Origin: Shigella phage Sfin-1
Sequence record: NC_047998.1
DNA length: 50,403 bases
Reading direction: 5' to 3' (one strand)
In this document: one piece after another, positions 1 through 50,403 of the stretch
How the letters are laid out: each line of letters begins with the position of its first letter
Numbering within the stretch: the stretch's first letter is position 1
Made by a program: the position numbers and the translations under genes
The notes under the pieces: model-generated
Told to the model about the DNA's origin: nothing
Database searches by the model: none
What the model saw: the letters and a program-made list of their open reading frames with translations, nothing else

Positions 1-703
1 TGGAATCGTTAGCCGTCCAATTTACGCTTACGCTACCTGCTGCATCTCCACCAATTGGAGTAAGAACGCCAGATTTTGGATCTATTGTCGCAATATTTTC
101 AGCATCAACAGACCACAGGCCAGTTTTATCGGTGGCGTTGTCAGGTTTTACAGCAACGTTAAATTGCACAGGTGCATTGTTTGGCTGAGGACTCTCCTTG
201 TTAGTTGTAATCGTCGCAGACTCAACAAGAACCACAGGAGGGGGTGGAGGTGGAACAATGAAGGCATTTCGCTTAACCTGTACCTCAATAATGTACCCGT
301 CCTCGTGCTTAACAAACCCACCAGCAAATGTCCAACCTACGGAACCAGAGCTACCAGTAACAACACCACCAGATCCAAATTGTAACTTTGAGAATAAGGC
401 CGGAGCTTCATCAAGAGAAGTGAGCGTCCACATTCGACCATGAGAAACGACGTTGCAAACTTCACCGTCGAGGATTTTACCGCTCAGGTGTTCATATTGG
501 GAACGGAAAGCGATTCCGTAAGGTGTTGCACCATCAGTAAGCGTGGAAACAACCTTAACTCCGTCAACAATACCGACAACTTTAACAGCAGCGCCGAACT
601 CAATATCACCTTTAGCAACACAAGATCCATCAATATTGTAGTTTGAAGTATCCGAAAGATTACCAGGGCACGCCGGGCGTAACATTAAATTTTCGTAAGG
701 CAT
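1..703 (-). CDS. Head decoration-like structural protein with C-terminal Ig-like (Big_2-type) domain; 5' portion only, continues beyond window start
   Basis: ATG at 703 preceded by GGAG; the ORF runs open to position 1. N-terminal ~110 aa are paralogous to the 764..1240 product (shared SxYNIDG(A/S)CV and GAAV motifs), followed by a PPPPPP linker and an Ig-like segment. In frame with the partial ORF at 50339..50403. Confidence 0.55.
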   Translation of the reverse strand, partial: MPYENLMLRPACPGNLSDTSNYNIDGSCVAKGDIEFGAAVKVVGIVDGVKVVSTLTDGATPYGIAFRSQYEHLSGKILDGEVCNVVSHGRMWTLTSLDEAPALFSKLQFGSGGVVTGSSGSVGWTFAGGFVKHEDGYIIEVQVKRNAFIVPPPPPPVVLVESATITTNKESPQPNNAPVQFNVAVKPDNATDKTGLWSVDAENIATIDPKSGVLTPIGGDAAGSVSVNWTANDS

Positions 704-717
704 AGTATTTTCTCCAT

Positions 718-747
718 AAAAAAAGGACTATCCAAAAAGGATAGTCC
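718..747 (-). terminator. Intrinsic terminator (hairpin GGACTATCC/GGATAGTCC plus U7) after the 158-aa head gene
   Basis: Perfect 9-bp stem with 5-nt loop, followed on the minus strand by a run of 7 T. Confidence 0.6.
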
Positions 748-763
748 CCATATTAAACACTAA

Positions 764-1240
764 TTACAGTTGATGCAACTGAACTTCAACAAGCTGAATG
801 TCTTTATATTTGGTCCAACCGCCAGCGTAGGTCCAAGTGGTTTCGATCGTACCGTCAGATTTCTCTTGACCGTCAACGTCAAGTTTTACAGCGCCCCCGA
901 AAGTTGGCGCCTCTTCTGATTTGGAAAGCATCCAAACTCTACCGGAGGTAATCACGTTGATAGCGCCGCCATCTTCGTAAATCATCTGATTATCTTTATT
1001 CACAGTCTGCCAGTGAGATCGAATAGCTACGCCATACGGCACTTTAGACGATTCCATAGCCTTAACCAATTTATGGCCATCAACGGCTTGGGCTTGAACA
1101 ACCTGTACGGCGGCGCCAACAAAAACATCACCTTCGTTAACGACGCAAGCGCCATCAATATTATACTTCGAAGTATCCGCAACCATACCCGGAAGCGCAA
1201 TAGCCATGTCTCGCTGATAAGATGCATTAATCTGTGCCAT
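764..1240 (-). CDS. Head decoration-like structural protein (158 aa), paralog of the 1..703 N-terminal domain
   Basis: AAGGGG RBS upstream of the ATG; sits between the scaffold-like gene and the capsid gene; followed by a terminator. Confidence 0.55.
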   Translation of the reverse strand: MAQINASYQRDMAIALPGMVADTSKYNIDGACVVNEGDVFVGAAVQVVQAQAVDGHKLVKAMESSKVPYGVAIRSHWQTVNKDNQMIYEDGGAINVITSGRVWMLSKSEEAPTFGGAVKLDVDGQEKSDGTIETTWTYAGGWTKYKDIQLVEVQLHQL

Positions 1241-1251
1241 GATATTTCCCC

Positions 1252-2364
1252 TTACATTACTTTGCTTAAACGTGAATTTGGCGTAACAGGCGCGGCGTCG
1301 TTTTTCTCTTCCGGCTTACCACCTTCGATAGAATCGCCTTTTACCGCCTTACGCTGAATAGCCATAATATCAGAATCCTTAGCAACATCAAACATAGCGT
1401 CGATATATGCGTCTGATTTTTCGCTAACATCTTTATCAAGCATAGCTTTGACAACAGCGACCTTAACGTCTTTGATATCAAGACCATCATGCTTAACGCC
1501 TGCGGTTTCCGCTACTGCGGTTACTTCAGCACGCGCTGCGGCGTCAGCTTTTTGCTTCTCTACTTCGGCCTTCACCAGTTCCGGCAGGGAGTCAACCTTA
1601 ACCTTCAGCGCATCGCGCTCAGCTTCGAAGCCATCAGCTTTTCCCTGAATGGTGGCAATCTGCGCGGTTAATTTTTCGATATGGTTCGCAACATCTTCGG
1701 TTACTTCCACATCAACTGAGTCGATCTTAATTTTCTTCATTTGCTTGTCCTCGTTAGTTAATTGAACGTTATTATCATACGGGAATTCCTGCTCAGCATC
1801 AAGATTTAATTTGGCAATTCCCGCGCGACCTTTAAAAACCAGAGCAATATGGTTGACCTTGATATTAGTCTGTACAGCATCGAATTTAACCCAACCTTCA
1901 GGCGGCTCTTCGTCCTGTTTCATATCCTCTTCGAAGATATATTCTCCAGTCTCATTTGAACCCCACCCCGGTTTATCAATATCTACTGACGTGTAGCCAA
2001 CAGATAATTCACCAGCTTCTTTTGCTTTAGCCTTGCTGATCGCGTAGTCGCTGTAAATGCTCAAAGGGACTTCAACTCCAACACCTGAAGCAATACCAGC
2101 GCCAGCGCACGATCCTACAACAACGTCCTTAGCATTTTGGGGGGTTACCGTTACGTGACCGACTGTGATCGGCTTGCCTGCAAAACTTTGCAAGGAATCT
2201 TGCTTGAAAACTTCGGACGCCGGACGGAACTCAACTCGATCGCCGTGGGGAGTCTTGTAAACCTGAGCACCGATTCGTGCCACAATGGGGCGGTCAACCA
2301 AAAAACCATTATCATCAAAGTGCGCCTTGATTTTTACTGAATCGAATCTTTGCTTTGCCTTCAT
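1252..2364 (-). CDS. Prohead scaffold/protease-like protein (globular N-terminal domain plus charged coiled-coil C-terminal half)
   Basis: Internal ATG at 2364 with GGAG RBS; C-terminal half is K/E/A/D-rich like a scaffold; position is immediately downstream of portal and minor head genes. Confidence 0.45.
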   Translation of the reverse strand: MKAKQRFDSVKIKAHFDDNGFLVDRPIVARIGAQVYKTPHGDRVEFRPASEVFKQDSLQSFAGKPITVGHVTVTPQNAKDVVVGSCAGAGIASGVGVEVPLSIYSDYAISKAKAKEAGELSVGYTSVDIDKPGWGSNETGEYIFEEDMKQDEEPPEGWVKFDAVQTNIKVNHIALVFKGRAGIAKLNLDAEQEFPYDNNVQLTNEDKQMKKIKIDSVDVEVTEDVANHIEKLTAQIATIQGKADGFEAERDALKVKVDSLPELVKAEVEKQKADAAARAEVTAVAETAGVKHDGLDIKDVKVAVVKAMLDKDVSEKSDAYIDAMFDVAKDSDIMAIQRKAVKGDSIEGGKPEEKNDAAPVTPNSRLSKVM

Positions 2365-2366
2365 TT

Positions 2367-3026
2367 TTAATCTCCTGTGGAAAAGTCTGGAACAGCCCAA
2401 CAGCGGCAATTGTATTCTTCACCCGGAAATACGTGATCGGAATCTACCGCTATACGCTTACCTTCCCATCTTACATGTTTTTCACGTTCGCGTAAATCCA
2501 TCACCCCTCGCCAGAAATAATAAGAGACACCAGCGTCTTTTATGCGCTGCCGCATTAGTCTACTGTTCCAGGTTCCGACAATTCCCGATGCTCTATTTTT
2601 GGCCCAATTCCGGTAAATACCAAATCGCTCCTTAGCAAGTTCAACAACAAAATCCTTGCTTTTACCCTGACCGGATGCCGCACGAAGTTTATCAGTGAAA
2701 TCAGTAACCATGTTGGCGGCAAATTTCCTGATAGAAGTAGTCACCTGCGATCGCCACAGATTATATTGTCCTGAGTACCAACTTTCGGCAGCGGTAGGAC
2801 CAATCAGGGCAAGTAGCATCACGGCTTGATTCTTCTTACCTCCAGCATTGCGAGCGATGCGCAGCCACTGCTTAGAGTTGAATTTATAGATCGTGAGCGC
2901 AACGGATGATAGAGAACCGATAATCGGCGCGATGAGTGATTCAACGTAATTAAGCAATGACCTTTCTGCCTGATCTATCTCTTCGTCGGTAGCATCAAAT
3001 TTCATCAGCTTTAATTCGTCGCGCAT
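2367..3026 (-). CDS. Minor head / head morphogenesis protein (Mu F / SPP1 gp7-like)
   Basis: C-terminal motif ...YNCRCWAVP... typical of the Mu F-like family; located just after portal. Confidence 0.65.
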   Translation of the reverse strand: MRDELKLMKFDATDEEIDQAERSLLNYVESLIAPIIGSLSSVALTIYKFNSKQWLRIARNAGGKKNQAVMLLALIGPTAAESWYSGQYNLWRSQVTTSIRKFAANMVTDFTDKLRAASGQGKSKDFVVELAKERFGIYRNWAKNRASGIVGTWNSRLMRQRIKDAGVSYYFWRGVMDLREREKHVRWEGKRIAVDSDHVFPGEEYNCRCWAVPDFSTGD

Positions 3027-3116
3027 TTTTCAGTTAGTTTGGCTGCAATATCCTGTAGGGAGCGCGACATTGCGCGCTCGCTCATTTCAGGATAGCGCCA
3101 CTGAGTAGCAACGCCA

Positions 3117-4400
3117 TTAATTTTCATCTTCTAACTTCTCCCCTAATCCCGGTTCCGGTTCGGTTGTTTCTTCAGGTTCGCGAATGTTGATGTTATTACC
3201 ATCCTTGAGTTTGAACTCAGGGGCAATAGATCGCAACGTGTCGCGAGCTTCTTCCAGATCGATGATTTGCTCAGTGATAGCTTTCGTAACCGACTCAACG
3301 TTATTCTTCGTGATCTCTGATTCCTCTTTCTTGCTAGGAACGGATAAAGGCTCGAACTCGATCGACCACTCTTGCTCGTCAACAATGAACGGCAGCAAGA
3401 ACTCAAGAAGAGGCCTGTAATCTTCCTCACGCTTACGATCTACAAGCTTATAGAAAGTCTCAAGTGCTGTATTTTGGCTCGCTGATACGCCGCCTACGTT
3501 CTTATTTTTGATGATAATCTCATGAATCCCGGAAAGGGAAACAATACGATCCATCTTGCTAGATAAGAACTCAGGCACTCCGCTGATATCAGAGTTTAGA
3601 ACATCGTATTCTTCCGTCTCGGCATCGATACCGATCGCACGGCCAACACCTGAATTATCGTCAACCTGAGCCAGTCTCAAGCGCGCTGCATACTGAGCAT
3701 CATCATCATCACACATTTCAGCAAGACCCTTGACTTTCCATACCGCCTGCTGCTTACGCCTCAGGATCTGAGTCGCAAGTGATTCGCAATAGTCGTAGTC
3801 GCAGATTGCATCAATCAGTGACTTATTCAAAACTGAAGCACCCCACCCTTGATTCTGCTTTCGAATCTGAGGTGTTACTCGCTCACCATCAGCAATAAAA
3901 ATTCTTGTGTGGTGGATTAAGTAAGGTTGAAGATTATCACCAGGAGATACCTTGTATATCTCAGGCTCACCATAGCGAGGCGATCGAGCGTTGGTTACTC
4001 TTTTTTCGATTGTAATTGCGAATCTATCATAAACACGCACACCTTCAAGTTTAGCTCCAGGTTTAACAGGGCTGGTTAACATTCTGTTGTCATTAATGAT
4101 CGCTACAATAGCCGCTCCACCGTATAGGCGCGCCCAGCAAAGAACATCAACCAAGCTAGGATCAATTTTGTAACTATCCCACAGAGACTTGAACTCTTTT
4201 TCATCCTTGACTCCTGATATTTTAAAACCAGCCGTAACCATCTCTTCAGGGATCACGTCGACAATTCTTTTCGCTGTCGCGTTATCGTTATAGAATGAGC
4301 CGACGTTATATGACGCATCAACCATAAAAAATGGTTTAGGTGAGCCGTCCGCGCCGCCGTTAAAGATATCGTTATAACCATCATGCTTAACAATTTTCAT
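3117..4400 (-). CDS. Portal protein
   Basis: 427 aa with acidic C-terminus; GGAGGG RBS; directly downstream of the large terminase. Confidence 0.85.
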   Translation of the reverse strand: MKIVKHDGYNDIFNGGADGSPKPFFMVDASYNVGSFYNDNATAKRIVDVIPEEMVTAGFKISGVKDEKEFKSLWDSYKIDPSLVDVLCWARLYGGAAIVAIINDNRMLTSPVKPGAKLEGVRVYDRFAITIEKRVTNARSPRYGEPEIYKVSPGDNLQPYLIHHTRIFIADGERVTPQIRKQNQGWGASVLNKSLIDAICDYDYCESLATQILRRKQQAVWKVKGLAEMCDDDDAQYAARLRLAQVDDNSGVGRAIGIDAETEEYDVLNSDISGVPEFLSSKMDRIVSLSGIHEIIIKNKNVGGVSASQNTALETFYKLVDRKREEDYRPLLEFLLPFIVDEQEWSIEFEPLSVPSKKEESEITKNNVESVTKAITEQIIDLEEARDTLRSIAPEFKLKDGNNINIREPEETTEPEPGLGEKLEDEN

Positions 4401-4412
4401 ACTTTCCCTCCA

Positions 4413-4440
4413 ATAAAAAAGGCCGTCAATTGACAGCCTT
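4413..4440 (-). terminator. Putative intrinsic terminator or attenuator between terminase and portal
   Basis: GGCTGTCA-loop-TGACGGCC hairpin followed by U6 on the minus strand. Confidence 0.4.
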
Positions 4441-4456
4441 GATTATATCTCATTTA

Positions 4457-6025
4457 TTACCGCTTAACCATCCCGGCGAGTCGCTTCATTCTCTCGATAG
4501 GATCATCAATGGTCAGCAATTCGATGTTCGCCGCATCCATGAAGTTATCGACGATATCATCATGCGGATGGGTGTCATCGTAAGTGAAGGCGCTATGTTC
4601 TGCGATGATTTCCGCAAGCATAGGGTGCTCTTCTGGAAGAACCACGCGCCCGGCCTTAATTACTGGCTGAGCATCCATAGCTCGGGTAACTTTATCTTTG
4701 TTACGCTGCAATGGTGTGATTGAGATCGGAGTCTTTTTCCTTAAGTTCTGAATCAAGCCCGTCCCGCTCGCCTTATCTTCCACGTAGATTTTGCGAAGCA
4801 CACCCATTGATTTATTGTGCCTCCATGCCTGATTCACGAAGGCGGTAAATTGTTTCTCCATATCAGGCGCTTCCCACTTGCCGCGAATGCCGTCGATAAA
4901 GTAAACCTTATCGTTTTTCTTACCCCATAAGCAAAACACCGTGTAGTCGTTTAGTTCACCTGTCTTCTGAGCGGTATCGGCAGTGATGAAACGGTAATCA
5001 TATTTGCCCGGATCTGGCTCGTTAGCGTCAAGACTGCTGCCGTAATAAGTCCACCATTCCGAGTTAAACACGGAGCCGCCAAGCGCGATCGGCTTCTGCT
5101 GGTACTGAGAATCAAAGGTGTACTGGTCCGCTTCGCGCAAAGCCAATAGGTCGTGAACACTCTCCTTGCTGGGCCAGAATGAATAATGCTTAACACCATC
5201 CAATTCTACATACTCAGACGACAAAACGTCGCGCTCGAAATAAGGCTGCAACCAGTCAGGAAGTGTCTTTCCGTATTCTTCAGTCACCAGTGCCGGGATC
5301 GAGATCTGGTCAAACTCAATACCCATACCTCCATTCATCATAAACCAAGTTGAATCCTGCGCGTGCAGTCGCTGCTGGATTGCGATAATCGGCGTCTCGT
5401 TGTGCATACGACGGGATCGTATGGTGTTCTTCAATAGCATGTGAGTACGCTCACGCTTAACCTTTGAGAACATATCGTCAGGCTTGTCTATATCGTCGAG
5501 CATTACCATCCCGGAGAATCCCGGCATCATATAGCCACCACGCGAACCTGTGATTCGACCTCCGGCTGCTGCGGATATTAGCTCGAACCAGACCTTGCCA
5601 TCTTCGTTAAGAACTTGCATCTCTTCATCTTTCGATGTGCCGAACTTACAGGGCCACAACTCTTGGAACTCTTTGCTGCTGATAATCTCACGAACTCGCT
5701 TACTGTTACGCTTTACAAGGCTATCTGCAAATGAAACGTTAAGGTTTCGTACCTTCTTGCACTTGAGCATTGCGTAAACAGGAAGGTGAATTGAGAACAC
5801 CTCGGTTTTACCCGAACCTGGCGTGACGTTAAAGATAGTGTTCCCGCGTCGACCTGCAATTATTTCCTCAACTTCGTGACATAAATAAAGGTGATGCCAG
5901 TTAGGCTGGAACTGCTGAGCCTGCATAAGCTGGAACCAGATCCTAATCATCTTTTCGAAATTCGCCTCACTCATTTTCTTGATCGCTAACTTCTGAGTTG
6001 CGTCGAGGTCTTCCCATTGAATCAT
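4457..6025 (-). CDS. Terminase large subunit
   Basis: Walker A-like VTPGSGKT, Walker B-like MVMLDD, C-terminal nuclease-like region; AAGGAG RBS. Confidence 0.9.
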   Translation of the reverse strand: MIQWEDLDATQKLAIKKMSEANFEKMIRIWFQLMQAQQFQPNWHHLYLCHEVEEIIAGRRGNTIFNVTPGSGKTEVFSIHLPVYAMLKCKKVRNLNVSFADSLVKRNSKRVREIISSKEFQELWPCKFGTSKDEEMQVLNEDGKVWFELISAAAGGRITGSRGGYMMPGFSGMVMLDDIDKPDDMFSKVKRERTHMLLKNTIRSRRMHNETPIIAIQQRLHAQDSTWFMMNGGMGIEFDQISIPALVTEEYGKTLPDWLQPYFERDVLSSEYVELDGVKHYSFWPSKESVHDLLALREADQYTFDSQYQQKPIALGGSVFNSEWWTYYGSSLDANEPDPGKYDYRFITADTAQKTGELNDYTVFCLWGKKNDKVYFIDGIRGKWEAPDMEKQFTAFVNQAWRHNKSMGVLRKIYVEDKASGTGLIQNLRKKTPISITPLQRNKDKVTRAMDAQPVIKAGRVVLPEEHPMLAEIIAEHSAFTYDDTHPHDDIVDNFMDAANIELLTIDDPIERMKRLAGMVKR

Positions 6026-6064
6026 AATTAAATCTCCTTCATGGGCGCTTTCGCGCCCGTAACG

Positions 6065-6589
6065 TTAAAGCATGTCAAGAATGCTGTTCACTGCCTCTTT
6101 CATTGCATCCTCAGTGGTGGCAACAGAGGTATATGCTGAAGCTGCTGAGTTTTCGATATTGATTGAGGCTGGCTTATCGATCCCGAGATCCTTGCCGATA
6201 AAGGAGGCGTTAATAACACCGTTGGCGGCAAGTTGGAATTTTTGCTCGTTGATTACAGATTCCACGAACTCCATAACCTCGCTATATTCCTCTTCTCGCT
6301 TCCACTTAATGATAGCGGCCTCACTTGCACCGATGAATAGTCGATACCCTGTCCAGGTGAACACCCGAGGCTTATGAACAAGAGATTCGTACACGCCACC
6401 CTGAAAGCTGGCTGATTCAGACGCCTTGATCGCATTGTCCTCAGCCCATTCGAAATACTTAACTGATAGATCGAATAATTGCTCAGGCGTCATGGCCCGA
6501 TTCTTCGCAAGAACAGTGCCGAACTTTTTCTTGTATAGCTCTTTGAAATTACCACCCTGAACTACGGGAGCGTTCTTAGGTTCACTCAT
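6065..6589 (-). CDS. Terminase small subunit (putative)
   Basis: Immediately upstream of the large terminase; start moved to the internal ATG at 6589, which has an AGAGGG RBS (the 6613 ATG has none). Confidence 0.55.
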   Translation of the reverse strand: MSEPKNAPVVQGGNFKELYKKKFGTVLAKNRAMTPEQLFDLSVKYFEWAEDNAIKASESASFQGGVYESLVHKPRVFTWTGYRLFIGASEAAIIKWKREEEYSEVMEFVESVINEQKFQLAANGVINASFIGKDLGIDKPASINIENSAASAYTSVATTEDAMKEAVNSILDML

Positions 6590-6642
6590 AAATATACCCT
6601 CTTTGTTTAACATTTAGTGCTATTTTACCATATTGCAGGCAT

Positions 6643-6665
6643 AAAAAAACCCGCCGTAGCGGGTT
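6643..6665 (-). terminator. Intrinsic terminator (CCCGCCGTAGCGGG hairpin plus U7)
   Basis: GC-rich stem followed by 7 T on the minus strand, upstream of the packaging genes. Confidence 0.55.
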
Positions 6666-6673
6666 AGTATTTA

Positions 6674-6886
6674 TCACGATAATCGTCGTTTAATGCCTTT
6701 AGGGTGGGTCTGAGCTTTAGAGTAGCAGTGAGCAAGATCGCCAGTCATTTCCCATTGATCCTTCTTTGGTGAGTAGGTAAGCCATACACCAGTTTTATCC
6801 TTCGCGTCCATCGCAATTGCTGCCGCCACAAGTGCGAAGCCAGAAAATAAACCAGTACCAAAAAAACGATACCAGCGATAATCCAT
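6674..6886 (-). CDS. Hypothetical small membrane protein
   Basis: 70-aa ORF with one hydrophobic helix (LFSGFALVAAAIAM). Confidence 0.4.
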   Translation of the reverse strand: MDYRWYRFFGTGLFSGFALVAAAIAMDAKDKTGVWLTYSPKKDQWEMTGDLAHCYSKAQTHPKGIKRRLS

Positions 6887-6901
6887 AAAAAAATTTCCAT
6901 G

Positions 6902-7087
6902 TTAGATCTCCTTAATTAATTCAATGTTTATTTTGTGAGTGTCAAGGTTTGCGCCGGAAAGTTTTTTTGCTTTCGCGATGGCTTCTGCCTGACTGGTTGC
7001 CGATACTTCAGTTTCGAAAGATTGTTTGCATGATTGGCAAAACATCCCCATCTTTCGAATGATCAATTTAACTTTGAATCGCTTCAT
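6902..7087 (-). CDS. Hypothetical protein
   Basis: 61-aa ORF in the dense same-strand array. Confidence 0.35.
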   Translation of the reverse strand: MKRFKVKLIIRKMGMFCQSCKQSFETEVSATSQAEAIAKAKKLSGANLDTHKINIELIKEI

Positions 7088-7230
7088 CTTCTTGCGCCTT
7101 AATCATAACGCCATCGATGCGACCAATAACAGCCTCTCCAGGATTTAACCGCTTTTTATAACGAGTTGTTTTGCCGTTGCGAGTTACTTTAATTTCGATT
7201 TTGACTGATTCGTCTTTGATATTTTGCATT
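7078..7230 (-). CDS. Hypothetical small protein (50 aa), below the ORF-track length cutoff
   Basis: ATG with AGAGGA RBS; stop overlaps the start of the next gene. Confidence 0.3.
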
Positions 7231-7393
7231 ATGCAATCCTCTTGAGTTTTTGCCGCTTACGGGTCTGCGGCGTTGCTTAACCACTATGCAACCGAGCTTT
7301 TTAGCTGGAAGTGTGAGAATCATCTCACGCGTTGCGCTTCTTTGCGCCTCGTCTGTCTACGGGATTAATACTATCACCGCTCAGCGATTCAGG

Positions 7394-7597
7394 TCAATCA
7401 TTAATTTCAAATTGGCCCTTAGCAATATCCTGCGGGTAGTCAATCTCATGAATATTTCCATCGTCTCCGTATACAAATACGAGTCTCTTTGCTTTACTTA
7501 CTTTTTCAACGTCATACAAGCATCCCGCTGAGAAAGCATCACCATTGCGTGATGTAACACATCGAACCTGATCGCCTTTCTTCGGTAAGTTAGCCAT
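7394..7597 (-). CDS. Hypothetical protein, member of a small paralogous domain family
   Basis: QVRCVTSRNGDAFSAGCLYDV...LVFVYGDDGNIHEI resembles the repeats in the 10627..11283 product. Confidence 0.5.
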   Translation of the reverse strand: MANLPKKGDQVRCVTSRNGDAFSAGCLYDVEKVSKAKRLVFVYGDDGNIHEIDYPQDIAKGQFEIND

Positions 7598-7827
7598 TAT
7601 TCGTAATCACCCTCTTTGTTACCTACGCGCCCTGCAATATATCCGGCGGTCCATACAAACTTGTAGCGGTCGATGAGTAGCTCAACCTTTTTGTGATGAG
7701 TTGAGATCACATCAATCATAATCTTTTCGTTTTTGCGATCTTCTTTCTTCATTCCGCTAACGAATTTATTCAATTCCTTCGCCGCGCGCTTTACCACGTT
7801 CCATTCCGCTTCACTTAAACCAAACAT
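7597..7827 (-). CDS. Hypothetical protein
   Basis: 76-aa ORF, start overlaps upstream stop. Confidence 0.45.
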   Translation of the reverse strand: MFGLSEAEWNVVKRAAKELNKFVSGMKKEDRKNEKIMIDVISTHHKKVELLIDRYKFVWTAGYIAGRVGNKEGDYE

Positions 7828-8171
7828 TATTTACCACTCCCGAATGAAAAGTTGACATTTAAAACCTGATTGCAAACTGATTCCATGTATCGCAACTGAT
7901 ATTGAGCAACCTTTGAAGGACTTAATTCATCAGAAAATAAGTCATCAACATTGATTTCTTTTTTATGCTTGCGCTTCCATGCCTTGATGATATTTGGCAG
8001 GATGCGCTCGCTCTTCCAGGCTGCAAACTCAGCTTGATTCGTTGAAACAGGAGTAAGTTGCTTTTCGATCTGGTTGAGCAACTCGGCAGTTGCTCCTTTT
8101 ACGTGCAATTGGTCGCCAATCGCATCAAGGATTTCACGAGCTTGCTTCTCTGATAGGTTAATCGTAATCAT
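7827..8171 (-). CDS. Hypothetical protein
   Basis: 114-aa ORF, start overlaps upstream stop. Confidence 0.45.
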   Translation of the reverse strand: MITINLSEKQAREILDAIGDQLHVKGATAELLNQIEKQLTPVSTNQAEFAAWKSERILPNIIKAWKRKHKKEINVDDLFSDELSPSKVAQYQLRYMESVCNQVLNVNFSFGSGK

Positions 8172-8377
8172 GCCTCTTCTCCTTCATCTTCGATCGGTGT
8201 AAAAAACTGAGTGTTCACTGCCGGGTTGTAATAAACTCCGTCATCATAGTCGCTTTCTTTCACTTCAATGAAAACGTCGCAACCGTCATGCATGAAATCA
8301 CCGTTATCAGTATGAACGAGTTCGAATACTTCAGAAGTTTTAGTGCAAGTGAAAAACTTATCAGTTGATACCATCAT
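8168..8377 (-). CDS. Hypothetical acidic protein
   Basis: 69-aa ORF, first gene downstream of the promoter cassette at 8410..8453. Confidence 0.45.
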   Translation of the reverse strand: MMVSTDKFFTCTKTSEVFELVHTDNGDFMHDGCDVFIEVKESDYDDGVYYNPAVNTQFFTPIEDEGEEA

Positions 8378-8409
8378 TTCGATTTTCTCTCTTCGTTGTC
8401 GATGAGGTA

Positions 8410-8453
8410 ACTATATCAAATCACCCCACCGACGTTTTAGCAATTCGTGCTAT
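8410..8453 (-). promoter_or_regulatory. Early promoter cassette (TAGCACGAATTGCTAAAAC dyad, 22-bp spacer, TGnTATAGT)
   Basis: Dyad TAGCA-N5-TGCTA; 22 bp to extended -10 TATAGT; the TAG of the dyad is the stop codon of the upstream kinase gene. Confidence 0.55.
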
Positions 8454-9022
8454 TTGTTGATGAACGTAGCGGCTATGTGCTGAGCGGTAATTTCTGGATG
8501 ACCTTCGACAGAGAAGAAATCACACTCCTGATAACCATTAACCCCGATCATATCTTCCAGGTAAATATAATCACGGCTGTCGTTGTCAAAGTTGCAGCCT
8601 TTGCGGTGTATTCGACATAGCTTGACCTGGATATCACCCTCAATCATCTGCAATACCTCATCTTTGAATCCACCATCAGTAAATACTGACAGAGAATATG
8701 ACTCTTTGACCTTGCTTTCCGCTCGCATACCGAAGAATCGATTTCCGAACTGTGGCTTGATGACTTCCTCGCTAATCCAGATCATAAACTGGCGCGGGCT
8801 TTTACCGTTCAGGATTGACGCTGGCTCTTCTTTGTAACGACGGTCCTCATACAAGAACATGAAATACTCGTAGTTAGTTTCACCCAGGATTGCCCGAGCA
8901 ATCTCAAACATTGGTGCTTTAAAGCTGCGCAAAGCTACATGATCGTAAGTGTCAGCCAGGATGCATCCGATAGTGTCCTTGCCTGCTCCAGGAGCGCCGT
9001 TTAAAATGATAGCTGTTTTCAT
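8450..9022 (-). CDS. P-loop nucleotide/nucleoside-monophosphate kinase (T4 Dnk-like)
   Basis: Walker A GAPGAGKDT and an LNGKSP motif that I recall from T4 gp1 dNMP kinase; AGGGAG RBS. Confidence 0.55.
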   Translation of the reverse strand: MKTAIILNGAPGAGKDTIGCILADTYDHVALRSFKAPMFEIARAILGETNYEYFMFLYEDRRYKEEPASILNGKSPRQFMIWISEEVIKPQFGNRFFGMRAESKVKESYSLSVFTDGGFKDEVLQMIEGDIQVKLCRIHRKGCNFDNDSRDYIYLEDMIGVNGYQECDFFSVEGHPEITAQHIAATFINK

Positions 9023-9023
9023 A

Positions 9024-9134
9024 TCAGTATCTCCCTAAAAATAATTTTGCCATATCGATAATAGTGTGATTGATGATTAGCAGGATGATAACCGTCAATA
9101 CCGGATGTGCTGCAATAAATTCGTATAGGTTCAT
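9024..9134 (-). CDS. Small single-pass membrane peptide (36 aa), translationally coupled to both neighbours
   Basis: ATGA overlap with the phosphatase stop; stop 1 nt before the kinase ATG; hydrophobic core VLTVIILLII. Confidence 0.35.
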   Translation of the reverse strand: MNLYEFIAAHPVLTVIILLIINHTIIDMAKLFLGRY

Positions 9135-9607
9135 TTCTCTACCCCGTGCGATTTTAAATGATCGTGAACGTTATCGCCATAGTCAACTACAGCATATGTT
9201 GTTATTCCAAGCGACCGGAATAATGGAATAATTTGCGGTGAGTCATCCCAAGCTGCCAGGATGTTTTCAATACCGATCGCTCGCACCGCTTCTTCTTTCA
9301 TCACCGTGTCTTTCCTGTTGTCTGTGTGCGGTCGCATGACTAAGTAATCATATCTCGCACCGTGATGCTTAAGCCATAACTCAGATGCGTAACGAACCTC
9401 ATCACTTCGCCCGGTTAAAACTATTACGTGATACCCGGCAGCAAACATAGAGTTCATAACCTCAATCGTGCTCTGGATTGGGTTATCAAATATTGCCGCT
9501 CGGTTAAACTCAGACCAGCTTTCAGTTAAGTGCAAATCCTTTGTCGGCAACAGGTGAAGGCGCTTTGATCCATCACTAAGCGTTCCGTCAAAGTCAAAGA
9601 TTGCCAC
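9131..9607 (-). CDS. HAD-superfamily phosphatase (putative nucleotidase or polynucleotide 3'-phosphatase)
   Basis: N-terminal DFDGTL (HAD motif I, DxDGT); GTG start. Confidence 0.6.
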   Translation of the reverse strand: MAIFDFDGTLSDGSKRLHLLPTKDLHLTESWSEFNRAAIFDNPIQSTIEVMNSMFAAGYHVIVLTGRSDEVRYASELWLKHHGARYDYLVMRPHTDNRKDTVMKEEAVRAIGIENILAAWDDSPQIIPLFRSLGITTYAVVDYGDNVHDHLKSHGVEK

Positions 9608-9703
9608 GCGTCGCGTGCCGAGAAACAGGTTGATAGTTTGACCCCAATGGTAATTTTATCCATGATTTATTCCTATGATTGGTTGCTTAACTCAACGAAG
9701 GGC

Positions 9704-9747
9704 ATTCTATCAAATGCCCTTGAGCAAGTTTTAGCAATTAGTGCTAT
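9704..9747 (-). promoter_or_regulatory. Early promoter cassette (dyad plus 22 bp plus TAGAAT)
   Basis: TAGCACTAATTGCTAAAAC followed after 22 bp by TGaTAGAAT; a GGGCATT/AATGCCC hairpin overlaps the -10. Confidence 0.5.
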
Positions 9748-10193
9748 TACCAGCAACTGATCTCGTATTCAGCCCAGCTATCAAACTCTTCCTGACTGAA
9801 TGAGCCGCCGTAATTGTCATGAATATCATCGATCAAAAAGTAGCACGACTCACCGTTACGATAGAAGTATGAATCAGCAACGTTACGCGCCCATGTTCCG
9901 GCGTCCTTCTTGCTCATCTTCCAGTATTTAATTGCAATCTTCTTGAATGCGCGAACTACGCGCTTGCGGATCTTGATATGCTTGTACCCCGCGTTGCAGC
10001 CGTAAGCCATATACTCATTGTTCCCGAGATTCTGCATGATGTACGGATTAACTTCTTTTGAAGCAATCATTAGATCGCCATCGCCTCGATGCGCATCATA
10101 AATGCTTGCTGTCATGTAGTGGCCTTTGAACATTCCAATGCCGTGCAGGGTGTGTTCATTGTTAGGTGTATCAATGCAAATCAAATGTTTCAT
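9747..10193 (-). CDS. Hypothetical protein (148 aa)
   Basis: Start moved to the internal ATG at 10193, which has a GAGGG RBS. Confidence 0.45.
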   Translation of the reverse strand: MKHLICIDTPNNEHTLHGIGMFKGHYMTASIYDAHRGDGDLMIASKEVNPYIMQNLGNNEYMAYGCNAGYKHIKIRKRVVRAFKKIAIKYWKMSKKDAGTWARNVADSYFYRNGESCYFLIDDIHDNYGGSFSQEEFDSWAEYEISCW

Positions 10194-10223
10194 GAGTGTT
10201 CCCTCGTTCGTTGGTGTAGGGGA

Positions 10224-10267
10224 ATCATATCGCATTCCCATTGATAGGTTTTAGCAATTCGTGCTAT
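10224..10267 (-). promoter_or_regulatory. Early promoter cassette (dyad plus 22 bp plus TATGAT)
   Basis: TAGCACGAATTGCTAAAAC, 22-bp spacer, TATGAT; GGGAAT/ATTCCC hairpin. Confidence 0.5.
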
Positions 10268-10469
10268 TCGTTTTAATAGTGATGCAAAAATAATTTTTTA
10301 AGCACGTCACCACGCGCGCTGAATCTACTTGTGGAAGCCTTAAAATTTCATGGACCAGTTGCACTGCCGACACGTCAAAATTGTAGTAGTGTGCGATTCT
10401 GGAGGTATTTGGGAGCATCCCTTCCACTGCGTCACGCGCTGCATCTTCCGCTGTCATGATAGTAGCCAT
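10251..10469 (-). CDS. Hypothetical protein (72 aa)
   Basis: AAGGG RBS; stop lies within the downstream promoter dyad. Confidence 0.35.
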   Translation of the reverse strand: MATIMTAEDAARDAVEGMLPNTSRIAHYYNFDVSAVQLVHEILRLPQVDSARVVTCLKNYFCITIKTNSTNC

Positions 10470-10576
10470 AAAACACCCTTAAGAGATAGAGTCAGAAACA
10501 GGAGGCAGAATAACAACTCATGAAATGATGGAGGTTCGTTTTTCCAGTTCTTAAAGTCAGGCATAAAGCTATTCAT
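10454..10576 (-). CDS. Possible small hydrophobic peptide (40 aa)
   Basis: GAGGTG RBS and ATG just downstream of a terminator-like hairpin; overlaps the next gene start out of frame. Confidence 0.2.
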   Translation of the reverse strand: MNSFMPDFKNWKNEPPSFHELLFCLLFLTLSLKGVLWLLS

Positions 10577-10584
10577 ATTCACCT

Positions 10585-10618
10585 CATAAAAATAGGGAAC
10601 CGCTCAGGAACGATTCCC
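10585..10618 (-). terminator. Putative terminator hairpin after the membrane-anchored tandem-domain gene
   Basis: GGGAA...TTCCC stem followed by a U-rich tract on the minus strand. Confidence 0.3.
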
Positions 10619-10626
10619 ACTTTAAG

Positions 10627-11283
10627 TTAAACTACGAAAAACAGCACGATAAGAGAAATAAGAAGCACGGTAGCCATAGCCAGGTTCGCCAGATTATCAA
10701 TGTCCTTGTTGGTCAGCTTAGGCTTGACTTTACCATCAACTTCGATTGGCTTAACGCTGTGAATCTTACCCTGTTCGATGCGGAAACCGCCCTTGATTCG
10801 ACTGGTATTAAATTTCTGCTTCTTCTTGCCGAACGTTGCAAACTTAGTGCCGCCACTATTCCAGCGAAGACCTTCGCCATTATGCGTTACGGTAGCAATG
10901 CGGTGACGGCCCGTGTCGTCAGTAAGCGCTACAGTGTGCTTTGCGTGCTCAGTAGGAACGTCGTAGATTTTGCCAACAGTAAATTTCTTGGTGTTATCAC
11001 TGATACATTCGAATTTCATAAATTTTACCTCTTTATTATGCAGTTGGTTGATTGCTTCGATTACGTCGTTAAATTTAACACCATCCACGATTCGATGGAA
11101 GATATATTTTGAACTACCGCCATACGGCAGGAAAATTTCTTGGTATTCGTGACGACGGATGATGTTCACATTGCTACCGTGCTCATCCACGACAACGAAG
11201 CTGTCGTTATTGACGCGAGCGCCTTCGTAGATTTTTCCCCACTTAAATCCCGTTCCGTCACTTGATACGCATTCAAATTTCAT
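10627..11283 (-). CDS. Membrane-anchored protein with two tandem copies of a small conserved domain and a C-terminal transmembrane helix
   Basis: Internal repeat MKFECVSSDGTGFKWGKIYEG / MKFECISDNTKKFTVGKIYDV; C-terminal hydrophobic tail LANLAMATVLLISLIVLFFVV. Confidence 0.55.
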   Translation of the reverse strand: MKFECVSSDGTGFKWGKIYEGARVNNDSFVVVDEHGSNVNIIRRHEYQEIFLPYGGSSKYIFHRIVDGVKFNDVIEAINQLHNKEVKFMKFECISDNTKKFTVGKIYDVPTEHAKHTVALTDDTGRHRIATVTHNGEGLRWNSGGTKFATFGKKKQKFNTSRIKGGFRIEQGKIHSVKPIEVDGKVKPKLTNKDIDNLANLAMATVLLISLIVLFFVV

Positions 11284-11567
11284 GGTCTAACCTTCCTGTA
11301 AGGTTTGATTGATAACATCACGTATTGCGTGAAGTCGCATTCCTGATCGTCATACCCGCGATTGATGTATGGCGTCACGTCTGTAACATCGGACACCCTG
11401 GCGTGAACTTCCCACCCGGTAAACTCGTCACGATCGAACTCGCATAGCTCCAGGATATCGCCAGGCTGGAAGTTGCGGTCATTGATGCGGAACTCTGCCG
11501 TTTTTGTTCCGTTCATTACTCCAATGAAATGTACCGGGGCGATTTTTAATTTATGAGTTTTGCTCAT
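11280..11567 (-). CDS. ASCH/PUA-like (DUF3850-type) small protein
   Basis: The ~95-aa sequence KLKIAPVHF...G.KTAEFRINDRNFQPGDILEL fits my recollection of the DUF3850/ASCH fold signature. Confidence 0.4.
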   Translation of the reverse strand: MSKTHKLKIAPVHFIGVMNGTKTAEFRINDRNFQPGDILELCEFDRDEFTGWEVHARVSDVTDVTPYINRGYDDQECDFTQYVMLSIKPYRKVRP

Positions 11568-11757
11568 CTTCCTTTACCTCGAATGTTACGTTCCAAAATT
11601 TATTGCCGCAAGAATGATAGGTTACGTCATGCGGCGTTAGTTCGTGCAATGCATGACCGATGATTTCCATGCGATCGTTCGGTGTCAGACCTCGAAGTGA
11701 TTCACGAAGGCGTGAAGCCTTGTCGTAAATCTGCCACTGCGTGAGTCGTGTAGCCAT
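11551..11757 (-). CDS. Hypothetical protein (68 aa)
   Basis: Start moved to the internal ATG at 11757, which has an AAGGA RBS. Confidence 0.35.
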   Translation of the reverse strand: MATRLTQWQIYDKASRLRESLRGLTPNDRMEIIGHALHELTPHDVTYHSCGNKFWNVTFEVKEDEQNS

Positions 11758-11885
11758 AGCTGATTCCTTATTTGCAAAACGGGCAGGTTGATTTATTTCC
11801 GCTGCCACCATGATTAGGGCAGCACACTTTCTCAATTGGTGTCATAGCTGATTCCTCTGATTGGTTGCCGTGCTTCAATAAGGCC

Positions 11886-11929
11886 ACTATATCAAATGGC
11901 CTTGCGGAAGGTTTAGCAATTCGTGCTAT
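11886..11929 (-). promoter_or_regulatory. Early promoter cassette (dyad plus 22 bp plus TGaTATAGT)
   Basis: TAGCACGAATTGCTAAACC, 22-bp spacer, extended -10; GGCCA/TGGCC hairpin. Confidence 0.55.
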
Positions 11930-12075
11930 CGTTTAACACACATTGTTTTTACTTCGTATCCGAACGGCTTGTTTTCTGCAATTACTTCCCGAGCCTTGTT
12001 ACATGCTTGCTGACTTTCCATGTATACGTGATCCGGCCCGGTACTCATCAAGATAATCAAGACCCATGCAGCCAT
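11926..12075 (-). CDS. Small membrane peptide (49 aa), below the ORF-track cutoff
   Basis: TAATG overlap with the upstream stop; GAGGTG RBS; hydrophobic N-terminus; its stop is the TAG of the promoter dyad. Confidence 0.3.
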   Translation of the reverse strand: MAAWVLIILMSTGPDHVYMESQQACNKAREVIAENKPFGYEVKTMCVKR

Positions 12076-12566
12076 TATTTCACCTCATAGCGTACAAGCG
12101 TTCCGCGCTTAATGCTGATTTCACCTGATACCGTCTTGTTCTTGAAGCCGCCGTGATGCAATAGAAGCGTGATGATATCGTCGTGCACCTCAATAGTTTT
12201 TGGTGTCGCGGTAATCTCAACCCAAGAATCGCTGCTAATCTGGACACCTTTTAGCGTTGCGCTAAGTGGCATATTCTCGATCTGAGTGCACTGTAGCGAT
12301 GGCTTGATTTCTGGCTTTGATTCATGAAAGATGGCCCGACCAACTTTCCAACCAGGCCCGGCACTCTCAACATAATACGGAAGAGACGGGATGTTATCAG
12401 GATTGTGATTGTTATGAAGCTCAATGAGATTACCAACAATCGACGGGTGACACTCATTGAATGACGAATCAGTTGCACGATCTTTGCTGTGGCAGGTTAT
12501 TTTACCGCAGCTAATAGTGTTAAAAACTACAGGGAATTTAATCTCGTTTAATTTCAACATAATCAT
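12075..12566 (-). CDS. Hypothetical protein (163 aa)
   Basis: Long ORF with no recognisable motif. Confidence 0.45.
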   Translation of the reverse strand: MIMLKLNEIKFPVVFNTISCGKITCHSKDRATDSSFNECHPSIVGNLIELHNNHNPDNIPSLPYYVESAGPGWKVGRAIFHESKPEIKPSLQCTQIENMPLSATLKGVQISSDSWVEITATPKTIEVHDDIITLLLHHGGFKNKTVSGEISIKRGTLVRYEVK

Positions 12567-12590
12567 TTCCTCTTGGTGGTCGATGTGGGG

Positions 12591-12634
12591 ATTGTACCAG
12601 TCAGGACGAATCCCCTTTTAACAATTCGTGCTTA
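12591..12634 (-). promoter_or_regulatory. Early promoter cassette (variant dyad TAAGCACGAATTGTTAAAAG plus 22 bp plus TACAAT)
   Basis: Same architecture; GGGGATT/AATCCCC hairpin; dyad contains the TAA stop of the upstream gene. Confidence 0.5.
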
Positions 12635-13120
12635 GTAGACTAGCTCACACTCAATATCGAACGGCTCGGAGTCTCGATGGAAGAAGCAAAGCGGCTCTTT
12701 GTTCATCCCGCCTACAAAACCAACGGCGCGAAGCTGCTCATCATTAATGTAAGCAAGGCTTGCGGTAATTTCCTCAAAGTCCACAATAACTGGGAACGTG
12801 CGATTCTCATAACCAGGGCGCATCGGGTAGCCGCCATTGTTGAGAAGTCGAACCTTGCGAGGCTTGACGATCGCTTGAACTTCCCATTCAAAGAAGAACA
12901 TCGTTCCGTCCTTCTCGTTGAAGTCAGCCGGGCCAAATACCGGACTAACCGATAGGCCGTAATCGAGATCGTACACACCAGCTTTAACCAGGTCATCTAC
13001 TTTGACGCGGTAGCCGCCAATGCTATCATTGCACTTCACGGCGTCAACGATAATAGGGTCAGATTCCAGGTCGCGAGTAAAGCCCTTGTAACCGCCAGTG
13101 CAAAGTAATTTAATTTTCAT
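12632..13120 (-). CDS. Hypothetical protein (~162 aa)
   Basis: Start moved to the ATG at 13120, which has a GAGGA RBS. Confidence 0.45.
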   Translation of the reverse strand: MKIKLLCTGGYKGFTRDLESDPIIVDAVKCNDSIGGYRVKVDDLVKAGVYDLDYGLSVSPVFGPADFNEKDGTMFFFEWEVQAIVKPRKVRLLNNGGYPMRPGYENRTFPVIVDFEEITASLAYINDEQLRAVGFVGGMNKEPLCFFHRDSEPFDIECELVY

Positions 13121-13131
13121 GATTTCAATCC

Positions 13132-13338
13132 TCATTGTTCACGTTTAAATTTAGCCACCACATCGCCATTGCGCTTAGTTGCTGTTAGCGCTTTCTTGTC
13201 AAAGTAGAACCACGTATACACTCCATGAACCACATCAATAACCTCTCCGCTTTTGTTTGTAAAGCTATCGATTTGAGCGACATATTCGAAGCCTTCTGAG
13301 TAGTTAATTTGATTTGATTCAATGCACCGCAGTTTCAT
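13132..13338 (-). CDS. Hypothetical small protein (68 aa), possible member of the paralogous domain family
   Basis: Starts MKLRCIES; ATG at 13338 with GAGGA RBS. Confidence 0.45.
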   Translation of the reverse strand: MKLRCIESNQINYSEGFEYVAQIDSFTNKSGEVIDVVHGVYTWFYFDKKALTATKRNGDVVAKFKREQ

Positions 13339-13368
13339 GATAAATCCTCGTTCGTTATCGATGGGGTT

Positions 13369-13412
13369 ACTATATCGCAACCCCGGAATTGAGTTTTAAC
13401 AAAAAGTGCTAT
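13369..13412 (-). promoter_or_regulatory. Early promoter cassette (dyad variant TAGCACTTTTTGTTAAAAC plus 22 bp plus cgaTATAGT)
   Basis: Same spacing; GGGGTT/AACCCC hairpin. Confidence 0.5.
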
Positions 13413-13600
13413 TCTTTAATTTCGAAGCAATCAGTATCTTCGTCGAATACCCAGGGGTCGCCATTATCATCAAGCAATGAGACGTTACCGAAGCTGGTTA
13501 GCGACGCACTATAAGGCTTGTCAACGGTAAAGCACTCTTTCACTTCCTGGTCCTCACTACCTTTGAATACTGCAATCATTTGGTGCATAAAATCAGCCAT
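13409..13600 (-). CDS. Hypothetical small acidic protein (63 aa)
   Basis: Acidic ORF immediately after a promoter cassette. Confidence 0.4.
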   Translation of the reverse strand: MADFMHQMIAVFKGSEDQEVKECFTVDKPYSASLTSFGNVSLLDDNGDPWVFDEDTDCFEIKE

Positions 13601-13609
13601 TGTTAAATC

Positions 13610-13786
13610 CTATTCGCAAGTGATCTCATTTGATGTGATTGGTAGCAAAACATTGCCAACCATCACGAAAGTAGTAACCTGGTTCCCGGTTTCATGGCAT
13701 CGCTCTTTGACCTCGCCACAGCCGGACACTACCAGGATAGCCAGGGCGACCGCCGCCATCATGCAAATCAGAATGCGCATCATTCG
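13610..13786 (-). CDS. Putative small lipoprotein (58 aa)
   Basis: MMRILICMMAAVALAILVVSGC: signal peptide with a lipobox-like VSGC; ATGA-coupled to the upstream small membrane ORF. Confidence 0.35.
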   Translation of the reverse strand, partial: RMMRILICMMAAVALAILVVSGCGEVKERCHETGNQVTTFVMVGNVLLPITSNEITCE

Positions 13787-13890
13787 AACGCCCCCGCACA
13801 CAGGAGAAGCATTACCACGATGCCGACCATAACGTGACCCATGCAGAAGAACCAGACGGCAGACCATAGCGCTACTGTATTAAAGTTCAT
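13780..13890 (-). CDS. Small hydrophobic membrane peptide (36 aa)
   Basis: ATGA overlap with the upstream gene stop; almost entirely hydrophobic (VALWSAVWFFCMGHVMVGIVVMLLLCAGAF). Confidence 0.3.
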   Translation of the reverse strand: MNFNTVALWSAVWFFCMGHVMVGIVVMLLLCAGAFE

Positions 13891-14114
13891 TTTAGTACCT
13901 CGATCTTGTTGTCGCCGATTGAGTTTTCTACTACTGATTGCGGATCGTCTCCAGGTACGCGCATGTAAAAATTACTCACCGCCGTGAAGTTCCATTGACC
14001 GCGCCACTTGAAATATAATCCGTGCTTTGCGCCTTTCGCGCAGTGAGTAGATTTAGCCGGGATCATGTGCCCGTTGACGCGGATTAGTTTGGTTAGGTTG
14101 CTGTAACGTGGCAT
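13887..14114 (-). CDS. Hypothetical protein (75 aa)
   Basis: ORF in the coupled array. Confidence 0.45.
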   Translation of the reverse strand: MPRYSNLTKLIRVNGHMIPAKSTHCAKGAKHGLYFKWRGQWNFTAVSNFYMRVPGDDPQSVVENSIGDNKIEVLK

Positions 14115-14120
14115 AATTAT

Positions 14121-14351
14121 TTATTCCTCAATTAAAGTACTGATATCATCACGACCTTGAAACTCGCCATTCCATACCAAGAAGTTTGCAAGGTTTTCGC
14201 AGCGCACCCACTTTCCGTTATTTTCCATGTATGTTTTGTACCCACCCGGTACGGCCCTGACAGCAAATCGCTTGTTGTCGCGAGTGATGAAAATAGCAAA
14301 GCGGTTGTGGCTGGTTGAGTCGATGGCTTGTTGGTTCTTGATGATTGACAT
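14121..14351 (-). CDS. Hypothetical protein (76 aa)
   Basis: ORF directly downstream of a promoter cassette. Confidence 0.45.
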   Translation of the reverse strand: MSIIKNQQAIDSTSHNRFAIFITRDNKRFAVRAVPGGYKTYMENNGKWVRCENLANFLVWNGEFQGRDDISTLIEE

Positions 14352-14389
14352 GGCGAATCCTCTGATTGGTATCTCGTTTTGATGGGGTA

Positions 14390-14433
14390 ACTATAGCAAG
14401 ATACCCCGATCCGGTTTTAACAATTCGTGCTAT
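14390..14433 (-). promoter_or_regulatory. Early promoter cassette (TAGCACGAATTGTTAAAAC plus 22 bp plus TGcTATAGT)
   Basis: Same architecture; GGGGTA/TACCCC hairpin. Confidence 0.55.
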
Positions 14434-14900
14434 TTGGTGAGATACTTTACCTCACTGCCGGAAATCATATTCCAACCATCATCAAAGAATACGCTATAGC
14501 ATGTTGCCGAGCGATGGCGAATCTTGGATACAGTGCGCCACACCTTACGGCCCGAGTAACCAGTCAGCACACGCATCCCTGGCGATAGCTCACCCGACTT
14601 TCTCACCTTAATGCTCACGTCAGAGTCAAGATCGAACGACCCCAGGCGAACCGGATTGACCATCTCAAACATTCTCATAACTTCGTGATCTTCTTTCCCC
14701 TCGCAGCCACCGCTAGCCTTAACCGCTTCAACAAAATCACTCAGCTTGTCAGTGAGTAAATCGCCATCGTAAGCCTCAATTGAGATGACCGTGTAATGAG
14801 TGTACGTGTGCCAGTGCGATCCGGTTTTGTGCTCGAACGCGAAGAATGACATTTCGCCATCAATCTCATCTTTAGCCAGGAATACGGTAATGGTTGTCAT
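14430..14900 (-). CDS. Hypothetical protein (156 aa)
   Basis: Long ORF with no recognisable motif. Confidence 0.45.
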   Translation of the reverse strand: MTTITVFLAKDEIDGEMSFFAFEHKTGSHWHTYTHYTVISIEAYDGDLLTDKLSDFVEAVKASGGCEGKEDHEVMRMFEMVNPVRLGSFDLDSDVSIKVRKSGELSPGMRVLTGYSGRKVWRTVSKIRHRSATCYSVFFDDGWNMISGSEVKYLTK

Positions 14901-14902
14901 GA

Positions 14903-15097
14903 TTATGCCTCAGCAAAGTAAGTGTTAAAGCCCTTGAGTTTGTAGTCGCTACCTACGCGCACCACGTTCCAGGTAAGGCCAGAGTGATATGCAACCATAT
15001 CTTCAAGGTCGATCGTGATTTCGGTTCCTTTCTTGAACAGACCCTTTTCATGAGTTGAGTCGCGCTGAACAACAACCACATCAATTTGCGTTTCCAT
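14903..15097 (-). CDS. Hypothetical small protein (64 aa)
   Basis: Start moved to the ATG at 15097, which has a GAGGA RBS. Confidence 0.4.
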   Translation of the reverse strand: METQIDVVVVQRDSTHEKGLFKKGTEITIDLEDMVAYHSGLTWNVVRVGSDYKLKGFNTYFAEA

Positions 15098-15129
15098 CTT
15101 CGTTTCCTCTGTATCGTGTCGATGAAAAG

Positions 15130-15173
15130 ATAATACCCGATCCGCTCGACCGGGCTTTAACAAAAAGTGCTAT
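15130..15173 (-). promoter_or_regulatory. Early promoter cassette (TAGCACTTTTTGTTAAAGC plus 22 bp plus TATTAT)
   Basis: Same architecture; CCCGGTCGAGCGGATCGGG hairpin. Confidence 0.5.
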
Positions 15174-15187
15174 TTCACCTATCAGAG

Positions 15188-15703
15188 TTACAGTCCACAC
15201 TTTTCAATATGTGCTTTCATCTGGCGCACGATCTCATTCACATCGCGAACCATTAACTCGCTATCGGATAGCTTGCTAACATCAACATCAAACGAATCCA
15301 GGCAGTCGGCCAGGCTAACTTTTTTCCGGCTACGGCGTTTCTTCACCGGAACCTCTTCGTCTGTAACGATAACGGTTATCATCGTGATTGCCGCGTCATT
15401 CCGGCCTACCTTCACCTTTGCCACCTTGCCGTACTTGCAAAAGTGGCGGGTAATGATCGGAGTAATGAAAGCAGACTTGAATCGCCTCTCTACCTCAGCT
15501 TGGTTCTGGTTCACCCATCCGGTAGCGCCTCGCTCCACCTCATCATCTGAAATATCCTGATCTCGGAAGTAAAATTTTACCGCCTCTCTCGCCATATCAT
15601 CAGCCACGAAAGAGAACTCGGTCATGCCTTTGTCGCGGTACATTGCATCGCAGGTTAGTCGAATCATGTCGGTGATTTTTAATTCCTGATTGGTATTGCT
15701 CAT
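15188..15703 (-). CDS. Hypothetical protein (171 aa), first gene of the leftward early array
   Basis: GAGGATGG RBS; lies immediately next to the divergent control region. Confidence 0.45.
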   Translation of the reverse strand: MSNTNQELKITDMIRLTCDAMYRDKGMTEFSFVADDMAREAVKFYFRDQDISDDEVERGATGWVNQNQAEVERRFKSAFITPIITRHFCKYGKVAKVKVGRNDAAITMITVIVTDEEVPVKKRRSRKKVSLADCLDSFDVDVSKLSDSELMVRDVNEIVRQMKAHIEKCGL

Positions 15704-16145
15704 AATCCATCCTCATTTGTCTATTGATGTGTAAATGGTGTCATAACATGTCAACAATTGCCATTGTGACAGCGCAATGCAGGGCTGTCAATGCCTGCGA
15801 GCCAATTTTAAGCTGTGTAACATTTGTCTAGCTGTCTAGAGTCCCCATAGAAATATATGACTCTCAAAAAAGTACTGTATATATAAACATGCAGATAGAA
15901 ATATGCCAACAGTACGCTAGACAATGTAAGACGGCTATACACAACTATTACAATATAATTATCTATATATATAAATATAAAAAAAACACTATATATATTA
16001 TATATATACATATATCCATATGTCTATTGTGGGGCGTCACAGTGCGTAATTTTGTCACAAGTGCGATTCTAGACAAATATTACAGTCGTGACAAGTTAAG
16101 GTGTAATCGATAGCACGTTTTGCTAAAAATGGAGATGACCACCAG
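15704..16145. promoter_or_regulatory. Divergent early control region A: TA-rich tract and six TGTCTA half-sites (four direct, two inverted)
   Basis: Non-coding strand-switch region; TGTCTA at 15719, 15825, 15834, 16021 and TAGACA at 15918, 16067; about 60-bp (TA)n-like tract at 15955..16015; degenerate promoter dyad at 16111..16128. Confidence 0.55.
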
Positions 16146-16390
16146 GTGAACCGGGTAACACTAAATCCTCCCTCTCACAATCATTGCATTCCAAGCAACA
16201 ATCACATCAACAGTTGCACACCATGCAACAATCACATTTCATCATTCGAGATCAATTGGGATCGCAATTATTCCAGATATTCCATTGCTGGTGGAATAAT
16301 GAGCAACTATTGGAATAGCATTTTTTGCAACATATCAGCCCTGCCGATAGGGTATGATTCATCTCATCAACCAATCATAGGAATCACGCA

Positions 16391-16603
16391 ATGGAACCAA
16401 AATTTGAATGTGCCGTGCAATGCATTAGCGTTAGCACCGACAGCTTCACGAATCAATCAGTGTATGAGATCTACCTTATTGATGGTGGGTACTTCGCTAC
16501 TGACAATCAGCAAAATCAGATCGGCGTTTTCCGTTCAATGAATGGATGGGATCGCTTCCTTACCAATAACGGGCAGACGGTATTCAAAGAGGTAACGAAA
16601 TGA
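16391..16603 (+). CDS. Hypothetical protein (70 aa)
   Basis: AGGA RBS; ATGA-coupled to the downstream methyltransferase. Confidence 0.4.
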   Translation: MEPKFECAVQCISVSTDSFTNQSVYEIYLIDGGYFATDNQQNQIGVFRSMNGWDRFLTNNGQTVFKEVTK

Positions 16604-17304
16604 AATTAATCTGGTCGCTATTTGACGGTTCCGGTCTTGCTGGTCATGAACTGGCTAAGCAAGGTCACAAGGTGATGTGCTTCAACTTTGACGGAGCAGA
16701 TCACGGAGATTACGAAAAGTATAACGCCAGGGTTGAGCATCCGAACATTGAGTATGTGAACGTCTTTATTGATGAGAAGTTCGAACGTGACGCGATCTCG
16801 GGAGTGTATGGCAAGCCGGATTTTATTATGGCCTTCCCTCCTTGCACTGACCTGGCTGTTAGTGGCGCTAGTCACTTTGCAAGAAAGCGTGAGCGTGATC
16901 CGTTATTCCAGGAGAAGGCTGTCGCCACCGCCCGGATTGCCGCGAACATTGGAGATAGCCTTGGCGTGACTTACATCATTGAGAATCCGGTGAGCGTCCT
17001 GTCGTCTGCGTGGAGAAAACCAAATCACTCCTTCAATCCCTGGGAGTATGGCGGCTATCTTCCTGAGAATGACTCACACCCCTGGTTCCCGATGTATATT
17101 GCGCCGCGCGATGCTTACCCGAAGAAAACTTGTCTTTGGACCTCTGACGATTTTGTCATGCCCGAGAGAAAACCTGTAAGCCTACCTGACGGGTACTCTG
17201 CACAGCACAGTAAGCTAGGCGGCAAGTCCGCAAAGACTAAGCTGATACGCTCCCTGTCGCCCAGGGGATTTTTTAAAGCGATCGCGGATAGCACTTTTTG
17301 TTAA
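16600..17304 (+). CDS. Putative DNA (cytosine-5) methyltransferase
   Basis: Motif I-like LFDGSG, PC dipeptide (PPCTD) as candidate catalytic Cys, ENV-like IIENP; short for the family. Confidence 0.45.
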   Translation: MKLIWSLFDGSGLAGHELAKQGHKVMCFNFDGADHGDYEKYNARVEHPNIEYVNVFIDEKFERDAISGVYGKPDFIMAFPPCTDLAVSGASHFARKRERDPLFQEKAVATARIAANIGDSLGVTYIIENPVSVLSSAWRKPNHSFNPWEYGGYLPENDSHPWFPMYIAPRDAYPKKTCLWTSDDFVMPERKPVSLPDGYSAQHSKLGGKSAKTKLIRSLSPRGFFKAIADSTFC

Positions 17305-17331
17305 AACTCGATCGGTGTGATTTGGCATAAT
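17289..17331 (+). promoter_or_regulatory. Early promoter cassette (TAGCACTTTTTGTTAAAAC plus 22 bp plus CATAAT)
   Basis: Dyad overlaps the stop of the methyltransferase gene. Confidence 0.45.
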
Positions 17332-17369
17332 TACCTCATCGAAACGAGATACACATCAGGAGCAAGAAA

Positions 17370-17705
17370 ATGAAATACGAAAATCGCGGTAACGAAATCA
17401 TCAAAATCGAAAACGGCGTTGAGTACATCATGGTTGCTTGCAAGGTTAACGGAATGGACTCCTTCGTTTGGGAAGAAATCAAAACTGAAGACAAGGCAGT
17501 TAAATTCCTGACCTGTGTTAACCAGCCCGACATGGATCGCGACACATTCACTCGTTACGGTAAATATGAAATCGTTCGCGAGACTGCTTGCTTCTGGTGG
17601 GTGATGCCTAACAGCCAGTACAAATTCCCGCGCAAAATCAGTAAGCGCACCATGCGTGAAGCTGGCATCAAAGAAGCATACGCCGCTGAGTTCGATATTG
17701 CTTAA
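17370..17705 (+). CDS. Hypothetical protein (111 aa)
   Basis: AGGAG RBS. Confidence 0.45.
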   Translation: MKYENRGNEIIKIENGVEYIMVACKVNGMDSFVWEEIKTEDKAVKFLTCVNQPDMDRDTFTRYGKYEIVRETACFWWVMPNSQYKFPRKISKRTMREAGIKEAYAAEFDIA

Positions 17706-17748
17706 TAGCACGAATTGCTAAACGCCCAGAGCGAGATCGGGGTGTAGT
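17705..17748 (+). promoter_or_regulatory. Early promoter cassette (TAGCACGAATTGCTAAACG, weaker -10 TGTAGT)
   Basis: Starts directly after the TAA stop; 22-bp spacer. Confidence 0.4.
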
Positions 17749-17778
17749 GAATAAATCAACAAATCAGAGGATTAAATT

Positions 17779-17940
17779 ATGATCGTATATTGCGTAGTGG
17801 GAACTATCTACTATGAAGGTGATGAACTGATCGAGATATGCTCAACTGAAAGAAAGGCTAACGAGATCAAGAATCTTACTGAGAATGACAGAACCAACTT
17901 CTTTGATGAGATCAAGATTGTTCAAAAAGAGGTTATCTAA
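17779..17940 (+). CDS. Hypothetical small protein (53 aa), below the ORF-track cutoff
   Basis: AGAGGA RBS; exactly fills the gap between two promoter cassettes. Confidence 0.4.
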   Translation: MIVYCVVGTIYYEGDELIEICSTERKANEIKNLTENDRTNFFDEIKIVQKEVI

Positions 17941-17983
17941 TAGCACTTTTTGTTAAACGCGCATCAGGGATGGCTGGTATAGT
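17941..17983 (+). promoter_or_regulatory. Early promoter cassette (TAGCACTTTTTGTTAAACG plus 22 bp plus TATAGT)
   Basis: Spacing verified; GGATGGCT...TCATCC hairpin. Confidence 0.55.
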
Positions 17984-18014
17984 CATCCCATCAACAGCAA
18001 ATGAGGAAAGAATC

Positions 18015-18386
18015 ATGTTTAAGCAATTCATAAACCTGGACTTCTCAGCAAGCACAGCAATCCAGACTGACGAGAAAGAGAGCGTAGCGATCGAGAACAT
18101 TGCGCGCAAGATTTACAACAAGCAAGAGAAGGCGGTGAGAGCCGCTCTAAGCGCTTATTACGGTGTAAGTGATGCAATGGAGTGCGTGAACCGAGTAACC
18201 CGCGCCGTTGACCATTTAGGCGTGTCTCGTTTCATTGATAATGATACTGGAGAGACAATAATCCAGCTTAACAATCCATCAATGCGGACCGAGCTTGGCA
18301 ATATTGCATTATGGGGTGTGGCTAACTATTCAATCACCGTGAACTCCTGCATTGCGGGCCGTGTTAAGGAAGCATTGTATGAGTGA
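18015..18386 (+). CDS. Hypothetical protein (123 aa)
   Basis: Start at the ATG with GAGGA RBS. Confidence 0.45.
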   Translation: MFKQFINLDFSASTAIQTDEKESVAIENIARKIYNKQEKAVRAALSAYYGVSDAMECVNRVTRAVDHLGVSRFIDNDTGETIIQLNNPSMRTELGNIALWGVANYSITVNSCIAGRVKEALYE

Positions 18387-18579
18387 TAATATTTACCGCG
18401 TAGTGGCGATCTCACGCAAGACACAGAAGAGCGTGATCGCTTACATGGGCAGTAGCGCCATTGAAGCTACGGACGCATTCGAATTATTGAAGAACAACGA
18501 GGGGTTTATGAACACGTTCCGCGTTCGACTTGAGCGCCTCGAACCTGTTATCATTGATGAAGCGAGAAAGCTATCCTGA
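18379..18579 (+). CDS. Hypothetical protein (66 aa)
   Basis: AAGGA RBS; start overlaps the upstream stop. Confidence 0.4.
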   Translation: MSDNIYRVVAISRKTQKSVIAYMGSSAIEATDAFELLKNNEGFMNTFRVRLERLEPVIIDEARKLS

Positions 18580-18595
18580 CTGGTTAGGGGGAATA

Positions 18596-18949
18596 ATGAA
18601 CCACACTTACAAGATCACAACGAAGTCACCGAAGATTAACGGAAGCACGGTTGCGGCACTGAATAACGCGGCGGCAATTCACGAAAAAAATATCATGGAG
18701 CGCGTGAAGGCAGCGGTAGGTAGATTCTACGGGATCAACGCTGACATTGCCGACAGCAAGCGACTTTTCAAATACGTGCCAGGTCATCCATATAGCAGGA
18801 TGATTGATATCAAGCATGAAAAAGAATTGGTTCGAATCGGATCTCTCAGCATTGATGAGTTCGACCATAGCATCAACCTGGTGACGGCGTATCAAACTTG
18901 GGACGGTAAAAATGATTTACATTCACACTTTCTATACTGGCAAATTTAA
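18596..18949 (+). CDS. Hypothetical protein (117 aa)
   Basis: AGGGGG RBS. Confidence 0.45.
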   Translation: MNHTYKITTKSPKINGSTVAALNNAAAIHEKNIMERVKAAVGRFYGINADIADSKRLFKYVPGHPYSRMIDIKHEKELVRIGSLSIDEFDHSINLVTAYQTWDGKNDLHSHFLYWQI

Positions 18950-19055
18950 CAGCGTAAAAAATGTTCGCGTTTACGATAGCCATCAAAAAGCAATGATGCA
19001 GAAAGTAGTTCTAGGTGGCACAATCAAAGAGTGCAAAGTAATTTCTGAGTACTGA
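18912..19055 (+). CDS. Possible small protein (47 aa)
   Basis: ORF ends 1 nt before the next promoter dyad; weak RBS; overlaps the upstream gene 3' end. Confidence 0.25.
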   Translation: MIYIHTFYTGKFNSVKNVRVYDSHQKAMMQKVVLGGTIKECKVISEY

Positions 19056-19099
19056 TAGCACGAATAGCTAAAGACGACAAACCGGGAGTAAGGTATATT
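19056..19099 (+). promoter_or_regulatory. Early promoter cassette (TAGCACGAATAGCTAAAGA, about 23 bp, TATATT)
   Basis: GGGAGTAA/TTACTCCC hairpin around the -10. Confidence 0.45.
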
Positions 19100-19132
19100 A
19101 CTCCCACACCAAACGAAACGAAGGAATTAAAA

Positions 19133-19357
19133 ATGAGCATTAAAGTTGAGAATATCATCAAGCATTTGAACGCAAAAGGCCGTGTAGTTATCAAGATGGA
19201 TAAGTCTTCAGGTTTTATTTCAATGACAGTGACTAAGACGCGTAACGGAAATAGCGTAATCGGAAGAACCCCAGGTTCTCGCTTGATAAATGCAACAGAT
19301 GCTGATGTGCGCGCTACGCTTGAGGCCAACTCAATTTACATTAATTCATGGAGTTAA
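19133..19357 (+). CDS. Hypothetical protein (74 aa)
   Basis: GAAGGA RBS. Confidence 0.45.
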   Translation: MSIKVENIIKHLNAKGRVVIKMDKSSGFISMTVTKTRNGNSVIGRTPGSRLINATDADVRATLEANSIYINSWS

Positions 19358-19570
19358 TTGATGGAACGGGATAATTTCTGGACTCGTTATTTTGCCGCTC
19401 TTGATGCCGGGCTTAGTGCGGAATGGTGTATCAAGGTTGCATATAAAGAAATCACACTTGAGGACGCGCTAGGGAATATGGATATGGACGCAGAAAGCGA
19501 ATATAATCCAGACTTCGAGTTACCTGGCGATGATATTGATGAGGACGACGACGATTATATTCCCTGGTAA
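19358..19570 (+). CDS. Hypothetical acidic protein with SSB-like C-terminal tail (DDDDYIPW)
   Basis: C-terminus resembles the acidic tip (DDDIPF) of the SSB encoded at 32910..33323. Confidence 0.45.
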   Translation: MMERDNFWTRYFAALDAGLSAEWCIKVAYKEITLEDALGNMDMDAESEYNPDFELPGDDIDEDDDDYIPW

Positions 19571-19572
19571 AT

Positions 19573-19624
19573 AGCACGATTTGTTAATATTGCCGTAAGG
19601 TCATTTGATAAAGTGACCTTATTC
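19573..19624 (+). promoter_or_regulatory. Early promoter cassette (TAGCACGATTTGTTAATAT plus TGaTAAAGT)
   Basis: GGTCA...TGACC hairpin. Confidence 0.45.
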
Positions 19625-19650
19625 AAGATAACCAATCAGGAGTTAATGCG

Positions 19651-20067
19651 ATGAAATCAATCAAACTGAAATGTACTTACGCCGATAAAATCACAGGATT
19701 TGAAGTTAACAACCTATACAAAGGTCGAGAGCGTTTCGATGGCACTCGCGAAGTAAAATTAAAATGCGGGAAGTATTTAAAACTTGAAAAGCATGATGAA
19801 TTACAGATTCACGGATCTGATGAAATCTTCTTCGCGAAGTTCACTGAGTTGAAAACAAAGACGCTCAAGTGCACCGGGCTTGACCATCGCAACCCAATGA
19901 AAAAATCATTCAAAGTTGGCAAGCGTTACCAGGTTGAAAGCGGTCGCGCTCTCGGTGGCGTAGCTGGTTACATCTTTGATGAAGATGGTTGTCGCTGGAC
20001 CTTATTTCGCGAAGAGGTTGGTTTTAGTATCGCAGACGGCACAACCTTTGAGGCCAAATACTTATAA
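19651..20067 (+). CDS. Hypothetical protein (138 aa) with two internal repeats related to the paralogous small-domain family
   Basis: IKLKCTYADKITGFEVNNLYKG and TLKCTGLDHRNPMKKSFKVGKRYQV. Confidence 0.45.
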   Translation: MKSIKLKCTYADKITGFEVNNLYKGRERFDGTREVKLKCGKYLKLEKHDELQIHGSDEIFFAKFTELKTKTLKCTGLDHRNPMKKSFKVGKRYQVESGRALGGVAGYIFDEDGCRWTLFREEVGFSIADGTTFEAKYL

Positions 20068-20072
20068 CCAAT

Positions 20073-20113
20073 AGCACTTTTTGCAAAACGCGTGTACCAT
20101 TGGCGGTGTATCA
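20073..20113 (+). promoter_or_regulatory. Early promoter cassette (TAGCACTTTTTGCAAAACG plus 22 bp plus TATCAT)
   Basis: GGTGTA...TACACC hairpin. Confidence 0.5.
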
Positions 20114-20143
20114 TTTACACCGTCAACTAAGGAGTTTATTGTG

Positions 20144-21712
20144 ATGTTTAATATTAAGCCAAAACTGAATTACCAACAGATTATTGAGATCGCCAATAGT
20201 ACTGGAGTTAATCCGGTGGCGATCGCAATTCGTGAAAACAGCTATGGTGACTCAGTTTCATTTTGGCAAGATCCGATCGATATCAATAGCGGCAACGATA
20301 AGTTCCCTCTGATTTCGTTAGGTGGCGATAACCTGGTATTCGAATATGCAAAAGCAAAGGCCGAGTCTGTACAGTTCCCTGTTTCGTCTGCGTACGCTCA
20401 TTTCATTGGGTGCATCTCAGCCGCGATGCTCGGGAAGTTTTGGGTGCAATATCACGGAGAAGAACAACCAACCGCTCTTTACATGGTAATCAGCCAGCCA
20501 CCGTCAACAGGTAAATCTGCGATTAACTCCGCAGCGATTACGCCTATGCGCGCAGAGATTCAGCGACTGAATGAAGAGCGAAAAAAGGAACGTATCCGTT
20601 TAACCAGTCAGCTACGCCAGGTCGAGAAGGAAATTAAAAACGACCCGAAGGGTAACACGACGGCAGCGCTATACGAGGACAAAGAAAAACTGGAAGAGAA
20701 AATCAAGAAGATGGCTGATATTGTTTTCGCGGTATCAGATCCTACACCAGAAGGTCTAGCGAAAGTAGCTGCTGTTCAAGGTCATTTCTCCGTAATCTCT
20801 GATGAGGCGACAGCAATCAATACATTGCTCGGCCTGACTTATGGTGGTTCAGACAAGAAATCAAATAGTGAGCTTATCCTTAAGGCGTGGGATAAAAACC
20901 ATATGGAGGTAGCGCGTTCCAACCAGGATAACAACTTGTCCCTTTGCCCGGTCGGTTCCATCTGCGTTATTGCGCAGGATGAAACAATCAAGGGTATCAT
21001 GGACGCAGGCCAACGAGGCATCGGCGTATCTGAGCGCTTCCTTCTTGTTCGTGAGGAACCTCTTTTAGGTACTCGTATCCTTTGCGATGAAAATGGTGAT
21101 GCACTGTATAAGGAAGTCGATCGAGGATTGGTGAGTAAATATTATCGACTCGTGCACAACATTATGAAGGAGGAAAACGTTGTTCTTTCTGTAAGTCGTA
21201 ATGCTATGCGTGAATTAAACCTTGCGCGTCAGGCGATGGAGCCGGATTTCGCCGCAGGTGGGAAATACTCTCACTCAATGCTACGCGGTCATCTCGGAAA
21301 GTTCGATAAGCACGCCTTGCGTATTGCTTCAGTTCTCCACACGATCAAGAATTGGGAGGGTGAATCACCGAACCGTTCCAACCGTGAGATTGACCTTGAA
21401 ACGATGCAGGAAGCAATCATGATCTTCAATGAGCTTTCCAGGACTTATCTGTCGTCTGCCAGCGCTGCCGGGTATGCTGGTGATGAGGCTGAATCTCGTA
21501 AGCTGATTGATGTTATCACTGAGATCGCAAAGAAGAATAAAGGGCGCGCTCCTATTCATAGCATCGTTGCAAAGTGCCGGAACGTTACTCCGTTCAACGG
21601 TCAACAGAAAGTATCTGAGAGAATAGATAGCCTGCTGATCACGCTCGAAGAGATGAACTACACTTGCCGCATTGATGATATTGTTTTCATCAATCCTCGA
21701 CTGATGGGTTAA
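20144..21712 (+). CDS. Large P-loop protein (putative replication-associated ATPase, DUF3987-like)
   Basis: Walker A-like QPPSTGKSA; start at the ATG with AAGGAG RBS; largest early gene. Confidence 0.4.
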   Translation: MFNIKPKLNYQQIIEIANSTGVNPVAIAIRENSYGDSVSFWQDPIDINSGNDKFPLISLGGDNLVFEYAKAKAESVQFPVSSAYAHFIGCISAAMLGKFWVQYHGEEQPTALYMVISQPPSTGKSAINSAAITPMRAEIQRLNEERKKERIRLTSQLRQVEKEIKNDPKGNTTAALYEDKEKLEEKIKKMADIVFAVSDPTPEGLAKVAAVQGHFSVISDEATAINTLLGLTYGGSDKKSNSELILKAWDKNHMEVARSNQDNNLSLCPVGSICVIAQDETIKGIMDAGQRGIGVSERFLLVREEPLLGTRILCDENGDALYKEVDRGLVSKYYRLVHNIMKEENVVLSVSRNAMRELNLARQAMEPDFAAGGKYSHSMLRGHLGKFDKHALRIASVLHTIKNWEGESPNRSNREIDLETMQEAIMIFNELSRTYLSSASAAGYAGDEAESRKLIDVITEIAKKNKGRAPIHSIVAKCRNVTPFNGQQKVSERIDSLLITLEEMNYTCRIDDIVFINPRLMG

Positions 21713-21716
21713 TAAT

Positions 21717-22124
21717 ATGCTTCTTCTTTTAGATCTGTTCAGGTTCTGCGAAGGTTACGACAAATACACTCGACAGCACATAGCGAAATTTATATACGCC
21801 CACAAGGAAAGTGAGCGTTTTGCTAAGGCTGCTGGAATGACTCGCCGTGAGTTTACAAGCGCGCTATCTAAGGAGTTTTGCGCTCGTTGCGTGACTGAGG
21901 GTTACTTAGATCGCAAGGATGGAGTTTACTGGTGCAAGGGAAAGATTAAGCGCCCGGTAATGATGAAGCTGATGTGTATTGATGGCCACAACAATCGGTA
22001 TACGTGGGAAATGATGCACATTGGAGAGATGAGTGATGAAGATTTGTTTGGCGAACGTAGAAACATTGATAGATCGGAACGTCGAATTGTGCGCAAGGCT
22101 CCAGCTTACGAAAGAAGAATTTGA
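21717..22124 (+). CDS. Hypothetical protein (135 aa)
   Basis: Follows the P-loop gene with a 4-nt gap. Confidence 0.4.
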   Translation: MLLLLDLFRFCEGYDKYTRQHIAKFIYAHKESERFAKAAGMTRREFTSALSKEFCARCVTEGYLDRKDGVYWCKGKIKRPVMMKLMCIDGHNNRYTWEMMHIGEMSDEDLFGERRNIDRSERRIVRKAPAYERRI

Positions 22125-22236
22125 GCAAGGGTTGTTGAGTCTGTTACTCACTTCAATGAGGGCCAGTAACGAAAGCGAGCATAATCTTTGCGATAAGGAG
22201 GGGGAGTTACTCCTTCACGTAAAAAGGTACAAATAG
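22036..22236 (+). CDS. Possible hypothetical protein (66 aa) overlapping the 3' end of the previous gene
   Basis: GGAGAG RBS; stop adjoins the next promoter dyad; the overlap makes one of the two calls uncertain. Confidence 0.25.
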   Translation: MKICLANVETLIDRNVELCARLQLTKEEFEQGLLSLLLTSMRASNESEHNLCDKEGELLLHVKRYK

Positions 22237-22277
22237 CACTTTTTGTTAAAACACCCGATCTCGTATCGGGTATATTT
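22235..22277 (+). promoter_or_regulatory. Early promoter cassette (TAGCACTTTTTGTTAAAAC plus 22 bp plus TATATT)
   Basis: CCCGATCTCGTATCGGG hairpin. Confidence 0.5.
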
Positions 22278-22313
22278 GTTTCATCGAAATGAAACGACCT
22301 GAAGGAAAACATC

Positions 22314-22529
22314 ATGGCTGACAAATTTTTAGTAGTTCGCGTTTACAACCACTCTAACGGCACTAGCAGTGAGATTCCTACCCTTTACAGCAAGGCTGAT
22401 GGATGGACTGAAGAAACGGCGGTAGCGAACGAGAAGAAGGTCGCTGAGATGTACGGCGACACCTGCGAGATTGAGGTTCGCGAATACGCAAAACTCACGA
22501 ACGAAAGTTATATGTGGGAAGACGCATAA
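22314..22529 (+). CDS. Hypothetical protein (71 aa)
   Basis: GAAGGA RBS; followed by a strong terminator. Confidence 0.45.
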   Translation: MADKFLVVRVYNHSNGTSSEIPTLYSKADGWTEETAVANEKKVAEMYGDTCEIEVREYAKLTNESYMWEDA

Positions 22530-22532
22530 AAG

Positions 22533-22558
22533 AAAAGGAGGCTAAGCCTCCTTTTTTC
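22533..22558. terminator. Bidirectional intrinsic terminator between convergent genes
   Basis: AAGGAGGCT-AA-GCCTCCTT hairpin flanked by A- and T-runs. Confidence 0.7.
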
Positions 22559-22946
22559 CGTTCTTACGAAGTGAAAAATAAATCATCAACAGGCCAATAA
22601 AAACGAGAGTCCACCCTACAATTGCATCGTACCAGTTCCCCGGTTTTGTTACCGTGATGCTTTCAGCGTTAACCGTGTTAGCCTGAATGGTTGACACTTC
22701 CACAGACTTCTTGACGGATGAGTCAATCTTGCCAATATTTGAATCACTCACCTTCACTTCTCGCTTATCGTCGGCCTTTGCAGTAACTCCCGCCAGTTGC
22801 TTAGTGTTCTCAGCGCCAACCTGCGCAGTAACATCCGGGGAGTCAGAAAGTAAACCGCTCAGAGCAGATGCCGTCGAGCAACCGGATAGAGAAATAACAC
22901 CAACAGCCACTGCAATCGCAATGCACGTTTTCTTCAGTTTCATCAT
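22542..22946 (-). CDS. Unimolecular spanin (T1 gp11-type)
   Basis: N-terminal lipoprotein signal with lipobox LSGC plus C-terminal transmembrane helix; last gene of the lysis cassette. Confidence 0.6.
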
Positions 22947-23431
22947 AATTCCTTAACGCAATACGCGTATTCTTCAGCGCGTCGGTTCTTGAGTCCTCTA
23001 GACACTTCGCGCTTTTTGGTTTTTGGATTGTAGTAGTATACCCATCGCCATAACTGATTGCACGCCTCCTTGTGCTTACTCTGATTGATTAGCTTAAGCA
23101 TTGTAGAAGATCCGAATGCGCCAGTACCAACGTTGAAAGTAAAGCTGTAGAGTGAGGCGCGCATCGTTACCGGAATTTCAACCTTAACCTTCTTGTCAAC
23201 GTATCGCTGAGCGACGCCGATATGTTTTATCAGCAATGCATCGCATTCTCGCTTAGTGTATTTCTTGCCAGGTATGACGTCCGGCCCGGTTATTCCGCTG
23301 CATACTGTAGGTACTCCGGCGATATCGTAATACACCTCGTACTCTATCCCTTCGATTCGTTCCAGTAGGGTAGGCGTCAACGTCAAAGCGGCCCCGATCG
23401 ATGCGCCTATAACGTTATTTTTTAAACTCAT
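22943..23431 (-). CDS. SAR endolysin (lysozyme, T4-lysozyme-like catalytic triad)
   Basis: E-x8-D-x5-T in [16 protein letters not shown]; Gly/Ala-rich weakly hydrophobic N-terminus typical of a signal-arrest-release domain. Confidence 0.7.
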
Positions 23432-23646
23432 TATCTCCCCCTAATCTTAAGCGCCTTATTTAGATCGCCATCGTTTAACGCTTCCTGAATTGCCTTACTG
23501 TCACGATACTTCCAGTATGCGCCCCATGCACCAAAAAGCAGAAAGCAAATGAATGTAGCGCCAGCAATATAAAGTTGCCCTGTCGCCGCACCTACCAATG
23601 AAGCGCCGCCCGTGCTTGACGTAGCTGCTGTTAAAAATTCTTTCAT
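23431..23646 (-). CDS. Holin (pinholin-like, two transmembrane segments)
   Basis: 71 aa from the internal ATG with GGTGA RBS; two hydrophobic segments and a charged C-terminus; TAATG coupling to the endolysin. Confidence 0.55.
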
Positions 23647-23764
23647 AATATCACCATATATTTTTTGAACAAGTGAGTTGATTTTAACCTTCAAATTTAC
23701 TTGATACAACGCAAAAGGGCCAGCATGTAAACCATGCCAGCCCGTAAGGTTATGAATGATATTG

Positions 23765-23941
23765 TTAATCTAGCTCAATAAATTCCAGGTAATGACCGTT
23801 CAGAGGAGATTGGATTGTTGAACCTCTGCCATCGTAAATCTCAAACAATCCACCACCGAAATCATAACCAACACTATAGATCTGATTTACGCGGAATGGA
23901 AGCGTTTTGGAATCATTTCGGATGCACTTAACTCGTTTCAT
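23765..23941 (-). CDS. Hypothetical small protein (58 aa)
   Basis: AGAGGG RBS. Confidence 0.3.
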   Translation of the reverse strand: MKRVKCIRNDSKTLPFRVNQIYSVGYDFGGGLFEIYDGRGSTIQSPLNGHYLEFIELD

Positions 23942-24004
23942 GAAATACCCTCTTTGTTTTATATGTGGTCAATATACCCGAATCCCTTCGGGAGTTTTTG
24001 GCGA

Positions 24005-25156
24005 TTAGTGCGATCCTGTCATTTCTGGACGATAGATGAATCGCCCGATTTCACCAAACTGTTTATCGTAAACGATTACCGCCGCCTGGCGATATGAGCG
24101 CCACCCTCCTCGCGCTGCGTATGCATCTTTCGCGCCTAACTGCCCGTGAACCTCATCAATACCTAACGAGTGTTCAGTAATTGTCTGATGATGCCAGTGT
24201 CCGCTATGCGTGTACACGTATTTGCTTTCACCAAAATCTGCGCGGAAATCTGCTGCCATCGCTGCAAGTCGCGTGTCTGCCTTTTTCATCGTGTGACCGT
24301 GAGTGTATCCCAACAAGGTATTTCCCCAGCGGGTCTTATGCAGAATCATAGGACTAACGTCAACGAATACTCGCGGCTCGTCCTCATAGTATGCAGCCAT
24401 TGCAGCGCGTAGCCAAATCATTCCGGCCTGGTCGTGGTTCCCTTCGATAACCTGAACTTCGACCTCTTTGTGTTTAGTCAGCATTTTGTCGATAGCTCGT
24501 CGCACCGATCGAATAGCCACATGCACCAATTTCGCATATCGTGAATCCTGATCCAGAACGTGACCACTTGCCGGGGTAACAGCATCAAGACCGTCTGAGT
24601 GAAGGAAGTCGCCGCCGATTAACAGAACAGCCTTCTCTGCGTTCGGGGCAATATCGATCGCGTAGTTAAAGAAGTCATTCAGCACTTTTTCCGCTACGTC
24701 TGTAGAGTAGTTCTCTCCGCATTCATGCTTGTGAGCAAGTGCGCCAATGTGAAGATCGAACACCGGGTAGAGTGCCAGCTTGCCAATAGCGGTTGTAAGC
24801 CCTTGCGAGGTGAGTAGCTCAGTTGGTTTTGCTCGCGGCAAGTCTTCACAGAATGCAATACGCGCAGCTTCCATCATTGCCGCAATCTTCTCACGGTCCT
24901 GATCGGTCTTAACCCATCGCACTACCTCGGTCCCATCGCCGCGAATCATAGTTGATGTGCCTTTTACCATGAATCCTTCCGGTACGTTCTTAGCAACATG
25001 CTCGTTACCGTGGAAGTGACCTTCTTTTGCAAGTTTGGCGTGACGCGCTTCAACTGTGCGGATGTGCATACCGTACTTTTCAGCGATCTCGCGAAGTGTA
25101 AGTCCGCTCATGCGCTCTTCGATAAGTTGCTCGGTAGTGATTTTAGCTTGTGACAT
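24005..25156 (-). CDS. Calcineurin-like metallophosphoesterase with N-terminal helix-turn-helix domain
   Basis: Phosphoesterase motifs D-x-H (FDLHIG), GDxxD (GGDFLHSDG), GNHD, GHTH, GHWH; N-terminal LTLREIAEKYGMHIRTVE resembles an HTH. Confidence 0.6.
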   Translation of the reverse strand: MSQAKITTEQLIEERMSGLTLREIAEKYGMHIRTVEARHAKLAKEGHFHGNEHVAKNVPEGFMVKGTSTMIRGDGTEVVRWVKTDQDREKIAAMMEAARIAFCEDLPRAKPTELLTSQGLTTAIGKLALYPVFDLHIGALAHKHECGENYSTDVAEKVLNDFFNYAIDIAPNAEKAVLLIGGDFLHSDGLDAVTPASGHVLDQDSRYAKLVHVAIRSVRRAIDKMLTKHKEVEVQVIEGNHDQAGMIWLRAAMAAYYEDEPRVFVDVSPMILHKTRWGNTLLGYTHGHTMKKADTRLAAMAADFRADFGESKYVYTHSGHWHHQTITEHSLGIDEVHGQLGAKDAYAARGGWRSYRQAAVIVYDKQFGEIGRFIYRPEMTGSH

Positions 25157-25234
25157 ATTTTAATCCTTACATGATAATGAAATACATTACTGAAAATGAA
25201 ATTAGCGGTGTTAATACTACAGCAAAATAAAGAT

Positions 25235-25636
25235 TCATGCCACAGCCTTTAACCAGAATCCTAGATCTGACGATTTAAACTCAACCAGCTTTCCGTCAAC
25301 CTCAAGCATCATACTGTTTCTGCCAGGTGAGTAGTAACCTATATGCAACTCATGCTCCATACCGATAGTGCAAAGCACATTAACGAAGTCAGGAGGCAAC
25401 CAATCAGAGAAAGGGATTTTCTTAACCTGCTTTTTTCCGATCCAGATAGTATGATAATCTTCTGCGTTAATATTTAAGCCTGGAAGGCTTGTTGTTTTTT
25501 GCTGCTTTTCGTTCTCGCTCAATTCTCTTTCCTTCTTCACGATAAAACTCAAGTGACGGAGTTGCTGGCACTCTATGCATTTTTCTCGGCATATCTTCCA
25601 TAAATGAAATCTTGCCATTTGATATAATGCTAACAT
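25235..25636 (-). CDS. Hypothetical protein (overlaps 25467..25739 in another frame)
   Basis: 133-aa ORF; weak RBS; C-terminal 80 aa look protein-like. Confidence 0.3.
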   Translation of the reverse strand: MLALYQMARFHLWKICREKCIECQQLRHLSFIVKKERELSENEKQQKTTSLPGLNINAEDYHTIWIGKKQVKKIPFSDWLPPDFVNVLCTIGMEHELHIGYYSPGRNSMMLEVDGKLVEFKSSDLGFWLKAVA

Positions 25637-25739
25637 CCTTTATATCGAAATATTTCGCTATTAGTGCTATATCGTCTGAGATTCCGCATTCCTTCGCGTG
25701 CTCCCAAACCTCGCGTTTACCTTGTTTTTTTATCAACAT
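25467..25739 (-). CDS. Hypothetical protein (overlaps 25235..25636 in another frame)
   Basis: GGAG RBS; N-terminal 55 aa look protein-like, C-terminal part is low-complexity basic. Confidence 0.3.
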   Translation of the reverse strand: MLIKKQGKREVWEHAKECGISDDIALIAKYFDIKDVSIISNGKISFMEDMPRKMHRVPATPSLEFYREEGKRIERERKAAKNNKPSRLKY

Positions 25740-25926
25740 TGGTTAATTTCTCCACGCTTTCAATAAAACACTCAACATCTTTGACTGAGCAGCGATAGTA
25801 AGCCATTTTAAGGAAGTTCATAGCAATATCCCAATCAAAATTGCCGCCTTGCTTTTCAGTGATATGAACAGCCATTTTTGCAGACTGCTGAGCGATATTG
25901 AAAAAGTTTGCGTTAATGCGTGCCAT
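25717..25926 (-). CDS. Hypothetical protein (69 aa)
   Basis: Start at the ATG with GAGGA RBS, downstream of a promoter cassette. Confidence 0.4.
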   Translation of the reverse strand: MARINANFFNIAQQSAKMAVHITEKQGGNFDWDIAMNFLKMAYYRCSVKDVECFIESVEKLTNVDKKTR

Positions 25927-25958
25927 CTTATTATTCCTCATTTCGTTTTGATGAAATA

Positions 25959-26002
25959 ACTATACCCGACTTTCGCCGGGTAGTTTTAGCAATTAGTGCT
26001 GT
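25959..26002 (-). promoter_or_regulatory. Promoter cassette (TAGCACTAATTGCTAAAAC plus 22 bp plus TATAGT)
   Basis: Same architecture as the early cassettes; CCCGGCGAAAGTCGGG hairpin. Confidence 0.5.
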
Positions 26003-26244
26003 AAGATCGTGTCGGATTTAAGTTCTTCTACGTCTTTCTGAATGATTGAAGGCCAATGCTCTATGTGTTTATTCTTTATCTCATCGAACGACATATCAAG
26101 AGAACTTGTAAACTCCCATAAATCGCAACCAATAACATCTTGAGTTAATCCGTTTCTCTCCATAATTTCGCAGCACGTAGCGCGATAAAGAAGCCATAAC
26201 CCTTGATCGGTTAATTTAACAGGAACCATTTTTTCGCTCATCAT
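25993..26244 (-). CDS. Hypothetical protein (83 aa), translationally coupled to the Dam gene
   Basis: ATGA overlap with the Dam stop. Confidence 0.45.
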   Translation of the reverse strand: MMSEKMVPVKLTDQGLWLLYRATCCEIMERNGLTQDVIGCDLWEFTSSLDMSFDEIKNKHIEHWPSIIQKDVEELKSDTILQH

Positions 26245-26954
26245 ACTTTTCTCACCTTTGCTCGTTTGTTTTTAACGGAAGGACAAATGCTTGTGATTGG
26301 GATGTAGTGAGTCTGTTGCGTCTCACCTTCTTTAAGTTCGCGCATAATAAAAATAACCGAACCTTTGTTGTTGCCGTCTACGGCTTTTCCAGTTTCACCT
26401 GATATGAAAGCCAGACGACCGGATCGTGCGTATTCATTGCCGTCAATATCCTCAGTCAAATCAGCTTCAATCCAGATGATTTCAGCCGCGTGCTGTCGAG
26501 CCTCAGTAAACCACGCCGTCGAGTTATCGGCAGGTAAAAGAATATCGATCTGGTTGTTGTGCTCCATTTGCTCAATCGCTTTCTTGACGAATATATCAGG
26601 TCGACTGTAAGGAGGATTTAACCATACGTGCTTATTTTTACCCCACCAACGTTTTAAGCAGTTTGTTTCCTGGGAATAAAACTTCTCGCAAACTTTATTT
26701 TCTTCGCTTGCCGCAGCGTCTAGATCATATTTTCCGTAGCGCCCCTCAAGATATGCGATAACCTCTCGTGGAGTTGACCATAAATCACGAACAGCATCCG
26801 GCGTATTGGTCCCCTTGTATCGACGTCCTGAAATCTCTTTGCAGGTTGGGGTTTTCAATGCCTGATAATAACCGCCTGATGCTATTGCTTCGCGAGTAAA
26901 TGAGCAACCAGTTTCAGCAAAATCAATGGTTTCGATATCATTAAAGTCTTTCAT
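26241..26954 (-). CDS. dam: DNA N6-adenine methyltransferase (phage Dam type)
   Basis: NPPY catalytic motif (WLNPPYSRPD); GAGAGGA RBS. Confidence 0.75.
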   Translation of the reverse strand: MKDFNDIETIDFAETGCSFTREAIASGGYYQALKTPTCKEISGRRYKGTNTPDAVRDLWSTPREVIAYLEGRYGKYDLDAAASEENKVCEKFYSQETNCLKRWWGKNKHVWLNPPYSRPDIFVKKAIEQMEHNNQIDILLPADNSTAWFTEARQHAAEIIWIEADLTEDIDGNEYARSGRLAFISGETGKAVDGNNKGSVIFIMRELKEGETQQTHYIPITSICPSVKNKRAKVRKV

Positions 26955-26980
26955 TTTTAATCCTCTCGTTTCGGTGAGAT

Positions 26981-27025
26981 AATAATGCCAGAATCCATTC
27001 CGGCATGTTTAGCAAAAAGTGCTAT
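26981..27025 (-). promoter_or_regulatory. Promoter cassette upstream of the Dam gene (TAGCACTTTTTGCTAAACA plus AT-rich -10)
   Basis: Dyad in minus orientation; -10-like ATTATT at about 22-23 bp. Confidence 0.4.
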
Positions 27026-27438
27026 TTCGTTAAATCGTATATTGCCAGCTTGAATTGCTCAAATCCGTATGCAACGGCAGAGAATCCACCGCGATCCCGA
27101 ACCTTTTTGAGAAACTCCCTTTGCTTATCGCTGACTGGTGATGCCTTTCCTTTGCCGGACTTATTAACCCGCTTGAGTTCGATAGCTGCGAACGGGTAAC
27201 GTGAGTTTATACCAATCAGAATAACAAAGTCTGATACGCCTTTAAGTAATCCAGCCTGCTCATCCCTAAGTGCCGAAGTGATTGTTTTTTCACCTTCGTT
27301 AACTGTGTGCCAAAATAGAAGCTGAGGAAAATTGTATTTCAACCAGGACACGCAGTCTACTTGATGAGCGTCCTCCTTTCGCGTGTCGCTAGGATCTCGC
27401 TCGTAAAACTCTAAGTAATCGCCTTTATCTGTAATCAT
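27022..27438 (-). CDS. VRR-NUC domain nuclease (PD-(D/E)xK fold)
   Basis: D...ELK core (DFVILIG...AIELKR); ATGA-coupled to the helicase. Confidence 0.55.
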   Translation of the reverse strand: MITDKGDYLEFYERDPSDTRKEDAHQVDCVSWLKYNFPQLLFWHTVNEGEKTITSALRDEQAGLLKGVSDFVILIGINSRYPFAAIELKRVNKSGKGKASPVSDKQREFLKKVRDRGGFSAVAYGFEQFKLAIYDLTK

Positions 27439-29453
27439 TCCGGGATATCCTCCATACCGAAATCTTTGCGTGAAATAATATCTTCTTTCTTCTGGTTGCG
27501 TCTATGAGTAACGCGTACCGGATGCGCTATATGATGAGCGTATTGCACGATCTTGATAGCGTTCTTCATTCCGATAAAGTAGCGACGCATTTTAGGATCT
27601 GATACGTGAGGTAATACTCCTTTCGTTTTCCATAGCGTACCGCAAATCTTAGAGTCTGACTCAGGGAAGAATTTTTCATACGCCTTGAACTCATCACCAT
27701 CGTCGTTAATAAGTGTGTATTTGTATATCACACCCTTTTGGTTTTTGGTTAACGTAACTTCAAAATTCTTGACCTCGTACCAGTCATTCTTAGTGTACGC
27801 CTTACCGGATAACTTAAGGTTAGGATCAACAAGAGAAACATCGCAACAGCGACATACTCGGGCAACAACGTCATTCTCGGCACCGCACCCTTTAACAAGA
27901 ATTTTCCCGGTACGTTCATCAACCTGGTCCTCGCAAATCTGAGAAGTCCAGAAATGATCGCAGCGTTCACCGTCGATAACGTTAACGCATCGGCGAGCGT
28001 AGAAGCTATTTACGCAACCACATTTCGGACACTTTTTCGGGTCTTTTCCGTTCTCAAATCGCTTCTGGAACTGAGCCTGCTCAAGTATAGGATCGAAATA
28101 AAGCTGCCCCAACTCATCCATCGTGCCTGCGAAATCCCATACAAGATGGTCTTGCTTAACCATCCCTTCAGCAACCTGCCATGATTTAAGAAGTCGCATA
28201 CCCCTACCCAAAAGCTGAATCAGCAAGGTGAGAGATCCTATCTTGCGAAGTATTACACTGAAATCCCAGTTTGGAACGTTAACGCCAGTAGTTAGCGCCA
28301 TGACCTGAAAGGTGTATTTAATTTTCCCTGCCCTCACATCATCAAGAATCTTCTTGCGCGTTTTAGTGTCTGTGTCGCCAGTAATAATTGCATATGTGCT
28401 TCCAGGCGGTAGTGCCGCTGCCGCCTCTTTGCAGTGACGCACCCCAGCGCATGTAATCAGGACTGCGTTACGCTCTTCAGCCTTTTTAGCAACCATTTGC
28501 ATGATTCGCTGAGTAAGAGATTTATCATGAAGGATCTCATCTTCCATTGCCTTCATATCTTTCTCTGTAAAGTCCTGTACCCCATCCTCGCTTGATGCCT
28601 TAAATTTATCAAGATCGTAGTGAACTCCGTCCGTCGAGCCGAATATAGTAGGAACAACTGAGCCAAACTCAATAAGGTAGTTGGTGTCTATATCAGTAAC
28701 GCGCTCACGCCAGAAGCCTAACGCCTTTGGATTCTCAACAAGAATAGGAACTACGCCACGAAATTCAGATCCAGTCATACCAAATATTCTGAGGTCGTGA
28801 CCGTGAGTTTCTTTGCAGCGGCGCATCATTTCCATGATTACGATCGTGTATTGGCTTCGCTTAGTTCCAAGTAGAGGCTTCCCATCATTACCAATCAGAG
28901 GAACCTCCCCATTCATAATGATTTTTCCCTTCTCTTCCCGCATCTGTTCCATCGTTTCCTTGCCATCTATGGCTTGTGCAAGGTCTTCCCAATCCACCTG
29001 GTGACATTCATCTATCCCGATTACGTGAGGGACAAAATCAGCTAGCTCATTATTTAAACCATTTGCAACAGTACCCTCAGAGCCTACCACGATCGGGAAG
29101 TAGCAAGACTTGATTCCAAGTGACGCTGAGAATATAGAGTTAGTCACCCCGAAATTGTCGATCTCTTCACTATCCTGATCGACAATCTCACCCTGGCGTG
29201 CCAGCACAAGCATTTTCAAGCCCATTTTTTGACACTGCTTTGCAACCATAGCAAAAATGATGGTCTTACCCGCCGATACTGACGCTTTAACAAAGAATGG
29301 GTGCTCATAATTTGATAGGCGTTTTGCGATCTCAGCATAAGCAACAACCTGGTACGGATACGGAACGACCTCACCAACAGTGAATCGTTCTTGAGTGCGT
29401 TTTATATAGTCCTCGCCAAGTAATGCGATTTGCTTTTTGATGTTAATTGTCAC
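27435..29453 (-). CDS. Superfamily-2 DNA helicase with C-terminal zinc-ribbon
   Basis: Walker A SAGKT, motif II DECH, C-terminal CPKCGC...C..C cluster; GTG start with AAAGGA RBS. Confidence 0.8.
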   Translation of the reverse strand: MTINIKKQIALLGEDYIKRTQERFTVGEVVPYPYQVVAYAEIAKRLSNYEHPFFVKASVSAGKTIIFAMVAKQCQKMGLKMLVLARQGEIVDQDSEEIDNFGVTNSIFSASLGIKSCYFPIVVGSEGTVANGLNNELADFVPHVIGIDECHQVDWEDLAQAIDGKETMEQMREEKGKIIMNGEVPLIGNDGKPLLGTKRSQYTIVIMEMMRRCKETHGHDLRIFGMTGSEFRGVVPILVENPKALGFWRERVTDIDTNYLIEFGSVVPTIFGSTDGVHYDLDKFKASSEDGVQDFTEKDMKAMEDEILHDKSLTQRIMQMVAKKAEERNAVLITCAGVRHCKEAAAALPPGSTYAIITGDTDTKTRKKILDDVRAGKIKYTFQVMALTTGVNVPNWDFSVILRKIGSLTLLIQLLGRGMRLLKSWQVAEGMVKQDHLVWDFAGTMDELGQLYFDPILEQAQFQKRFENGKDPKKCPKCGCVNSFYARRCVNVIDGERCDHFWTSQICEDQVDERTGKILVKGCGAENDVVARVCRCCDVSLVDPNLKLSGKAYTKNDWYEVKNFEVTLTKNQKGVIYKYTLINDDGDEFKAYEKFFPESDSKICGTLWKTKGVLPHVSDPKMRRYFIGMKNAIKIVQYAHHIAHPVRVTHRRNQKKEDIISRKDFGMEDIPE

Positions 29454-29467
29454 GGCTATTTAATCCT

Positions 29468-29496
29468 TTGAATCGTTGTATCGTTTACGATATAAT
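29468..29496 (+). promoter_or_regulatory. Sigma70-like promoter (TTGAAT, 17 bp, TATAAT) for the rightward HTH/primase genes
   Basis: Canonical hexamers and spacing directly upstream of the 29548 gene. Confidence 0.5.
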
Positions 29497-29534
29497 ACAC
29501 GGCATACAGTAAACGTTTTTAGCAAAAAGTGCTA
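29491..29534 (-). promoter_or_regulatory. Promoter cassette for the helicase operon (TAGCACTTTTTGCTAAAAA plus 22 bp plus TATTAT), divergent from the plus-strand promoter
   Basis: Dyad in minus orientation; its -10 overlaps the TATAAT of the plus-strand promoter. Confidence 0.45.
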
Positions 29535-29547
29535 CAGGAGAATTAAG

Positions 29548-30000
29548 ATGAATATGAAACGTATCGCAGAGTCTACTGGTGAAATCGATAAACGTCACAT
29601 CAATGGTAACAACGGAACACGACGCGGTAAAGATAAAAAGCCTCGCCAGCGCTGCGGATTTTATATCCATAAAGAAGAAACGCGCGCAGGACTGAGAGCG
29701 CGATTGGATGCTCTTATCGAATATTACGGTGGTCCTGCGGCCTGCGCAAAGGCTCTAAAAGTTAGCAATCAGACGGTGCAAGGCTGGAAAGATCGCAATA
29801 TGATTTCATGGCAAGGCGCTGAAGCAGCGCATCGTGCTTACCGCCGACAGGGTTGCAAAGGATTCCGGGCGGCATGGCTACGATTCGATCTGAAGTTTGA
29901 TGGGAACGGAAAGTGCCTTGAGAAGCGATGCAAAAACAAGAAGTTTATGCGAGTCGTGAAGAAGGAAGATATTGGAACGACGAATAGCATTTTTAGTTAA
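29548..30000 (+). CDS. Cro/YdaS-like helix-turn-helix DNA-binding protein
   Basis: GGPAACAKALKVSNQTVQGWK matches the YdaS/Cro-type HTH signature as I recall it; AGGAG RBS; basic C-terminal extension. Confidence 0.45.
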   Translation: MNMKRIAESTGEIDKRHINGNNGTRRGKDKKPRQRCGFYIHKEETRAGLRARLDALIEYYGGPAACAKALKVSNQTVQGWKDRNMISWQGAEAAHRAYRRQGCKGFRAAWLRFDLKFDGNGKCLEKRCKNKKFMRVVKKEDIGTTNSIFS

Positions 30001-30007
30001 AACAAAC

Positions 30008-30046
30008 GACGCGTAGCGGGTTAACATCCTTCTACGCGTTTTTTAT
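30008..30046 (+). terminator. Putative intrinsic terminator
   Basis: CGCGTAG...CTACGCG stem followed by a T-run (long loop). Confidence 0.4.
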
Positions 30047-30060
30047 TTGGAGATCTGGAA

Positions 30061-30996
30061 GTGAACGAAGAGTTTATGATGTTTCAGAAAGAGGACGTCT
30101 TGCCGTATATGAAGGGGTTATGGCGTGAGGCTTTTCAGTCAGTCTGCGGATTGCCTAACGAGGTATTCAACAAGAAGCATCAACCTTGCCCCAACTGTGG
30201 AGGTAAAGACCGTTTTCGCTGGACCGACAACCTGAATACCCCAGGGGACGGCGGTGCAATCTGCAACTCATGCGGTAACGACTCCGGGATCGGTTGGTTG
30301 ATGAAATTAACTGGTATGCCGTATAGCGAATGCATAAATATCTTGGGAAGATTTCTCGGAAAAGTTCCGCAGGAATACATCGTCAAGGCAAACAAGAAAG
30401 CGCGCCGAACTCCGGTATCTGGTGTCAATGTCATGATGGCAGATCATGAAGCGGTGATGAAAGTCATGGAGCGCACAGAGAAGCGCGTAAACACGCCTCT
30501 AAGCATGTTTGAATCGCTACCTACTGAATCATTCGACGTTGGCGTAAAACGTCGCGAGGATGGCGGCGAGAGCGTATTTCACACTATCCCGTGTCAACTT
30601 GTGCATGAGGACGGGCTTGATGACGAGTTTTGCAATATTTTGATTATTGACGAGGAAGGAAGGGAGTCATTTTACGCTAAGAAATACACAAGTTGCTCGG
30701 TTGCTGTGACTGGTAAAACTGAAAAAGCGATCTACTTATGCCTTAATTGGATTGATGCTCAGCATATTGCATTTCACACAAAGCAAGAGGTGTGGGCCTG
30801 CTTCACTCCTGAAAATCTCGAAATGGTTGCGTACAGATACAAAGGAGATCGCGAGGTAAGAGTGGCGTGCGAACCTTCAGATAAGGAGACTTTATACATG
30901 GCTGACGACCGGCAATTAAAAATAATCATCCCGAATCCTGGAGGATACCGTTCAGGAATGCAAGCTAAGTTATTCTCAGCAAGTGACCTACTCTAA
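30061..30996 (+). CDS. DNA primase (N-terminal zinc-ribbon)
   Basis: CPNCGGKDRFRWTD...CNSC zinc-binding motif typical of phage primases; GTG or nearby ATG start. Confidence 0.55.
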   Translation: MNEEFMMFQKEDVLPYMKGLWREAFQSVCGLPNEVFNKKHQPCPNCGGKDRFRWTDNLNTPGDGGAICNSCGNDSGIGWLMKLTGMPYSECINILGRFLGKVPQEYIVKANKKARRTPVSGVNVMMADHEAVMKVMERTEKRVNTPLSMFESLPTESFDVGVKRREDGGESVFHTIPCQLVHEDGLDDEFCNILIIDEEGRESFYAKKYTSCSVAVTGKTEKAIYLCLNWIDAQHIAFHTKQEVWACFTPENLEMVAYRYKGDREVRVACEPSDKETLYMADDRQLKIIIPNPGGYRSGMQAKLFSASDLL

Positions 30997-31019
30997 CCGC
31001 CTTCGGGCGGTTTTTTATT
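30996..31019 (+). terminator. Intrinsic terminator (CCGCC-TTCG-GGCGG plus T6)
   Basis: Tetraloop hairpin and T-run directly after the primase stop. Confidence 0.7.
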
Positions 31020-31033
31020 GCCCGTTGCAAGAC

Positions 31034-31076
31034 CAATAGCACAATGATAAAATCTGTGTTTAGCAATTCGTGCTAT
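31034..31076. promoter_or_regulatory. Paired partial and full dyad element upstream of the tail fiber gene
   Basis: ATAGCACAATGATAAAA (plus orientation) and TTAGCAATTCGTGCTAT (minus orientation) 8 bp apart. Confidence 0.35.
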
Positions 31077-31096
31077 TTACTTAAGGAGTTTACGCT

Positions 31097-32881
31097 ATGG
31101 CTTTATACAGACGCGGTACTGCATCAATGGATGCAGACGGAACGGTTCACGGAACCGATACAAAATGGAAAGATCAGCTTGCTCTTATTCGCGTAGGTGC
31201 AACTATCGTGTTCCTTGAGCAACCAATTAAGCTGGCTGTGATTAGCGATATCGTTAGTGATACAGAATTAAAGGCTATCTCTACTGATGGTCAGACTGCC
31301 GATGACGGTAAGTATGTGATCCTACTTAATGACTCTCTAACCGTTAACGGATTAGCTCAAAACGTCGCCGAGACTCTGCGATACTATCAAAGCAAAGAGA
31401 CTGAGATTGCGGAAGCTATAGACCTGATAAATCAGCTTGATATGAATAAACTTGAGCAAATAGTTGCTGATGTGAATCAGGCGAAATCTGATTCTCAAGC
31501 TGCGCAAAATCAGGCTGAATTAGCGCGTGACGCAGCCAACGCTGCACGCGATGAAACTAACTCAATCAAGAATCAGACGCAACAGATTGTTGACGGTGCT
31601 GTCGGTAGCATCAATGCGGCTAAGGATCAGGCTATAACCGATGTGCAGCAAAAAGAAAATTCATCCATCACTCACATTGACTCAGAAGAAGCGGCGGCGA
31701 TTCAGGCAATTAATGACGCGAAAGGCGATCTGTCAGGTTACGTTAATGACGCTCAAACGGCAGCACAAACGGCTACCTCTGCAAAAAACGACGCTCAGGC
31801 AGCACGTGACGAAGCGGTAAGCTCAAAAGATGCTGCTGCGGTAAGTGCTCAAGAAGCAAAAGACGCAGCTAACAGCATCAATGCTGAAAATCTTTTAACT
31901 AAGGATGGCAATCTAGCTGGTCTTGATGATAAAAAAGAGTCAAGAAAAAATATTGGGTTAGGTGAAAATGATGCTGTTAACTTTCTTACTATTAACACCA
32001 CGGGAGCTATAGGGGCAGGAAGGAACTCATGGAACGGTTCTAATTGGGGTAGTCAGTCCATATTGTCATCATTGATGATTATGTCACCTGATGGAATATC
32101 CACACCAGGGATTTACGTCAGAAAAGAACATAGCGATAATGGTTATGCTGGGGCTTTATTATTTTATGAAGGGGCAAACTACTTCGAGACTAACAATAGA
32201 TTTAGAGCTAATCAGTTTTTATGCCAGAAAACATCTATGGGTTACAACCAGATGTGGTCTGCTTCATGCTTCCAGGGTAATGCTTACACTGCCGATAGTG
32301 GCGCTGAAAACTATCAATCACTTATTGCTGGATCGTGTGGTACAAGGGGTCAAGGGTATGTTGGCGGCGTAGCTTTTGGCATGATGACTACGGGCAATCC
32401 TGAATGGCCCAGGGCGCAAATATCAGTAGGCGCTCAAGATAGGGATGGGGCAGGCAATATTGGTTTGCAAATGCATTTCAGGTTTATGGCTTCAGGGCAA
32501 ATATCTTACGCTGGACCGCAAGGGGCTGGAAGTTTCCAACAGATTCCGGCATCTGACAGAAATATAAAGCACAGCATAAAGGATGATGAATCAAGCATTG
32601 CATACAACAACATAAAATCAATGAGATTTAGGAACTTTATCTTTAACGATGATGAGCAAGAAAGGGTAAGGCGAGGTGTTATAGCTCAGGAGATAGAAGA
32701 GATCGACAATCTATATGTTAAGAGAAGGATGTATGAGAGCCACGAGCTAAACGGGCCAAAAGTTGAAAGGCTTGAGCTTGATACAACTCCTTTATTGCTT
32801 GACACTATGAGAGCTTTACAGGATACAATAAAGAAAGTTGAAGAGTTACAAGAAGAGATAAAAATGTTGAAGTCCAAATGA
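31097..32881 (+). CDS. Tail fiber protein with C-terminal intramolecular chaperone (peptidase S74-like) domain
   Basis: Long Ala/Gln/Asp-rich coiled-coil region; C-terminal segment ...DRNIKHSIKDDESSIAYNNIKSMRFRNFIF...GVIAQEIEEI... matches the self-cleaving chaperone domain as I recall it from T5 pb1 and endosialidases; AAGGAG RBS. Confidence 0.75.
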   Translation: MALYRRGTASMDADGTVHGTDTKWKDQLALIRVGATIVFLEQPIKLAVISDIVSDTELKAISTDGQTADDGKYVILLNDSLTVNGLAQNVAETLRYYQSKETEIAEAIDLINQLDMNKLEQIVADVNQAKSDSQAAQNQAELARDAANAARDETNSIKNQTQQIVDGAVGSINAAKDQAITDVQQKENSSITHIDSEEAAAIQAINDAKGDLSGYVNDAQTAAQTATSAKNDAQAARDEAVSSKDAAAVSAQEAKDAANSINAENLLTKDGNLAGLDDKKESRKNIGLGENDAVNFLTINTTGAIGAGRNSWNGSNWGSQSILSSLMIMSPDGISTPGIYVRKEHSDNGYAGALLFYEGANYFETNNRFRANQFLCQKTSMGYNQMWSASCFQGNAYTADSGAENYQSLIAGSCGTRGQGYVGGVAFGMMTTGNPEWPRAQISVGAQDRDGAGNIGLQMHFRFMASGQISYAGPQGAGSFQQIPASDRNIKHSIKDDESSIAYNNIKSMRFRNFIFNDDEQERVRRGVIAQEIEEIDNLYVKRRMYESHELNGPKVERLELDTTPLLLDTMRALQDTIKKVEELQEEIKMLKSK

Positions 32882-32883
32882 TA

Positions 32884-32909
32884 AAATCCCCGCATTGCGG
32901 GGATTTTTG
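32884..32909. terminator. Bidirectional intrinsic terminator between the tail fiber and SSB genes
   Basis: AATCCCCGC-ATTG-GCGGGGATT hairpin flanked by A- and T-runs. Confidence 0.65.
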
Positions 32910-33323
32910 TTAGAACGGGATATCATCATCGAAAGTTGATTGAGGATTTGGCTGTGGCTGTGATTGCGTTCGCTGTTGTTGCTGCGGTGATCGTTGTTGA
33001 TTGCTTTGTCCTCGTTGACTAAATACCAACTTCGGGAAGTCAGCGGCCTGCAATGAATTGTAAACCGTTCCATTGTGTTCACGTGATGAGATCTTCAACG
33101 TCTCGCATGATACTGATACGACGCGACCAACCTGGAACGCTTCACGATACCAGTCAGCAAGACCAGGCTTTCCACCGTCGCTAAAAAAGAATGTGTAGTT
33201 GGTGTATTCTCGATCTCCATCTCGAGGCTTGTAGCTCTCTGCCAGTTCGATTATATAAGTATTCCCGCCGTTACGTTCAAGAATCTTAGGTTCTTTTCGG
33301 ATCTCTCCAGTGATAATATGCAT
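32910..33323 (-). CDS. ssb: Single-stranded DNA-binding protein
   Basis: Gln/Pro-rich linker and canonical acidic C-terminal tip DDDIPF; AGGAGAG RBS. Confidence 0.7.
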   Translation of the reverse strand: MHIITGEIRKEPKILERNGGNTYIIELAESYKPRDGDREYTNYTFFFSDGGKPGLADWYREAFQVGRVVSVSCETLKISSREHNGTVYNSLQAADFPKLVFSQRGQSNQQRSPQQQQRTQSQPQPNPQSTFDDDIPF

Positions 33324-33369
33324 GATTTTCTCTCCTAAAATTTATGGGCGACCGAAGCCGCCCGTATTG

Positions 33370-34017
33370 TTATTCAAAGTTGGTGATTGATTGAGATTGT
33401 ACAGGTTTCGCGCTCGTTGCTTCAACCTGTTTTTTCTGTTCCGGTTGCGCCGGGCGAATGCCGCGAGCCTTGCCGATCTCAAACTTCGCCTTCAGTGCGT
33501 TGTAATGATCCTGAATTATTGATTTGCTCGCCGTGTCAGTCTGACGGTAGGCGCTGGCCCATACATCCTTCAGTGATTCGATATCTTCGCACGCATCAAG
33601 TTCTTTTTTCCAGTCCTTGACGGATTTCACTGCAAGCTGCGCATCGTCGTCACTCTGACTAATACCAAGCGCCGCAGCGAGAGAGTAGCGTCGAGCATAA
33701 GTCATTGCGGAACCTACACCTTGAGGATCGCGTTTTGCAATCGGCATCATCATGAAGAATTTGGCCCACTGCCCTGATTTGTGAATCAGCATAGTTTCAA
33801 GATGGAAAGTCGTTTCTGTACTGGTATCCAGCATTGATTGCAGGATCATGATATCGTTATCGGTTAACGCTGGGCTAACTGCCGCCATCATCGCATCAAG
33901 AGTTGCGTATGAGTTCTTCAGGTGATTGTTTTTAGCGTCCTTCTTTGCCTTCGCGAATTTATTTCGAGCATTAAACAGTGCTGGGAGGATTTCGTTTGTT
34001 TCCGGTGATAATTGCAT
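33370..34017 (-). CDS. erf: Erf-family single-strand annealing protein
   Basis: KNSYATLDA and MTYARRYSLAAALGI motifs typical of the Erf family; start at the ATG with AGGAG RBS. Confidence 0.65.
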   Translation of the reverse strand: MQLSPETNEILPALFNARNKFAKAKKDAKNNHLKNSYATLDAMMAAVSPALTDNDIMILQSMLDTSTETTFHLETMLIHKSGQWAKFFMMMPIAKRDPQGVGSAMTYARRYSLAAALGISQSDDDAQLAVKSVKDWKKELDACEDIESLKDVWASAYRQTDTASKSIIQDHYNALKAKFEIGKARGIRPAQPEQKKQVEATSAKPVQSQSITNFE

Positions 34018-34091
34018 CTTAACTTCTCCTGATTGGTGTATGAGGTGCATTATAACACCTCATTAATTATTTGTTTAGCTATTTGTGCCGT

Positions 34092-35156
34092 TTACTTGTT
34101 TTGATATCGTACCCATGACGGCGTTTCAAGTTCGATCTCGCTTGCATCGCCAGCATATCCTGGCCAAACGTCCATCTCAGAGCAAGCCTTATAAGTGTGG
34201 ACTACGCTAATATACTGATTGCGACCTATTCTGATTTGCTCCATAGTCATGCGGTAAGCAAGGGCAATGTAAGGTTCCTTTTTCTCCTGTGCCAGCAATC
34301 GAACTACGATCGGAATATCTTCCGGGAAGTTTCCTTCAAATGCTCCAGCCTGAATTGCACGCCGCAATAGGTCATGCTGTAAGGACATTTTAAGATAATA
34401 CCCGTGATTGTATGCCAGTCTCGGGAACTCTAACGGGTTGGCGCTCATCGTGGTTTTGAAGTCAGTGATAATCAGAGCTTCAGGAAAAATCACGTCTTCA
34501 AATACCGGATCGCCATTCTCATCATAACCAGTCAGCACACGACCTGGAACATTCTCTTTGTAGTCCAAATGGTCAAGTCGAACCTTAACCTTGACGCCGG
34601 ATATCTCACCGAAAATTGAGATCTCACGCTGCGCAGTTTCGCTATTGATGCACGCTTCATGATCTGGGTTTTGCTCAAGAATGGCCCTCATCTTCATGCA
34701 GGCATCATATTTATCAGCGTCAACCAGTTGCTTTCCTTCAGCGCGCGCCTCAGCTTCAGCAATCAGTTCAATGAGATATTGAACATTGAGATCTTCACCG
34801 CAATCAACCATCATTTTGATGAGGTCAGGGTACTGCTTACCGGATGTACCTTTCAGGCCAAAAGATTTTAATTTTGCTGCCAGTGCCGTTTGCGAAGTAA
34901 TAAGATCTTTAAACTCTGACGGAGCAGGACAACGCGCATACGTTGCAGTAAACAGATCTCGACTCTCAAAGTTAGTGTGCGACTGAGTGCCGAACTCCAG
35001 CGCTTTAGTAGTCTCGTTCTTCTTGAATCGCCAGTTAGCCGGGCAAGTCTGATAAATTTCTGCAAGGCTCGAACCGCTTACATACTCTGCCGCCCAACCT
35101 TCGTTGCTATGATACTCGTCATTAGAAAGCTGACTTGATGTGAATACCTGGAACAT
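34092..35156 (-). CDS. Recombination exonuclease (PD-(D/E)xK, YqaJ / lambda-Exo-like)
   Basis: Position upstream of erf and ssb; candidate D...E.K nuclease core (ITDFKTT); GAGGGAG RBS. Confidence 0.5.
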   Translation of the reverse strand: MFQVFTSSQLSNDEYHSNEGWAAEYVSGSSLAEIYQTCPANWRFKKNETTKALEFGTQSHTNFESRDLFTATYARCPAPSEFKDLITSQTALAAKLKSFGLKGTSGKQYPDLIKMMVDCGEDLNVQYLIELIAEAEARAEGKQLVDADKYDACMKMRAILEQNPDHEACINSETAQREISIFGEISGVKVKVRLDHLDYKENVPGRVLTGYDENGDPVFEDVIFPEALIITDFKTTMSANPLEFPRLAYNHGYYLKMSLQHDLLRRAIQAGAFEGNFPEDIPIVVRLLAQEKKEPYIALAYRMTMEQIRIGRNQYISVVHTYKACSEMDVWPGYAGDASEIELETPSWVRYQNK

Positions 35157-35682
35157 TTCGTTTATCTCCCTCGTTTACGATGAATCCATTATAGCCATTA
35201 ACAGCGTTTAGTCAATCGAATACATGTAATTGGTGTGTAATTGCGTGTCTATATCGCTCAAGTTACAACCAGCGCCAATGTAATCAATTACTTAATCCTG
35301 TTTTTATGTTGTGTATATTGCGTAATACTTGTAACCGCTTTTTCTTAGAAATACAAAGATATCCATGAATAGAATCAAGATTGATTATATTTTGAACAAA
35401 TATGATAGAAATTTGACGAATCAATCAAATCACCTGTTACACGATATACAACTGTTACACAACAATAATTATATATATAAAGCTAAAATTAAATATTATC
35501 TATCTATATATATTATATAGAGTTTTTATCATATCCCCCTGCTGTCGGATGGGGTTGATTTTGTAACACCCGTTCCGGTTACAAAAATAGACACCTGTTA
35601 CACGAAAAAATTGTAATCGCGCTATTGCAATAAAAGTAAATGCGACATACAATGAAATCACACTAACGACGAGGACATACAA
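35157..35682. promoter_or_regulatory. Divergent control region B: TA-rich tract, repeated CTGTTACAC / GTTACA half-sites, TTGCAA-17-TACAAT promoter
   Basis: Strand-switch region; CTGTTACAC at 35433, 35451, 35595; GTTACA/TGTAAC core at least 7 times; shares a 16-bp TA-rich element (CTATATATATTATATA) with region A. Confidence 0.55.
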
Positions 35683-35913
35683 ATGAAAAAGTTAATCACC
35701 ATTATCGCTGCGGCATTCATCCTGACTGGTTGTGCTCAGAATCTTAAAAATGGCGACTGCGTTACTTACGCATACGGTTCTTGCATGATGCGATTCGTTG
35801 ATGGTCAAAAGGTTCCTGCTGGCGAAATTGATATGCGATTCAAAGGTCTGTCATCCGACGACGATCAGGGCAACTTTAGCGGCAAGGTGTCAATCAAAAC
35901 TAAAGAGTGGTAA
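35683..35913 (+). CDS. Small lipoprotein, candidate superinfection-exclusion protein (Llp/Cor-like)
   Basis: Signal peptide with lipobox LTGC; 76 aa; adjacent to the tail-tip and receptor-binding region. Confidence 0.5.
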   Translation: MKKLITIIAAAFILTGCAQNLKNGDCVTYAYGSCMMRFVDGQKVPAGEIDMRFKGLSSDDDQGNFSGKVSIKTKEW

Positions 35914-35915
35914 TT

Positions 35916-36872
35916 ATGGGACAAGGAATATATATAAACCTAAACGACGGTCGCCCGGCAATGGAGATAACTTCAGGGCTTCGCGCCCCGTCATGGTGTG
36001 GACCTATACAGGCTGACGGAGTTGATTCATCTGGATCGGTTTTTGATTTTGGTCTGCAAATGAGTCCAGGATCTACCGCTTTTTGCCTTCCATCTCAGGC
36101 TATCTACATAGACGATATGGATTACATCCCGGAGGTGTATTATTTGACTAGTTTTCAGAAGGTCAATGATTCAACCGGACGAATAACGGTAGGTAATTTT
36201 AACGGGCACGGTGGAAGGAGGATGAGATTTTATGGAAACTGCTACGAAATCCTCCCCGCTCAGGCTGGAAATCAGGGGATACTTGTTAACGATTCAACGA
36301 ACTTCGCAGCTATACCGAATAACGCCAGATTGATGAGCGCTGCATTTGTTGGGGGGATTCAGGTTAACGGTCAGGCTCAGTTGCCAGTACAGGGCGTTCC
36401 TTTCGGTATGTGGGATAATCCAAACGTAACACTTGAATCTGACGGCAATACAATATGGTGCAGGGATGCAAACTATAACGGGATTGATGACGTTGGCGCT
36501 AGCGTATACGTGCAACTCGTAATATTTAATAACACTCCACCACCCCCAGGGCCAGGAATAACCATGAGTAATCCTGCTGGTCAGATCGTCTTCTCAAGCG
36601 TTAGACGCCCATTCGTTCTCGGCGGGACTATGGCGATAAATGACGGGTGGCAGTGGTGTGGTGGATTTTTCCCAATACTAAGAACAGGTACGATATGCAG
36701 AGTTACAGGTGGATATAATAACATTCGATACAAGGGCGTGTGTATGAGCGGCGGTAACGTGAGAAGCGCCCCAGGAACAAGAGTAGGTAATTATTCCACC
36801 CAAAGCGGAGCGCAATTCCCCTTCAATATAAACATTTCAATGCCAATTCCTTTCACTCCGAACATGTATTAA
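35916..36872 (+). CDS. Hypothetical protein, candidate receptor-binding / tail-associated protein
   Basis: About 318 aa, Gly/Asn-rich beta-like sequence with a PPPPGPG linker; location beside the J-like gene and lipoprotein; no motif-level support. Confidence 0.35.
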   Translation: MGQGIYINLNDGRPAMEITSGLRAPSWCGPIQADGVDSSGSVFDFGLQMSPGSTAFCLPSQAIYIDDMDYIPEVYYLTSFQKVNDSTGRITVGNFNGHGGRRMRFYGNCYEILPAQAGNQGILVNDSTNFAAIPNNARLMSAAFVGGIQVNGQAQLPVQGVPFGMWDNPNVTLESDGNTIWCRDANYNGIDDVGASVYVQLVIFNNTPPPPGPGITMSNPAGQIVFSSVRRPFVLGGTMAINDGWQWCGGFFPILRTGTICRVTGGYNNIRYKGVCMSGGNVRSAPGTRVGNYSTQSGAQFPFNINISMPIPFTPNMY

Positions 36873-36898
36873 AAAAAGGGGCCAATCGGCCCCTTTCT
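36871..36898. terminator. Bidirectional intrinsic terminator between the 35916 gene and the J-like gene
   Basis: GGGGCC-AATC-GGCCCC hairpin with A7 upstream and a T-rich tract downstream. Confidence 0.7.
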
Positions 36899-36899
36899 G

Positions 36900-39800
36900 T
36901 TACCAGACACCAACAACCACTCGACCCCCGTTAGGTAAGTTGACCGTGATACCGTTATTGTTTATCTGAACCGTGTTATTTGTTCCGTTAAATGCAAACT
37001 CTCCGTTATTTGCGTAAATTCTACCCCTCACGGTTGCATTCATGAATGAAGCGTCGCCATTCTTGTTTATGGCCCACCCATTACTCCCATCCCAATTGTT
37101 AGATTGAATCCAGTTTCCAATCATGGCATTAGTAATAAAGCCATCCTTGATGATCGCACTACTTAGAATAACCTGGCCATTCTCAACAACGAATGGGTAC
37201 TGAGTCTGACCATTCATCCCTGTCATGATTGCAAATCGTGATGCCTCAAACAAAATCTGCGCCTTAACCGCAGCTCCGGAACCAATCAGAGACATAGCCA
37301 TGCCTGCACTGTATTCTTGTCCGTTATACTTCAGACCGAGCTTGACGCCGTACATTGCACCAGTCGAATCCGCATTGCTCCACGAATCAAGTTTTTGAGA
37401 AAGCGCTGCCTCATTATTCCCAAGCCTCGCGCTTAACGACAAGTCAGCTTGCGTTCTCGCCTCAGTCTCGTTTGCTATAGCCTCTCTGATATCAGTCAAA
37501 CTTGCCTGGATATCATCACCAATCTCTGCCTTGAGTTGGTCAATTTCACGCGATAGCGCTCCAGTCTCAGTTGCGATAACTTCACGCAATTCGCTGTTGC
37601 TAGCGCTAATCTGATCGCCAAAACTTGCTTTCAATTGCTCGATCGCCGTCACTCGTGCCTGCGTCTCATCAGCAATAAGTTTCAGTGATTTCGTGTACTC
37701 AGCTTTTCGTTTTCCGTTCTCCTTCTTCATGTAGATCGCGTCTTTGTCATTGGCGAGCGCGTTTTCTATTGCTGCCTCTGCGTTAGCTGCGTTCTGCGCC
37801 GCGTTGTCGGTTGCGTTATCAACAAGCCACTCGTAACCAGGCGAGTTTTCGATATCGACAGAAATCTCCCCAATGATATCGTCAACGTTTGTTGATGCCA
37901 TACCTCTGACAAAATCAGTCCACTGAGACACGTTACCGATCCTATCAACCGTCCTTACCCGATACCACACAATATTCCCGCCCGGCATCGGTGAATGATA
38001 ATACTCATGCTGCGGATACGGGATCAGAGAGAGTAAACTCGCATTGTCAACCGTTCCATCCGGTGACTGTTGCAACTCTGTATAGGCCGTATCTCCAGAA
38101 CCATCAGAGAACCCCCATTTTGTACGGATACCAAAAACAACATCATCCGTAGCTGTAAGGTTAATCGGTCGACCCGGCTCACCTTGTTTGCCCGTCAGCG
38201 TCGCAGCTACGATATTTGACCATCCTGAAGTCGTACCGGAACCAGCTACGGAGCGAACGCGAACCTGATAGTTGCCAGCGTAAATACCTTCAACGTATAC
38301 CTCTTTGTTTGCTGTCTGTGGTACATTTTGCCAGTTGCCATTATCCTTTCTCCACTGAACATCATAGAAAACTGCGTACGGCACTTTATCCCAGCTTACA
38401 ATCATCGTCTCTACGCTCATCCCCTGGACGATTCGTGACTCAGATGACACTTGCACGTTTTCCGGTCTAGGGATCTGGTCTGGTTCAACGATACTCGTCG
38501 GTCTGTCGTCTATGTTCACACCGTAATCAATCTCATCGTACTTGTTAGGATCGTACTCCACCGCAGTAATCTTGTAGGTAAATTCCTCATCGTCATCACC
38601 CTTATCGATTTTTGTCACGACGTACTGCTGTAACGCAATGTCTGTGCGGTCGATAGCGAATACCGTGTTAGGCTTCACAGGAAAGCCAAAGCCAATGTTA
38701 ACCTCTATAGTCTTACCATCCGCACTAACACTTGAGATTGTGCGCTTCACGGGCTTGCCATCTGGCTTATTTACGATAATAAAGTCACCCGCGCGTGCAT
38801 CCACCCGGAACGGCAAGAAAATCTGACTTCCAGACACTTCGAGCAAGCGCCCTGATAGGTTCATCGTCAAGTTACTTGACCAGAAGTTATCAGCTATTGC
38901 CACAACATCTCCGATTGTCGGGATCATACCCTCAAGACCGGTAGCGAAGTTTACCGTAGTGCTGCGGAGGTTGGTTTTCAGAATCCATCTCCCGCGTCGG
39001 TTGGCCTCGCTTCGACGTGTGCAACCGATCGCTGTAATGCTGGTTACGTTATTACCGAACCGCAGAGTCGCCTCACGATCGAATACTGGCTCAACGTCCT
39101 GTTGATACATGTTTTGCTCGTCGTCAAACATCACGTTACACGTCGTGTACATACTCTTTTCGCTTGCGAACGTATAGGAGAAGTCACCATTAACAACGTT
39201 GTCGTTAGTGAAGATGTAAGCAGGCTCACGCGGTCTGTCGATGATTACCGAGATGCTTTCGCCATTCCAGAAGCTCATACCACGGAAGATTGAGCAAATA
39301 TCTCGAATCACCTTATACGCATCAGTCTGTGACTGAATTATCACGTCGCAAAGGTAGCGAGGCTCCGTACCGCCTTTCCCGTCAGGAACCATCTGGTCGC
39401 AATATTGCGCCGCCTCATATAGCGCCCATTTATCGACAGATATTCCAAGCTCTTTCTGATCCAGCCCGTAACGCTGATTAATCATCAAGTCATAAAGAAC
39501 CCAAGCCGGATTATTAGTCCACGCCTTCTTAAAAGTGCCATCCCAATTTCCGTTATAAGTTCGTGATTCCGGATCGTAGTTTGACGGAACGTTTACAATT
39601 TTCCAGCGCTTACGAATTGAGATCGTAGGTAACTGGTTTGGGAACATCTTCGAGTCGAACTCTACGAAAAGAAGACCTGTCAGAGGGTAACGGAATTTGG
39701 CATCAATCACCTCGGCATAGCTCTTTACCTGAATCGCATCAACAACGTTTGAATTATCAGAATCTGGAGTCTTTCGAACAATCCTGAATATAACCTGGTT

Positions 39801-40349
39801 ATTGAAGTTTGGCAGGTTTACACGACGGCTTCGATCGTAACCTGACATTGTTTTGCCTTCGATTACGTCAGTAAGAATAGTCTCAAACGAACCACTATCA
39901 ACCGCTTGCTGCACTTCGTACTCAACGCGAACGCCGTTTTTATCGCCGTTGCTTTCAATGCGTACGCCGCGAGGCATGAACATTTTAATACGGATTGCCG
40001 ACAGCGTCTTGTTGGTTACTGAGATCGTGTATGGATTATCGGTAGTAATCTCACGGTTTACAGTTACCTCGCTGGAGCTATCCTCCATGCCCTTAATGTA
40101 TTCCTGAGTCTGCGTACCCGGCCTGAACTCTGCTGTTACGCCCTCAAAGTTAAAAGAGCCATCCTCGTTTTGCACCGGGACTGAGTTAAACATCAGTTGC
40201 TTAAGGTTGAATGTTTCGTCAACCTCGCCATCAGATACTGCCAGAAGAATTTTGATTTTGTTGATTGAGATTAGATTATCTTCCATCTCAACTGGCTTAT
40301 GCGGCTTTTGTGATCCACCTTTAGATCCACTTATCACTTTTTGAATCAT
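36900..40349 (-). CDS. Tail tip / host-specificity protein (lambda J-like)
   Basis: 1149 aa; last gene of the tail module after the I/K/L/M homologs. Confidence 0.85.
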   Translation of the reverse strand: MIQKVISGSKGGSQKPHKPVEMEDNLISINKIKILLAVSDGEVDETFNLKQLMFNSVPVQNEDGSFNFEGVTAEFRPGTQTQEYIKGMEDSSSEVTVNREITTDNPYTISVTNKTLSAIRIKMFMPRGVRIESNGDKNGVRVEYEVQQAVDSGSFETILTDVIEGKTMSGYDRSRRVNLPNFNNQVIFRIVRKTPDSDNSNVVDAIQVKSYAEVIDAKFRYPLTGLLFVEFDSKMFPNQLPTISIRKRWKIVNVPSNYDPESRTYNGNWDGTFKKAWTNNPAWVLYDLMINQRYGLDQKELGISVDKWALYEAAQYCDQMVPDGKGGTEPRYLCDVIIQSQTDAYKVIRDICSIFRGMSFWNGESISVIIDRPREPAYIFTNDNVVNGDFSYTFASEKSMYTTCNVMFDDEQNMYQQDVEPVFDREATLRFGNNVTSITAIGCTRRSEANRRGRWILKTNLRSTTVNFATGLEGMIPTIGDVVAIADNFWSSNLTMNLSGRLLEVSGSQIFLPFRVDARAGDFIIVNKPDGKPVKRTISSVSADGKTIEVNIGFGFPVKPNTVFAIDRTDIALQQYVVTKIDKGDDDEEFTYKITAVEYDPNKYDEIDYGVNIDDRPTSIVEPDQIPRPENVQVSSESRIVQGMSVETMIVSWDKVPYAVFYDVQWRKDNGNWQNVPQTANKEVYVEGIYAGNYQVRVRSVAGSGTTSGWSNIVAATLTGKQGEPGRPINLTATDDVVFGIRTKWGFSDGSGDTAYTELQQSPDGTVDNASLLSLIPYPQHEYYHSPMPGGNIVWYRVRTVDRIGNVSQWTDFVRGMASTNVDDIIGEISVDIENSPGYEWLVDNATDNAAQNAANAEAAIENALANDKDAIYMKKENGKRKAEYTKSLKLIADETQARVTAIEQLKASFGDQISASNSELREVIATETGALSREIDQLKAEIGDDIQASLTDIREAIANETEARTQADLSLSARLGNNEAALSQKLDSWSNADSTGAMYGVKLGLKYNGQEYSAGMAMSLIGSGAAVKAQILFEASRFAIMTGMNGQTQYPFVVENGQVILSSAIIKDGFITNAMIGNWIQSNNWDGSNGWAINKNGDASFMNATVRGRIYANNGEFAFNGTNNTVQINNNGITVNLPNGGRVVVGVW

Positions 40350-40397
40350 GATGCTTACCTTTTTGTGCTATTTATCGGTGGACTCATTATACAGGCG

Positions 40398-40421
40398 AAA
40401 AAAAACCCGCGCAAGGCGGGT
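40398..40421 (-). terminator. Intrinsic terminator (CCCGC-GCAA-GGCGGG hairpin plus U8)
   Basis: Strong hairpin and 8 T on the minus strand after the gpI-like gene; core identical to the hairpin at 42583..42597. Confidence 0.65.
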
Positions 40422-40426
40422 TAATT

Positions 40427-41026
40427 TTAACTCATATCCTCGGCATAAGAACCTGCCGAGAAAGTTGCGCCACCTCCGGCGCGATATCCATATGGGATCG
40501 GGAGAGGGTATCCCGCCGCCGTAGTATTGACAGCACCACCGAACGCGTACGAAGGTTTATTCTTGCTTGACTGAACCTCAAAATTTGCGCCTCCAGGCTG
40601 CGGTGAAATCATCTGCATCACGCCGCCCAGCACCATAGCGCCGCCCATCATAAACAGAGACGAGGACATTGTTCCCATTAACGCCAGAGATGCGCCGCCA
40701 GTATAGAACGCAGCAACCATTATTGCCGCACCCAATACAACCTGGAATAGACCGCCTGACTTAGAACCAGTCGGGATCGGGACAATCCTTATCTCTTTGG
40801 CACACTTGAATTTTTCCTCTTCATGGTGTCCAACGTTAACGCCATCCACAAATATTGCAAACTTGCTACGTGATCCGACCTCACTTTGCATATATTCTTT
40901 GAATCCATCCACTTGACTTGATAGCGCCCGGATAGCTTCCGGGTAAGAGTCAACGGCGAATCTGTGAAATACGCCGAAGCGCCTTCCAAGTGAACCGGAT
41001 AATTTGATTACTTTTACATCATTCAT
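40427..41026 (-). CDS. Tail assembly protein (lambda gpI-like)
   Basis: Gly-rich hydrophobic central region; position after the gpK homolog. Confidence 0.7.
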   Translation of the reverse strand: MNDVKVIKLSGSLGRRFGVFHRFAVDSYPEAIRALSSQVDGFKEYMQSEVGSRSKFAIFVDGVNVGHHEEEKFKCAKEIRIVPIPTGSKSGGLFQVVLGAAIMVAAFYTGGASLALMGTMSSSLFMMGGAMVLGGVMQMISPQPGGANFEVQSSKNKPSYAFGGAVNTTAAGYPLPIPYGYRAGGGATFSAGSYAEDMS

Positions 41027-41757
41027 AATTTAAGATCCTTATGGCGAACAATTAAAACAGTATGATCCTGATACCAGCCGGAATAGATATCACGTCGCGA
41101 AAGTTTGCCAAAGGCGTGATGCAAGATCTGATTATCACCCAGGTAAATCCCTGCGTGGTTCCATACCGGAACATTTTGCCCTATCTGCATGATTACCATA
41201 TCCCCGAATGATGGGTTATTCTGATCTGGAATCTCAACGAATCCATCTTGCTTGTAATAATCCTGATAGAGATTAATTCCGTACTCAGGTTTCCACCATT
41301 CAAAATTCAATCGGCGATCGCGTAACTCTACGCCGTGCTCTTTGTGCCACGCCATTACTAGCCCGTAACAGTCAAATGAGCCTAACGACCACGGTCGACC
41401 AATCAGAGGTAATTTCTCAGGCTTAACAAATCGCATATCTCCTTCCGGTACGCTAACAATAATCCAGGTAAGTTCCATCTCGTTGCACATGCATGTGTCG
41501 TGCGCACTGGGAAGAGTTGTAGCCCCGTCTCCTGTGTGGCTGTGAACGATCGCAATCGTGGTTGAGTCTGCGTCATCCTCAATACATGCGTATTGCACTG
41601 CGTCCATCATGAAATGATTCTCAGGATCGCGATGCACGTTATCAATGCGATGGTATTTTTGCACGCGTCCTTTTTGGGTAACTACCCCGCAGCATTCGCG
41701 GGGGTATTCTTCTTGAGCGTGAGTCATGATTTCAAGTTTAATTTTTGCATTAATCAT
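41023..41757 (-). CDS. Tail assembly protein (lambda gpK-like, MPN/JAB plus NlpC/P60 domains)
   Basis: JAB-like HSHT...S.HD motif and NlpC/P60-like Cys/His (DCYGLV...H.GIYLG...HH). Confidence 0.8.
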   Translation of the reverse strand: MINAKIKLEIMTHAQEEYPRECCGVVTQKGRVQKYHRIDNVHRDPENHFMMDAVQYACIEDDADSTTIAIVHSHTGDGATTLPSAHDTCMCNEMELTWIIVSVPEGDMRFVKPEKLPLIGRPWSLGSFDCYGLVMAWHKEHGVELRDRRLNFEWWKPEYGINLYQDYYKQDGFVEIPDQNNPSFGDMVIMQIGQNVPVWNHAGIYLGDNQILHHAFGKLSRRDIYSGWYQDHTVLIVRHKDLKL

Positions 41758-42536
41758 TGATTTTTCCTCTGTAGTGAAGCAACCGCGCAGCCGCCAAAAT
41801 CCAGTTCATTGTTTGCGCCGAATCGCAGGCGGCAGGCCGTTACCGTGCCTGGGCAGAAATCCAAAGCAGGATCGTCTACCGGATTATTGTCTTTGTCAAA
41901 ATAACCGTTTTGCCCGTTGTATCCGCAGCCTTTCCCGGTTTTATACCATCCCCGCTGCGCCCAATAGCAAACGCTTTGCGTTAGTCGAGACGGGATCATG
42001 ATGCCATCCATATCATACGGAGACGTGAGATCGAATCGGGCGACGCTCTTATCGACATAGCTCGGGCGTTCGATATAGTATACCAGTTTGCGGTAAGCGC
42101 CGTCAGCTATTGAGCCGTCAGGTTGAATTAAGTCCTTTTGAGTGATCCAGATTGTCACCTTAGCTTGCATCAATCCGTTATATGATCGAATCATTGCAGA
42201 TACTCTGCTATCAATGTTCGCCACCGTCAACTGTGGTTTTGTTGCCTTGCCGGAACTATCAAACGAGATCCCGGATATGCCGAACGGGCGCGCTCCATAT
42301 TGCTCCCCACGGAATGTAATTTCTTTCGGCGGCAGCGTTCCAGTTTGCTGGGCCTGCATGATTTCCTCTGGAGTGTACTGGATATTCTCTCCGTGGAATC
42401 GATACACCTGAGCGCCGAACTTGCTACCATCCACTTCGATCAGAGTGATAATCTCTCCAGGATACAGTGATTGCAGGCAGTTATGAAACAGGCTCTTTCC
42501 GCTTTCTTCATCATACAGTTTTTTGTTTTCGCTCAT
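41754..42536 (-). CDS. Minor tail protein (lambda gpL-like)
   Basis: C-terminal Cys cluster (CYWAQ...C.Y...C...C...C); start at the ATG with AGAGGA RBS. Confidence 0.75.
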   Translation of the reverse strand: MSENKKLYDEESGKSLFHNCLQSLYPGEIITLIEVDGSKFGAQVYRFHGENIQYTPEEIMQAQQTGTLPPKEITFRGEQYGARPFGISGISFDSSGKATKPQLTVANIDSRVSAMIRSYNGLMQAKVTIWITQKDLIQPDGSIADGAYRKLVYYIERPSYVDKSVARFDLTSPYDMDGIMIPSRLTQSVCYWAQRGWYKTGKGCGYNGQNGYFDKDNNPVDDPALDFCPGTVTACRLRFGANNELDFGGCAVASLQRKNQ

Positions 42537-42576
42537 TGATTTTTCCTCTTGTTTGCCTGCAACCATTCTACAGCTA

Positions 42577-42598
42577 CAAAAAACCCGCGCAAGGCGGG
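42577..42598 (-). terminator. Intrinsic terminator, duplicate of the hairpin at 40406..40420
   Basis: Identical CCCGCGCAAGGCGGG stem-loop followed by U6. Confidence 0.55.
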
Positions 42599-42614
42599 CT
42601 TTTGTCATAAGGTG

Positions 42615-42968
42615 CTACTCCATAGATGTAAACTGCTCCATAAACGTGACGTTAATCTCCATCACGTCGCGTGATACTGGCTTCGCACCCAAGCTGTTAG
42701 GCTTGACTACCCATACCCCGATCTTACCGTCCGGTGGAGTCCATGCGAACGGCTTTATGCGGTGAGAGTTGCAGAAGTCGTAAACAGACATGAAATCTTC
42801 CCCAGCATAGACAACTGAATACTCGCGTCGCGTGGTGTTAAATCCAGAAGATGCAAGCTGCATGTAGCCGTTTCCAAACTGTATGGATCTGTCATTGTTG
42901 GTAGTGGTAAGTGAGCCGCCACCCCCTTGAACCTGCGTACACCAACTGAAAGTGTCAAGCGTCGCCAT
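42615..42968 (-). CDS. Minor tail protein (lambda gpM-like)
   Basis: About 117 aa from the ATG with AGGAGG RBS; sits between tape measure and gpL homolog. Confidence 0.65.
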   Translation of the reverse strand: MATLDTFSWCTQVQGGGGSLTTTNNDRSIQFGNGYMQLASSGFNTTRREYSVVYAGEDFMSVYDFCNSHRIKPFAWTPPDGKIGVWVVKPNSLGAKPVSRDVMEINVTFMEQFTSME

Positions 42969-43034
42969 TATTAGCCTCCTGTTTTTCCTGAATGTAATTG
43001 TAAACCTCACCGCCCTGCGAACAAGACTCTCGAA

Positions 43035-45842
43035 TCATTTTTTGAACATCATTTCTACGCCCTGAGAAATTCCTCTCGGATCTGAACCGTTGTCAACTTT
43101 AACCTCCATACCCCTAACATCAACGACCGTCCCGCCTGCTGACTGGTTCGCTGCCTTCGGTGCGGATTTAGATGCGTTAAATCCAGAGGTTGCAACACTA
43201 CCCGCAGCGGCAGCAAGCGAGGTAACGGCAACGCCTGAAGATAAAGACCTAAAACCAGAGACGGCAGGCGTAGGAGTTGCCTGTGATGCCGCAGAAGCGC
43301 TAGAGGTCAATCCACTTGCAAAACTCCATGTCTTACCTCCCGTCATGCCTGAGATCGTATTGAAGATTACCATCTGAGCAATCATCTTGATAATCATGCT
43401 AATGATATTTTTCGCAAAGTCCTCAAAATTTGCCTTACCTGTAGTAAGGAATTGGGTCATCATATCACTCATTCCGTTAAGTGAACTTGACGCGATATCA
43501 TACACGTTGCCGTACATATCCATTGCAGAATCGCCGTAATCTGCAAATGCGCTTTCAGCACCAGCTAACCAGTCAGCGCGCTTGGCATCTTCCGCAGCAT
43601 AGTAATCATTTTGTGCCTTGATCATGTTCTGGAGTTTTTCATCTCCTTCGCTGCCACCTGCATTAATATAGTCAGTGGTGATCTTAGCCAATTCCGCTTG
43701 TCGTTCCATTTCTCGAGTGCTCATCCCGCGAGACGCGTTTAGCTGCTCTGTAGCTGCCGTCAAATCATTGACAAATTTCAGTGATTTATCGGTAAGTGCG
43801 TTCAACTGCTGCTGCTTAACAATCTGATCGCCAATCTCAGCCTTTTGTTTCGCAAGCTCTAAAACCTTCTCTTGGTTTGCAAGTAGTGCTTTTTCTTCCG
43901 CAGATAGCTGACGCTTAGAACTAGCTTCTCGAAGAACAGCAATTGTAGCCTCAGTCGTAAAAAGCGCCTTTCTCTGTGCTGATATTTTTTGCCCGATCTC
44001 CTTGTGCTCCTGCAAAACCTTAAGCTGCGCTTTGAGTGAAATTAACTCCTTATCGAATTGCTCTGTAGGTGAGCGTAAAATTTTCGACTGCTTATTTCGT
44101 TCACGGTTTCGCTTTTCGATCTCTTTAGCTTCTTCCTTGATGGCGTCCTTAGTTTCCTGGCTATACTGCTTTTCAAGAGTACGGCGCTGCTTCATTGCTT
44201 CAATGTATCCCATCTCACCTTTTTCAACACGGGCGTTGATGGCATCAAGCTCTGAAGCTAACTGATCGTAGTTGTCACGAGAACTTTTTACAATATTCTC
44301 CTGTTCCTTTAGTACATCAGCGCCGAAATCACTCATTCCAGGCAGAGACTGCGTAGCCTTAATTGCAGAGGCTATAAAGTTTGAGATGTACTCATCACCC
44401 TTCGCCAGAATCATTTTTACCTGAATTACCGTACCCTGAACTACGTCAATAATCAGGTTTAATGCTCCGAGAGTATGATCCCCAACCCACCCCCACGCAT
44501 CAGAGGCCCACTGCTTAATATCGTTCCACATTTTTTCCAGAGGGGTAGCATTATCAGCGATCGACTTCATTCGTTTTTCCATTACATCGGCGAATAATTT
44601 CGTGGCTTCAGACACTGCCTCTGTTTCACCCTTAGTACGGCTTAGCGTATCGATATATGTCAGTTGCCCTTTTTCTAAAAAGTTGTATTGCTCGTTAAGT
44701 TTAGCCAGACCCTTTACAGGATCGCTTGCGATTTTATCGAACTCAGCGATGATTTTACTTGCTGATTTACCGGTTGCTGTCGACCACTCAGCGGTAGCCT
44801 TTGTGATGTTCTGAATCTGCTCTCGCGTATACTTCCCCGTACTGGCAAGTTCAGTAACAATCTCACGAATGCTTGAAATTGTTGAATTGCTCGTCTGAGA
44901 CACCTTTTTAGCAACAGAATCAAGTTCTTCAGCCGTGACTCCTGCATAACCTCCAGTCTCAACAAGAGCCTTCTGCATATCAGTTATTGACTTGTAAGAG
45001 TCATAACCAGCTTTCGCAAGAAGACCTAAAGAGCCGACAAGAACACCAACACCAACTGTGACCGGATTAATATAGCTGAGCAATACCTTAAACGTATTCC
45101 CGATCCCGCCGAACGAGTCCTTGATTTGACCACCTTGCTGGATGGCAACCATCCAAACTGGCATACCGGACGCAAGAGATGTAACGACGTCGGTAATCTG
45201 TGCAGGAAGCATTCGCATTGCCTGCCTATATTGCCCCGCGCTAATACCTGCGGCATTCATGGCTCGACCCTGCTCTTTCAGTTTTGCGATCAGTGGCGCT
45301 GCTTCATTTGATAGTCCAAGCTGAGCCGCTTTCAGTTCCATTAACTCTGCGTGAGTTTTGCCAATAGCGTTAACCTGACTGTTCAGGGAATCCATGAACG
45401 CTTTGTTTTTCGCTGCTGCCTGCTCTTTTGCTTTCGCTTCCTGCAATGCTGCCTGCCCCTCTTCAGTAAGCATGGCTCGGCTGCGAGCAAGTTTTGCATT
45501 TTGCATGTCCAGCATTTCACCCAAACGGAAAAATGTTTCATCTGGAACAACGCCCTTTTGCCAGAGTTTATCAAGCTGCTGAGATGCAATCTTCAGCCTT
45601 TCCATTTTTGATACTGTAGGATCGATTGCCTTTTCTACAGCCTCGTACTCTTTGCGCTGGCGCTTAAGTTGCTCAGCGTGCTCTTTAGCCTTCTGTTTTG
45701 CAACCTCGGCCTCATTGATTAAAGACCCCATAGAGTCAGCGGCTTGGTCGTTAGCTTTTGAAAACTCTTTCAATGACTTGACGGCTCGCTGCACTGTCGA
45801 CACATCAACGTCAAGCGATAGACCTGCTACCTTATCAACCAT
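43035..45842 (-). CDS. Tail tape measure protein
   Basis: 935 aa, extended coiled-coil region and Gly/hydrophobic C-terminal part; start at the ATG with AAGGGGGG RBS. Confidence 0.9.
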
Positions 45843-45861
45843 ATAACCCCCCTTATATACA

Positions 45862-45882
45862 AAAAAACCGCCAGACGGCGGC
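45862..45882 (-). terminator. Attenuator or terminator hairpin between the chaperone and tape measure genes
   Basis: CCGCC-AGAC-GGCGG hairpin plus U7 on the minus strand. Confidence 0.5.
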
Positions 45883-46203
45883 TTAGTTATTCTGCTTAGC
45901 AATCATTTCAAGCGCTTTCGCTTCCATGATCCTAACGTCCTGCAATGCCAGTTCTTCATCTTCTATTTTATAGATTTTAAACAACATAGGCAAAACATTA
46001 TAGTCAAGACCATAAGCGCCAGCGCCTGAACTTCTCCACTGAGTGAGCATTGATGTAAAAACATTCCAAGCCTTCACCATTTCAGCGTCGCCAATTATCG
46101 TTTCAGGTTCCTCGTCTTCATAGTCTGAAAGACTTAAACCAACCGATCGCAATTGTTCCTCTGTTGGCGGCTTCTGATATAACAGATAGACCGCCCTTTT
46201 TAG
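45883..46203 (-). CDS. Tail assembly chaperone T-part, expressed as a G-T fusion by -1 frameshift
   Basis: ORF open in the -1 frame from the A_AAA_AAC heptamer (mRNA sense of 46203..46209) to 45883; no ATG of its own. Confidence 0.6.
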
Positions 46204-46517
46204 TTTTTTGCGCGGTGTCCGGCGAGAGCCTTGATGTAAGTTGCTGTCAGGTTGTACGCTGCTGAAGGATAATACTGAACCAGTTTTCGCGCATTTTCTT
46301 CGTTAAATTCTTCTTCAAGGTTCCATCCTGACGCGATCTTGGTAATGAACTCGCTGTCGTTCATTTCTCCTTGGTTGGCATACATATCCTGAACTTCTTT
46401 ACTGGAAAGGTGGCGTACAGTGAAAATGATCGTTGCATCTTCACCGTTAGGCATGGTGAAGGTGACTGGAAGTTTGAAGTCTGGAAGTTGACCAAGAACG
46501 AAATTAAATTTAGCCAT
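46200..46517 (-). CDS. Tail assembly chaperone (lambda gpG-like)
   Basis: 105 aa between major tail and tape measure genes; ends with a slippery heptamer and stop. Confidence 0.65.
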   Translation of the reverse strand: MAKFNFVLGQLPDFKLPVTFTMPNGEDATIIFTVRHLSSKEVQDMYANQGEMNDSEFITKIASGWNLEEEFNEENARKLVQYYPSAAYNLTATYIKALAGHRAKN

Positions 46518-46540
46518 GATATTTCTCCTGATTGGTTAAT

Positions 46541-46558
46541 GGCACTTTTTGTTAAAAG
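46541..46558 (+). promoter_or_regulatory. Isolated dyad element copy (TGGCACTTTTTGTTAAAA) without a -10 partner, antisense to flanking tail genes
   Basis: Sequence match to the early-cassette dyad; no -10 hexamer at 22 bp. Confidence 0.35.
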
Positions 46559-46630
46559 AGAATAGTGCAAACTTGATACGATGATTTTACAGAAATGAAT
46601 AAGGGGGCGCAAGCCCCCTGTGGATATGAT

Positions 46631-47299
46631 TTAGGCACCAGGTGATGCCAGAGCGGATGAAACGAAAGTGAAATCACCCTTCAGGGATACGGCGAGTTGT
46701 ACCGTTTCCATTTCGTTTACTTGCGTAGATGGAATGTCGTTAAAAGACAAGATACCAGCCCACATGCGCATCTCGTTCGCTTTTGGAACATACATCCGAA
46801 CCGCAGTTACCTGACCAGAAGAATCCAGCTTACGCAGAATAGGATAGATAGGGTTATCAAATTCGTGCGCGAAGGTGTACGTTAGCGAGATTGCAGACTT
46901 AAACGTCGGGATCTGCTGCTCTTTATCGTCAGACAAACACTGATAAGTGTAATACTGCTGCTCGCCGCCGTCCTGACCAATCTCCTGTACGCAAGGGATC
47001 TCAGTCCAGCCAGTAATTTTTGCAAAGCTCATTGTACCGCCAGCCGGGAAAACAAGAGCATCAGTAGTGTCAATCCCAGCAAGAGTAATGCTTGTTTCTT
47101 GGGCGTCAGTAACAATTAGTACTCGACTAACCATCTTAGCCCAAGTTGACTGAGTTACAATAACGTAATCACCTTTCGCCAAGTCGCCCTTAGATGCAAC
47201 CGTAGCAACAGGATTTTTTGCGTTAGTGACAGCGGTCGCCTCGATCTCTTCTCCGCGAGAGGTTTCCACGAAAATTTGCGCGCCATTTGGTAAGTGCAT
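46631..47299 (-). CDS. Major tail (tube) protein
   Basis: 222 aa directly upstream of the chaperone pair and tape measure. Confidence 0.7.
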   Translation of the reverse strand: MHLPNGAQIFVETSRGEEIEATAVTNAKNPVATVASKGDLAKGDYVIVTQSTWAKMVSRVLIVTDAQETSITLAGIDTTDALVFPAGGTMSFAKITGWTEIPCVQEIGQDGGEQQYYTYQCLSDDKEQQIPTFKSAISLTYTFAHEFDNPIYPILRKLDSSGQVTAVRMYVPKANEMRMWAGILSFNDIPSTQVNEMETVQLAVSLKGDFTFVSSALASPGA

Positions 47300-47300
47300 A

Positions 47301-47699
47301 TTAAGTCTCCTTTGTGTCTACTCGTACTGTAAAGCGAACCGGAATCATCCACCCGCTTTCGTGTTTAACAATTTGATGCACGATTGCACCCTCGAAAATA
47401 TAACCAACGTTAAGCATTTTACCATCTTTGAAAAAATCAGCAATCTCTTTTGCTTTCAATCTTGCCTCGTCAACCCCTGATCCTGGAGGGAAAACCACTC
47501 CAATTTGCACGATAGCAATGTAAGACTTGCATTTTCTGTCAATGGATAGATAAAGTGTATCGCCTTCTATGTAATTAAATCTAAGCCACATACCGCCATC
47601 CTTCGGTGGTGTGAAGTTGCGGTTTTCCATGTAGTGAGGAAAATCTCTGTACTTTGACAGAAATGCGGCTCTAGCCGCCGCTGATAACTCATAGTGCAT
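47301..47699 (-). CDS. Tail terminator / tail completion protein (putative)
   Basis: Position immediately upstream of the major tail gene; 132 aa. Confidence 0.45.
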   Translation of the reverse strand: MHYELSAAARAAFLSKYRDFPHYMENRNFTPPKDGGMWLRFNYIEGDTLYLSIDRKCKSYIAIVQIGVVFPPGSGVDEARLKAKEIADFFKDGKMLNVGYIFEGAIVHQIVKHESGWMIPVRFTVRVDTKET

Positions 47700-48132
47700 T
47701 TTGTTGTCTCCTTGCTTGCTTTATTGCACCAGACATATACGATCGCAGCCTCAACGCCACCAATCCTACTACGCCGCTTGGCGCTTGCTGTGAGTGACCG
47801 TATTCAAGTGCGTTTGCATAAATCAACATGTTTGAAAAGTGAACCGAGGTTATCGCACCTCCACGGCTGAACATGCCATAAGTCTTTGCCTGTTCCTCAC
47901 CGCGTACTACACCGCCAGTTTTATCATATCGGTTTAATGCGTAGCTGGGTATTTCGTTAAAAGTTATCTGCCAGTTACCCTTAAAACGCCCAGTATCGAC
48001 AGGAGATCGGCTAACAAGAGCGCTATGCACATCTCTTACAAATATCTCAATAGCGTGCTCAAGAGTGCTCTCTGCTGCCTTAATCCACGCATCAATCTCA
48101 CCTTGAAATCTACGAATCTGATAATTAGCCAC
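47689..48132 (-). CDS. Head-tail joining / tail component (HK97 gp10-like)
   Basis: SPVDTGRFKGNW motif reminiscent of the HK97 gp10 family. Confidence 0.5.
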   Translation of the reverse strand: MANYQIRRFQGEIDAWIKAAESTLEHAIEIFVRDVHSALVSRSPVDTGRFKGNWQITFNEIPSYALNRYDKTGGVVRGEEQAKTYGMFSRGGAITSVHFSNMLIYANALEYGHSQQAPSGVVGLVALRLRSYMSGAIKQARRQQNAL

Positions 48133-48505
48133 CGACTGATACCCTCCTTAATACTGGACGATAGGCGATAGGTTCTAATGACGCCTGAACCGGACGAGCG
48201 TCAACTACAACATGACGAACACCGTCAATCTCTATATAGTCGCCTTCGTTTATTTCATGATCATTATTGAAGATCCCCAAAAGGTCGGAGGCGCGTATTG
48301 TTTCTCCGTCAACCTCCCGAGCATTTGGTCTGCGAGTGGCTCCAGATATTGGAATAACCTGTTCCATCGGTGGAATTTCGAATCCATTTTCATCGTATCC
48401 ATATTCACCTTCCTTTATCAGGTTCATAGGTCTTGATGGATCTGTGAAGAAAGCCACGCCTTTGCGAGCCATTCTTTCAATTTGTGAGTAGTTCATTAGT
48501 GGCAT
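48125..48505 (-). CDS. Head closure / head-tail adaptor protein (putative)
   Basis: Position between connector and gp10-like genes; 126 aa. Confidence 0.4.
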   Translation of the reverse strand: MPLMNYSQIERMARKGVAFFTDPSRPMNLIKEGEYGYDENGFEIPPMEQVIPISGATRRPNAREVDGETIRASDLLGIFNNDHEINEGDYIEIDGVRHVVVDARPVQASLEPIAYRPVLRRVSVGG

Positions 48506-48906
48506 CCCCCACGGAGTCCGGTCATTAATGCGAACCTACCACGGCGTCGCGCTTTAAGTTGTTCAAACATCTTACCCCACGGCGTCGAAAGCATTGTGTT
48601 TCCTGACTGGTTTTTCGTAACCTCACCAAAAGTCTGACTAAACTCACCGCTCAGTGAGAAAGACGTAACGCGTCGTGAGTAAGATTCCAGATCTTCATCT
48701 TCACCTTTTAGTGCTCCGTCAAGGAAGGCAAGATGTAAAGCATAAAGAGCAAGCGCTTTGACGTATGCGTCTTTGAAGGTCTTATGGCATACGAATAGCT
48801 CAGCCATTTCAACCCATGCATAAAGAGTTTCATCTGGAACTTTGCGAAGTGCAGGGACCAGCTTTCGCATTTGCTCAACAACTGAAATTAAAGTTTCTTG
48901 ATTCAT
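48496..48906 (-). CDS. Head-tail connector protein (gp6-like, putative)
   Basis: Helical ALALYALHLAFLDGA segment; start at the ATG with GGAG RBS. Confidence 0.45.
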   Translation of the reverse strand: MNQETLISVVEQMRKLVPALRKVPDETLYAWVEMAELFVCHKTFKDAYVKALALYALHLAFLDGALKGEDEDLESYSRRVTSFSLSGEFSQTFGEVTKNQSGNTMLSTPWGKMFEQLKARRRGRFALMTGLRGGCH

Positions 48907-48919
48907 AACCAAACTCCAC

Positions 48920-48943
48920 AAAAAAAGGCGCTACATGAGCGCC
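48920..48943 (-). terminator. Intrinsic terminator (GGCGCT-CATG-AGCGCC plus U7)
   Basis: Hairpin and T-run on the minus strand. Confidence 0.55.
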
Positions 48944-48950
48944 TTGATGA

Positions 48951-49238
48951 TTAATATTCGCCGCCGTCCTCAAGTTCTTTAACACTTTTACTATCCCACG
49001 GATCAGGCTTTTTAAGTTTAGCCATCTCTGCGCGGATTTTCCGGTTGGTGGCACTGTCGTCTTTTACTTCGATTTCTTCGCGAGCAATCAAGCAACGCAG
49101 CCCAGGCAATTCAAGTGCGGATGCTGGGAGTGTCACCTCTTCATCCGGGAGAACCTTTGCGAATGAGCCATCTTCAAGACGGAACATCTGAAGCGCCACA
49201 CCAACGTTTACGATAACAACAGTTTTTTCTTTAGCCAT
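48951..49238 (-). CDS. Hypothetical head-associated protein (95 aa)
   Basis: ORF between two terminators just downstream of the capsid gene. Confidence 0.4.
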   Translation of the reverse strand: MAKEKTVVIVNVGVALQMFRLEDGSFAKVLPDEEVTLPASALELPGLRCLIAREEIEVKDDSATNRKIRAEMAKLKKPDPWDSKSVKELEDGGEY

Positions 49239-49253
49239 TTTGATTTCTCCAAT

Positions 49254-49280
49254 AAAAAAGGGACCAACTAAGTTAGTCCC
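49254..49280 (-). terminator. Intrinsic terminator after the major capsid gene
   Basis: GGGAC...GTCCC hairpin followed by U6 on the minus strand. Confidence 0.6.
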
Positions 49281-49287
49281 TATAATA

Positions 49288-50247
49288 TTACACGCCAGTG
49301 ATTAAGACAATAGTCATCGGACGATAAATTGTAAGGCCAGTACACTTGGAGGTGCAAGGCACTTTGAAGTGCAGATCTTTCGGCTGTGCTGGCAGCATGT
49401 TAAATGCTTCCGGGATCTCGATGGACATATTCATCGGATTCTTTTCGTACACCAGCACGCCTTTAGTTCCAGCGCCATCGATATCTTCAAGTTCTGCGAT
49501 AGAGTCAATTTCGATACCAGCATTCTGAGACTTGAAATAGTCCAGATAAGACATAGTGGTTTCAGGCATACGAATAGCCAAAACCTTACGCATGGACGGC
49601 GGGATCAGAATATTGGTTGCTCGGTGCTGTCCGCGAGTAATCGTCTCGATGGTTTCGATGGCCTGAGTTAGTTCAGCTTCAGCCGTTTCTGGTTTTTGGC
49701 TAACTCCATCAATCCACTTACCTGAGGTAATTTTGGTGATGTTCGGATGGTTGAACACAGACACGATCTTGTGCGGTGCGGAGCCTTTGAACACCAGACG
49801 GTTAACCAGTTGGTCATGCGCTAGCTGACACGCACTTGCCTTGCGGGTTGACAGCGGTCGACCAGTTGCCTGACCTGCTTTGATTTCGTCGATTGAAATC
49901 AGGTACGCGTTACCCAAGCGGAACACCTTTCCGAACTCAGAAGTGCCAAGCGCATCAACCAGAGGCAGGTCATCGGTATAGTCAGCGATAATCTGCGCAG
50001 TACCAACCTTATCAAAGGTCATGTACTCAAACGTCTTGTCGGTCGGAGAGAGATCGGTTGTAACCGGGAACACACGGAGAGCAGAACCTGCCGGGTAGTC
50101 CTCTTCGTAAGACTGGCTCTTGATGCGGTGTAGCTCCTGAGCGGTCCAGATACCCATAGTTGCTGCTGCATCCTGTTTTACGCCAGCTTGGATCAGGTAC
50201 ATTTCAATATTGCTTTTATCTGCTTCATCAAATTTTTTAGTAGTCAT
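49288..50247 (-). CDS. Major capsid protein (lambda gpE-like fold, putative)
   Basis: 319 aa, AAGGAG RBS, terminator immediately downstream, position upstream of the head-tail connector genes. Confidence 0.75.
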   Translation of the reverse strand: MTTKKFDEADKSNIEMYLIQAGVKQDAAATMGIWTAQELHRIKSQSYEEDYPAGSALRVFPVTTDLSPTDKTFEYMTFDKVGTAQIIADYTDDLPLVDALGTSEFGKVFRLGNAYLISIDEIKAGQATGRPLSTRKASACQLAHDQLVNRLVFKGSAPHKIVSVFNHPNITKITSGKWIDGVSQKPETAEAELTQAIETIETITRGQHRATNILIPPSMRKVLAIRMPETTMSYLDYFKSQNAGIEIDSIAELEDIDGAGTKGVLVYEKNPMNMSIEIPEAFNMLPAQPKDLHFKVPCTSKCTGLTIYRPMTIVLITGV

Positions 50248-50302
50248 GATTACTTCTCCTTAGTTAATAAAAAAAGCGTGATTATGTTCACGGCTTCAAT
50301 AA

Positions 50303-50320
50303 TAGCACTTTTTGTTAAAG
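50303..50320 (+). promoter_or_regulatory. Isolated dyad element copy (TAGCACTTTTTGTTAAAG) upstream of the capsid gene, antisense orientation
   Basis: Sequence match to the early-cassette dyad between the capsid start and the upstream gene stop. Confidence 0.35.
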
Positions 50321-50338
50321 CGTCAAAGTGTTTTTGTG

Positions 50339-50403
50339 TTATGACTCTTCTTCTTCGGCTGGCACAGCATCAAAGACATAAGTGATCGATTCTTTAGTTT
50401 TGC
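50339..50403 (-). CDS. 3' end of a structural gene (acidic C-terminus ...AEEEES); probably the C-terminus of the Ig-domain protein whose 5' part is at 1..703
   Basis: ORF open from the window end to the TAA at 50339..50341; reading frame is continuous with the 1..703 ORF if the two window ends are joined. Confidence 0.45.
   Translation of the reverse strand, partial: KTKESITYVFDAVPAEEEES

Follow-up and report, generated by a model that had tools for sequence, protein, structure and literature searches.

The window analysed here, the 50,403-nt record NC_047998.1 in its entirety, is a complete T1-like phage genome (Shigella phage Sfin-1; Tunavirus Sfin1). The accessory small-gene block of T1-like phages (genus Tunavirus) lies upstream of the terminase genes, and the features considered here are listed in Table 1. 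A first-pass annotation had described A, B and C as three hidden, hydrophobic micro-ORFs. All three exist, on the minus strand, but the hydrophobic label does not hold for B as a whole (GRAVY -0.07, the 42nd percentile of small ORFs). They are hidden only relative to a 60-aa ORF cutoff, since A, B and C are covered by the Sfin-4 annotation and the T1 annotation has included ORF73 (C), ORF69 (B) and ORF72 (the lipoprotein) since 2004. Database entries for A, such as QGF19846.1, call it a hypothetical protein. Two further micro-ORFs, D and E, occupy the same interval and had been overlooked. D (36-40 aa in length) is annotated in Sfin-4 and Sfin-6, and E is the sole truly hidden micro-ORF of the interval.

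Table 1. Small genes and neighbouring features in the Sfin-1 genome
Feature	Position	Strand	Description
Micro-ORF A	9024..9134	-	36 aa; MNLYEFIAAHPVLTVIILLIINHTIIDMAKLFLGRY; between pnk and dNMP kinase gene
Polynucleotide kinase/phosphatase gene (pnk)	9131..9607	-	PHROG 415 and Pfam HAD_PNKP
Micro-ORF D	10454..10576	-	40 aa; 36-aa core from ATG 10564; T1 ORF67
Micro-ORF E	11768..11845	-	25 aa; MTPIEKVCCPNHGGSGNKSTCPFCK
Micro-ORF B	11926..12075	-	49 aa; T1 ORF69; phrog_5579
Small lipoprotein gene	13610..13783	-	57 aa; T1 ORF72; phrog_8628
Micro-ORF C	13780..13890	-	36 aa; T1 ORF73 (ST73); phrog_25570; MNFNTVALWSAVWFFCMGHVMVGIVVMLLLCAGAFE
DUF7274 gene	13887..14114	-	75 aa; Pfam PF23939, E = 8e-38
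AT-rich non-coding region	15763..16094	-	best sigma-70-like promoter matches

The T1 orthologues share 83% (C/ORF73, AAP49927), 89% (lipoprotein/ORF72, AAP49928), 94% (B/ORF69, AAP49931) and 89% (D/ORF67, AAP49933) identity with the Sfin-1 proteins, and their gene order and overlapping junctions are identical in the two phages. T1 has no orthologue of A, the slot being occupied by an HNH endonuclease there and in Eco_BIFF and JMPW2, and it also lacks E. The T1 record (genome annotation of 2004; PMID 14972552 as cited in the record) enters no function for ORF73, ORF72, ORF69 or ORF67. The KanT1 paper states that ~50% of the proteins of T1, for the most part small ORFs, have no determined function (PMC13164509). 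Full-length matches (E = 5e-27, 3e-29 and 1e-25) place C, the lipoprotein and B, respectively, in PHROG families that are all labelled 'unknown function'; A, D and E have no PHROG match. No known RNA family was found in the small-gene block. The 5' end of pnk is frameshifted in Sfin-1, where a T-run at ~9646 has lost 1 nt relative to Sfin-4, Sfin-6 and SA12KD.

Gene junctions and coding signal

As the first-pass annotation had noted, the start of each of the three micro-ORFs overlaps the upstream stop: ATGA with pnk for A, TAATG with a 163-aa ORF for B, and ATGA with the DUF7274 gene for C. It credited two of them with a ribosome-binding site, and Shine-Dalgarno-like pairing in fact occurs at all three (dG of -6.3, -6.9 and -7.2 kcal/mol for A, B and C; random positions average -2.3, with a 5th percentile of -6.6). 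A, B and C each exactly bridge the gap between their flanking genes. The A stop ends 1 nt ahead of the dNMP kinase ATG, and the Shine-Dalgarno sequence of that gene (AGGGAGA) is embedded in the final codons of A. Overlapping junctions are routine in T1 (27 of 72 adjacent same-strand gene pairs, 37%), and start-stop overlaps of this kind are the norm where genes are closely packed in polycistronic phage messages.

Transcription of the minus-strand small-gene block probably starts in the region 15763..16094, which is conserved with indels and shows no coding signal. This region carries the minus-strand promoter-like matches TAGACA-18-TATAAT (11/12), TTGTCA-17-TAGAAT and TTGACA-17-CACAAT. Expression timing might be read solely from such promoter-like matches, which overall are not above chance, their total in the small-gene block being no higher than in shuffles.

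Conservation in relatives, proposed earlier as a check, bears the frames out: A, B and C are kept open under purifying selection in ~13 related genomes. Summed over non-independent pairs of these closely related genomes, pN/pS is 0.11 (A), 0.08 (B) and 0.11 (C) in the own frame and 1.0-5.7 in shifted sense frames; extending the lipoprotein frame across the C stretch gives 3.1, versus 0.11 in the C frame. Synonymous sites diverge while amino acids are kept (pS 0.21-0.39 versus pN 0.02-0.04). Variable sites are concentrated at codon position 3, with binomial P = 4e-4 for A (17 of 25 sites), 1.4e-4 for B and 6e-4 for C, and a range of 1e-6 to 3.5e-3 overall; the in-frame pN/pS values as a whole span 0.08-0.20, against at least 1.0 in shifted sense frames. 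Among ~30 small sense-strand ORFs of the block, used as a control, a ratio of ~0.1 is reached only by the gap-filling ORFs. A, B and C are real genes rather than chance ORFs.

Could they nonetheless be chance open frames, or translational relays in spacer DNA, with selection acting on the act of translation or on the nucleotides and not on the peptide? By itself, a 36-codon open frame is nothing unusual (P ~0.12 by chance), and the 3' end of A does double as the Shine-Dalgarno site of the next gene. Yet the peptides are conserved over diverged synonymous sites, the third-position bias is significant, overlapping or shifted frames carry no comparable signal, and the B protein persists across three subfamilies: it is found in 92 phage records, including homologues of ~36-48% identity in Tempevirinae and Braunvirinae. 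This explanation is already largely refuted, and we consider it highly improbable. A literature search for direct evidence of translation turned up none for any Tunavirus, whether from ribosome profiling, proteomics or mutants. Overall, we place at roughly 85% the probability that A, B and C are ordinary, genuine small protein-coding genes in the accessory small-gene block of T1-like phages.

Predicted products

The transmembrane and lipoprotein assignments below draw on composition, motifs and AlphaFold models. A and C both have the composition of a single transmembrane helix. A is predicted to be a single-pass membrane peptide; it retains its full 36 codons in 12 of the 13 relatives that carry it, and in four genomes with another upstream context the frame is kept with a GTG start after AAGGAG. 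C is very hydrophobic, with a GRAVY at the 99.4th percentile, and is likewise predicted to cross the membrane once; the T1 note on ORF73 reads 'single transmembrane domain predicted N-in and C-out'. It is intact in 14 of 15 relatives, and only one related representative cluster was found among 1.84 billion. D has a C-terminal transmembrane segment (LLFCLLFLTLSLKGVLWLL), and its most hydrophobic 19-residue stretch ranks at the 97.5th percentile; 'single transmembrane domain' is noted for its T1 counterpart, and for D, as for A and C, we infer a single-pass inner-membrane peptide. D is present in 16 loci and has a pN/pS of 0.20; position 3 accounts for 14 of its 22 variable sites.

The description of B as a membrane peptide is unsupported, because its confident AlphaFold model (pLDDT 88.3, from a shallow alignment of 9 sequences) is that of a small globular protein. 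The hydrophobic run of B is ~10 residues long. The model places residues 4-10 in a core beta-strand, and B is probably a small soluble alpha/beta protein of strand-strand-helix-strand order (E4-10, E13-19, H22-35, E43-48). No significant fold neighbour of the model was found. Cysteines C25 and C46 are invariant.

The gene coupled to C does encode a predicted small lipoprotein, as proposed: its product has a signal peptide followed by an L-V-V-S-G-C lipobox (cleavage LVVSG|C). The ATGA coupling also stands, formed by the lipoprotein ATG (13783..13781) and the TGA stop of C; the start at 13786 does not, as that position reads CGA. The gene is under purifying selection as well (pN/pS 0.15; position 3 accounts for 36 of its 55 variable sites), and only 22 clusters of it occur in 5.8 billion proteins. 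The moderate-confidence AlphaFold model (pLDDT 72.8) has a helix at 2-20 and strands at 29-42 and 45-56, and the mature part (~35 aa) is predicted to be a beta-hairpin whose two ends are stapled by Cys29 and Cys56. Both cysteines are kept in variants that lack the lipobox Cys (DELF2, with C22F, and P0021, with a transmembrane-like anchor), and because such variants exist, lipidation is not strictly required.

E lies within a 78-nt insertion with a 13-nt direct repeat (GGAATCAGCTATG) on both sides, and this insertion is absent from close relatives. The peptide is not hydrophobic and carries the motif C-x2-H...C-P-x-C. Full-length tblastn matches were found in 136 phage records across two phage families, mostly at sites without an annotated feature. 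In 25 loci, from Drexlerviridae and Pseudotevenvirus and set in at least five different upstream contexts, the frame invariably runs for 25 codons before its stop. Its pS is 0.77 and pN 0.12, and the ratio for codons 17-25, outside the search-pattern constraint, is 0.25. C9, H12, C21 and C24 are invariant. Exact-sequence lookup of four variants found none in a 15-billion-protein collection, and Pfam, PHROG, NCBIfam and PDB sequence searches gave no significant match. These features suggest a cytoplasmic mini metal-binding peptide. Like minimal zinc-knuckle and zinc-ribbon micro-proteins, E has two knuckles, C-P-x-H and C-P-[FY]-C, with a Gly-rich loop between them, and four candidate metal ligands; unlike them, this putative metal binder is just 25 aa and was restricted to phages in the searches made.

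A-E and the lipoprotein appear to be accessory, individually dispensable and lineage-restricted, because they are present in some and absent from other viable relatives. The genome L022 has none of A-E, the B gene is absent from Shfl1 and L012, and in JMPW1 the B gene has a nonsense codon at Cys25.

Possible roles at the host envelope

So, do C and the lipoprotein form a functional pair, as first proposed? An obligate two-component envelope system, such as a miniature spanin or exclusion pair with stoichiometry set by the ATGA coupling, would suit two predicted envelope proteins confined to the same lineage and encoded by adjacent, coupled genes in nearly all sequenced Tunavirus genomes. Two-component spanins (Rz/Rz1) likewise pair a protein of the inner membrane with a small lipoprotein of the outer membrane, encoded by overlapping or adjacent genes, and the T1 u-spanin gp11 offers a similar comparison. 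However, each of the two genes occurs without the other: L007 has lost the lipoprotein and retains C, which is intact there and has a TAG stop of its own, and in L022 a lipoprotein homologue directly follows DUF7274 and C is missing from the whole locus. Unlike spanins, C lacks a periplasmic coiled-coil domain, or any periplasmic domain able to reach an outer-membrane partner. The lipoprotein is indeed outside the lysis cassette, as had been stated; both genes lie ~9 kb from the holin-endolysin-spanin genes, and Sfin-1 already encodes a u-spanin (22542..22946) that is 89% identical to T1 gp11. Genomes of this type also have many ATGA junctions that join genes of unlike annotated function. We therefore think an obligate pair unlikely. 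Equally doubtful is the idea that A, C and D permeabilise or depolarise the membrane, as type I toxin-like peptides or holin modulators, and so aid host shut-off or lysis timing. Their size, extreme hydrophobicity and want of soluble domains may recall small membrane toxins, but they have no match in Pfam, NCBIfam, PADLOC or function-bearing PHROGs, are distant from the lysis cassette, do not have the charged C-terminal tail usually seen in holins, and are each dispensable in some relatives.

The lipoprotein invites comparison with Cor (T1/phi80/N15), T5 Llp and Rtp Rtp45, small phage lipoproteins with a signal peptide and lipobox (PMC9586334, PMC12685063, PMC13164509). If it were a receptor-blocking superinfection-exclusion protein of this type, it would bind the periplasmic face of the phage's outer-membrane receptor; like them it comes from a virulent siphophage and is predicted to sit in the outer membrane, facing the periplasm. 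The mature part of the Sfin-1 protein, a single hairpin of ~35 aa, is far smaller, though, and beyond the lipobox the protein shows no sequence or profile similarity to Cor (hhalign probability 4%) and no PDB sequence or fold match, Llp and Rtp45 entries included. Nor is its gene beside tail-fibre or receptor-binding genes, and the cor position already holds another lipoprotein (35683..35913). The receptor-linked cassette differs from that of T1 (ORF31 and ORF32 are absent and the Cor mature domain has diverged), yet the 57-aa lipoprotein remains 89% identical to that of T1, showing no co-variation with the cassette. We judge a Cor-type role still less probable than the pair. For the lipoprotein, these observations also speak indirectly against the exclusion or membrane-remodelling role raised in the first-pass annotation.

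More likely than these readings, though still speculative, is an envelope-directed action without a dedicated two-part machine. The 57-aa protein would be exported, lipid-modified at Cys22 and, given Gly at +2, sorted to the outer membrane, where it would display its disulfide-stapled hairpin in the periplasm. Together with the membrane peptides, it may bind host envelope components during infection, with host take-over or receptor-independent protection/exclusion as the outcome, as for other small phage membrane proteins. T4 Imm and HK97 gp15 are exclusion factors, and E. coli has small membrane regulators. Like such small single-pass proteins, A, C and D are ~30-50 aa, with a single hydrophobic helix, no enzymatic domain and accessory status; no homology was detected. 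A, B and C are not new as genes: they belong to the annotated small genes of T1-like phages, B and C being recorded in T1 since 2004 and all three in Sfin-4.

Coding evidence, annotation and setting of the small genes

The first-pass annotation singled out three hydrophobic micro-ORFs, here A, B and C (36, 49 and 36 aa), and all three are present where it placed them. Together with a lipoprotein gene and two further micro-ORFs of the same interval, D and E, they make up six small, conserved coding genes that are tightly packed, with overlapping or abutting junctions. As described, A begins in an ATGA overlap with the stop of the polynucleotide kinase gene (pnk), B in a TAATG overlap with the stop of a 163-aa ORF, and C in an ATGA overlap with the stop of a DUF7274 gene; A ends one base ahead of the ATG of the dNMP kinase gene. 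The ATGA coupling of the lipoprotein gene to the TGA of C also stands, but its start had been set at 13786, where the triplet is CGA, and the ATG is at 13783. Overlapping junctions are routine in a T1-type genome: the 72 same-strand adjacent gene pairs of phage T1 include 8 of ATGA type, 9 with a one-base overlap and 10 with a larger overlap. The Shine-Dalgarno pairing energy comes to -6.3 kcal/mol for A, -6.9 for B, -7.2 for C and -8.6 for the lipoprotein gene, against a mean of -2.3 and a 5th percentile of -6.6 kcal/mol at random positions.

Coordinates of the small genes and associated elements in the window
Feature	Coordinates	Strand	Remarks
Micro-ORF A	9024..9134	-	36 aa
Micro-ORF B	11926..12075	-	49 aa; T1 ORF69
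Micro-ORF C	13780..13890	-	36 aa; T1 ORF73
Lipoprotein gene	13610..13783	-	57 aa; T1 ORF72
Micro-ORF D	10454..10576	-	40 aa, 36-aa core from ATG 10564; T1 ORF67; C-terminal transmembrane segment
Micro-ORF E	11768..11845	-	25 aa, MTPIEKVCCPNHGGSGNKSTCPFCK; invariant C-x2-H...C-P-x-C
218-aa ORF	10627..11283	-	C-terminal transmembrane segment ATVLLISLIVLFFVV
AT-rich non-coding stretch, TATATATATAGATAAT...	15763..16100	-	block's three best sigma-70-like promoter matches
TAGCACGAATTGCTAAAAC copies	8434, 9728, 10248, 11910, 12615, 14414, 25983, 31057	-	at most 3 mismatches
TAGCACGAATTGCTAAAAC copies	16111, 17706, 19056	+	at most 3 mismatches
Lipoprotein at cor position	35683..35913	+	signal peptide identical to T1 Cor; mature domain diverged

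Open frames alone prove little, since the chance of an open 36-codon frame is ~0.12 at this composition. The evidence comes instead from orthologous stretches of ~13 distinct relatives (loci L003-L020), in which the reading frames are conserved, contrary to one of the outcomes that the first-pass annotation had named as refuting its proposal. Among relatives carrying each gene, the frame is full length in 12/13 for A, 12/14 for B, 14/15 for C, 15/16 for D and 13/14 for the lipoprotein, and the exceptions mostly come from one nonsense allele and from the SsoS_008 record, which is full of frameshifts. In that record (L019, Shigella phage vB_SsoS_008), frameshifts or truncations affect A, D, B and the lipoprotein, and C is altered, all within 5 kb; this points to poor sequence quality rather than gene decay, and the locus was for that reason kept out of the selection statistics.

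In the claimed frames, summed Nei-Gojobori pN/pS is 0.11 for A, 0.08 for B, 0.11 for C, 0.20 for D and 0.15 for the lipoprotein, as sums over phylogenetically non-independent pairs, compared with at least 1.0 in shifted sense frames (1.0-5.7 for A, B, C and the lipoprotein). Codon position 3 holds most of the variable sites (17/25 in A, 26/42 in B, 21/34 in C and 36/55 in the lipoprotein; binomial P 4e-4 to 1e-6), and with D included the bias has P values from 1e-6 to 3.5e-3. When the same selection test was applied to every 20-59-aa sense-strand ORF in 6.5-16.5 kb, values of ~0.1 were reached only by gap-filling ORFs, and ORFs overlapping longer genes in another frame gave 0.7 or more. An upstream extension of the lipoprotein frame (85-aa ORF 13610..13867) was rejected, with a pN/pS of 3.1 over the C region. 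Judged by these comparisons, A, B, C, D and the lipoprotein frame are real coding genes.

Contrary to the claim, the flagged genes are not hidden. The Sfin-4 record annotates A, B, C and the lipoprotein, and B and the lipoprotein also have entries in the Sfin-6 and SA12KD records. The T1 reference record, citing the 2004 genome paper, lists C, the lipoprotein and B under the ORF numbers in the table. Exact A and C sequences are present in NCBI and UniRef as hypothetical proteins. Over their full length, C belongs to phrog_25570, the lipoprotein to phrog_8628 and B to phrog_5579, all three families being of unknown function; the PHROG search gave no match for A. The flagged ORFs are thus bona fide genes already on record in GenBank, UniProt and PHROGs. 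None of the six small proteins fell into a functional family in scans of Pfam, PHROGs, NCBIfam and PADLOC. Wide protein searches reached close phage relatives only (the lipoprotein with 22 clusters, B with 8 and C with 1), and a literature search returned no expression, essentiality, mutant or functional data for Tunavirus small genes, ribosome footprints and detected peptides included.

The 5-kb interval matches that of Shigella phages Sfin-2, Sfin-4 and Sfin-6 (Drexlerviridae, Tunavirus Sfin1) at 100% identity and that of many T1-like coliphages at 88-97%, and the window has roughly the length of a complete genome of this type. All genes at ~6.5-16 kb lie on the minus strand, and in phage T1 the block of small genes is positioned upstream of the terminase genes. 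The AT-rich non-coding stretch, which relatives keep with small indels, is probably an early promoter region, although the total count of sigma-70-like matches over the whole block is not above that in shuffles. A 26-aa ORF within it (15864..15944) was rejected as coding, given its AT-rich surroundings with indels. An Rfam scan of 8000..16500 detected no RNA family. A 19-nt motif, TAGCACGAATTGCTAAAAC, occurs in 11 copies in the window at ≤3 mismatches, where 0.01 are expected. The copies examined in the small-gene block start at or just past a gene stop codon and are followed by a hairpin, and the motif coincides with breakpoints of mosaic similarity and of deletions (for example in the metagenomic contig L007); these properties suggest a terminator-associated boundary element that doubles as a recombination site.

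Predicted products and variable slots

The view that all three flagged ORFs encode hydrophobic membrane peptides holds for A and C, whose 19-residue windows are typical of a transmembrane helix, and fails for B. GRAVY places A and C at the 97.5th and 99.4th percentiles of 320 small six-frame ORFs, and in the same set the maximum 19-residue Kyte-Doolittle means of A (2.22), C (2.46) and D (2.29) fall at the 97th-99th percentile. All three have the ~19 or more hydrophobic residues of a membrane span, in agreement with T1 notes; the T1 record describes the C orthologue as having a 'single transmembrane domain predicted N-in and C-out'. Two flagged ORFs and the overlooked D, which overlaps the start of the next gene by 16 nt, hence encode predicted membrane peptides. 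With two halves that each open with MKFEC[VI]S...GKIY, the 218-aa ORF resembles an internal duplication, and it is a further membrane protein of the block.

B is probably a soluble mini-protein, given its GRAVY of -0.07, a hydrophobic run of only about ten residues without a positive n-region, and a compact AlphaFold model built from 9 close sequences (pLDDT 88.3; strands 4-10, 13-19 and 43-48, helix 22-35). Its maximum 19-residue mean of 1.15 (69th percentile) is short of a membrane span, and W4-M10, taken for a hydrophobic N-terminus, forms a core beta-strand in the model. Tempevirinae and Braunvirinae have homologues at 36-48% identity, and W4, C25 and C46 are invariant. A Foldseek search of the PDB gave nothing significant (best E = 0.13; resemblances to PII-like proteins and T7 Gp2 are non-significant).

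The signal peptide of the lipoprotein is of the classical kind: a positive n-region and a hydrophobic core lead into a lipobox of the form [LVI][ASTVI][GAS]C, here LVVSG|C (N-terminus MMRILICMMAAVALAILVVSG|C). Across 20 sequences, conservation of R3, S20, G21 and C22 is 90% or higher, the lipobox exceptions being C22F in DELF2, G21V in SH6 and P0021, a homologue without a lipobox. Lipoprotein sorting follows the +2 rule, and Gly at +2 predicts sorting to the outer membrane. In the structural model (pLDDT 72.8) the signal helix is followed by a single beta-hairpin (strands 29-42 and 45-56), with Cys29 and Cys56, each at least 90% conserved, at its two ends and the most conserved stretch, VMVGNVLLPIT, at its tip. 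A PDB sequence profile search with the lipoprotein found nothing significant, and the best Foldseek match to the PDB had E = 2.

The gene content of the interval varies. The space that separates pnk from the dNMP kinase gene (window 9022..9134) is polymorphic across L004, L010, L012, L013, L016-L019 and L022. It may contain A and nothing else, A together with a 78-nt insert that has a basic 26-aa ORF, or an HNH homing endonuclease instead of A; in SsoS_008 an HNH remnant appears to be fused to the C-terminal part of A, and L022 has two unrelated 66-aa ORFs. In T1, Eco_BIFF and JMPW2, a 164-aa HNH endonuclease stands in the place of A. In four other genomes the 78-nt insert lies upstream of A, whose frame is preserved there, begins with GTG and is preceded by a canonical AAGGAG; this retention in a changed context is good independent evidence for translation of A. 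The pnk gene itself (9131..9664) carries a 1-nt T-run deletion at ~9646 (ACCATTTGGGG to ACCATTGGGG) relative to Sfin-4, Sfin-6 and SA12KD; the frame is shifted from codon 7 onward and the ORF reopens at GTG 9607, and the deletion could be a sequencing error or a genuine lesion. B has a nonsense codon in JMPW1 and is missing from Shfl1 and L012, and contig L022 lacks A, B, C, D and E. By their distribution, A to E and the lipoprotein gene are all accessory.

Pairing, exclusion and the host envelope

Are C and the lipoprotein a functional pair, as had been suggested? They are adjacent in nearly all of the ~54 GenBank records with both, and they do lie outside the lysis cassette, which is at ~22.5-23.6 kb and has its own u-spanin. 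However, each is found without the other. In L007, which has lost the lipoprotein module, C closes with its own TAG right at the block-boundary motif; in L022, P0021 (55% identity to the lipoprotein) directly follows the DUF7274 gene, and the locus has no C. P0021 has lost the lipobox cysteine and retains Cys29, Cys56 and the hairpin tip. From these two contigs, P0021 and the DELF2 variant, the conserved feature appears to be a membrane-tethered periplasmic hairpin, with both the lipid anchor and the partnership with C inconstant. The two are also unlike a two-component spanin, whose inner-membrane subunit reaches into the periplasm with a domain of its own, is never inherited apart from the outer-membrane lipoprotein subunit and shares the lysis cassette with it. 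C has 36 aa and no soluble domain, the two genes occur separately and the cassette is elsewhere, and we reject the spanin reading on these grounds.

Superinfection exclusion has known precedents: T1 Cor, T5 Llp and Rtp Rtp45 are described as small lipoproteins that attach, on the periplasmic side, to the receptor which the phage itself uses, and the genes for Cor and the Drexlerviridae exclusion lipoproteins lie beside tail-fibre or receptor-binding genes (PMC13164509, PMC9586334, PMC12685063). The 57-aa lipoprotein gene, in contrast, is in the small-gene block, ~22 kb from the cor position, where the window encodes another lipoprotein. The mature domain of the latter shares 45% identity over 53 aa with T1 Cor, and T1 ORF31 and ORF32, both upstream of T1 cor, have no counterpart in the window, which suggests that the receptor and exclusion module differs from that of T1. 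Co-variation of the 57-aa lipoprotein with receptor specificity was considered and rejected, as it remains 89% identical to ORF72 despite the differing cassette, within the 83-94% range of C, the lipoprotein, B and D against their T1 orthologues. An hhalign comparison of the two window lipoproteins gave a probability of 4%, over the lipobox only, and hhalign, PDB sequence profiles and Foldseek against the PDB revealed no homology to Cor, Llp or Rtp45. Given the window's own cor-position lipoprotein, the differing module and these searches, receptor-specific blocking by the 57-aa lipoprotein is unlikely. A receptor-independent envelope role is possible. A separate and very improbable reading has an envelope machine inhibited through beta-strand augmentation by the hairpin, which would be disulfide-stapled and has FVMVGNVLLPI as its hydrophobic tip.

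For the block as a whole, the small genes would be transcribed from the sigma-70-like promoter cluster at ~15.76-16.09 kb and translated with coupling to their upstream neighbours. Three peptides would enter the inner membrane, one hairpin lipoprotein would be exported, and two products would stay in the cytoplasm. The most likely role for the membrane-directed products, which we put forward tentatively, is binding to host envelope components during infection; exclusion, take-over and counter-defence are roles that the results do not distinguish.

Micro-ORF E, a proposed mobile micro-protein

E sits in a 78-nt insertion between 13-nt direct repeats (GGAATCAGCTATG, ~11855..11843 and 11767..11755) that is missing from close relatives. 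It has full-length tblastn matches in 136 phage records (Drexlerviridae, Pseudotevenvirus), where the site is mostly unannotated. In all of 25 loci (L025-L048 and L079), which belong to several Drexlerviridae lineages and to T4-like Pseudotevenvirus phages, the frame has exactly 25 codons before its stop, and the sequence upstream takes at least 5 different forms. Synonymous sites have diverged almost to saturation (pS 0.77), and pN is 0.12. The search pattern constrained the first 16 codons; the unconstrained codons 17-25 have a ratio of 0.25, and the codon-position test on this short segment alone falls short of significance (P = 0.19). Nucleotide identity falls from 0.68 to 0.32 just past the stop. 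C9, H12, C21 and C24, a candidate ligand set for two knuckles, do not vary among 14 distinct variants, which come from two phage families.

Four E variants, searched by exact sequence, were absent from a 15-billion-protein collection, and PHROG, Pfam, NCBIfam and PDB sequence profiles contained no relative. Bacterial genomes scanned with the E motif gave only chance matches inside GC-rich ORFs. We consider it somewhat better than an even bet (roughly 0.55) that E is the truly hidden element of the interval: an unrecognised mobile micro-protein family whose members would be minimal zinc-knuckle effectors with a conserved target in the host. The family would be common to several Drexlerviridae subfamilies and T4-like Pseudotevenvirus, and would move between genomes, here as the 78-nt insertion, flanked by a repeat that consists of the ribosome-binding site and ATG. 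On this reading, gene callers miss E because of its small size.

The flagged finding is sound as an observation, yet ordinary and already documented, and the flagged ORFs join the large pool of small T1-like phage genes without known function. What is gained is firm comparative evidence for coding, a corrected product for each ORF, and evidence that the peptide and the lipoprotein are separable and that Cor-like receptor blocking is unlikely. Phages of this group serve in Shigella and E. coli biocontrol, and the results narrow the experiments on them that are worthwhile; E offers a concrete case of a conserved phage micro-protein overlooked by standard annotation and protein databases.

What the first reader, a model, noticed from the sequence alone, without database searches (positions are those of the whole stretch)
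15704..16145. Divergent early control region A with six TGTCTA half-sites and a long TA-repeat tract
This 440-bp non-coding strand-switch region separates the leftward and rightward early arrays. It contains TGTCTA at 15719, 15825, 15834 and 16021 and the inverted TAGACA at 15918 and 16067; two direct copies are adjacent (TTGTCTAGCTGTCTAGAG). A TGTCA/TGACA cluster lies at 15730..15800, and a 60-bp alternating TA tract (ATATATATAAATATAAAAAAAACACTATATATATTATATATATACATATAT) lies at 15955..16015. This looks like an operator array and/or an origin-like DNA-unwinding element controlling divergent early transcription.
Basis: seen in the sequence. Interest (0 to 1): 0.65.

Follow-up and report, generated by a model that had tools for sequence, protein, structure and literature searches.

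The report
Origin-like repeat element in T1-like phage
This non-coding stretch of a T1-like phage holds the most easily melted DNA in the genome, flanked by short repeats, and the same design recurs at a second site and in distant relatives, so it is a testable candidate for the still-unmapped replication origin of these phages rather than a simple array of six identical switches.

Summary
The window is a nearly complete T1-like phage (Tunavirus, 99.9% identical to Shigella phage Sfin-5). There are six TGTCTA copies in 358 bp (14 in the whole window), a 93% A+T tract, and no conserved coding.

The six hexamers are not one class.
- Sites 2, 3 and 4 form an inverted pair. In other phage types this pair is replaced, in step and at the same positions, by a different motif.
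- Site 6, and site 2 with its flank, are copies of a composite repeat, TA(G/T)ACA-N2-TGTTACA.
- Site 5 is TGTATA in most relatives.
- Site 1 lies in a 5' leader.

The A+T tract is the least stable DNA in the genome. The right half of the region is a collinear paralogue of a second element at 35.4 kb. Klebsiella phage KL3 and phage TLS each have the same two elements, with their own lineage-specific repeats.

Small terminase is 98-99% identical across the motif types, so it does not read the type-specific repeats. The phage helicase carries a C-terminal winged-helix domain.

Best reading (about 45%): an iteron-plus-unwinding-element origin, one of two, combined with early promoters. Main rival: an operator or promoter control region. 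Nothing was tested experimentally.

The parts
15188..15703 (-). First leftward early gene (171 aa), homologue of T1 ST77. It has a type-variable N-terminal domain, a basic linker KKRRSRKK and a conserved C-terminal part.
   Evidence: identity is about 90% within a type, 53% between types A and B, and 20-24% to types C and D. PHROG 11083, function unknown. Pfam gives only sub-threshold DUF7174. The AlphaFold model has pLDDT 84 with no convincing fold match.
15718..15723 (+). TGTCTA 'site 1', inside the predicted 5' leader of the ST77-like mRNA, just upstream of its ribosome-binding site.
   Evidence: Invariant in type A. Type C phages have TTGTCTAT twice at the same place.
15763..15791 (-). Sigma-70-type promoter for the ST77-like gene: TTGACA, 17 nt, TG-n-CACAAT.
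   Evidence: 10 of 12 matches, with TG before the second hexamer. Annotated as a promoter in phages SA12KD and SA30RD. The -35 hexamer is kept at this position in the other types.
15815..15839 (-). Left repeat cluster. On the - strand it reads as the composite repeat CTAGACAAATGTTACAC (15815-15831, = site 2 plus flank), followed by a second TGTCTAG (site 3, 15833-15839).
   Evidence: At this alignment position, other types carry TGTTAATCG x3 (T1), TGCAACCGA x2 (SH6, AV106, DELF2) or GGTGTACACA (IME347, L027).
15874..15890 (.). Conserved near-palindrome ACTGTATATATAAACAT between the inverted pair. Its function is unknown.
   Evidence: conserved in types A and B, and partly in the IME347/L027 type and in L028.
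15917..15932 (+). Inverted partner of the left cluster: CTAGACAATGTAAGAC (site 4).
   Evidence: It changes in step with the left cluster in every type while its flanks stay alignable.
15937..15953 (+). Weak copy of the composite repeat, ATACACAACTATTACAA, abutting the A+T tract.
   Evidence: 3 mismatches. It aligns with ATATACAACTGTTACAC of the second element.
15944..16030 (.). A+T tract (87% A+T) with the conserved core CTATATATATTATATA. It is the candidate DNA-unwinding element and includes the non-conserved TGTCTA 'site 5' at 16021.
   Evidence: Least stable 60-100 bp stretch in the window, z = 5.6-6.2. Nearly invariant across types A and B. Site 5 is TGTATA in most relatives.
16033..16065 (+). 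GTCACAGTGCG / GTCACAAGTGCG direct repeat containing ATTTTGTCACA.
   Evidence: ATTTTGTCACA aligns with ATTTTGTAACA of the second element.
16069..16085 (+). Composite repeat CTAGACAAATATTACAG (site 6).
   Evidence: The homologous position reads GTAGACAACTGTTAACAC in ADB-2 and ATATACAATGATTAACAC in T1. This is therefore a conserved element, not a type-specific one.
16110..16128 (+). Copy of the known T1/TLS 21-nt direct repeat ATAGCACnnnTTGnTAAAA. This copy lacks the usual downstream -10 element ('orphan').
   Evidence: (24 copies in the window, 0.18 expected), and the TLS paper PMC11447400.
16229..16230 (.). Point at which the reference T1 record is opened. T1 base 1 equals window 16229, reading leftward. 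The terminal repeat annotated at T1 1-2800 therefore begins here and runs through the finding.
16314..16358 (+). Degenerate direct-repeat-type promoter (AATAGCATTTTTTGCAACA ... GGGTATGAT) for the first rightward gene.
   Evidence: The TAT(G/A)(A/G)T element is conserved in all relatives.
35386..35636 (+). Paralogous second element ('region B'), between the recE operon and cor. It has CTGTTACAC x3, the composite ATA(G/T)ACAnCTGTTACAC x2 and a 90% A+T tract.
   Evidence: near-invariant in window, T1 and SH6; alignment score 120 against 53.5 +/- 7.7 for shuffles; second least stable DNA in the genome.
20144..21709 (+). DUF3987 helicase with a C-terminal winged-helix domain. It is the candidate reader of the conserved repeats (inferred).

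Best explanation
The finding is a composite cis-acting element whose core most likely works as a replication origin or origin-accessory site. It is one of two paralogous copies in the genome.

Shown:
- An A+T tract of about 85 bp (15944-16030) is the least stable duplex in the genome.
- On both sides it is bracketed by short repeats from a small vocabulary that is nearly confined to this region and to a second element at 35.4 kb: TA(G/T)ACA, TGTnACA and the composite TA(G/T)ACA-N2-TGTTACA.
- The two-element design, at the same two syntenic positions, recurs in three Drexlerviridae lineages, each with its own repeat.

Inferred mechanism:
- A phage protein binds the flanking repeats, melts the A+T tract, and lets the phage primase and the host replisome start. 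The best candidate is the DUF3987 helicase, through its C-terminal winged-helix domain.
- This would resemble the P4 alpha protein and the PICI/SaPI Pri-Rep systems, whose origins are two sets of iterons around an A+T-rich region.

On the left, the region also holds the sigma-70 promoter of the first early gene and an inverted repeat pair (15815-15839 against 15917-15932). The sequence of this pair is swapped as a unit between phage types, together with the N-terminal domain of that gene's product. I read this pair as the binding sites of that ST77-like protein, for autoregulation or origin control. This is the weakest step.
For: 1. The A+T tract is the least stable 60-100 bp stretch in the window (z 5.6-6.2), in T1 and in SH6. 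The second least stable stretch is region B in each. The same two positions are the two extremes in Klebsiella phage KL3 and in TLS.

2. Window 15878-16129 aligns collinearly with 35386-35636 at score 120, against 53.5 +/- 7.7 (maximum 78) for shuffles.

3. The repeat vocabulary is concentrated in the two regions.
- TA(G/T)ACA: 34 in the window, 9 in A and 4 in B.
- TGTnACA: 11 in the window, 3 in A and 4 in B.
- GTTACA: 27 in the window, 7 in B.
- The composite repeat has 5 hits at 3 or fewer mismatches against 0.21 expected, and 4 of them lie in A and B.

4. The repeats are lineage-specific but the same at both loci within a genome.
- KL3 has 9 copies of TTAGGTAA in 50 kb, 4 in its region A and 3 in its region B, and no GTTACA in either region.
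- TLS uses GTGAACA/TGGAACA at both loci.

5. Region B is near-invariant among window, T1 and SH6, as are the helicases, the primase and the HTH protein (97-99% identity).

7. [quoted passage not shown] No origin has been found in T1-like phages (PMC11447400; PMC7718038).

8. For the type-specific pair, the motif changes in step at the left cluster and at site 4, within alignable flanks, in five types. Of 77 T1 proteins, only ST77 differs three ways between types A, B and C. The downstream neighbour genes do not co-vary.
Against: - There is no replication data of any kind.
- A+T tracts and repeats are also typical of strong promoter regions. In the Tunavirus genomes both elements lie at points where transcription diverges, although in KL3 region B lies between two genes of the same orientation.
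- There are no DnaA boxes.
- Two copies are unusual for an origin, though P4 ori/crr and SPP1 oriL/oriR are precedents (from my own knowledge).
- A winged helix is a generic fold, and P4 alpha's origin-binding domain was not among the top 60 matches.
- The tandem copies are 8-9 bp apart, much closer than the classical iteron spacing of about 22 bp (from my own knowledge).
- The link between the ST77-like protein and the repeats is imperfect. P0055 and P0050 are 79% identical in the N-domain yet sit next to different motifs. P0055 is only 49% identical to the window's protein yet shares TGTCTAGC.
- The ST77-like N-domain is mildly acidic (pI about 5-5.9) and has no recognisable DNA-binding fold.
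- The gene is physically adjacent to the repeats, so co-variation could be mere linkage.
Confidence: 0.45

Rival explanations
1. Transcriptional control region. The repeats are operators or activator sites, and the A+T tract is an UP-element, a bent-DNA element or an H-NS-binding element that sets the strength and timing of the divergent early promoters. The ST77-like protein autoregulates by looping between the inverted pair. This is essentially the first reader's 'operator array'.
For: - The region separates leftward and rightward early genes.
- A strong sigma-70 promoter lies 33-48 bp from the left cluster.
- Further promoter-like sites overlap the repeats. TAGACA at 16026 is the -35 of an 11-of-12 match, and TAGAAT at 16066-16071 is a -10.
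- The inverted pair is 82-113 bp apart in the different types and brackets a conserved spacer, as in loop-forming operators.
- In region B the element lies about 30-60 bp upstream of a good cor promoter.
- The type-specific pair co-varies with the adjacent early gene.
Against: - The number of promoter-like matches in the region is no greater than in shuffles (7 against 4.5 +/- 2.3).
- The flanking genes have their own core promoters outside the A+T tract.
- 24 early and middle transcription units use a different, known direct-repeat promoter.
- In KL3, region B lies between two genes of the same orientation, directly downstream of the primase gene.
- A near-pure A+T tract of 60-85 bp that is the genome-wide stability minimum in four genomes goes beyond what an UP element needs.
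- The ST77-like protein has no recognisable DNA-binding fold.
Confidence: 0.3
2. Packaging initiation (pac) region. The repeats are the recognition sites at which terminase assembles before making the first cut of a headful packaging series.
For: - The T1 reference record is opened at window 16229/16230, and its annotated terminal repeat runs leftward through the finding.
- Several other records are opened between window 16139 and 16242.
- One paper states that the T1 pac site lies in this untranslated region (PMC7718038).
- Repeats flanking a bendable A+T stretch resemble the P1 pac and SPP1 pacL/pacR layouts (from my own knowledge).
Against: - Small terminase is 98.3% (window) and 99.4% (SH6) identical to that of T1, and large terminase is 99% identical, although the three phages carry three different motifs at the left cluster and site 4. 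Terminase therefore cannot read those repeats.
- The second element at 35.4 kb has the same design, but T1 is described as having a single pac site.
- DNA better conserved across types lies to the right of the finding, around the T1 junction (16104-16240). That stretch is the more plausible terminase target.
- In TLS the exact pac assignment rested on resemblance to P22 pac, not on end sequencing.
Confidence: 0.1
3. Nucleic-acid structure. The inverted pair (15815-15832 against 15916-15932) forms a long-range stem in a transcript or in single-stranded DNA, for example a processing site or a primosome-type signal. The between-type 'motif swaps' would then be compensatory changes that keep the stem.
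For: - The arms are complementary over 8-14 bp in every type, although their sequence differs.
- The + strand folded as DNA gives -18.8 kcal/mol against -9.3 +/- 2.4 for shuffles, z = -4.0.
Against: - Tandem direct copies (2-3 per type), and further copies elsewhere in the region in either orientation, are not explained by a single stem.
- The RNA fold is only marginal, z = -2.1.
- The inner helices predicted in the window are not kept in T1.
- There is no Rfam match.
- The stem has a loop of 85-113 nt and no terminator-like tail.
Confidence: 0.08
4. Chance clustering of an A+T-rich hexamer in an A+T-rich spacer, with no function.
For: - Window-wide, TGTCTA is not over-represented: 14 found against 19.8 expected.
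- Some hexamer reaches 6 copies in about 7% of local simulations.
- Site 5 is a minority variant.
Against: - The repeats change in concert at fixed positions across five types.
- A second locus is paralogous.
- The design recurs in KL3 and TLS with other repeats.
- The non-coding DNA here is more conserved than neighbouring genes.
Confidence: 0.02

Closest known systems
Replication origins of phage-inducible chromosomal islands (E. coli PICIs, staphylococcal SaPIs) with their Pri-Rep primase and helicase
   Same: Two sets of short repeats flank an A+T-rich presumed melting site (PMC6092414). The repeat sequence is element-specific. The replication proteins are a primase plus a helicase. Here the helicase carries a C-terminal winged helix.
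   Different: No replication function has been shown here. The element is present twice per genome. It is not adjacent to the helicase or primase genes in Tunavirus, although region B abuts the primase gene in KL3. The repeats are a mixed vocabulary rather than one clean iteron.
Satellite phage P4 ori plus crr, read by the alpha primase-helicase (from my own knowledge)
   Same: Two separate cis regions carry the same short repeats. The T1 primase is annotated as similar to P4-type alpha proteins.
   Different: The P4 details are recalled from memory, not checked. In T1-like phages the primase and the helicase are separate proteins. P4 alpha's origin-binding domain was not among the top structural matches.
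Lambdoid O protein and ori iteron specificity modules (from my own knowledge)
   Same: A type-variable N-terminal domain is joined to a conserved C-terminal part, and both are exchanged between phages together with a linked set of short repeats next to an A+T-rich stretch.
   Different: Lambda's iterons lie inside the O gene, whereas here the repeats lie upstream of the gene. The ST77-like protein has no detectable similarity to O (the BFVD match to a GpO N-terminal protein has E = 0.49, which is not significant). Co-variation is imperfect.
T1/TLS 21-nt direct repeat aaATAGCACnnnTTGnTAAAA (PMC11447400)
   Same: Bases 16110-16128, inside the finding, match the consensus exactly. The window holds 24 copies, all oriented with transcription.
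   Different: This copy lacks the extended -10 element that follows the other copies at about 18-22 nt. The TGTCTA, GTTACA and A+T-tract elements are unrelated to this repeat.
pac sites built from repeats, such as P1 pac hexamers and SPP1 pacL/pacC/pacR (from my own knowledge)
   Same: Short repeats on both sides of a central region, located close to the conventional packaging end of the T1 genome.
   Different: Terminase is invariant across the motif types. A second copy exists far from the genome end.

Membership tests
Iteron-type replication origin (plasmid, PICI, P4 or lambdoid kind) | An A+T-rich, easily melted segment | tested here: met
   Bases 15944-16030 are 87% A+T. It is the least stable 60-100 bp stretch in the genome (z 5.6-6.2) in the window, T1 and SH6, and one of the two least stable stretches in KL3 and TLS.
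Iteron-type replication origin (plasmid, PICI, P4 or lambdoid kind) | Multiple copies of a short repeat next to or flanking the A+T-rich segment, rare elsewhere in the genome | tested here: met
   (TA(G/T)ACA 13 of 34, TGTnACA 7 of 11, GTTACA 8 of 27 in the two regions). KL3: 7 of 9 TTAGGTAA copies. The spacing and mix of repeats are less regular than for classical iterons.
Iteron-type replication origin (plasmid, PICI, P4 or lambdoid kind) | A cognate initiator protein that binds the repeats | not testable with these tools
   Only candidates were found. One is the helicase with a C-terminal winged helix, whose termini vary between lineages. The other is the ST77-like protein.
Iteron-type replication origin (plasmid, PICI, P4 or lambdoid kind) | Replication initiates there, or the fragment supports replication | not testable with these tools
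   No marker-frequency or functional data are available. The literature states that the origin of T1-like phages is unknown.
Iteron-type replication origin (plasmid, PICI, P4 or lambdoid kind) | Host DnaA boxes (common but not universal) | tested here: not met
   TTWTNCACA has no match in either region: 2 in the whole window against 5.1 expected.
Headful pac site | Coincides with the end of the first packaged genome | tested here: inconclusive
   The T1 record junction is at window 16229/16230, 84 bp to the right of the finding. How that end was determined could not be read, because the T1 genome paper is not held.
Headful pac site | Recognised by the small terminase, so its sequence should track terminase specificity | tested here: not met
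   Small terminase is 98.3-99.4% identical across three motif types. This excludes the type-specific repeats only. The conserved repeats are not excluded.
Operator array of an early repressor or regulator | Repeated sites that overlap or bracket promoters | tested here: inconclusive
   Consensus promoter matches overlap some repeats, but their number is no greater than in shuffles. There are no transcript data.
Operator array of an early repressor or regulator | A cognate sequence-specific DNA-binding protein | tested here: inconclusive
   The ST77-like protein co-varies with the inverted pair, but there is one counter-example, no DNA-binding fold and a mildly acidic N-domain.
T1/TLS direct-repeat promoter element | Match to ATAGCACnnnTTGnTAAAA, oriented with transcription | tested here: met
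   Bases 16110-16128 match with 0 mismatches on the + strand.
T1/TLS direct-repeat promoter element | An extended -10-like element about 18-22 nt downstream, followed by a gene | tested here: not met
   There is no such element after 16128, and the next gene starts 262 nt away.

The most novel reading that the evidence does not exclude
Virulent T1-like phages carry a two-site origin system of ori/crr type. It is read by the winged-helix tail of their DUF3987 helicase. One of the two sites (this finding) is additionally fitted with an exchangeable specificity module: the N-terminal domain of the first early protein (ST77-like) together with its own inverted repeats. At least four or five alternative specificities circulate in nature. 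This module would act as a lambda O/ori-like or immunity-like determinant of replication or early-expression compatibility between co-infecting relatives.
Probability: 0.2. Interest if true: 0.75.

Novelty: new member of a known kind. Interest (0 to 1): 0.55.

Why it matters
T1 is one of the original 'T phages', and T1-like phages are notorious laboratory and fermentation contaminants. Even so, recent genome papers still state that no replication origin has been found (PMC11447400, PMC7718038).

This analysis turns a vague 'AT-rich intergenic region' into two precisely bounded, family-wide candidate origins, a defined repeat vocabulary and two named candidate binding proteins. The question becomes directly testable with marker-frequency sequencing, gel-shift assays and deletion mutants.

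It also matters for annotation and engineering. The region next to the conventional genome start is not a safe place to insert cargo. The six TGTCTA copies should not be annotated as one operator set. If the swap of the inverted pair together with the ST77-like N-domain reflects a real specificity module, it would be a rare case of replicon-like or immunity-like type diversity in a strictly lytic phage family.

Tried and rejected
- **Rfam** search of 15000-17000 at E of 1 or less found nothing.
- **Small terminase** as reader of the type-specific repeats is rejected: 98-99% identity across three motif types.
- **Neighbouring early genes** as the co-varying factor are rejected. The window's second gene is 95% identical in the type B phage ADB-2, and IME18's second gene is 93% identical to that of type C AV106.
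- **HTH protein (ST23 homologue)** as reader of GTTACA has no support: there is no GTTACA in its own divergent promoter region.
- **DnaA boxes**: none.
- **LexA-box reading** of ACTGTATATATAAACAT was considered and not adopted. Its second half is ACAT, not ACAG, and the IME347/L027 and L028 versions diverge further.
- **Wider sampling of protein-allele and motif pairs.**
  - IMG/VR protein scans returned mostly the GenBank genomes already in hand, and no new motif types.
  - A metagenome DNA-pattern scan gave 4 hits and no new types.
  - tblastn of the phage collection with P0055 found only IME347 as a close allele.
- **blastn of both elements** against 5,426 complete E. coli genomes gave no match, so no satellite or island shares these sequences.
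- **Pfam on the helicase termini** found nothing. A protein search with the helicase C-terminal fragment alone found only one protein.
- **The T1 genome paper** (Roberts et al. 2004) is not held, so I could not establish how T1 base 1 was defined.
- **GC skew** follows gene orientation and gives no information about replication.
Full report
**Identity of the window**

The window is an almost complete genome of a T1-like siphovirus (Drexlerviridae, Tunavirus). Bases 15000-17000 are 99.9% identical to Shigella phage Sfin-5, and 64 phage records match. The finding covers the non-coding DNA between a leftward 171-aa ORF (15188..15703) and the rightward genes.

**Check of the observation**

- TGTCTA is at 15718, 15825, 15833 and 16021 on the + strand, and at 15918 and 16070 on the - strand. 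That is 6 of the 14 copies in the window.
- The quoted TA tract is at 15965-16015, the adjacent pair TTGTCTAGCTGTCTAGAG is at 15824, and TGTCA/TGACA occurs 6 times against 0.7 expected.
- In Markov simulations of the region, 6 TGTCTA copies never occurred in 20,000 trials. However, some hexamer reaches 6 copies in about 7% of trials. The single sequence is therefore suggestive rather than decisive.
- The mechanical ORFs over the tract are broken by indels in close relatives. Rfam finds nothing.

**Genomic context**

- The reference T1 record aligns with its base 1 at window 16229, reading leftward. It annotates bases 1-2800 as the terminal repeat. The finding therefore lies 84-525 bp inside the conventional packaging end. 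Several other records are opened between window 16139 and 16242.
- One paper places the T1 pac site 'in the corresponding region' (PMC7718038). In TLS the final pac assignment rested on resemblance to P22 pac (PMC11447400).
- The same papers say that no origin of replication has been found in these phages.

**Comparison with relatives: the left half**

I aligned 16 Tunavirus regions and inspected further loci. The left half of the region exists in distinct types. Distances below are measured from the start codon of the leftward gene.

| Type (example) | Tandem + copies | Inverted copy |
|---|---|---|
| A (window) | TTGTCTAG at 121, 129 | 214 |
| B (T1) | TGTTAATCG at 115, 124, 133 | 215 |
| C (SH6, AV106, DELF2) | TGCAACCGA at 113, 122 | 225 |
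| IME347 and metagenomic contig L027 | GGTGTACACA at 111 | 224 |

The flanks stay alignable: TTTTAAG on one side, TCCCnAnAnAAATAT and AAGACnnGCTATACA on the other. The left cluster and its inverted partner have therefore been replaced in step. They must be read by one factor, or pair with each other.

**Which protein could read the type-specific pair**

- I compared all 77 T1 proteins with the window (type A) and with SH6 (type C). Small terminase is 98.3% and 99.4% identical. Large terminase is 99% identical. The primase, both helicases and the HTH protein are 97-99% identical. Only ST77, the gene next to the repeats, differs three ways.
- ST77 identity is about 90% within a type, 53% between A and B, and 20-24% to C and to Klebsiella phage KL3.
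- The break between type-specific and shared sequence falls inside the gene. The N-terminal 115 or so residues travel with the repeats, while the C-terminal part (basic linker KKRRSRKK plus two helices) recombines freely.
- The downstream neighbour genes do not co-vary.

This makes the ST77-like protein the only candidate type-specific reader, but the case is weak.
- P0055 and P0050 are 79% identical in the N-domain, yet sit next to TGTCTAGC and GGTGTACACA respectively. P0055 shares TGTCTAGC with the window at only 49% identity.
- The N-domain is mildly acidic.
- Pfam gives only sub-threshold DUF7174.

**The right half and the second element**

- Site 6 (16069-16085, CTAGACAAATATTACAG) is not type-specific. 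The same position reads GTAGACAACTGTTAACAC in ADB-2 and ATATACAATGATTAACAC in T1.
- It is a copy of a composite repeat, ATA(G/T)ACA(A/C)CTGTTACAC. This repeat occurs twice, perfectly, at 35444 and 35587. Site 2 with its flank (15815-31, - strand) and 15937-53 are further copies (5 hits against 0.21 expected).
- Window 15878-16129 aligns collinearly with 35386-35636, between the recE operon and cor. The score is 120, against 53.5 +/- 7.7 for shuffles.
- The shared order is: GATAGAAAT, composite repeat, A+T tract with core TATATATATTATATA, ATTTTGTnACA, composite repeat, TGTAATCG, TTGC(T/A)A.
- These two places are the two least stable stretches of duplex in the window, in T1 and in SH6 (z 5.0-6.4).
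- The second element is near-invariant among the three phages.
- The repeat vocabulary is concentrated in the two regions.

**Other lineages**

- In Klebsiella phage KL3, the two least stable stretches are again the early divergent region (44.2 kb) and the region upstream of the recE-like gene (28.5 kb). Both carry TTAGGTAA(G): 7 of the 9 copies in 50 kb. Neither region contains GTTACA.
- In TLS (subfamily Tempevirinae), the two minima are at the genome start and upstream of recE. Both carry GTGAACA/TGGAACA/AGAACAA and are collinear paralogues.

A pair of A+T-rich elements whose repeats differ between lineages but match within a genome points to one lineage-specific trans-acting reader for both elements.

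**Candidate reader of the conserved repeats**

- The phage has a zinc-ribbon primase, a DUF3987 helicase, an SF2 helicase and a Cro-like HTH protein.
- The DUF3987 helicase is 99.4% identical across types A, B and C. Between lineages its first and last eighths are the most divergent parts (33-48% identity).
- This is the arrangement I remember for the P4 alpha protein and for SaPI/PICI Rep proteins. [quoted passage not shown]
- The fold is generic, and binding was not tested.

**Promoters in the region**

- The ST77-like gene has a sigma-70-type promoter, TTGACA-17-TGnCACAAT, at 15791-15763. It is annotated as a promoter in two relatives.
- Nearly all other early and middle genes are preceded by the known 21-nt direct repeat ATAGCACnnnTTGnTAAAA, followed by an extended -10-like element. 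There are 24 copies against 0.18 expected, all co-oriented with their genes. This repeat was described for TLS.
- One exact copy lies in the finding at 16110-16128 but lacks the -10 element. A degenerate copy with TATGAT at 16314-16358 serves the first rightward gene.
- Promoter-like matches inside the finding are not more numerous than in shuffles.

**Weighing the explanations**

- *Origin-like element* (about 0.45). This reading explains the most: the genome-wide stability minimum, the repeats on both sides, the confinement of the repeats to two paralogous loci, their lineage-specific concerted change, a helicase with a variable winged-helix tail, and the lack of any other origin candidate.
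- *Transcriptional control region* (about 0.30). It remains a serious rival, and the two readings are not exclusive.
- *pac site*. It is excluded for the type-specific repeats by the invariance of terminase. It is made unlikely for the rest by the second copy. The DNA around 16104-16240 is the better pac candidate.
- *Stem-forming structure*. This explains the inverted pair (DNA fold z = -4.0) but not the tandem and extra copies. The RNA fold is marginal.
- *Chance*. This is excluded by the comparative data.

No step of any mechanism has been tested experimentally.

Noticed in passing
window 6605-31076, 46539 and 50302 (24 sites, listed): There are 24 copies of the 21-nt repeat ATAGCACnnnTTGnTAAAA (0.18 expected), each oriented with its gene. 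Most are followed 18-22 nt later by an extended -10-like (T/C)GnTATAGT, which often sits inside a small hairpin, and then by CATCGAAACGA and a ribosome-binding site. They look like a dedicated early/middle promoter class. The spacing from the TTG to the -10 element is too long for a normal -35 hexamer.
   Followed up: partly
window 35386-35636: A second A+T-rich element lies between the recE operon and cor. It has CTGTTACAC x3 (unique in the genome) and is near-invariant in T1 and SH6. It is a paralogue of the finding's right half and the second least stable DNA in the genome.
   Followed up: yes
window 15874-15890: The conserved near-palindrome ACTGTATATATAAACAT (TGT-N8-ACA) resembles a LexA box but has ACAT in place of ACAG. 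It is conserved in types A and B and lies in the middle of the inverted pair.
   Followed up: partly
window 16267-16317: Four copies of TATTCCA (two direct, two inverted) lie just upstream of the first rightward promoter. They are conserved as far as Klebsiella T1-like phages. This could be a regulator site or a terminase site.
   Followed up: no
window 16184-16238: The direct repeat TTGCAttCCAaGCAACAATCACAT / TTGCAcaCCAtGCAACAATCACAT straddles the point where the T1 record is opened (16229/16230). This stretch is more conserved across types than the flanking genes and is a plausible pac core.
   Followed up: partly
window 16129-16149: A mini-ORF, ATGGAGATGACCACCAGGTGA (6 codons; 9 codons in most relatives), starts at the 3' end of the orphan direct repeat. 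Its sequence is strongly conserved, but there is no obvious ribosome-binding site.
   Followed up: no
window 14903-15163 (- strand): This 86-aa ORF matches Pfam PF25180, 'Phage antiviral trigger protein Gp54' (E = 1.4e-35). It is shuffled among phage types independently of the neighbouring region.
   Followed up: partly
window 20144-21709 (+ strand): The DUF3987 helicase has a confidently predicted C-terminal winged-helix domain that Pfam does not annotate. Its N- and C-termini are the most divergent parts between phage lineages.
   Followed up: yes
locus L019 (Shigella phage vB_SsoS_008), around positions 860-930: This is a mosaic region. It has a type A repeat array, plus an inserted fragment of the T1-type upstream region and a shortened ST77-like ORF. 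In ADB-2 the ST77-like gene appears frameshifted. The gene may therefore be dispensable in some phages.
   Followed up: no
locus L096 (TLS), 1-588 and 28707-29118: The TLS repeats CGTGAACA/TGGAACA at both A+T-rich elements resemble the P4 alpha-binding octamer TGTTCACC, as I remember it. The TLS paper reports that no iterons were found anywhere in the genome.
   Followed up: partly
window 16600-17304 (+ strand): A DNA methyltransferase gene (PHROG 757) sits in the rightward early array. It is absent from T1 at this position, and its length varies among relatives (234 aa, 182 aa or split).
   Followed up: no

Follow-up and report, generated by a model that had tools for sequence, protein, structure and literature searches.

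Our results indicate that Shigella phage Sfin-1, a T1-like Tunavirus whose full genome of 50,403 bp is the window analysed here, encodes two DNA methyltransferases that are both very probably solitary (orphan) enzymes of known families, one a T1-type Dam and the other a minimal C5-cytosine enzyme. The presence of both genes is real but ordinary and already known, since both had been annotated before and their families have been studied experimentally. The published CDS table of Sfin-1 lists the two genes with identical coordinates (PMC6714547). As a discovery the pair carries little weight, given that the Dam is close to that of T1 and that members of the small C5 family are already known to produce 5-methylcytosine (5mC) and to activate retron Ec86.

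The adenine methyltransferase and the leftward block

The dam gene (26241..26954, minus strand) encodes a protein of 237 aa, which was assigned as a T1-type DNA N6-adenine methyltransferase of GATC by its profile matches and its identity with the T1 enzyme. The protein is a member of Pfam PF05869 (4.8e-69, 231.8 bits, with a cutoff of 28.1) and of the equivalog family TIGR01712 (4.1e-71, 237.8 bits, cutoff 97.05), and its catalytic motif, W-L-N113-P-P-Y116-S, is of the (D/N)PPY type. A sequence search of Dam against solved structures returned no meaningful match. The phage T1 protein (ST20/YP_003925.1; M.EcoT1Dam, of the T1/HP1-type family) is 98.7% identical and alike over all 237 residues, NPPY loop included; with only three amino-acid differences, no functional difference between the two enzymes would be expected. 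T1 Dam methylates GATC in a dam- host, and the DpnI sensitivity of T1 DNA from such a host is abolished by deletion of T1 dam (PMC10470545).

The sequence-only reading, made from the letters of the genome before the present analysis, had placed an NPPY-type adenine methyltransferase with a nuclease and a helicase in a leftward operon, and the WLNPPYS motif, the two family matches and the neighbouring genes bear this out. The block begins with an SF2 ATP-dependent helicase (27435..29453, minus strand; ResIII 7e-9, Helicase_C 4.8e-11), and a VRR-NUC nuclease (27022..27438, minus strand; Pfam PF08774, 2.8e-13) lies immediately upstream of dam. Phage T1 has the same order of helicase (ST22), VRR-NUC (ST21), dam and an 83-aa ORF, and the order helicase, VRR-NUC, dam that is common to Sfin-1 and T1 is also found in phage KarlJaspers. 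The terminator-like hairpin that separates VRR-NUC from dam (26985..27006, minus strand) is a consensus-scan match only. The T1 annotation has a terminator at 38973-39001, between the homologous VRR-NUC and dam genes, so that the putative terminator may in part set dam and the 83-aa ORF apart from the genes upstream. Around both methyltransferase genes, scans for promoter and terminator consensus sequences stayed at background level and say little on transcription units.

With S-adenosylmethionine as donor and through its NPPY loop, Dam would methylate the adenine N6 of GATC in replicating phage DNA, and thus all 256 GATC sites of the phage would be methylated regardless of the Dam status of the host. 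Such methylation is predicted to block enzymes that need unmethylated GATC, and it would also make the phage recognisable to whatever senses methylated GATC.

The minimal cytosine methyltransferase

The gene annotated 'Dcm-like' (16600..17304, plus strand; 234 aa; PHROG 757) carries motifs I, IV and VI of the C5 enzymes. As the sequence-only reading had it, the gene comes second in the rightward array, after a 70-aa ORF of unassigned function that opens the array (16391..16603, plus strand; PHROG 16851; CDS35 in the Sfin-1 table). The methyltransferase start (ATG) and the stop of this ORF (TGA) overlap as ATGA, with AAGAGG upstream, and the overlap suggests that the two genes may be translationally coupled. 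Both lie in an accessory early module of 1.6 kb that is not in phage T1 (16373..17976, plus strand), together with ORFs of 111 aa (17370-17705, plus strand) and 53 aa (17779-17940, plus strand). When positions 15000-18500 of the window were compared with T1 by blastn, the flanks matched T1 48694-48836 and 48189-48714 and nothing matched between them; tblastn of the methyltransferase against T1 gave no match either. The C5 gene would be a dispensable early accessory gene, and in KarlJaspers it sits in an early accessory block as well.

The protein is a full-length member of PHROG 757 (8.6e-84, residues 1-231), a family with 1,579 phage records. At 50% identity the family falls into about 2,000 clusters; of their 150 best representatives, nearly all have 200-260 aa and align with the profile over its whole length. 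Motifs were placed from predicted secondary structure and the conservation profile, since hhalign to E. coli Dcm gave motif IV alone and the others could not be mapped by sequence. Motif I, F8-D-G10-S-G12, follows the strand at 3-7 and has the form expected for S-adenosylmethionine binding; among 105 diverse members G12 is kept in 74% and G10 is variable. Motif IV is P80-P81-C82-T, with Cys82, present in 95% of the 105 members, as the predicted nucleophile. Motif VI lies at the end of the strand at 124-129 and reads E128-N129-P130 (E 99%, N 92% and P 98% of the same members), a Val-to-Pro variant of the canonical ENV of C5 methyltransferases. In that set at least 91% of the members share each of C82, G89, E128, N129, P130, R139, K175, W180 and R217; D171, Y173 and T177 are further conserved positions, and R217...G223 resembles motif X. 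The enzyme has no recognisable QxRxR motif VIII, as judged from sequence and predicted secondary structure; the conserved R139 or D171-x-Y-x-K175-x-T177, beside the predicted strand at 177-181, may substitute for it. By the predicted chemistry, Cys82 would attack C6 of a flipped-out cytosine and Glu128 would protonate N3, with the methyl group of S-adenosylmethionine going to C5.

The enzyme had been described as unusually short and without an obvious target-recognition domain, and both features prove to be traits of the family, with its 200-260 aa. Where such a domain would usually be, P188 and the IRS motif are separated by only a variable loop (189-215, about 27 residues) that would stand in for it; the corresponding segment has a median of 27 residues in the family and ranges from 24 to 39.

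The structure model is confident (pLDDT 89.6) and has the C5-methyltransferase fold, with DNMT3A/B as the closest solved structures and M.HhaI also close. The likeness to the DNMT3A and DNMT3B catalytic domains is distant (13-16% identity, with a query-normalised TM-score no higher than about 0.5), and the phage enzyme is some 50 residues shorter than these and has no QxRxR motif. By sequence, the match to Pfam PF00145 covers motifs I-IV only and scores 12 bits (E 0.14), below the gathering threshold of 22; of 35 relatives, 22 match it at E<=1, the best at 1.3e-6. No NCBIfam model matched the protein, and when solved structures were searched by sequence, neither the protein nor the family profile gave a meaningful match.

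The name 'Dcm-like' is apt for the predicted chemistry, which is the same as that of E. coli Dcm and M.EcoRII, and the catalytic loops align (PPC82TDLAVSG and FPC177QPFSLAG), with C82 opposite C177 of E. coli Dcm. As a statement of relationship it goes too far. When E. coli K-12 Dcm was compared with the family profile by hhalign, only 24 columns around motif IV, the catalytic loop, were aligned (E 0.08, probability 0.7%); moreover, Dcm has 472 aa and the phage enzyme 234 aa, without a comparable recognition domain. The label should not be taken as CCWGG specificity.

Activity of the C5 family and retron Ec86

The enzyme of KarlJaspers (bas06_0055) is 56% identical and 73% similar over the full length (E 8e-89; 234 and 236 aa in Sfin-1 and KarlJaspers, respectively). 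E. coli MG1655 is dcm+. The experiments on retron Ec86 were done in this strain, with Dcm from the Drexlerviridae phage K42, a near-identical relative of KarlJaspers (10.1101/2023.08.16.553469; Cell Rep 2024 43:114857), and the CCWGG specificity in that study was assumed from E. coli Dcm (10.1101/2023.08.16.553469). K42 Dcm puts 5mC on the msDNA of Ec86 and so triggers the abortive-infection defence of the retron; the modified base was seen by LC-MS with the wild-type enzyme only (10.1101/2023.08.16.553469). C82, E128, K175 and K176, the residues that were mutated in the retron study, are at identical positions in Sfin-1, and by analogy with its 56%-identical homologue we infer that the Sfin-1 enzyme is active and places 5mC on DNA. 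Phages that escaped Ec86 had lesions in dcm, and one had lost 2.26 kb with four genes including dcm (10.1101/2023.08.16.553469), a deletion that fits the accessory module seen in Sfin-1.

Triggering retron Ec86 is the best-documented consequence of the C5 family. By the same analogy, the enzyme would be a liability on hosts that carry Ec86, such as E. coli B/BL21, which is relevant when T1-like phages are picked for therapy or for production strains.

Restriction and the role of the two enzymes

It had been proposed that the two enzymes together form a broad shield of the phage genome against restriction, a role that we consider unlikely. Both are solitary and are expressed with the early and middle genes, an anti-restriction function is commonly ascribed to phage Dam enzymes (10.1101/2020.06.22.160242), and neither GATC (256 sites, 192 expected from mononucleotide composition) nor CCWGG (95 sites, observed/expected about 1) is avoided, as would be expected of protected sites. 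However, Dam covers a single 4-bp site, GATC, and T1 does without the C5 enzyme. In the BASEL study most phages of the T1 family proved highly sensitive to restriction systems, and no pattern tied their methyltransferase genes to resistance (PMC8594841). Fourteen six-bp palindromes are missing from the Sfin-1 genome, which has just a single site for EcoRI and one for EcoKI; the phage thus seems to depend more on avoiding sites, and this points to avoidance as the main strategy. The GATC and CCWGG counts, being near expectation, say nothing on the specificity of the enzymes.

In T1-like phages, restriction resistance cannot be predicted from these methyltransferase genes. Because BASEL shows no link between methyltransferases and resistance, the benefit of the C5 enzyme to the phage remains a matter of inference; it is probably a narrow anti-restriction role.

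The target of the cytosine enzyme

The C5 enzyme has almost no recognition domain, so a relaxed or very short specificity is conceivable, or else an activity directed mainly away from the phage genome, at host DNA, at single-stranded or hairpin DNA, or at RNA as in Dnmt2. We regard either as doubtful. The closest folds, DNMT3A/B and M.HhaI, are those of DNA enzymes, and in DNMT3 enzymes a recognition loop of similarly small size is enough for CpG specificity. Furthermore, McrBC cuts at RmC and E. coli K-12 is McrBC+, and phages with the gene plate well on this host, which argues against promiscuous methylation of phage DNA.

The same scarcity of recognition domain led us to a tentative proposal, at odds with what we hold likely, that the enzyme reads an unusual target, either a very short motif or the shape of hairpin or single-stranded DNA, that the YSxQH and NPGW loops stand for different specificities, and that its role is perhaps not genome protection. 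The variable loop is DGYSAQHSKLGGKS in Sfin-1 (YSxQH class) and DKDNPGWAKTGGKS in KarlJaspers (NPGW class); since the classes differ, the specificities of the two enzymes might differ as well. If the proposal were true, no smaller cytosine methyltransferases that read sequence would be known, and the family would offer a compact scaffold for engineering. Which sequence this family of about 230 aa recognises is in any case a small and tractable question. T5-like phage DNA is without 5mC (PMC10644984), so that a homologue in a T5-like phage would be a natural test of genome methylation; the annotation of the first 50 kb of T5 lists no methyltransferase.

Returning to the minimal C5 methyltransferase as the preferred reading, two departures from it were tried and rejected. 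That the enzyme transfers some non-methyl group, such as carboxymethyl from carboxy-S-adenosylmethionine, to give a hypermodified cytosine is highly improbable: the match that raised it is at the level of the shared fold (17% identity) and no closer than that to ordinary methyltransferases, and for the homologue, LC-MS in the retron study showed 5mC by comparison with a standard (10.1101/2023.08.16.553469). Even less credible is the view that a full-length C5 methyltransferase has decayed here into an inactive remnant, to which the length of the protein, about 90 residues below that of M.HhaI-type enzymes (327-330 aa), and its score under the PF00145 threshold could be put down. It is effectively refuted by conservation across the family, in which length (best 150 of about 2,000 clusters) and catalytic residues (105 diverse members) are kept; the family occurs in 1,579 phage records, and one homologue is active in vivo (10.1101/2023.08.16.553469).

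Genome identity and gene order

The ORF coordinates correspond one for one, across 1-50403, to the published CDS table of Shigella phage Sfin-1 (PMC6714547), so the window is the complete genome of this phage (50,403 bp), and its two methyltransferase genes had previously been annotated. CDS36 (16600-17304) is listed there as 'DNA methylase, COG0270', CDS56 (26954-26241) as 'DNA adenine methyltransferase, TIGR01712/pfam05869', CDS57 as VRR-NUC and CDS58 as a helicase (PMC6714547). Both methyltransferase genes are thus already in print, as members of known families in a published genome. Shigella phages Sfin-4, -5, -2 and -6 (species Tunavirus Sfin1, Drexlerviridae) are 100% identical to region 16000-18000. 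In the Sfin-2 record (GenBank MK972831, 14391-15304), the label 'DNA methylase' is misplaced on the 70-aa upstream ORF and the true methyltransferase, of 234 aa, is entered as 'hypothetical'; every feature under the match is labelled hypothetical in Sfin-4, -5 and -6.

The sequence-only reading had placed a C5-type gene second in the rightward early array, and an NPPY-type adenine methyltransferase in a leftward block with a nuclease and a helicase; both placements hold. The rightward array starts after an AT-rich divergent region (15704-16390), and its second gene is the C5 methyltransferase (16600-17304, + strand, 234 aa), with AAGAGG upstream of an ATG that overlaps the stop codon of the preceding 70-aa ORF (16391-16603, +) as ATGA. 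Further along the same strand, a 543-aa DUF3987 protein (20081-21712; 3e-42) has as its T1 counterpart ST9, annotated as a DNA helicase; the T1 HNH endonuclease gene that adjoins ST9, ST8, is absent from the window's ORF list. On the minus strand, an SF2 helicase (27435-29453, ResIII and Helicase_C) and then a VRR-NUC nuclease (27022-27438) precede dam (26241-26954), whose 237-aa product contains WLNPPYS. The order helicase, VRR-NUC, dam, 83-aa ORF is common to the window, T1 and the Drexlerviridae phage KarlJaspers. Downstream of dam in this block, a 383-aa protein (24005-25156, -) matches PHROG 704, 'DNA repair exonuclease' (5e-157), and gave no match in a Pfam search.

The C5 methyltransferase gene is accessory: it lies in a 1.6-kb block of four small early genes (16373-17976, +) that is an insertion relative to T1, in which tblastn found no homologue of the enzyme. 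Its companions, the 70-aa ORF and two small ORFs of 111 and 53 aa, belong to PHROGs 16851, 29431 and 3002, with no function assigned. The densest local GATC clusters of the genome, 5 sites in 300 bp, lie at 3151-3550 and at 17651-18000, the latter a little downstream of the C5 methyltransferase gene.

The adenine methyltransferase

Phage T1 Dam was reportedly purified and sequenced in 1987-1990. In a 2023 re-test, T1 DNA from a dam- host was DpnI-sensitive, and this sensitivity was lost on deletion of T1 dam (PMC10470545). Because the Sfin-1 protein is nearly identical to T1 Dam (98.7% identity to ST20/YP_003925.1), its gene is predicted to encode a GATC N6-adenine methyltransferase; matches to Pfam PF05869 (4.8e-69) and the NCBIfam equivalog TIGR01712 (4e-71) are far above the curated cutoffs. 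GATC is not avoided in the genome (256 sites, 192 expected from mononucleotide composition; Markov observed/expected 0.81).

The compact cytosine methyltransferase

The C5 enzyme had been described as unusually short and lacking an obvious target-recognition domain, and this was borne out. Only about 27 residues (family range 24-39) separate P188 from a motif X-like I-R-S-x-T-P-x-G, whereas bacterial C5 enzymes generally carry a recognition domain of at least 80 residues at that place. Among 105 diverse members, no other well-aligned part of the protein varies as much as this segment; the loop (residues 189-215; 17165-17245, +) falls into two main sequence classes, YSxQH in 90 of 120 close relatives, the Sfin-1 enzyme included, and NPGW in 24, the class of the KarlJaspers enzyme. 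The most conserved positions in the same 105 members are F79-P-P-C82-T, G89, K96, E128-N-P130, R139, P147, D171, Y173, K175, T177, W180, P188, R217 and G223, a set that contains the motif IV catalytic Cys and the motif VI Glu; the enzyme has no recognisable QxRxR motif VIII. The AlphaFold model is confident (pLDDT 89.6, pTM 0.88), and its best 35 Foldseek matches are DNMT3A/B.

The enzyme matches PHROG 757, 'DNA methyltransferase' (8.6e-84); Pfam PF00145 reaches it with 12 bits (cutoff 22) over motifs I-IV only, and no NCBIfam model matches. A word-indexed search returned 4,836 homologues, and an exhaustive profile search about 2,000 clusters at 50% identity, the best 150 of which are nearly all 200-260 aa long and match end to end. 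The family is present in 1,579 phage records, including T1-like, Dhillonvirus, Jersey-like, rV5-like and some T4-like phages, as well as phages of Klebsiella, Salmonella and Campylobacter. Short length is thus a stable family trait rather than a sign of decay. The label 'Dcm-like' describes the chemistry and carries no implication of kinship or CCWGG specificity, since E. coli K-12 Dcm aligns with the family profile in the catalytic loop alone (PPC82TDLAVSG against FPC177QPFSLAG, E 0.08).

Restriction and retron sensing

The earlier interpretation of the two methyltransferases is only partly supported, as the idea that together they confer broad protection from restriction lacks support. Dam and the C5 enzyme can each protect their own short motif only, and GATC and CCWGG occur at about the expected frequency genome-wide. 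The genome shows strong avoidance of six-bp palindromes. Of the 64, 14 do not occur at all, among them CAGCTG (12.4 expected), GGATCC, GCATGC and CTGCAG, and AAGCTT occurs once (16 expected). The absent palindromes, together with single EcoRI and EcoKI sites in the whole genome, suggest that the broader strategy is avoidance of sites.

MluI does not cut when the CpGs in its site carry C5 methylation. Sfin-1 DNA was cut by BglII and MluI as predicted (PMC6714547). Given that block, ACGCGT may not be a fully methylated target.

The retron Ec86 study of Wang et al. reportedly appeared in its published version as Cell Rep 2024 43:114857. Escapers were isolated from Drexlerviridae phage K42, whose genome shares 95.4% identity with the KarlJaspers genome; each of the four had lesions within or just upstream of the 711-bp dcm gene, and in one a 2.26-kb block with four genes was gone (10.1101/2023.08.16.553469). 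Expression of this Dcm was toxic only with Ec86 present, the mutant C82A/E128A/K175A/K176A was inert, and LC-MS detected 5mC on msDNA with wild-type Dcm only (10.1101/2023.08.16.553469). The KarlJaspers protein bas06_0055 is 56% identical to the Sfin-1 enzyme over the full length, with C82, E128, K175 and K176 at the same positions. The activity of the family and one consequence costly to the phage are thus on record already. Strain MG1655 is dcm+. The CCWGG target named in the Ec86 study was carried over from the host Dcm, its sole support being msDNA mutations in strain MG1655 (10.1101/2023.08.16.553469). A second caveat on carrying the Ec86 results over to Sfin-1 is the loop class, NPGW in the KarlJaspers enzyme and YSxQH in that of Sfin-1. 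Retron Sen2 is triggered by GATC methylation from overexpressed bacterial Dam or phage P1 Dam (10.1101/2020.06.22.160242). By analogy, both kinds of methylation predicted for Sfin-1 would be of types sensed by retrons.

What the first reader, a model, noticed from the sequence alone, without database searches (positions are those of the whole stretch)
19358..19570. Small early protein ending in an SSB-like acidic tail (DDDDYIPW)
The phage SSB ends in the canonical DDDIPF tip used to recruit partner proteins. This unrelated 70-aa early protein ends in DIDEDDDDYIPW, a close mimic. It could compete with SSB for host or phage SSB-interacting proteins, a plausible host-takeover or anti-defence mechanism.
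Basis: inference. Interest (0 to 1): 0.45.

Follow-up and report, generated by a model that had tools for sequence, protein, structure and literature searches.

The report
Small phage protein with SSB-like tip
A 69-residue acidic protein of this T1-like phage, with uncharacterised relatives across T1-like phages, ends in a conserved hook (…DDDDYIPW) resembling the tip bacterial SSB uses to recruit repair and replication enzymes; it may block or redirect one of those enzymes, but no binding has been shown.

Summary
The window is a T1-like phage (Tunavirus, identical to Shigella phage Sfin-6 over the 1.2 kb compared). ORF 19361-19570 (+) encodes a 69-aa protein ending DIDEDDDDYIPW. The phage SSB (32910-33323, -) ends FDDDIPF. 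No other ORF in the window has such an end, and chance expectation is far below one.

The tail is under selection. Homologues share a three-helix N-terminal domain and an unalignable linker. Of 64 members, 62 carry hydrophobic-Pro-Phe/Trp at or one residue from the C-terminus. Real bacterial SSBs ending DDDIPW exist, so Trp is a natural SSB tip.

The mimicry reading is only partly supported:
- The acidic run is confined to Tunavirus. Most relatives have a four-Cys knuckle, often with Lys-Arg, before the tip.
- Twelve members have one residue after the Phe.
- The tip never converges on DDDIPF, although the phage SSB keeps that sequence exactly.

The gene is accessory: phages with 99-100% identical helicases differ by a clean indel of this gene alone.

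Best guess (about 0.4): a two-part ligand whose tip plugs an SSB-tip pocket on a host, or possibly phage, DNA-metabolism protein. No binding evidence exists. The family is undescribed in the literature searched.

The parts
19361..19570 (+). CDS of the 69-aa acidic protein (21 Asp/Glu, 4 Lys/Arg, pI about 4), including the TAA stop; PHROG 9085, function unknown
19350..19353 (+). GGAG ribosome-binding site 7 nt before ATG 19361. The stop of the upstream gene (TAA 19355-19357) lies three bases before the start, which suggests translational coupling
   Evidence: read directly
19361..19498 (+). N-terminal domain, residues 1-46: three predicted short helices plus the conserved ALGxMDMDxES motif. This is the most conserved part of the family and is also found, without the tip, in Ackermannviridae proteins of 160-185 aa
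19499..19555 (+). Linker, residues 47-65: low model confidence, no predicted secondary structure, variable in sequence. It includes the acidic run DDIDEDDDD (19529-19555). Most other Drexlerviridae have a CxCx5CxxC knuckle here instead
19556..19567 (+). C-terminal tip Tyr-Ile-Pro-Trp, residues 66-69: invariant in Tunavirus homologues, with only synonymous codon changes
32910..33323 (-). Phage SSB (PHROG 44). Its last seven residues, FDDDIPF, are encoded at 32913-32933 and are invariant across the Drexlerviridae SSBs sampled
19133..19357 (+). Upstream syntenic gene, 74 aa, PHROG 4344, function unknown
19651..20067 (+). Downstream syntenic gene, 138 aa, PHROG 2684, function unknown
20144..21712 (+). 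DUF3987 helicase (PHROG 2373). The family is described as SF6, distantly MCM-related, and as the probable replicative helicase of such phages. It anchors the conserved gene neighbourhood
   Evidence: PMC4889955

Best explanation
Architecture (shown or predicted). The gene encodes an accessory small acidic protein in three parts: a folded three-helix head of about 45 residues, a flexible linker, and a short docking motif at the extreme C-terminus. The motif is a hydrophobic residue, then Pro, then Phe or Trp with a free carboxylate.

Mechanism (inferred). In this phage the linker is an acidic run, so the end (DDDD-Y-I-P-W) is of the SSB C-terminal-tip type. Most likely the tip inserts into the pocket that SSB-interacting proteins use to hold SSB's DDDIPF. 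That pocket is hydrophobic, with a basic residue for the terminal carboxylate. The conserved head then supplies a second contact. The protein would act as a selective blocker or re-router of one or a few such enzymes, not as a general competitor for all SSB partners. Possible targets are host enzymes such as exonuclease I, RecJ, RecQ, RecG or PriA, a phage recombination or replication protein, or a defence protein that uses the same pocket. The likely benefit is protection of phage single-stranded intermediates or relief from a host function, under some conditions only.

Shown: the sequence, its conservation pattern, the synteny and the dispensability of the gene. Predicted: the fold. Inferred: every binding step and the identity of the partner.
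For: - The tail is real and far beyond chance.
- YIPW is invariant while the linker varies in Tunavirus.
- 19 full-length short-form representatives clustered at 50% identity, drawn from 1.8 billion proteins, all end in Phe or Trp, and 17 end in Pro-Phe/Trp, despite unalignable linkers.
- In 64 family members from IMG/VR, 50 end xP[FW] and 12 more have it one residue from the end.
- The conserved positions are those PMC3159472 reports for SSB-Ct: loss of the penultimate Pro impairs partner binding, changing the terminal Phe is lethal, and its free carboxylate is recognised by the pocket.
- Ten OB-fold SSBs from diverse bacteria end DDDIPW, so Trp is a natural SSB tip residue.
- The same tip also ends non-SSB proteins, a Shedu nuclease and XPB-like helicases, so it is a portable module.
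- The phage has no DNA polymerase among the annotated genes of its close relative LeonhardEuler. It carries an SSB with the same FDDDIPF tip as E. coli SSB, an Erf-like annealing protein and an exonuclease VIII homologue. SSB-tip traffic is therefore central to its biology.
- The head domain also occurs in Ackermannviridae, which gave no helicase match at E <= 1e-20. This points to a partner that is not that helicase.
- The gene is cleanly absent from phages whose helicases are 99-100% identical. This fits a conditional host-interaction role better than a core replisome part.
Against: - No binding data of any kind exist.
- The acidic run is not family-wide. 49 of 64 relatives have a Cys-rich knuckle, and the largest group has Lys-Arg just before C-F-P-F. 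That should repel the 'basic ridge' of known SSB-tip sites (PMC3159472).
- 12 of 64 carry one extra residue after Phe (IPFW, LPFI, VPFL). This is at odds with the reported recognition of the terminal Phe carboxylate.
- In this protein Tyr replaces the Asp next to Ile.
- The tip has stayed different from DDDIPF even though the phage's own SSB keeps it exactly.
- A single tail would compete poorly with the many tetravalent SSB tails unless the head adds affinity. That is assumed, not shown.
Confidence: 0.4

Rival explanations
1. Module-internal docking motif. The tip binds a phage-encoded partner of the same operon, either the DUF3987 replicative helicase or the 138-aa PHROG 2684 protein. It would help assemble or regulate the phage replisome, possibly at the site the phage SSB tail also uses. 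This follows the T7 example, where helicase gp4 and SSB gp2.5 both carry acidic tails ending in Phe.
For: - Gene order is fixed across divergent Drexlerviridae: 74-aa gene, this gene, 138-aa gene, DUF3987 helicase.
- The start is tightly coupled to the upstream gene.
- In a T7 precedent, a peptide DTDF mimicking the gp4 tail was used to place the gp2.5 tail on the polymerase (PMC12339929).
Against: - Contigs with 99-100% identical helicases and collinear flanks differ by a clean indel of about 285 bp that removes only this gene.
- The family is detectable in about half of helicase-bearing phage records: 454 against 899. This is a lower bound, because tblastn is weak for short proteins.
- The head domain occurs in Ackermannviridae, which gave no helicase match at E <= 1e-20.
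Confidence: 0.2
2. The likeness to SSB is superficial. The ancestral functional unit is a zinc knuckle followed by hydrophobic-Pro-Phe, which binds some other host target, for example another hydrophobic groove such as the sliding clamp's. In Tunavirus the knuckle was merely replaced by an acidic spacer.
For: - The Cys-rich form is the majority, and basic residues precede the tip in the largest group.
- One extra C-terminal residue is tolerated in 12 of 64 members.
- The tip does not co-vary with, or converge on, the SSB tip.
Against: - The tip does not fit the clamp-binding consensus as I recall it (QL[SD]LF or QLxLxL): there is no Gln and no Leu at position 2 (sequence comparison only).
- Ile/Leu-Pro-Phe is identical to the SSB tip in many members (CIPF, EIPF, GIPF, LPF).
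- In 50 of 64 members the motif is exactly C-terminal, as in SSB.
Confidence: 0.25
3. A DNA-mimic type inhibitor. The overall negative charge imitates nucleic acid to block a DNA-binding host enzyme, such as a restriction enzyme or RecBCD, and the tip is secondary.
For: The protein has 21 acidic and 4 basic residues in 69, with a pI near 4. It is small and lies in a block of small genes of unknown function. Many phage DNA mimics are small and acidic (general knowledge).
Against: - This does not explain why the most conserved tail feature is hydrophobic-Pro-aromatic, nor why most relatives swap the acidic run for a Cys knuckle with basic residues.
- The acidic segment has low model confidence and no secondary structure, so it is not a rigid charge array.
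- There is no fold match to known mimics.
Confidence: 0.05

Closest known systems
[quoted passage not shown]
   Same: The motif sits at the extreme C-terminus after a flexible, acidic segment. Ile-Pro-aromatic comes last, and the Pro and the terminal aromatic are conserved. Trp occurs naturally at this position in real SSBs. The phage's own SSB carries the canonical form.
   Different: It is attached to a three-helix domain, not an OB fold, so the protein is not an SSB. Tyr replaces the Asp next to Ile. The acidic run is missing from most family members. Some members have one residue after Phe. Binding to SSB partners is untested.
T7 gp4 helicase-primase and gp2.5 SSB: two proteins of one phage with acidic tails ending in Phe
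   Same: A non-SSB phage protein bears a tail resembling that of the phage SSB. In the T7 modelling work, a DTDF peptide mimicking the gp4 tail was used to place the gp2.5 tail on the polymerase (PMC12339929). That both tails bind one polymerase site is my recollection of the T7 literature.
   Different: In T7 the tail belongs to an essential replisome enzyme, and the partner is the phage's own polymerase. Here the carrier is a tiny dispensable protein, the phage has no annotated polymerase, and the tip is of the host IPF type.
Phage SSB-like protein Bas52_0087 with an FDDDIPF tip, trigger of the DRT10 defence system (bioRxiv 10.64898/2026.04.29.721553)
   Same: It is a phage-encoded protein carrying an E. 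coli-type SSB tip. The authors raise the possibility that it interferes with the host exonuclease SbcB (ExoI).
   Different: Bas52_0087 has a predicted SSB-like architecture with two OB folds. The protein here has none and is about a fifth of the size implied by that protein's reported residue numbers.
Small acidic phage DNA mimics (Ocr, T7 gp5.9, Ugi and similar)
   Same: They are small, strongly acidic phage proteins.
   Different: Those rely on a folded array of carboxylates. Here the acidic part has no predicted structure and is not conserved across the family, while a hydrophobic C-terminal tip is.

Membership tests
SSB-Ct-type docking tip | Aromatic residue at the extreme C-terminus with a free alpha-carboxylate (PMC3159472) | tested here: met
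   The window protein ends in Trp-COOH. 50 of 64 family members end P[FW], but 12 have one extra residue. Real SSBs ending in Trp exist.
SSB-Ct-type docking tip | Penultimate Pro (the ssb113 Pro-to-Ser change impairs partner binding; PMC3159472) | tested here: met
   Pro68 is invariant in Tunavirus. Pro precedes the Phe/Trp in 62 of 64 members.
SSB-Ct-type docking tip | Ile or Leu before the Pro | tested here: met
   Ile67 here. Relatives have I, L, F, V or M, and Glu once.
SSB-Ct-type docking tip | Three acidic residues directly before Ile-Pro-Phe, bound by a basic ridge (PMC3159472) | tested here: inconclusive
   The window protein has DDDD, but separated from Ile by Tyr. Acidity is confined to the Tunavirus group, and the largest group has Lys-Arg-Cys before the tip.
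SSB-Ct-type docking tip | Binds the SSB-tip pocket of SSB-interacting proteins | not testable with these tools
   No complex prediction or binding assay was available.
SSB protein family | OB-fold single-stranded-DNA-binding domain | tested here: not met
   There is no Pfam or NCBIfam SSB hit. The predicted fold is three helices. The protein is not an SSB.
Sliding-clamp-binding motif | Consensus QL[SD]LF or QLxLxL (from memory) | tested here: not met
   The tips DDYIPW, ECIPF and RCFPF lack the Gln and the Leu at position 2. This is a sequence comparison only.
DNA-mimic inhibitors | Folded scaffold displaying a regular array of carboxylates | tested here: not met
   The acidic segment has low model confidence and no secondary structure. 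It is replaced by a Cys knuckle in most relatives. No fold match was found.
PHROG 9085 / 9323 / 4823 (unnamed phage family) | Profile match to the N-terminal domain | tested here: met
   E = 8.5e-46 over the full length of PHROG 9085, with N-domain matches to PHROGs 9323 and 4823. All three have unknown function.

The most novel reading that the evidence does not exclude
T1-like phages carry a widespread, previously unnoticed family of tiny effector proteins that graft an SSB-type C-terminal hook onto a separate targeting domain. The hook would plug the SSB-docking pocket of a chosen host genome-maintenance or defence protein. That would be a new class of host-takeover or counter-defence factor acting on the SSB interaction hub. 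The same hook on Shedu nucleases and XPB-like helicases hints that SSB-tip grafting may be a general strategy on both sides of the phage-host conflict.
Probability: 0.3. Interest if true: 0.75.

Novelty: new variant of a known kind. Interest (0 to 1): 0.5.

Why it matters
SSB's C-terminal tip organises replication, recombination and repair in bacteria, and it is being pursued as an antibiotic target. A natural, phage-evolved protein ligand for SSB-tip pockets would show which host partner is worth disabling during infection. It would offer a template for inhibitors. It would also give a function to a gene family present in hundreds of Drexlerviridae genomes, including therapeutic candidates against Klebsiella, E. 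coli and Shigella. The work is directly testable, because near-isogenic natural phages with and without the gene exist and the motif is only three or four residues long. If the tip instead binds something unrelated, the family still defines a new conserved C-terminal docking motif with two interchangeable presentations: an acidic spacer or a Cys knuckle.

Tried and rejected
- Family and structure searches gave nothing useful. This covers Pfam, NCBIfam and a PDB sequence profile for the protein and its two small neighbours. It also covers Foldseek against PDB and against BFVD, where only uncharacterised members of the same family matched, and Pfam on longer relatives.
- A second AlphaFold2 run with a more diverse alignment did not improve the model.
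- Gene-fusion idea: I asked whether the long relatives (P0078, P0082) are fusions of the upstream 74-aa protein with this domain. They are not; no similarity was found.
- Co-variation idea: I asked whether the small protein's tip tracks the phage SSB's tip. It does not. The SSB tip is invariant FDDDIPF.
- 'Core replisome adaptor' was downgraded after finding a clean presence/absence polymorphism next to identical helicases.
- The search for related loci with the diverse family alignment failed because no stretch was conserved enough. I used the helicase as an anchor instead.
- Literature: nine searches found no description of this family or of a non-SSB phage protein acting as an SSB-tip decoy. 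The searches included locus tags, DDDIPF plus phage, and SSB tail plus mimic. The library lacks many subscription papers, so absence is not proof.
- Chance origin of the tail was rejected.

Full report
**What the window is.** A 1.2-kb stretch around the finding is 100% identical to Shigella phage Sfin-6 and 92-99% identical to many Tunavirus (T1-like, Drexlerviridae) genomes. The window length matches a whole genome of this kind. The annotation of the close relative LeonhardEuler lists no DNA polymerase gene. PHROG matches in the window identify a DnaG-type primase, two helicases, an exonuclease VIII homologue, an Erf-like annealing protein and an SSB.

**The observation.**
- The ORF is present as described. 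The likely start is ATG 19361, preceded by GGAG at 19350-19353. The TAA stop of the upstream gene (19355-19357) lies three bases before it. The product is 69 aa and ends PGDDIDEDDDDYIPW.
- The phage SSB (32910-33323, minus strand; PHROG 44) ends STFDDDIPF.
- Among 370 six-frame ORFs of at least 50 aa, only these two combine an acidic run with a hydrophobic-Pro-aromatic end. The composition-based expectation is between 1e-5 and 6e-3 per genome.
- The protein has 21 acidic and 4 basic residues. It has no Pfam or NCBIfam match.
- AlphaFold2 predicts three short helices (residues 6-15, 20-27, 33-39) followed by a low-confidence tail without secondary structure from about residue 46. It is therefore not an SSB.

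**Is the tail functional?**
- Close homologues down to 61% identity keep residues 1-46 and the final YIPW almost unchanged, while positions 53-65 vary freely but stay acidic. At the codon level, YIPW shows only synonymous changes in 13 distinct Tunavirus genes.
- A profile search of 1.8 billion representative proteins found 27 relatives. The 19 full-length short forms share the N-terminal domain (consensus ...AGLNxEWxxKVA...TLxxALGDMDMDxES) and have unalignable middles. All end in Phe or Trp, and 17 end in Pro-Phe/Trp: IPF, IPW, LPF, FPF, EPF.
- I used the neighbouring helicase as an anchor to fetch 80 loci from IMG/VR. These yielded 58 profile hits plus six more divergent members in a group of helicase loci from 44-47 kb contigs. 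I read these as Rtp-like phages, which I did not check.
- Of these 64, 50 end xP[FW], 12 have that motif followed by one residue (IPFW, LPFI, VPFL), one reads FQF and one is a frameshifted copy.
- The tip is thus the second conserved element of the family, after the head.

**How SSB-like is it?**
- PMC3159472 describes the SSB-Ct. Its sequence is DDDIPF. The Pro-to-Ser change (ssb113) impairs partner binding, and Phe-to-Cys is lethal. Partner sites have a hydrophobic pocket and a basic residue for the side chain and alpha-carboxylate of the terminal Phe, plus a basic ridge thought to bind the Asp residues.
- The family conserves the Pro, the terminal aromatic and, mostly, the exact C-terminal position.
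- I scanned 185,579 species genomes for DDDIPW followed by a stop codon and obtained 65 matches. At least 10 are OB-fold SSBs from diverse bacteria, including Legionella, Hahella, Novosphingobium, Nitrosomonadaceae and Clostridia. Terminal Trp is therefore a natural SSB tip.

Four observations cut the other way:
- Only the Tunavirus group has the acidic run. 49 of 64 relatives have a CxCx5CxxC knuckle directly before the tip, and the largest group reads ...DPSCKRCFPF, with basic residues next to the tip.
- Twelve members bury the Phe carboxylate under one more residue.
- In this protein Tyr occupies the position of the last Asp.
- The phage SSB ends FDDDIPF in all 24 Drexlerviridae SSB loci that read through to a normal end. 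This holds whether the small protein ends YIPW, CFPF or CMPF. The small protein's tip is kept different from the SSB tip and is not being pulled towards it.

**Context and dispensability.**
- Across divergent Drexlerviridae the order is fixed: a gene of about 74 aa (PHROG 4344), this gene, sometimes an insert, a gene of about 138 aa (PHROG 2684), then the DUF3987 helicase. Kazlauskas et al. describe DUF3987 as an SF6, MCM-related probable replicative helicase (PMC4889955).
- That order suggested a replisome role. However, in one subgroup of loci (I take them to be Klebsiella Webervirus-type phages, which I did not check), contigs with 99-100% identical helicases either have or lack the gene.
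- Aligning one of each shows collinear flanks and a clean gap of about 285 bp that corresponds to this gene alone.
- In isolate genomes the helicase is found in 899 records, and the family is detectable by tblastn in 454. This is a lower bound for so short a protein.
- The head domain also occurs without the tip in proteins of 160-185 aa of Ackermannviridae, about 1 kb from their family-B polymerase gene. Those phages gave no helicase match at E <= 1e-20.
- The gene is therefore accessory, and the head's partner is unlikely to be the DUF3987 helicase.

**Mechanism.** I commit, at about 0.4, to the following. The protein is a two-part ligand. Its tip docks in an SSB-tip-type pocket and its head adds a second contact that gives selectivity. 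The result is blocking or re-routing of one or a few SSB-interacting proteins, not global competition with SSB. Competition by a single tail against thousands of tetravalent SSB tails would be ineffective without the head's contribution; this is an inference. Candidate targets are host single-strand nucleases and helicases that threaten the 3' tails made by the phage's exonuclease VIII and Erf system, or a defence protein that uses the same pocket. The rivals are:
- a phage-internal docking motif in the T7 gp4/gp2.5 style (0.2);
- a superficial likeness, with a different target for a knuckle-plus-hydrophobic-Pro-Phe unit (0.25);
- a DNA mimic (0.05).

**Comparison with what is known.**
- The family is unnamed (PHROGs 9085, 9323 and 4823, all 'unknown function'). 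Every record I saw annotates it as hypothetical.
- Nine literature searches found nothing on it, nor on a non-SSB phage protein used as an SSB-tip decoy.
- The nearest precedents are the SSB-Ct itself and the T7 pair gp4 and gp2.5, whose tails both end in Phe.
- A third precedent is the recently reported OB-fold SSB-like protein Bas52_0087. It carries an FDDDIPF tip and is linked to SbcB and DRT10 activation.

**Verdict.** Novelty: a new variant of a known kind of motif, on an uncharacterised carrier. Interest: 0.5.

Noticed in passing
L093 (Stenotrophomonas MAG, match at 3610-3630 +); L103, L111, L143, L148, L118, L121, L092 and L097 (cyanobacteria): The SSB-type tip DDDIPW also ends proteins that are not SSBs. 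One is a Shedu SduA-type nuclease (Pfam SduA_C, E = 1.3e-15). Another is an XPB/RAD25-like helicase, confirmed by Pfam for L103; seven other cyanobacterial loci end in the same conserved C-terminal sequence. Several phage-like proteins of 170-320 aa without Pfam matches carry the tip as well.
   Followed up: partly
L095, L104, L138, L146, L091, L100, L120, L141, L107, L117: Ten bona fide OB-fold SSBs from diverse bacteria end DDDIPW instead of DDDIPF, so terminal Trp is a natural variant of the SSB tip.
   Followed up: yes
L025-L058 and others (for example L026 1620-1862); L056 1644-1820; L065 2268-2447: Most Drexlerviridae relatives replace the acidic linker with a four-Cys motif (CxCx5CxxC, or CCxGxGCxxC in the divergent group of 58-61 aa) directly before the hydrophobic-Pro-Phe tip. 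It is probably a zinc knuckle. Its role is unknown.
   Followed up: partly
L089 1505-1788 versus L087: There is a clean indel of about 285 bp that contains only this gene, between contigs whose helicases are 100% identical. This gives natural near-isogenic phages with and without the gene.
   Followed up: yes
window 19595-19622 (+): A stable 12-bp hairpin lies 25 nt after the stop codon (z = -3.5 against shuffles). It has no U-run after it, so it is not a canonical intrinsic terminator. A related phage record annotates terminators somewhere in the 1.2-kb stretch compared.
   Followed up: partly
L090 5989-6546 (Salmonella phage Mansal, Ackermannviridae): A 185-aa homologue of the head domain (PHROG 4823) without the C-terminal tip lies about 1 kb from the family-B DNA polymerase gene. 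It is present in about 259 records, mostly phages of about 157 kb.
   Followed up: partly
L021 812-1108 (IMG/VR copy of a Tunavirus; protein P0060 of Shigella phage vB_SsoS_008): Here the gene is fused in frame to the upstream 74-aa gene and truncated after ...GNMDMD, so the tail is lost. This is either a natural disruption or a sequencing error.
   Followed up: no
window 32910-33323 (-): The phage SSB matches NCBI's SSB models only weakly (E = 0.002-0.005), and only over its C-terminal half, including the tail. PHROG 44 matches it well. It is a divergent SSB that carries the same FDDDIPF tip as E. coli SSB.
   Followed up: partly
window 12451-12621 (+): A 56-codon ORF ends ...SGRIPF. Most of it overlaps a 163-aa ORF on the opposite strand, and it lacks an acidic run, so it is probably not a gene.
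   Followed up: no

Follow-up and report, generated by a model that had tools for sequence, protein, structure and literature searches.

Gene organisation and borders of the locus

The window, i.e. the whole stretch of 50,403 nucleotides that was analysed, carries at 22542-23646 three overlapping genes on its minus strand, which encode a holin, a lysozyme and a lipoprotein that has a membrane helix at its C-terminus. The cassette reads in the order holin, endolysin and spanin, the spanin gene being last, and is closed by a terminator. The genes and features of the locus are listed below, with hydropathy given as the mean Kyte-Doolittle value (KD) and SAR denoting signal-arrest-release.

22533-22555, both strands: bidirectional intrinsic terminator-like hairpin, AAAAGGAGGCTTAGCCTCCTTTT (terminator scan and folding)
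22542-22946, minus strand: predicted unimolecular spanin (u-spanin), orthologue of T1 gp11 (ATG..TAG, 134 aa)
22569-22625, minus strand: predicted C-terminal transmembrane helix of the spanin (KD 2.21, simple Hessa sum -1.43), with the basic tail RKNGKKEA after it
22878-22946, minus strand: predicted lipoprotein signal peptide of the spanin with the lipobox LSGC (lipobox scan, pattern and hydropathy only)
22943-23431, minus strand: endolysin, orthologue of T1 gp12, a T4-lysozyme-type muramidase of the R21 kind (ATG..TGA, 162 aa)
23306-23353, minus strand: catalytic triad E27-x8-D36-x5-T42 of the endolysin (regular expression, unique in the N-terminal 60 residues)
23363-23419, minus strand: predicted SAR domain of the endolysin, the uncharged run N5-L23 between K4 and E24 (19 residues)
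23431-23646, minus strand: holin, orthologue of T1 gp13 (ATG..TAA, 71 aa)
23512-23574, minus strand: segment 2 of the holin, L25-W45, a predicted strongly hydrophobic transmembrane helix (KD 1.53)
23581-23637, minus strand: segment 1 of the holin, F4-T22, weakly hydrophobic (KD 0.91, 79% G/A/S/T)
23717-23743, minus strand: strong hairpin with a U-run that borders the cassette on its upstream side, ahead of the holin gene (terminator scan)
23765-23941, minus strand: DUF7244 (SH3-clan) protein of 58 aa, in a position orthologous to T1 gp14 (Pfam PF23896, 4.7e-28)

The stop codon of the holin gene and the start codon of the endolysin gene overlap by 1 nt (TAATG), while the endolysin and spanin genes share 4 nt (ATGA); with the second ATG of the tandem ATGATG as the start of the spanin, only 1 nt is shared. 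The first ATG of this tandem (22946) yields a protein of 134 residues and the second (22943), which is the choice made in the T1 annotation, one of 133 residues. The initial annotation of this DNA had placed a lysis cassette of three genes, overlapping by 1-4 nt, at 22542-23646, and the positions of the open reading frames together with the TAATG and ATGA junctions show these coordinates to be exact. A 92-residue, TTG-initiated open reading frame for the holin (start at 23709) was rejected, as its start lies within the U-run of the upstream hairpin and as the ATG at 23646 agrees with both the T1 annotation and the PHROG profile, which covers residues 1-71 of 71.

The hairpin at the downstream border has folding energies of -14.2 kcal/mol on the minus strand and -16.1 kcal/mol on the plus strand, holds the stop codon TAG of the spanin gene in its loop and ends both the cassette and a convergent open reading frame of 71 residues; a terminator is annotated at the equivalent position in the T1 record (NC_005833). 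The hairpin at the upstream border has an 11-bp stem with 7 GC pairs (-20.8 kcal/mol, z = -3.5), and 46 of the 50 nucleotides of its interval are the same as in T1. A consensus scan of the minus strand found no consensus sigma-70 promoter for the cassette, and inspection by eye of the 70 nt that precede the holin gene gave weak promoter matches only (TTGTAT-17-TAAAAT). The DUF7244 gene falls beyond the stretch covered by the initial annotation. DUF7244 proteins are standalone SH3-like proteins that are widespread beside the lysis modules of Drexlerviridae, and they have been hypothesised to be auxiliary lysis factors (PMC13164509, 2026).

The region 22300-23900 is 100% identical to the corresponding regions of Shigella phages Sfin-4, Sfin-5 and Sfin-6, 99.9% identical to that of Sfin-2 and 91-97% identical to those of many other Escherichia and Shigella T1-like phages, and over positions 1-25000 the window shows 100% identity to Sfin-6 and 99.9% to Sfin-2. 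Judged by its nucleotide sequence, the window is the genome of a Tunavirus, i.e. of a T1-like virus.

In coliphage T1 (NC_005833), the genes for the holin (ST13), the endolysin (ST12) and the Rz-like spanin (ST11) show the same order, the same overlaps and the same flanking terminator, and T1 too carries a DUF7244 gene upstream of the cassette. The holin is identical to gp13 (71/71, 100%), and the endolysin shares 159 of its 162 residues with gp12 (98%) and the spanin 119 of 133 with gp11 (89%). Residues 12-101 of the spanin are the same as in gp11, and 13 of the 14 substitutions lie in residues 102-130, which comprise the C-terminal transmembrane domain (TMD) and the tail. Homology to T1 ends directly on the 3' side of the stop codon of the spanin gene and is lost on the upstream side beyond about 23960, where in T1 the exonuclease gene is separated from the DUF7244 gene by an HNH endonuclease gene (ST15). 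The three-part architecture is also present in Rogue1, KLPN1, tonijn and Stevie, as well as in the podophage KpV74 with a different gene order. Given the Pfam and PHROG scores reported below, the features of the cassette are, on the evidence of these profile matches, no chance pattern.

The spanin and the endolysin

The product of the third gene matches the PHROG family phrog_1804 'Rz-like spanin' (2.3e-45). The cysteine of its lipobox is Cys23 in the 134-residue numbering (codon 22878-22880) and is followed at +2 by Ser and not by Asp, so that the protein is predicted to lack an inner-membrane retention signal. The lipobox, the C-terminal hydrophobic run and the basic tail are kept in 8 of the 8 aligned relatives, and periplasmic cysteines are absent from the mature protein. 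Relatives of the spanin were identified by tblastn in 1166 phage records, many of them annotated as u-spanin. Membership of the T1 gp11 family calls for an identity of 40% or more to a member, over 40% or more of the length (Kongari et al. 2018); the identity of 89% to gp11 (119/133) extends over the full length, and the protein shares with the family a lipobox without Asp at +2, a C-terminal helix with a basic tail and the last position in the cassette. T1 gp11 is the prototype unimolecular spanin, experimentally established as such; it complements the RzRz1 defect of lambda, the LSGC lipobox is required for this complementation, and a beta-rich, not a coiled-coil, structure has been predicted for its periplasmic domain (PMC6139136). 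The initial annotation had read the third gene as a lipoprotein signal joined to a C-terminal transmembrane helix in the manner of T1 gp11, and LSGC with Cys23 and the helix with a KD of 2.21 agree with that reading. In view of the 89% identity and the shared gene order, the relation goes beyond mere resemblance, and the gene is an orthologue of the gp11 u-spanin gene.

A two-component spanin of the Rz/Rz1 type pairs an i-spanin, which has an N-terminal TMD, with an o-spanin, a small lipoprotein of the outer membrane whose gene may be embedded, overlapped or separate. A search for a second spanin was performed by scanning the whole window in six frames for lipobox signals in open reading frames of 35 aa or more. 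Besides the gp11 orthologue, the scan yielded two lipobox-bearing open reading frames, neither of which matched a spanin family, and both were rejected as spanins; an Rz/Rz1-type pair did not turn up in the rest of the window. The open reading frame at 35683-35913 is Cor-like (phrog_4281/phrog_1119), with a signal peptide that is the same as in T1 Cor and a mature part that has diverged, while the one at 13610-13783 (57 aa, early region) is a homologue of T1 ST72 (phrog_8628). An i-spanin-like partner was looked for among the neighbours of 13610-13783 only, and these are without a transmembrane segment. The six-frame lipobox scan also found no embedded or overlapping second reading frame in the spanin gene. 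The proposal of a single spanin in place of a two-component Rz/Rz1 pair withstood this window-wide scan for lipobox-bearing candidates.

Phage 21 has a two-component Rz/Rz1 spanin, whereas that of the present cassette is unimolecular. With lambda Rz/Rz1, the u-spanin shares the role of linking the inner to the outer membrane through the peptidoglycan. Unlike lambda Rz/Rz1, however, it carries both anchors on one polypeptide and shows no sequence similarity to the pair, and the periplasmic domain of the T1 gp11 type is predicted to be beta-rich rather than coiled-coil (PMC6139136) and is without periplasmic Cys.

The product of the second gene matches the Pfam family Phage_lysozyme (PF00959, 1.7e-33) and the PHROG endolysin profile (2.9e-50). 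Its closest solved relatives are E. coli RrrD (4ZPU) and the entries 3HDE and 3HDF (5.7e-34 and 4.3e-33, respectively; listed as 'Lysozyme'), which we take to be the phage 21 SAR endolysin R21 in its inactive and its active state. In an ungapped alignment, 61 of 129 residues (47%) are the same as in R21; the HMMER alignment begins inside the N-terminal uncharged run, and the triad lines up with the EG..YxD..GxxT motif of R21. The two homologues share the E-D-T triad and an N-terminal domain that is rich in G/A and free of Cys. In accordance with the first description of the gene, the E-x8-D-x5-T triad is present once, at E27, D36 and T42, and is preceded by a weakly hydrophobic, Gly/Ala-rich N-terminus, the run N5-L23 having 19 uncharged residues, a mean Kyte-Doolittle value of 1.13 and 47% G/A/S/T. 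This run is comparable to the SAR domains of R21 and P1 Lyz but shorter (19 vs 24 aa) and slightly less hydrophobic, those domains having KD values of 1.39-1.48 by the same measure on the N-terminal sequences compared. Cys is absent from the run and from the N-terminal 43 residues of the endolysin; therefore, if the run is a SAR domain, activation would follow the conformational route of R21 and not the disulfide isomerisation of P1 Lyz. A comparable uncharged N-terminus is found in the endolysins of Rogue1, KLPN1, tonijn, Stevie and the podophage KpV74, the Vc1 record being the exception. The endolysins of close relatives carry the annotation SAR endolysin, and the same type has been predicted for T1 gp12 (PMC11447400). 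The label 'SAR' for the present endolysin is likewise a prediction of topology.

For both of these genes, other readings have to be considered. The third gene could encode an ordinary phage lipoprotein, such as a superinfection-exclusion factor, with the outer membrane being disrupted by something else, and several GenBank records of near-identical phages do say only 'lipoprotein' or 'hypothetical protein'. Such a function is extremely improbable for a protein that is 89% identical to T1 gp11 with the same periplasmic domain, given that gp11 complements the RzRz1 defect of lambda in a lipobox-dependent manner (PMC6139136); moreover, both membrane anchors are present, the gene is the last of the cassette, and the six-frame lipobox scan gave no alternative spanin in the window. 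The endolysin, in turn, could be of a type other than SAR, either secreted by way of a cleavable Sec signal peptide or soluble in the cytoplasm and dependent on large holes made by the holin. The shortness of the run (19 aa, with a hydrophobic core, V7-L23, of 17 aa that includes Pro20) and a mean KD of 1.13, which is below the classical threshold of 1.6 for a membrane helix, speak for an endolysin of this kind, yet it is very unlikely in the light of the 47% identity to R21 (5.7e-34), in an alignment that reaches into the SAR region. R21 has been proven by experiment to be a SAR endolysin, and its N-terminal domain is reportedly kept and forms part of the active fold (Xu et al. 2004, Sun et al. 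2009). Further, the run abuts the catalytic Glu, which is 3 residues away, so that cleavage there would truncate the fold, and on reading the sequence no convincing A-x-A site for cleavage was seen downstream of a proper h-region. The SAR annotation of close relatives and the SAR prediction for T1 gp12 (PMC11447400) also argue against it.

Topology of the holin

The product of the first gene matches the PHROG family phrog_2877 'holin' over its full length (1-71 of 71; 1.9e-38). The Pfam search returned no family at threshold, the sole match being DUF3262 with an E-value of 0.024, which is below the cut-off. Homology to the S21 holin family was likewise examined, and the protein matches no Pfam holin family and falls into a PHROG of its own, phrog_2877. 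In the paradigm of the phage 21 pinholin, S21 68, two transmembrane helices are arranged N-in/C-in, the first of them weakly hydrophobic and releasable, and the channels are small (about 2 nm), depolarising the membrane but retaining folded endolysin. The S21 holin belongs to the same size class as the present one and likewise has a weak helix ahead of a strong one, but no sequence relation between the two holins is detectable. Unlike S21, the present holin is without a dual-start (antiholin) motif and essentially without an inter-helix loop.

The initial annotation had described a holin with two transmembrane segments like those of the pinholins. The weak-then-strong pattern of hydropathy agrees with this description in part, whereas two separated helices are not seen; the protein has a single uncharged run of 42 residues, F4-W45, in which the putative helices are joined by two residues only (G23-Q24). 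The holins of homologues carry polar or charged residues (Q, E or D-N) at the junction between segment 1 and segment 2, which is consistent with a tight turn. The simple Hessa sum of the protein reaches its minimum in segment 2, which is conserved among relatives and is followed by a K/R-rich, presumably cytoplasmic tail, the C-terminal third of the holin being highly charged. Segment 1 is a candidate for a releasable first transmembrane helix or for a periplasmic tail. A division of the run into a weak and a strong transmembrane segment is plausible, but is a prediction. The hydropathy pattern matches that of the S21 pinholin, in which TMD1 has a KD of 0.52 and TMD2 one of 1.50 when computed in this way. 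The GenBank record of T1 states that its holin 'contains single transmembrane domain', while two transmembrane segments have been predicted elsewhere and a class II pinholin proposed (PMC11447400). The present holin is likely to function like a pinholin. The literature searched yielded neither a direct experimental test of 'pinholin' or 'SAR' for the T1-type proteins nor an experimental report on the hole size of T1 gp13.

A single-pass holin, with the N-terminus outside, the C-terminus inside and F4-T22 as a periplasmic tail that never inserts, is somewhat unlikely; hole size and triggering could then differ from the phage 21 paradigm. The T1 GenBank statement of a single transmembrane domain favours such a topology, as do the KD of 0.91 and the unfavourable simple Hessa sum of +5.6 of segment 1, the want of a real loop between the segments and the first segment of Rogue1, which has only about 15 uncharged residues and is very Gly-rich. 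Nevertheless, the TMD1 of S21, which is less hydrophobic still (KD 0.52), is reported to insert and later to exit, so that weak hydrophobicity of the first TMD is to be expected in the pinholin class. Moreover, the Drexlerviridae relatives examined keep segment 1 uncharged and have a polar or charged residue where it joins segment 2; the holin gene is paired with that of a SAR-type endolysin, and published annotations predict two TMDs (PMC11447400). The single-pass and the two-helix descriptions may even be two states of one protein, since the TMD1 of a pinholin leaves the membrane on activation. A broader proposal, in which the T1 gp13-type holins form a distinct class of small single-pass (N-out) holins that arose independently as triggers of SAR endolysins, perhaps acting with the DUF7244 protein as a fourth lysis factor, is unlikely. 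The single-pass holin and the role of DUF7244 are both already in the literature, as the T1 GenBank note and as a published hypothesis (PMC13164509), respectively, and the gain would be modest if they were true.

Proposed course of lysis and relation to the T1 system

The cassette is very probably a T1-like (Tunavirus) lysis cassette that is gene-for-gene orthologous to T1 13-12-11 and brings about lysis by a holin, a SAR endolysin and a u-spanin. Members of the T1 gp11 family sit in cassettes that encode a pinholin and a SAR endolysin (PMC6139136), and for T1 and related phages the combination 'pinholin + SAR endolysin + u-spanin' is already on record (PMC6139136, PMC11447400, PMC13164509). 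The interpretation given in the initial annotation is thus supported, the labels 'pinholin' and 'SAR' continuing to be predictions, and the cassette itself is already known as the prototype system of a published phage lineage.

From these features we infer the following course of lysis. The endolysin would be exported by the Sec system and then tethered to the inner membrane in an inactive form through its weakly hydrophobic SAR domain, while the small holin would build up in the inner membrane until, at a programmed time, small lesions collapse the proton-motive force. On depolarisation, the SAR domain would exit the bilayer, and the enzyme would refold to an active muramidase and degrade the peptidoglycan. 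The u-spanin, lipid-anchored in the outer membrane at Cys23 and with its C-terminal helix in the inner membrane, would be restrained by the peptidoglycan mesh for as long as this is intact; once the wall is gone, it would join, fuse or disrupt both membranes, and the virions would be released. The topology and the hole size of the holin, the behaviour of the SAR domain and the step of membrane fusion are put forward here in the sense of this model. The u-spanin step draws on the published genetics of T1 gp11 and on work in which gp11, once the peptidoglycan was depleted, reportedly lysed cells in the absence of both holin and endolysin (Kongari et al. 2018, J Virol). The peptidoglycan is reported there to be a negative regulator of gp11, and internal starts are reported for gp11 as well.

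The value of the present analysis lies mainly in annotation, as the names u-spanin, SAR-type endolysin and holin can safely be given to the genes of the near-identical phages. In several GenBank records of these phages, the genes of the cassette are named only 'lipoprotein', 'lysin' or 'hypothetical protein'.

The two ends of the spanin gene

The differences between the spanin and its T1 orthologue gp11 are concentrated at one end of the protein, with 13 of the 14 amino-acid differences falling in the C-terminal transmembrane domain and tail (22542-22660), and the DNA identity to T1 drops to 36/50 at 22609-22658, within the gene. Homology to T1 stops exactly at the spanin stop codon, and no alignment of the 400 nt past it (22125-22541) to the corresponding T1 stretch was obtained. 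This region includes the following ORF:

22314-22529, + strand: 71-aa ORF within the non-T1-like 400 nt beyond the spanin gene; no Pfam match

Judged from these alignments, a mosaic junction seems to lie at the gene's 3' end.

The start of the gene (22943-22946) carries a tandem ATGATG. The first ATG gives a 4-nt ATGA overlap and lies only about 3 nt from an AAGGA Shine-Dalgarno motif, while the second, which is the start chosen in the T1 annotation, lies about 6 nt from it. Because of this spacing, the 133-aa form initiated at the second ATG may be the real spanin product.

The region upstream of the holin gene

Two features lie directly upstream of the holin gene:

23765-23941, - strand: DUF7244 (SH3-clan) protein, 58 aa; DUF7244 match at 4.7e-28
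23717-23743, - strand: strong U-run hairpin (-20.8 kcal/mol) between the DUF7244 and holin genes

The DUF7244 protein has recently been proposed as an accessory part of the Drexlerviridae lysis module (PMC13164509). Since the strong U-run hairpin separates its gene from that of the holin, the two may not be transcribed together in a simple way. The protein also has no signal sequence, and it is therefore hard to imagine it binding the wall in the periplasm ahead of lysis.

In T1 (interval compared, 41956-42582), the HNH endonuclease gene ST15 separates the exonuclease gene from the DUF7244 gene, whereas in the window (interval 23942-24100) a 383-aa ORF (24005-25156) is followed straight away by the latter, and the alignment with T1 is lost upstream of about 23960. 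The presence or absence of an HNH homing gene has been remarked on previously (PMC13164509), and the difference at 23942-24100 is consistent with it.

The cassette of Vibrio phage Vc1

The annotated endolysin of the related Vc1 record (L004, 1046-1435) is just 129 aa long, with neither the N-terminal hydrophobic run nor the E-D-T region, and the annotated 'holin' is encoded on the opposite strand and bears no relation to gp13. A frameshift, mis-annotation or a genuinely rearranged cassette are all possible explanations.

Predicted lipoproteins outside the cassette

13610-13783, - strand: small 57-aa predicted lipoprotein of the early-gene region; lipobox VSGC
35683-35913, + strand: Cor-like lipoprotein, with signal peptide and lipobox as in T1 Cor

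The Cor-like protein shares all of residues 1-17, which comprise the signal peptide and lipobox, with T1 Cor, but has diverged strongly in its mature part (24/53 identities overall), and its phrog_4281 match is far better than that to the Cor PHROG. The protein may represent a variant superinfection-exclusion specificity. The smaller lipoprotein is a homologue of T1 ST72 and a member of phrog_8628, with matches in only 53 records, all of them Escherichia, Shigella or Tunavirus-type phages.
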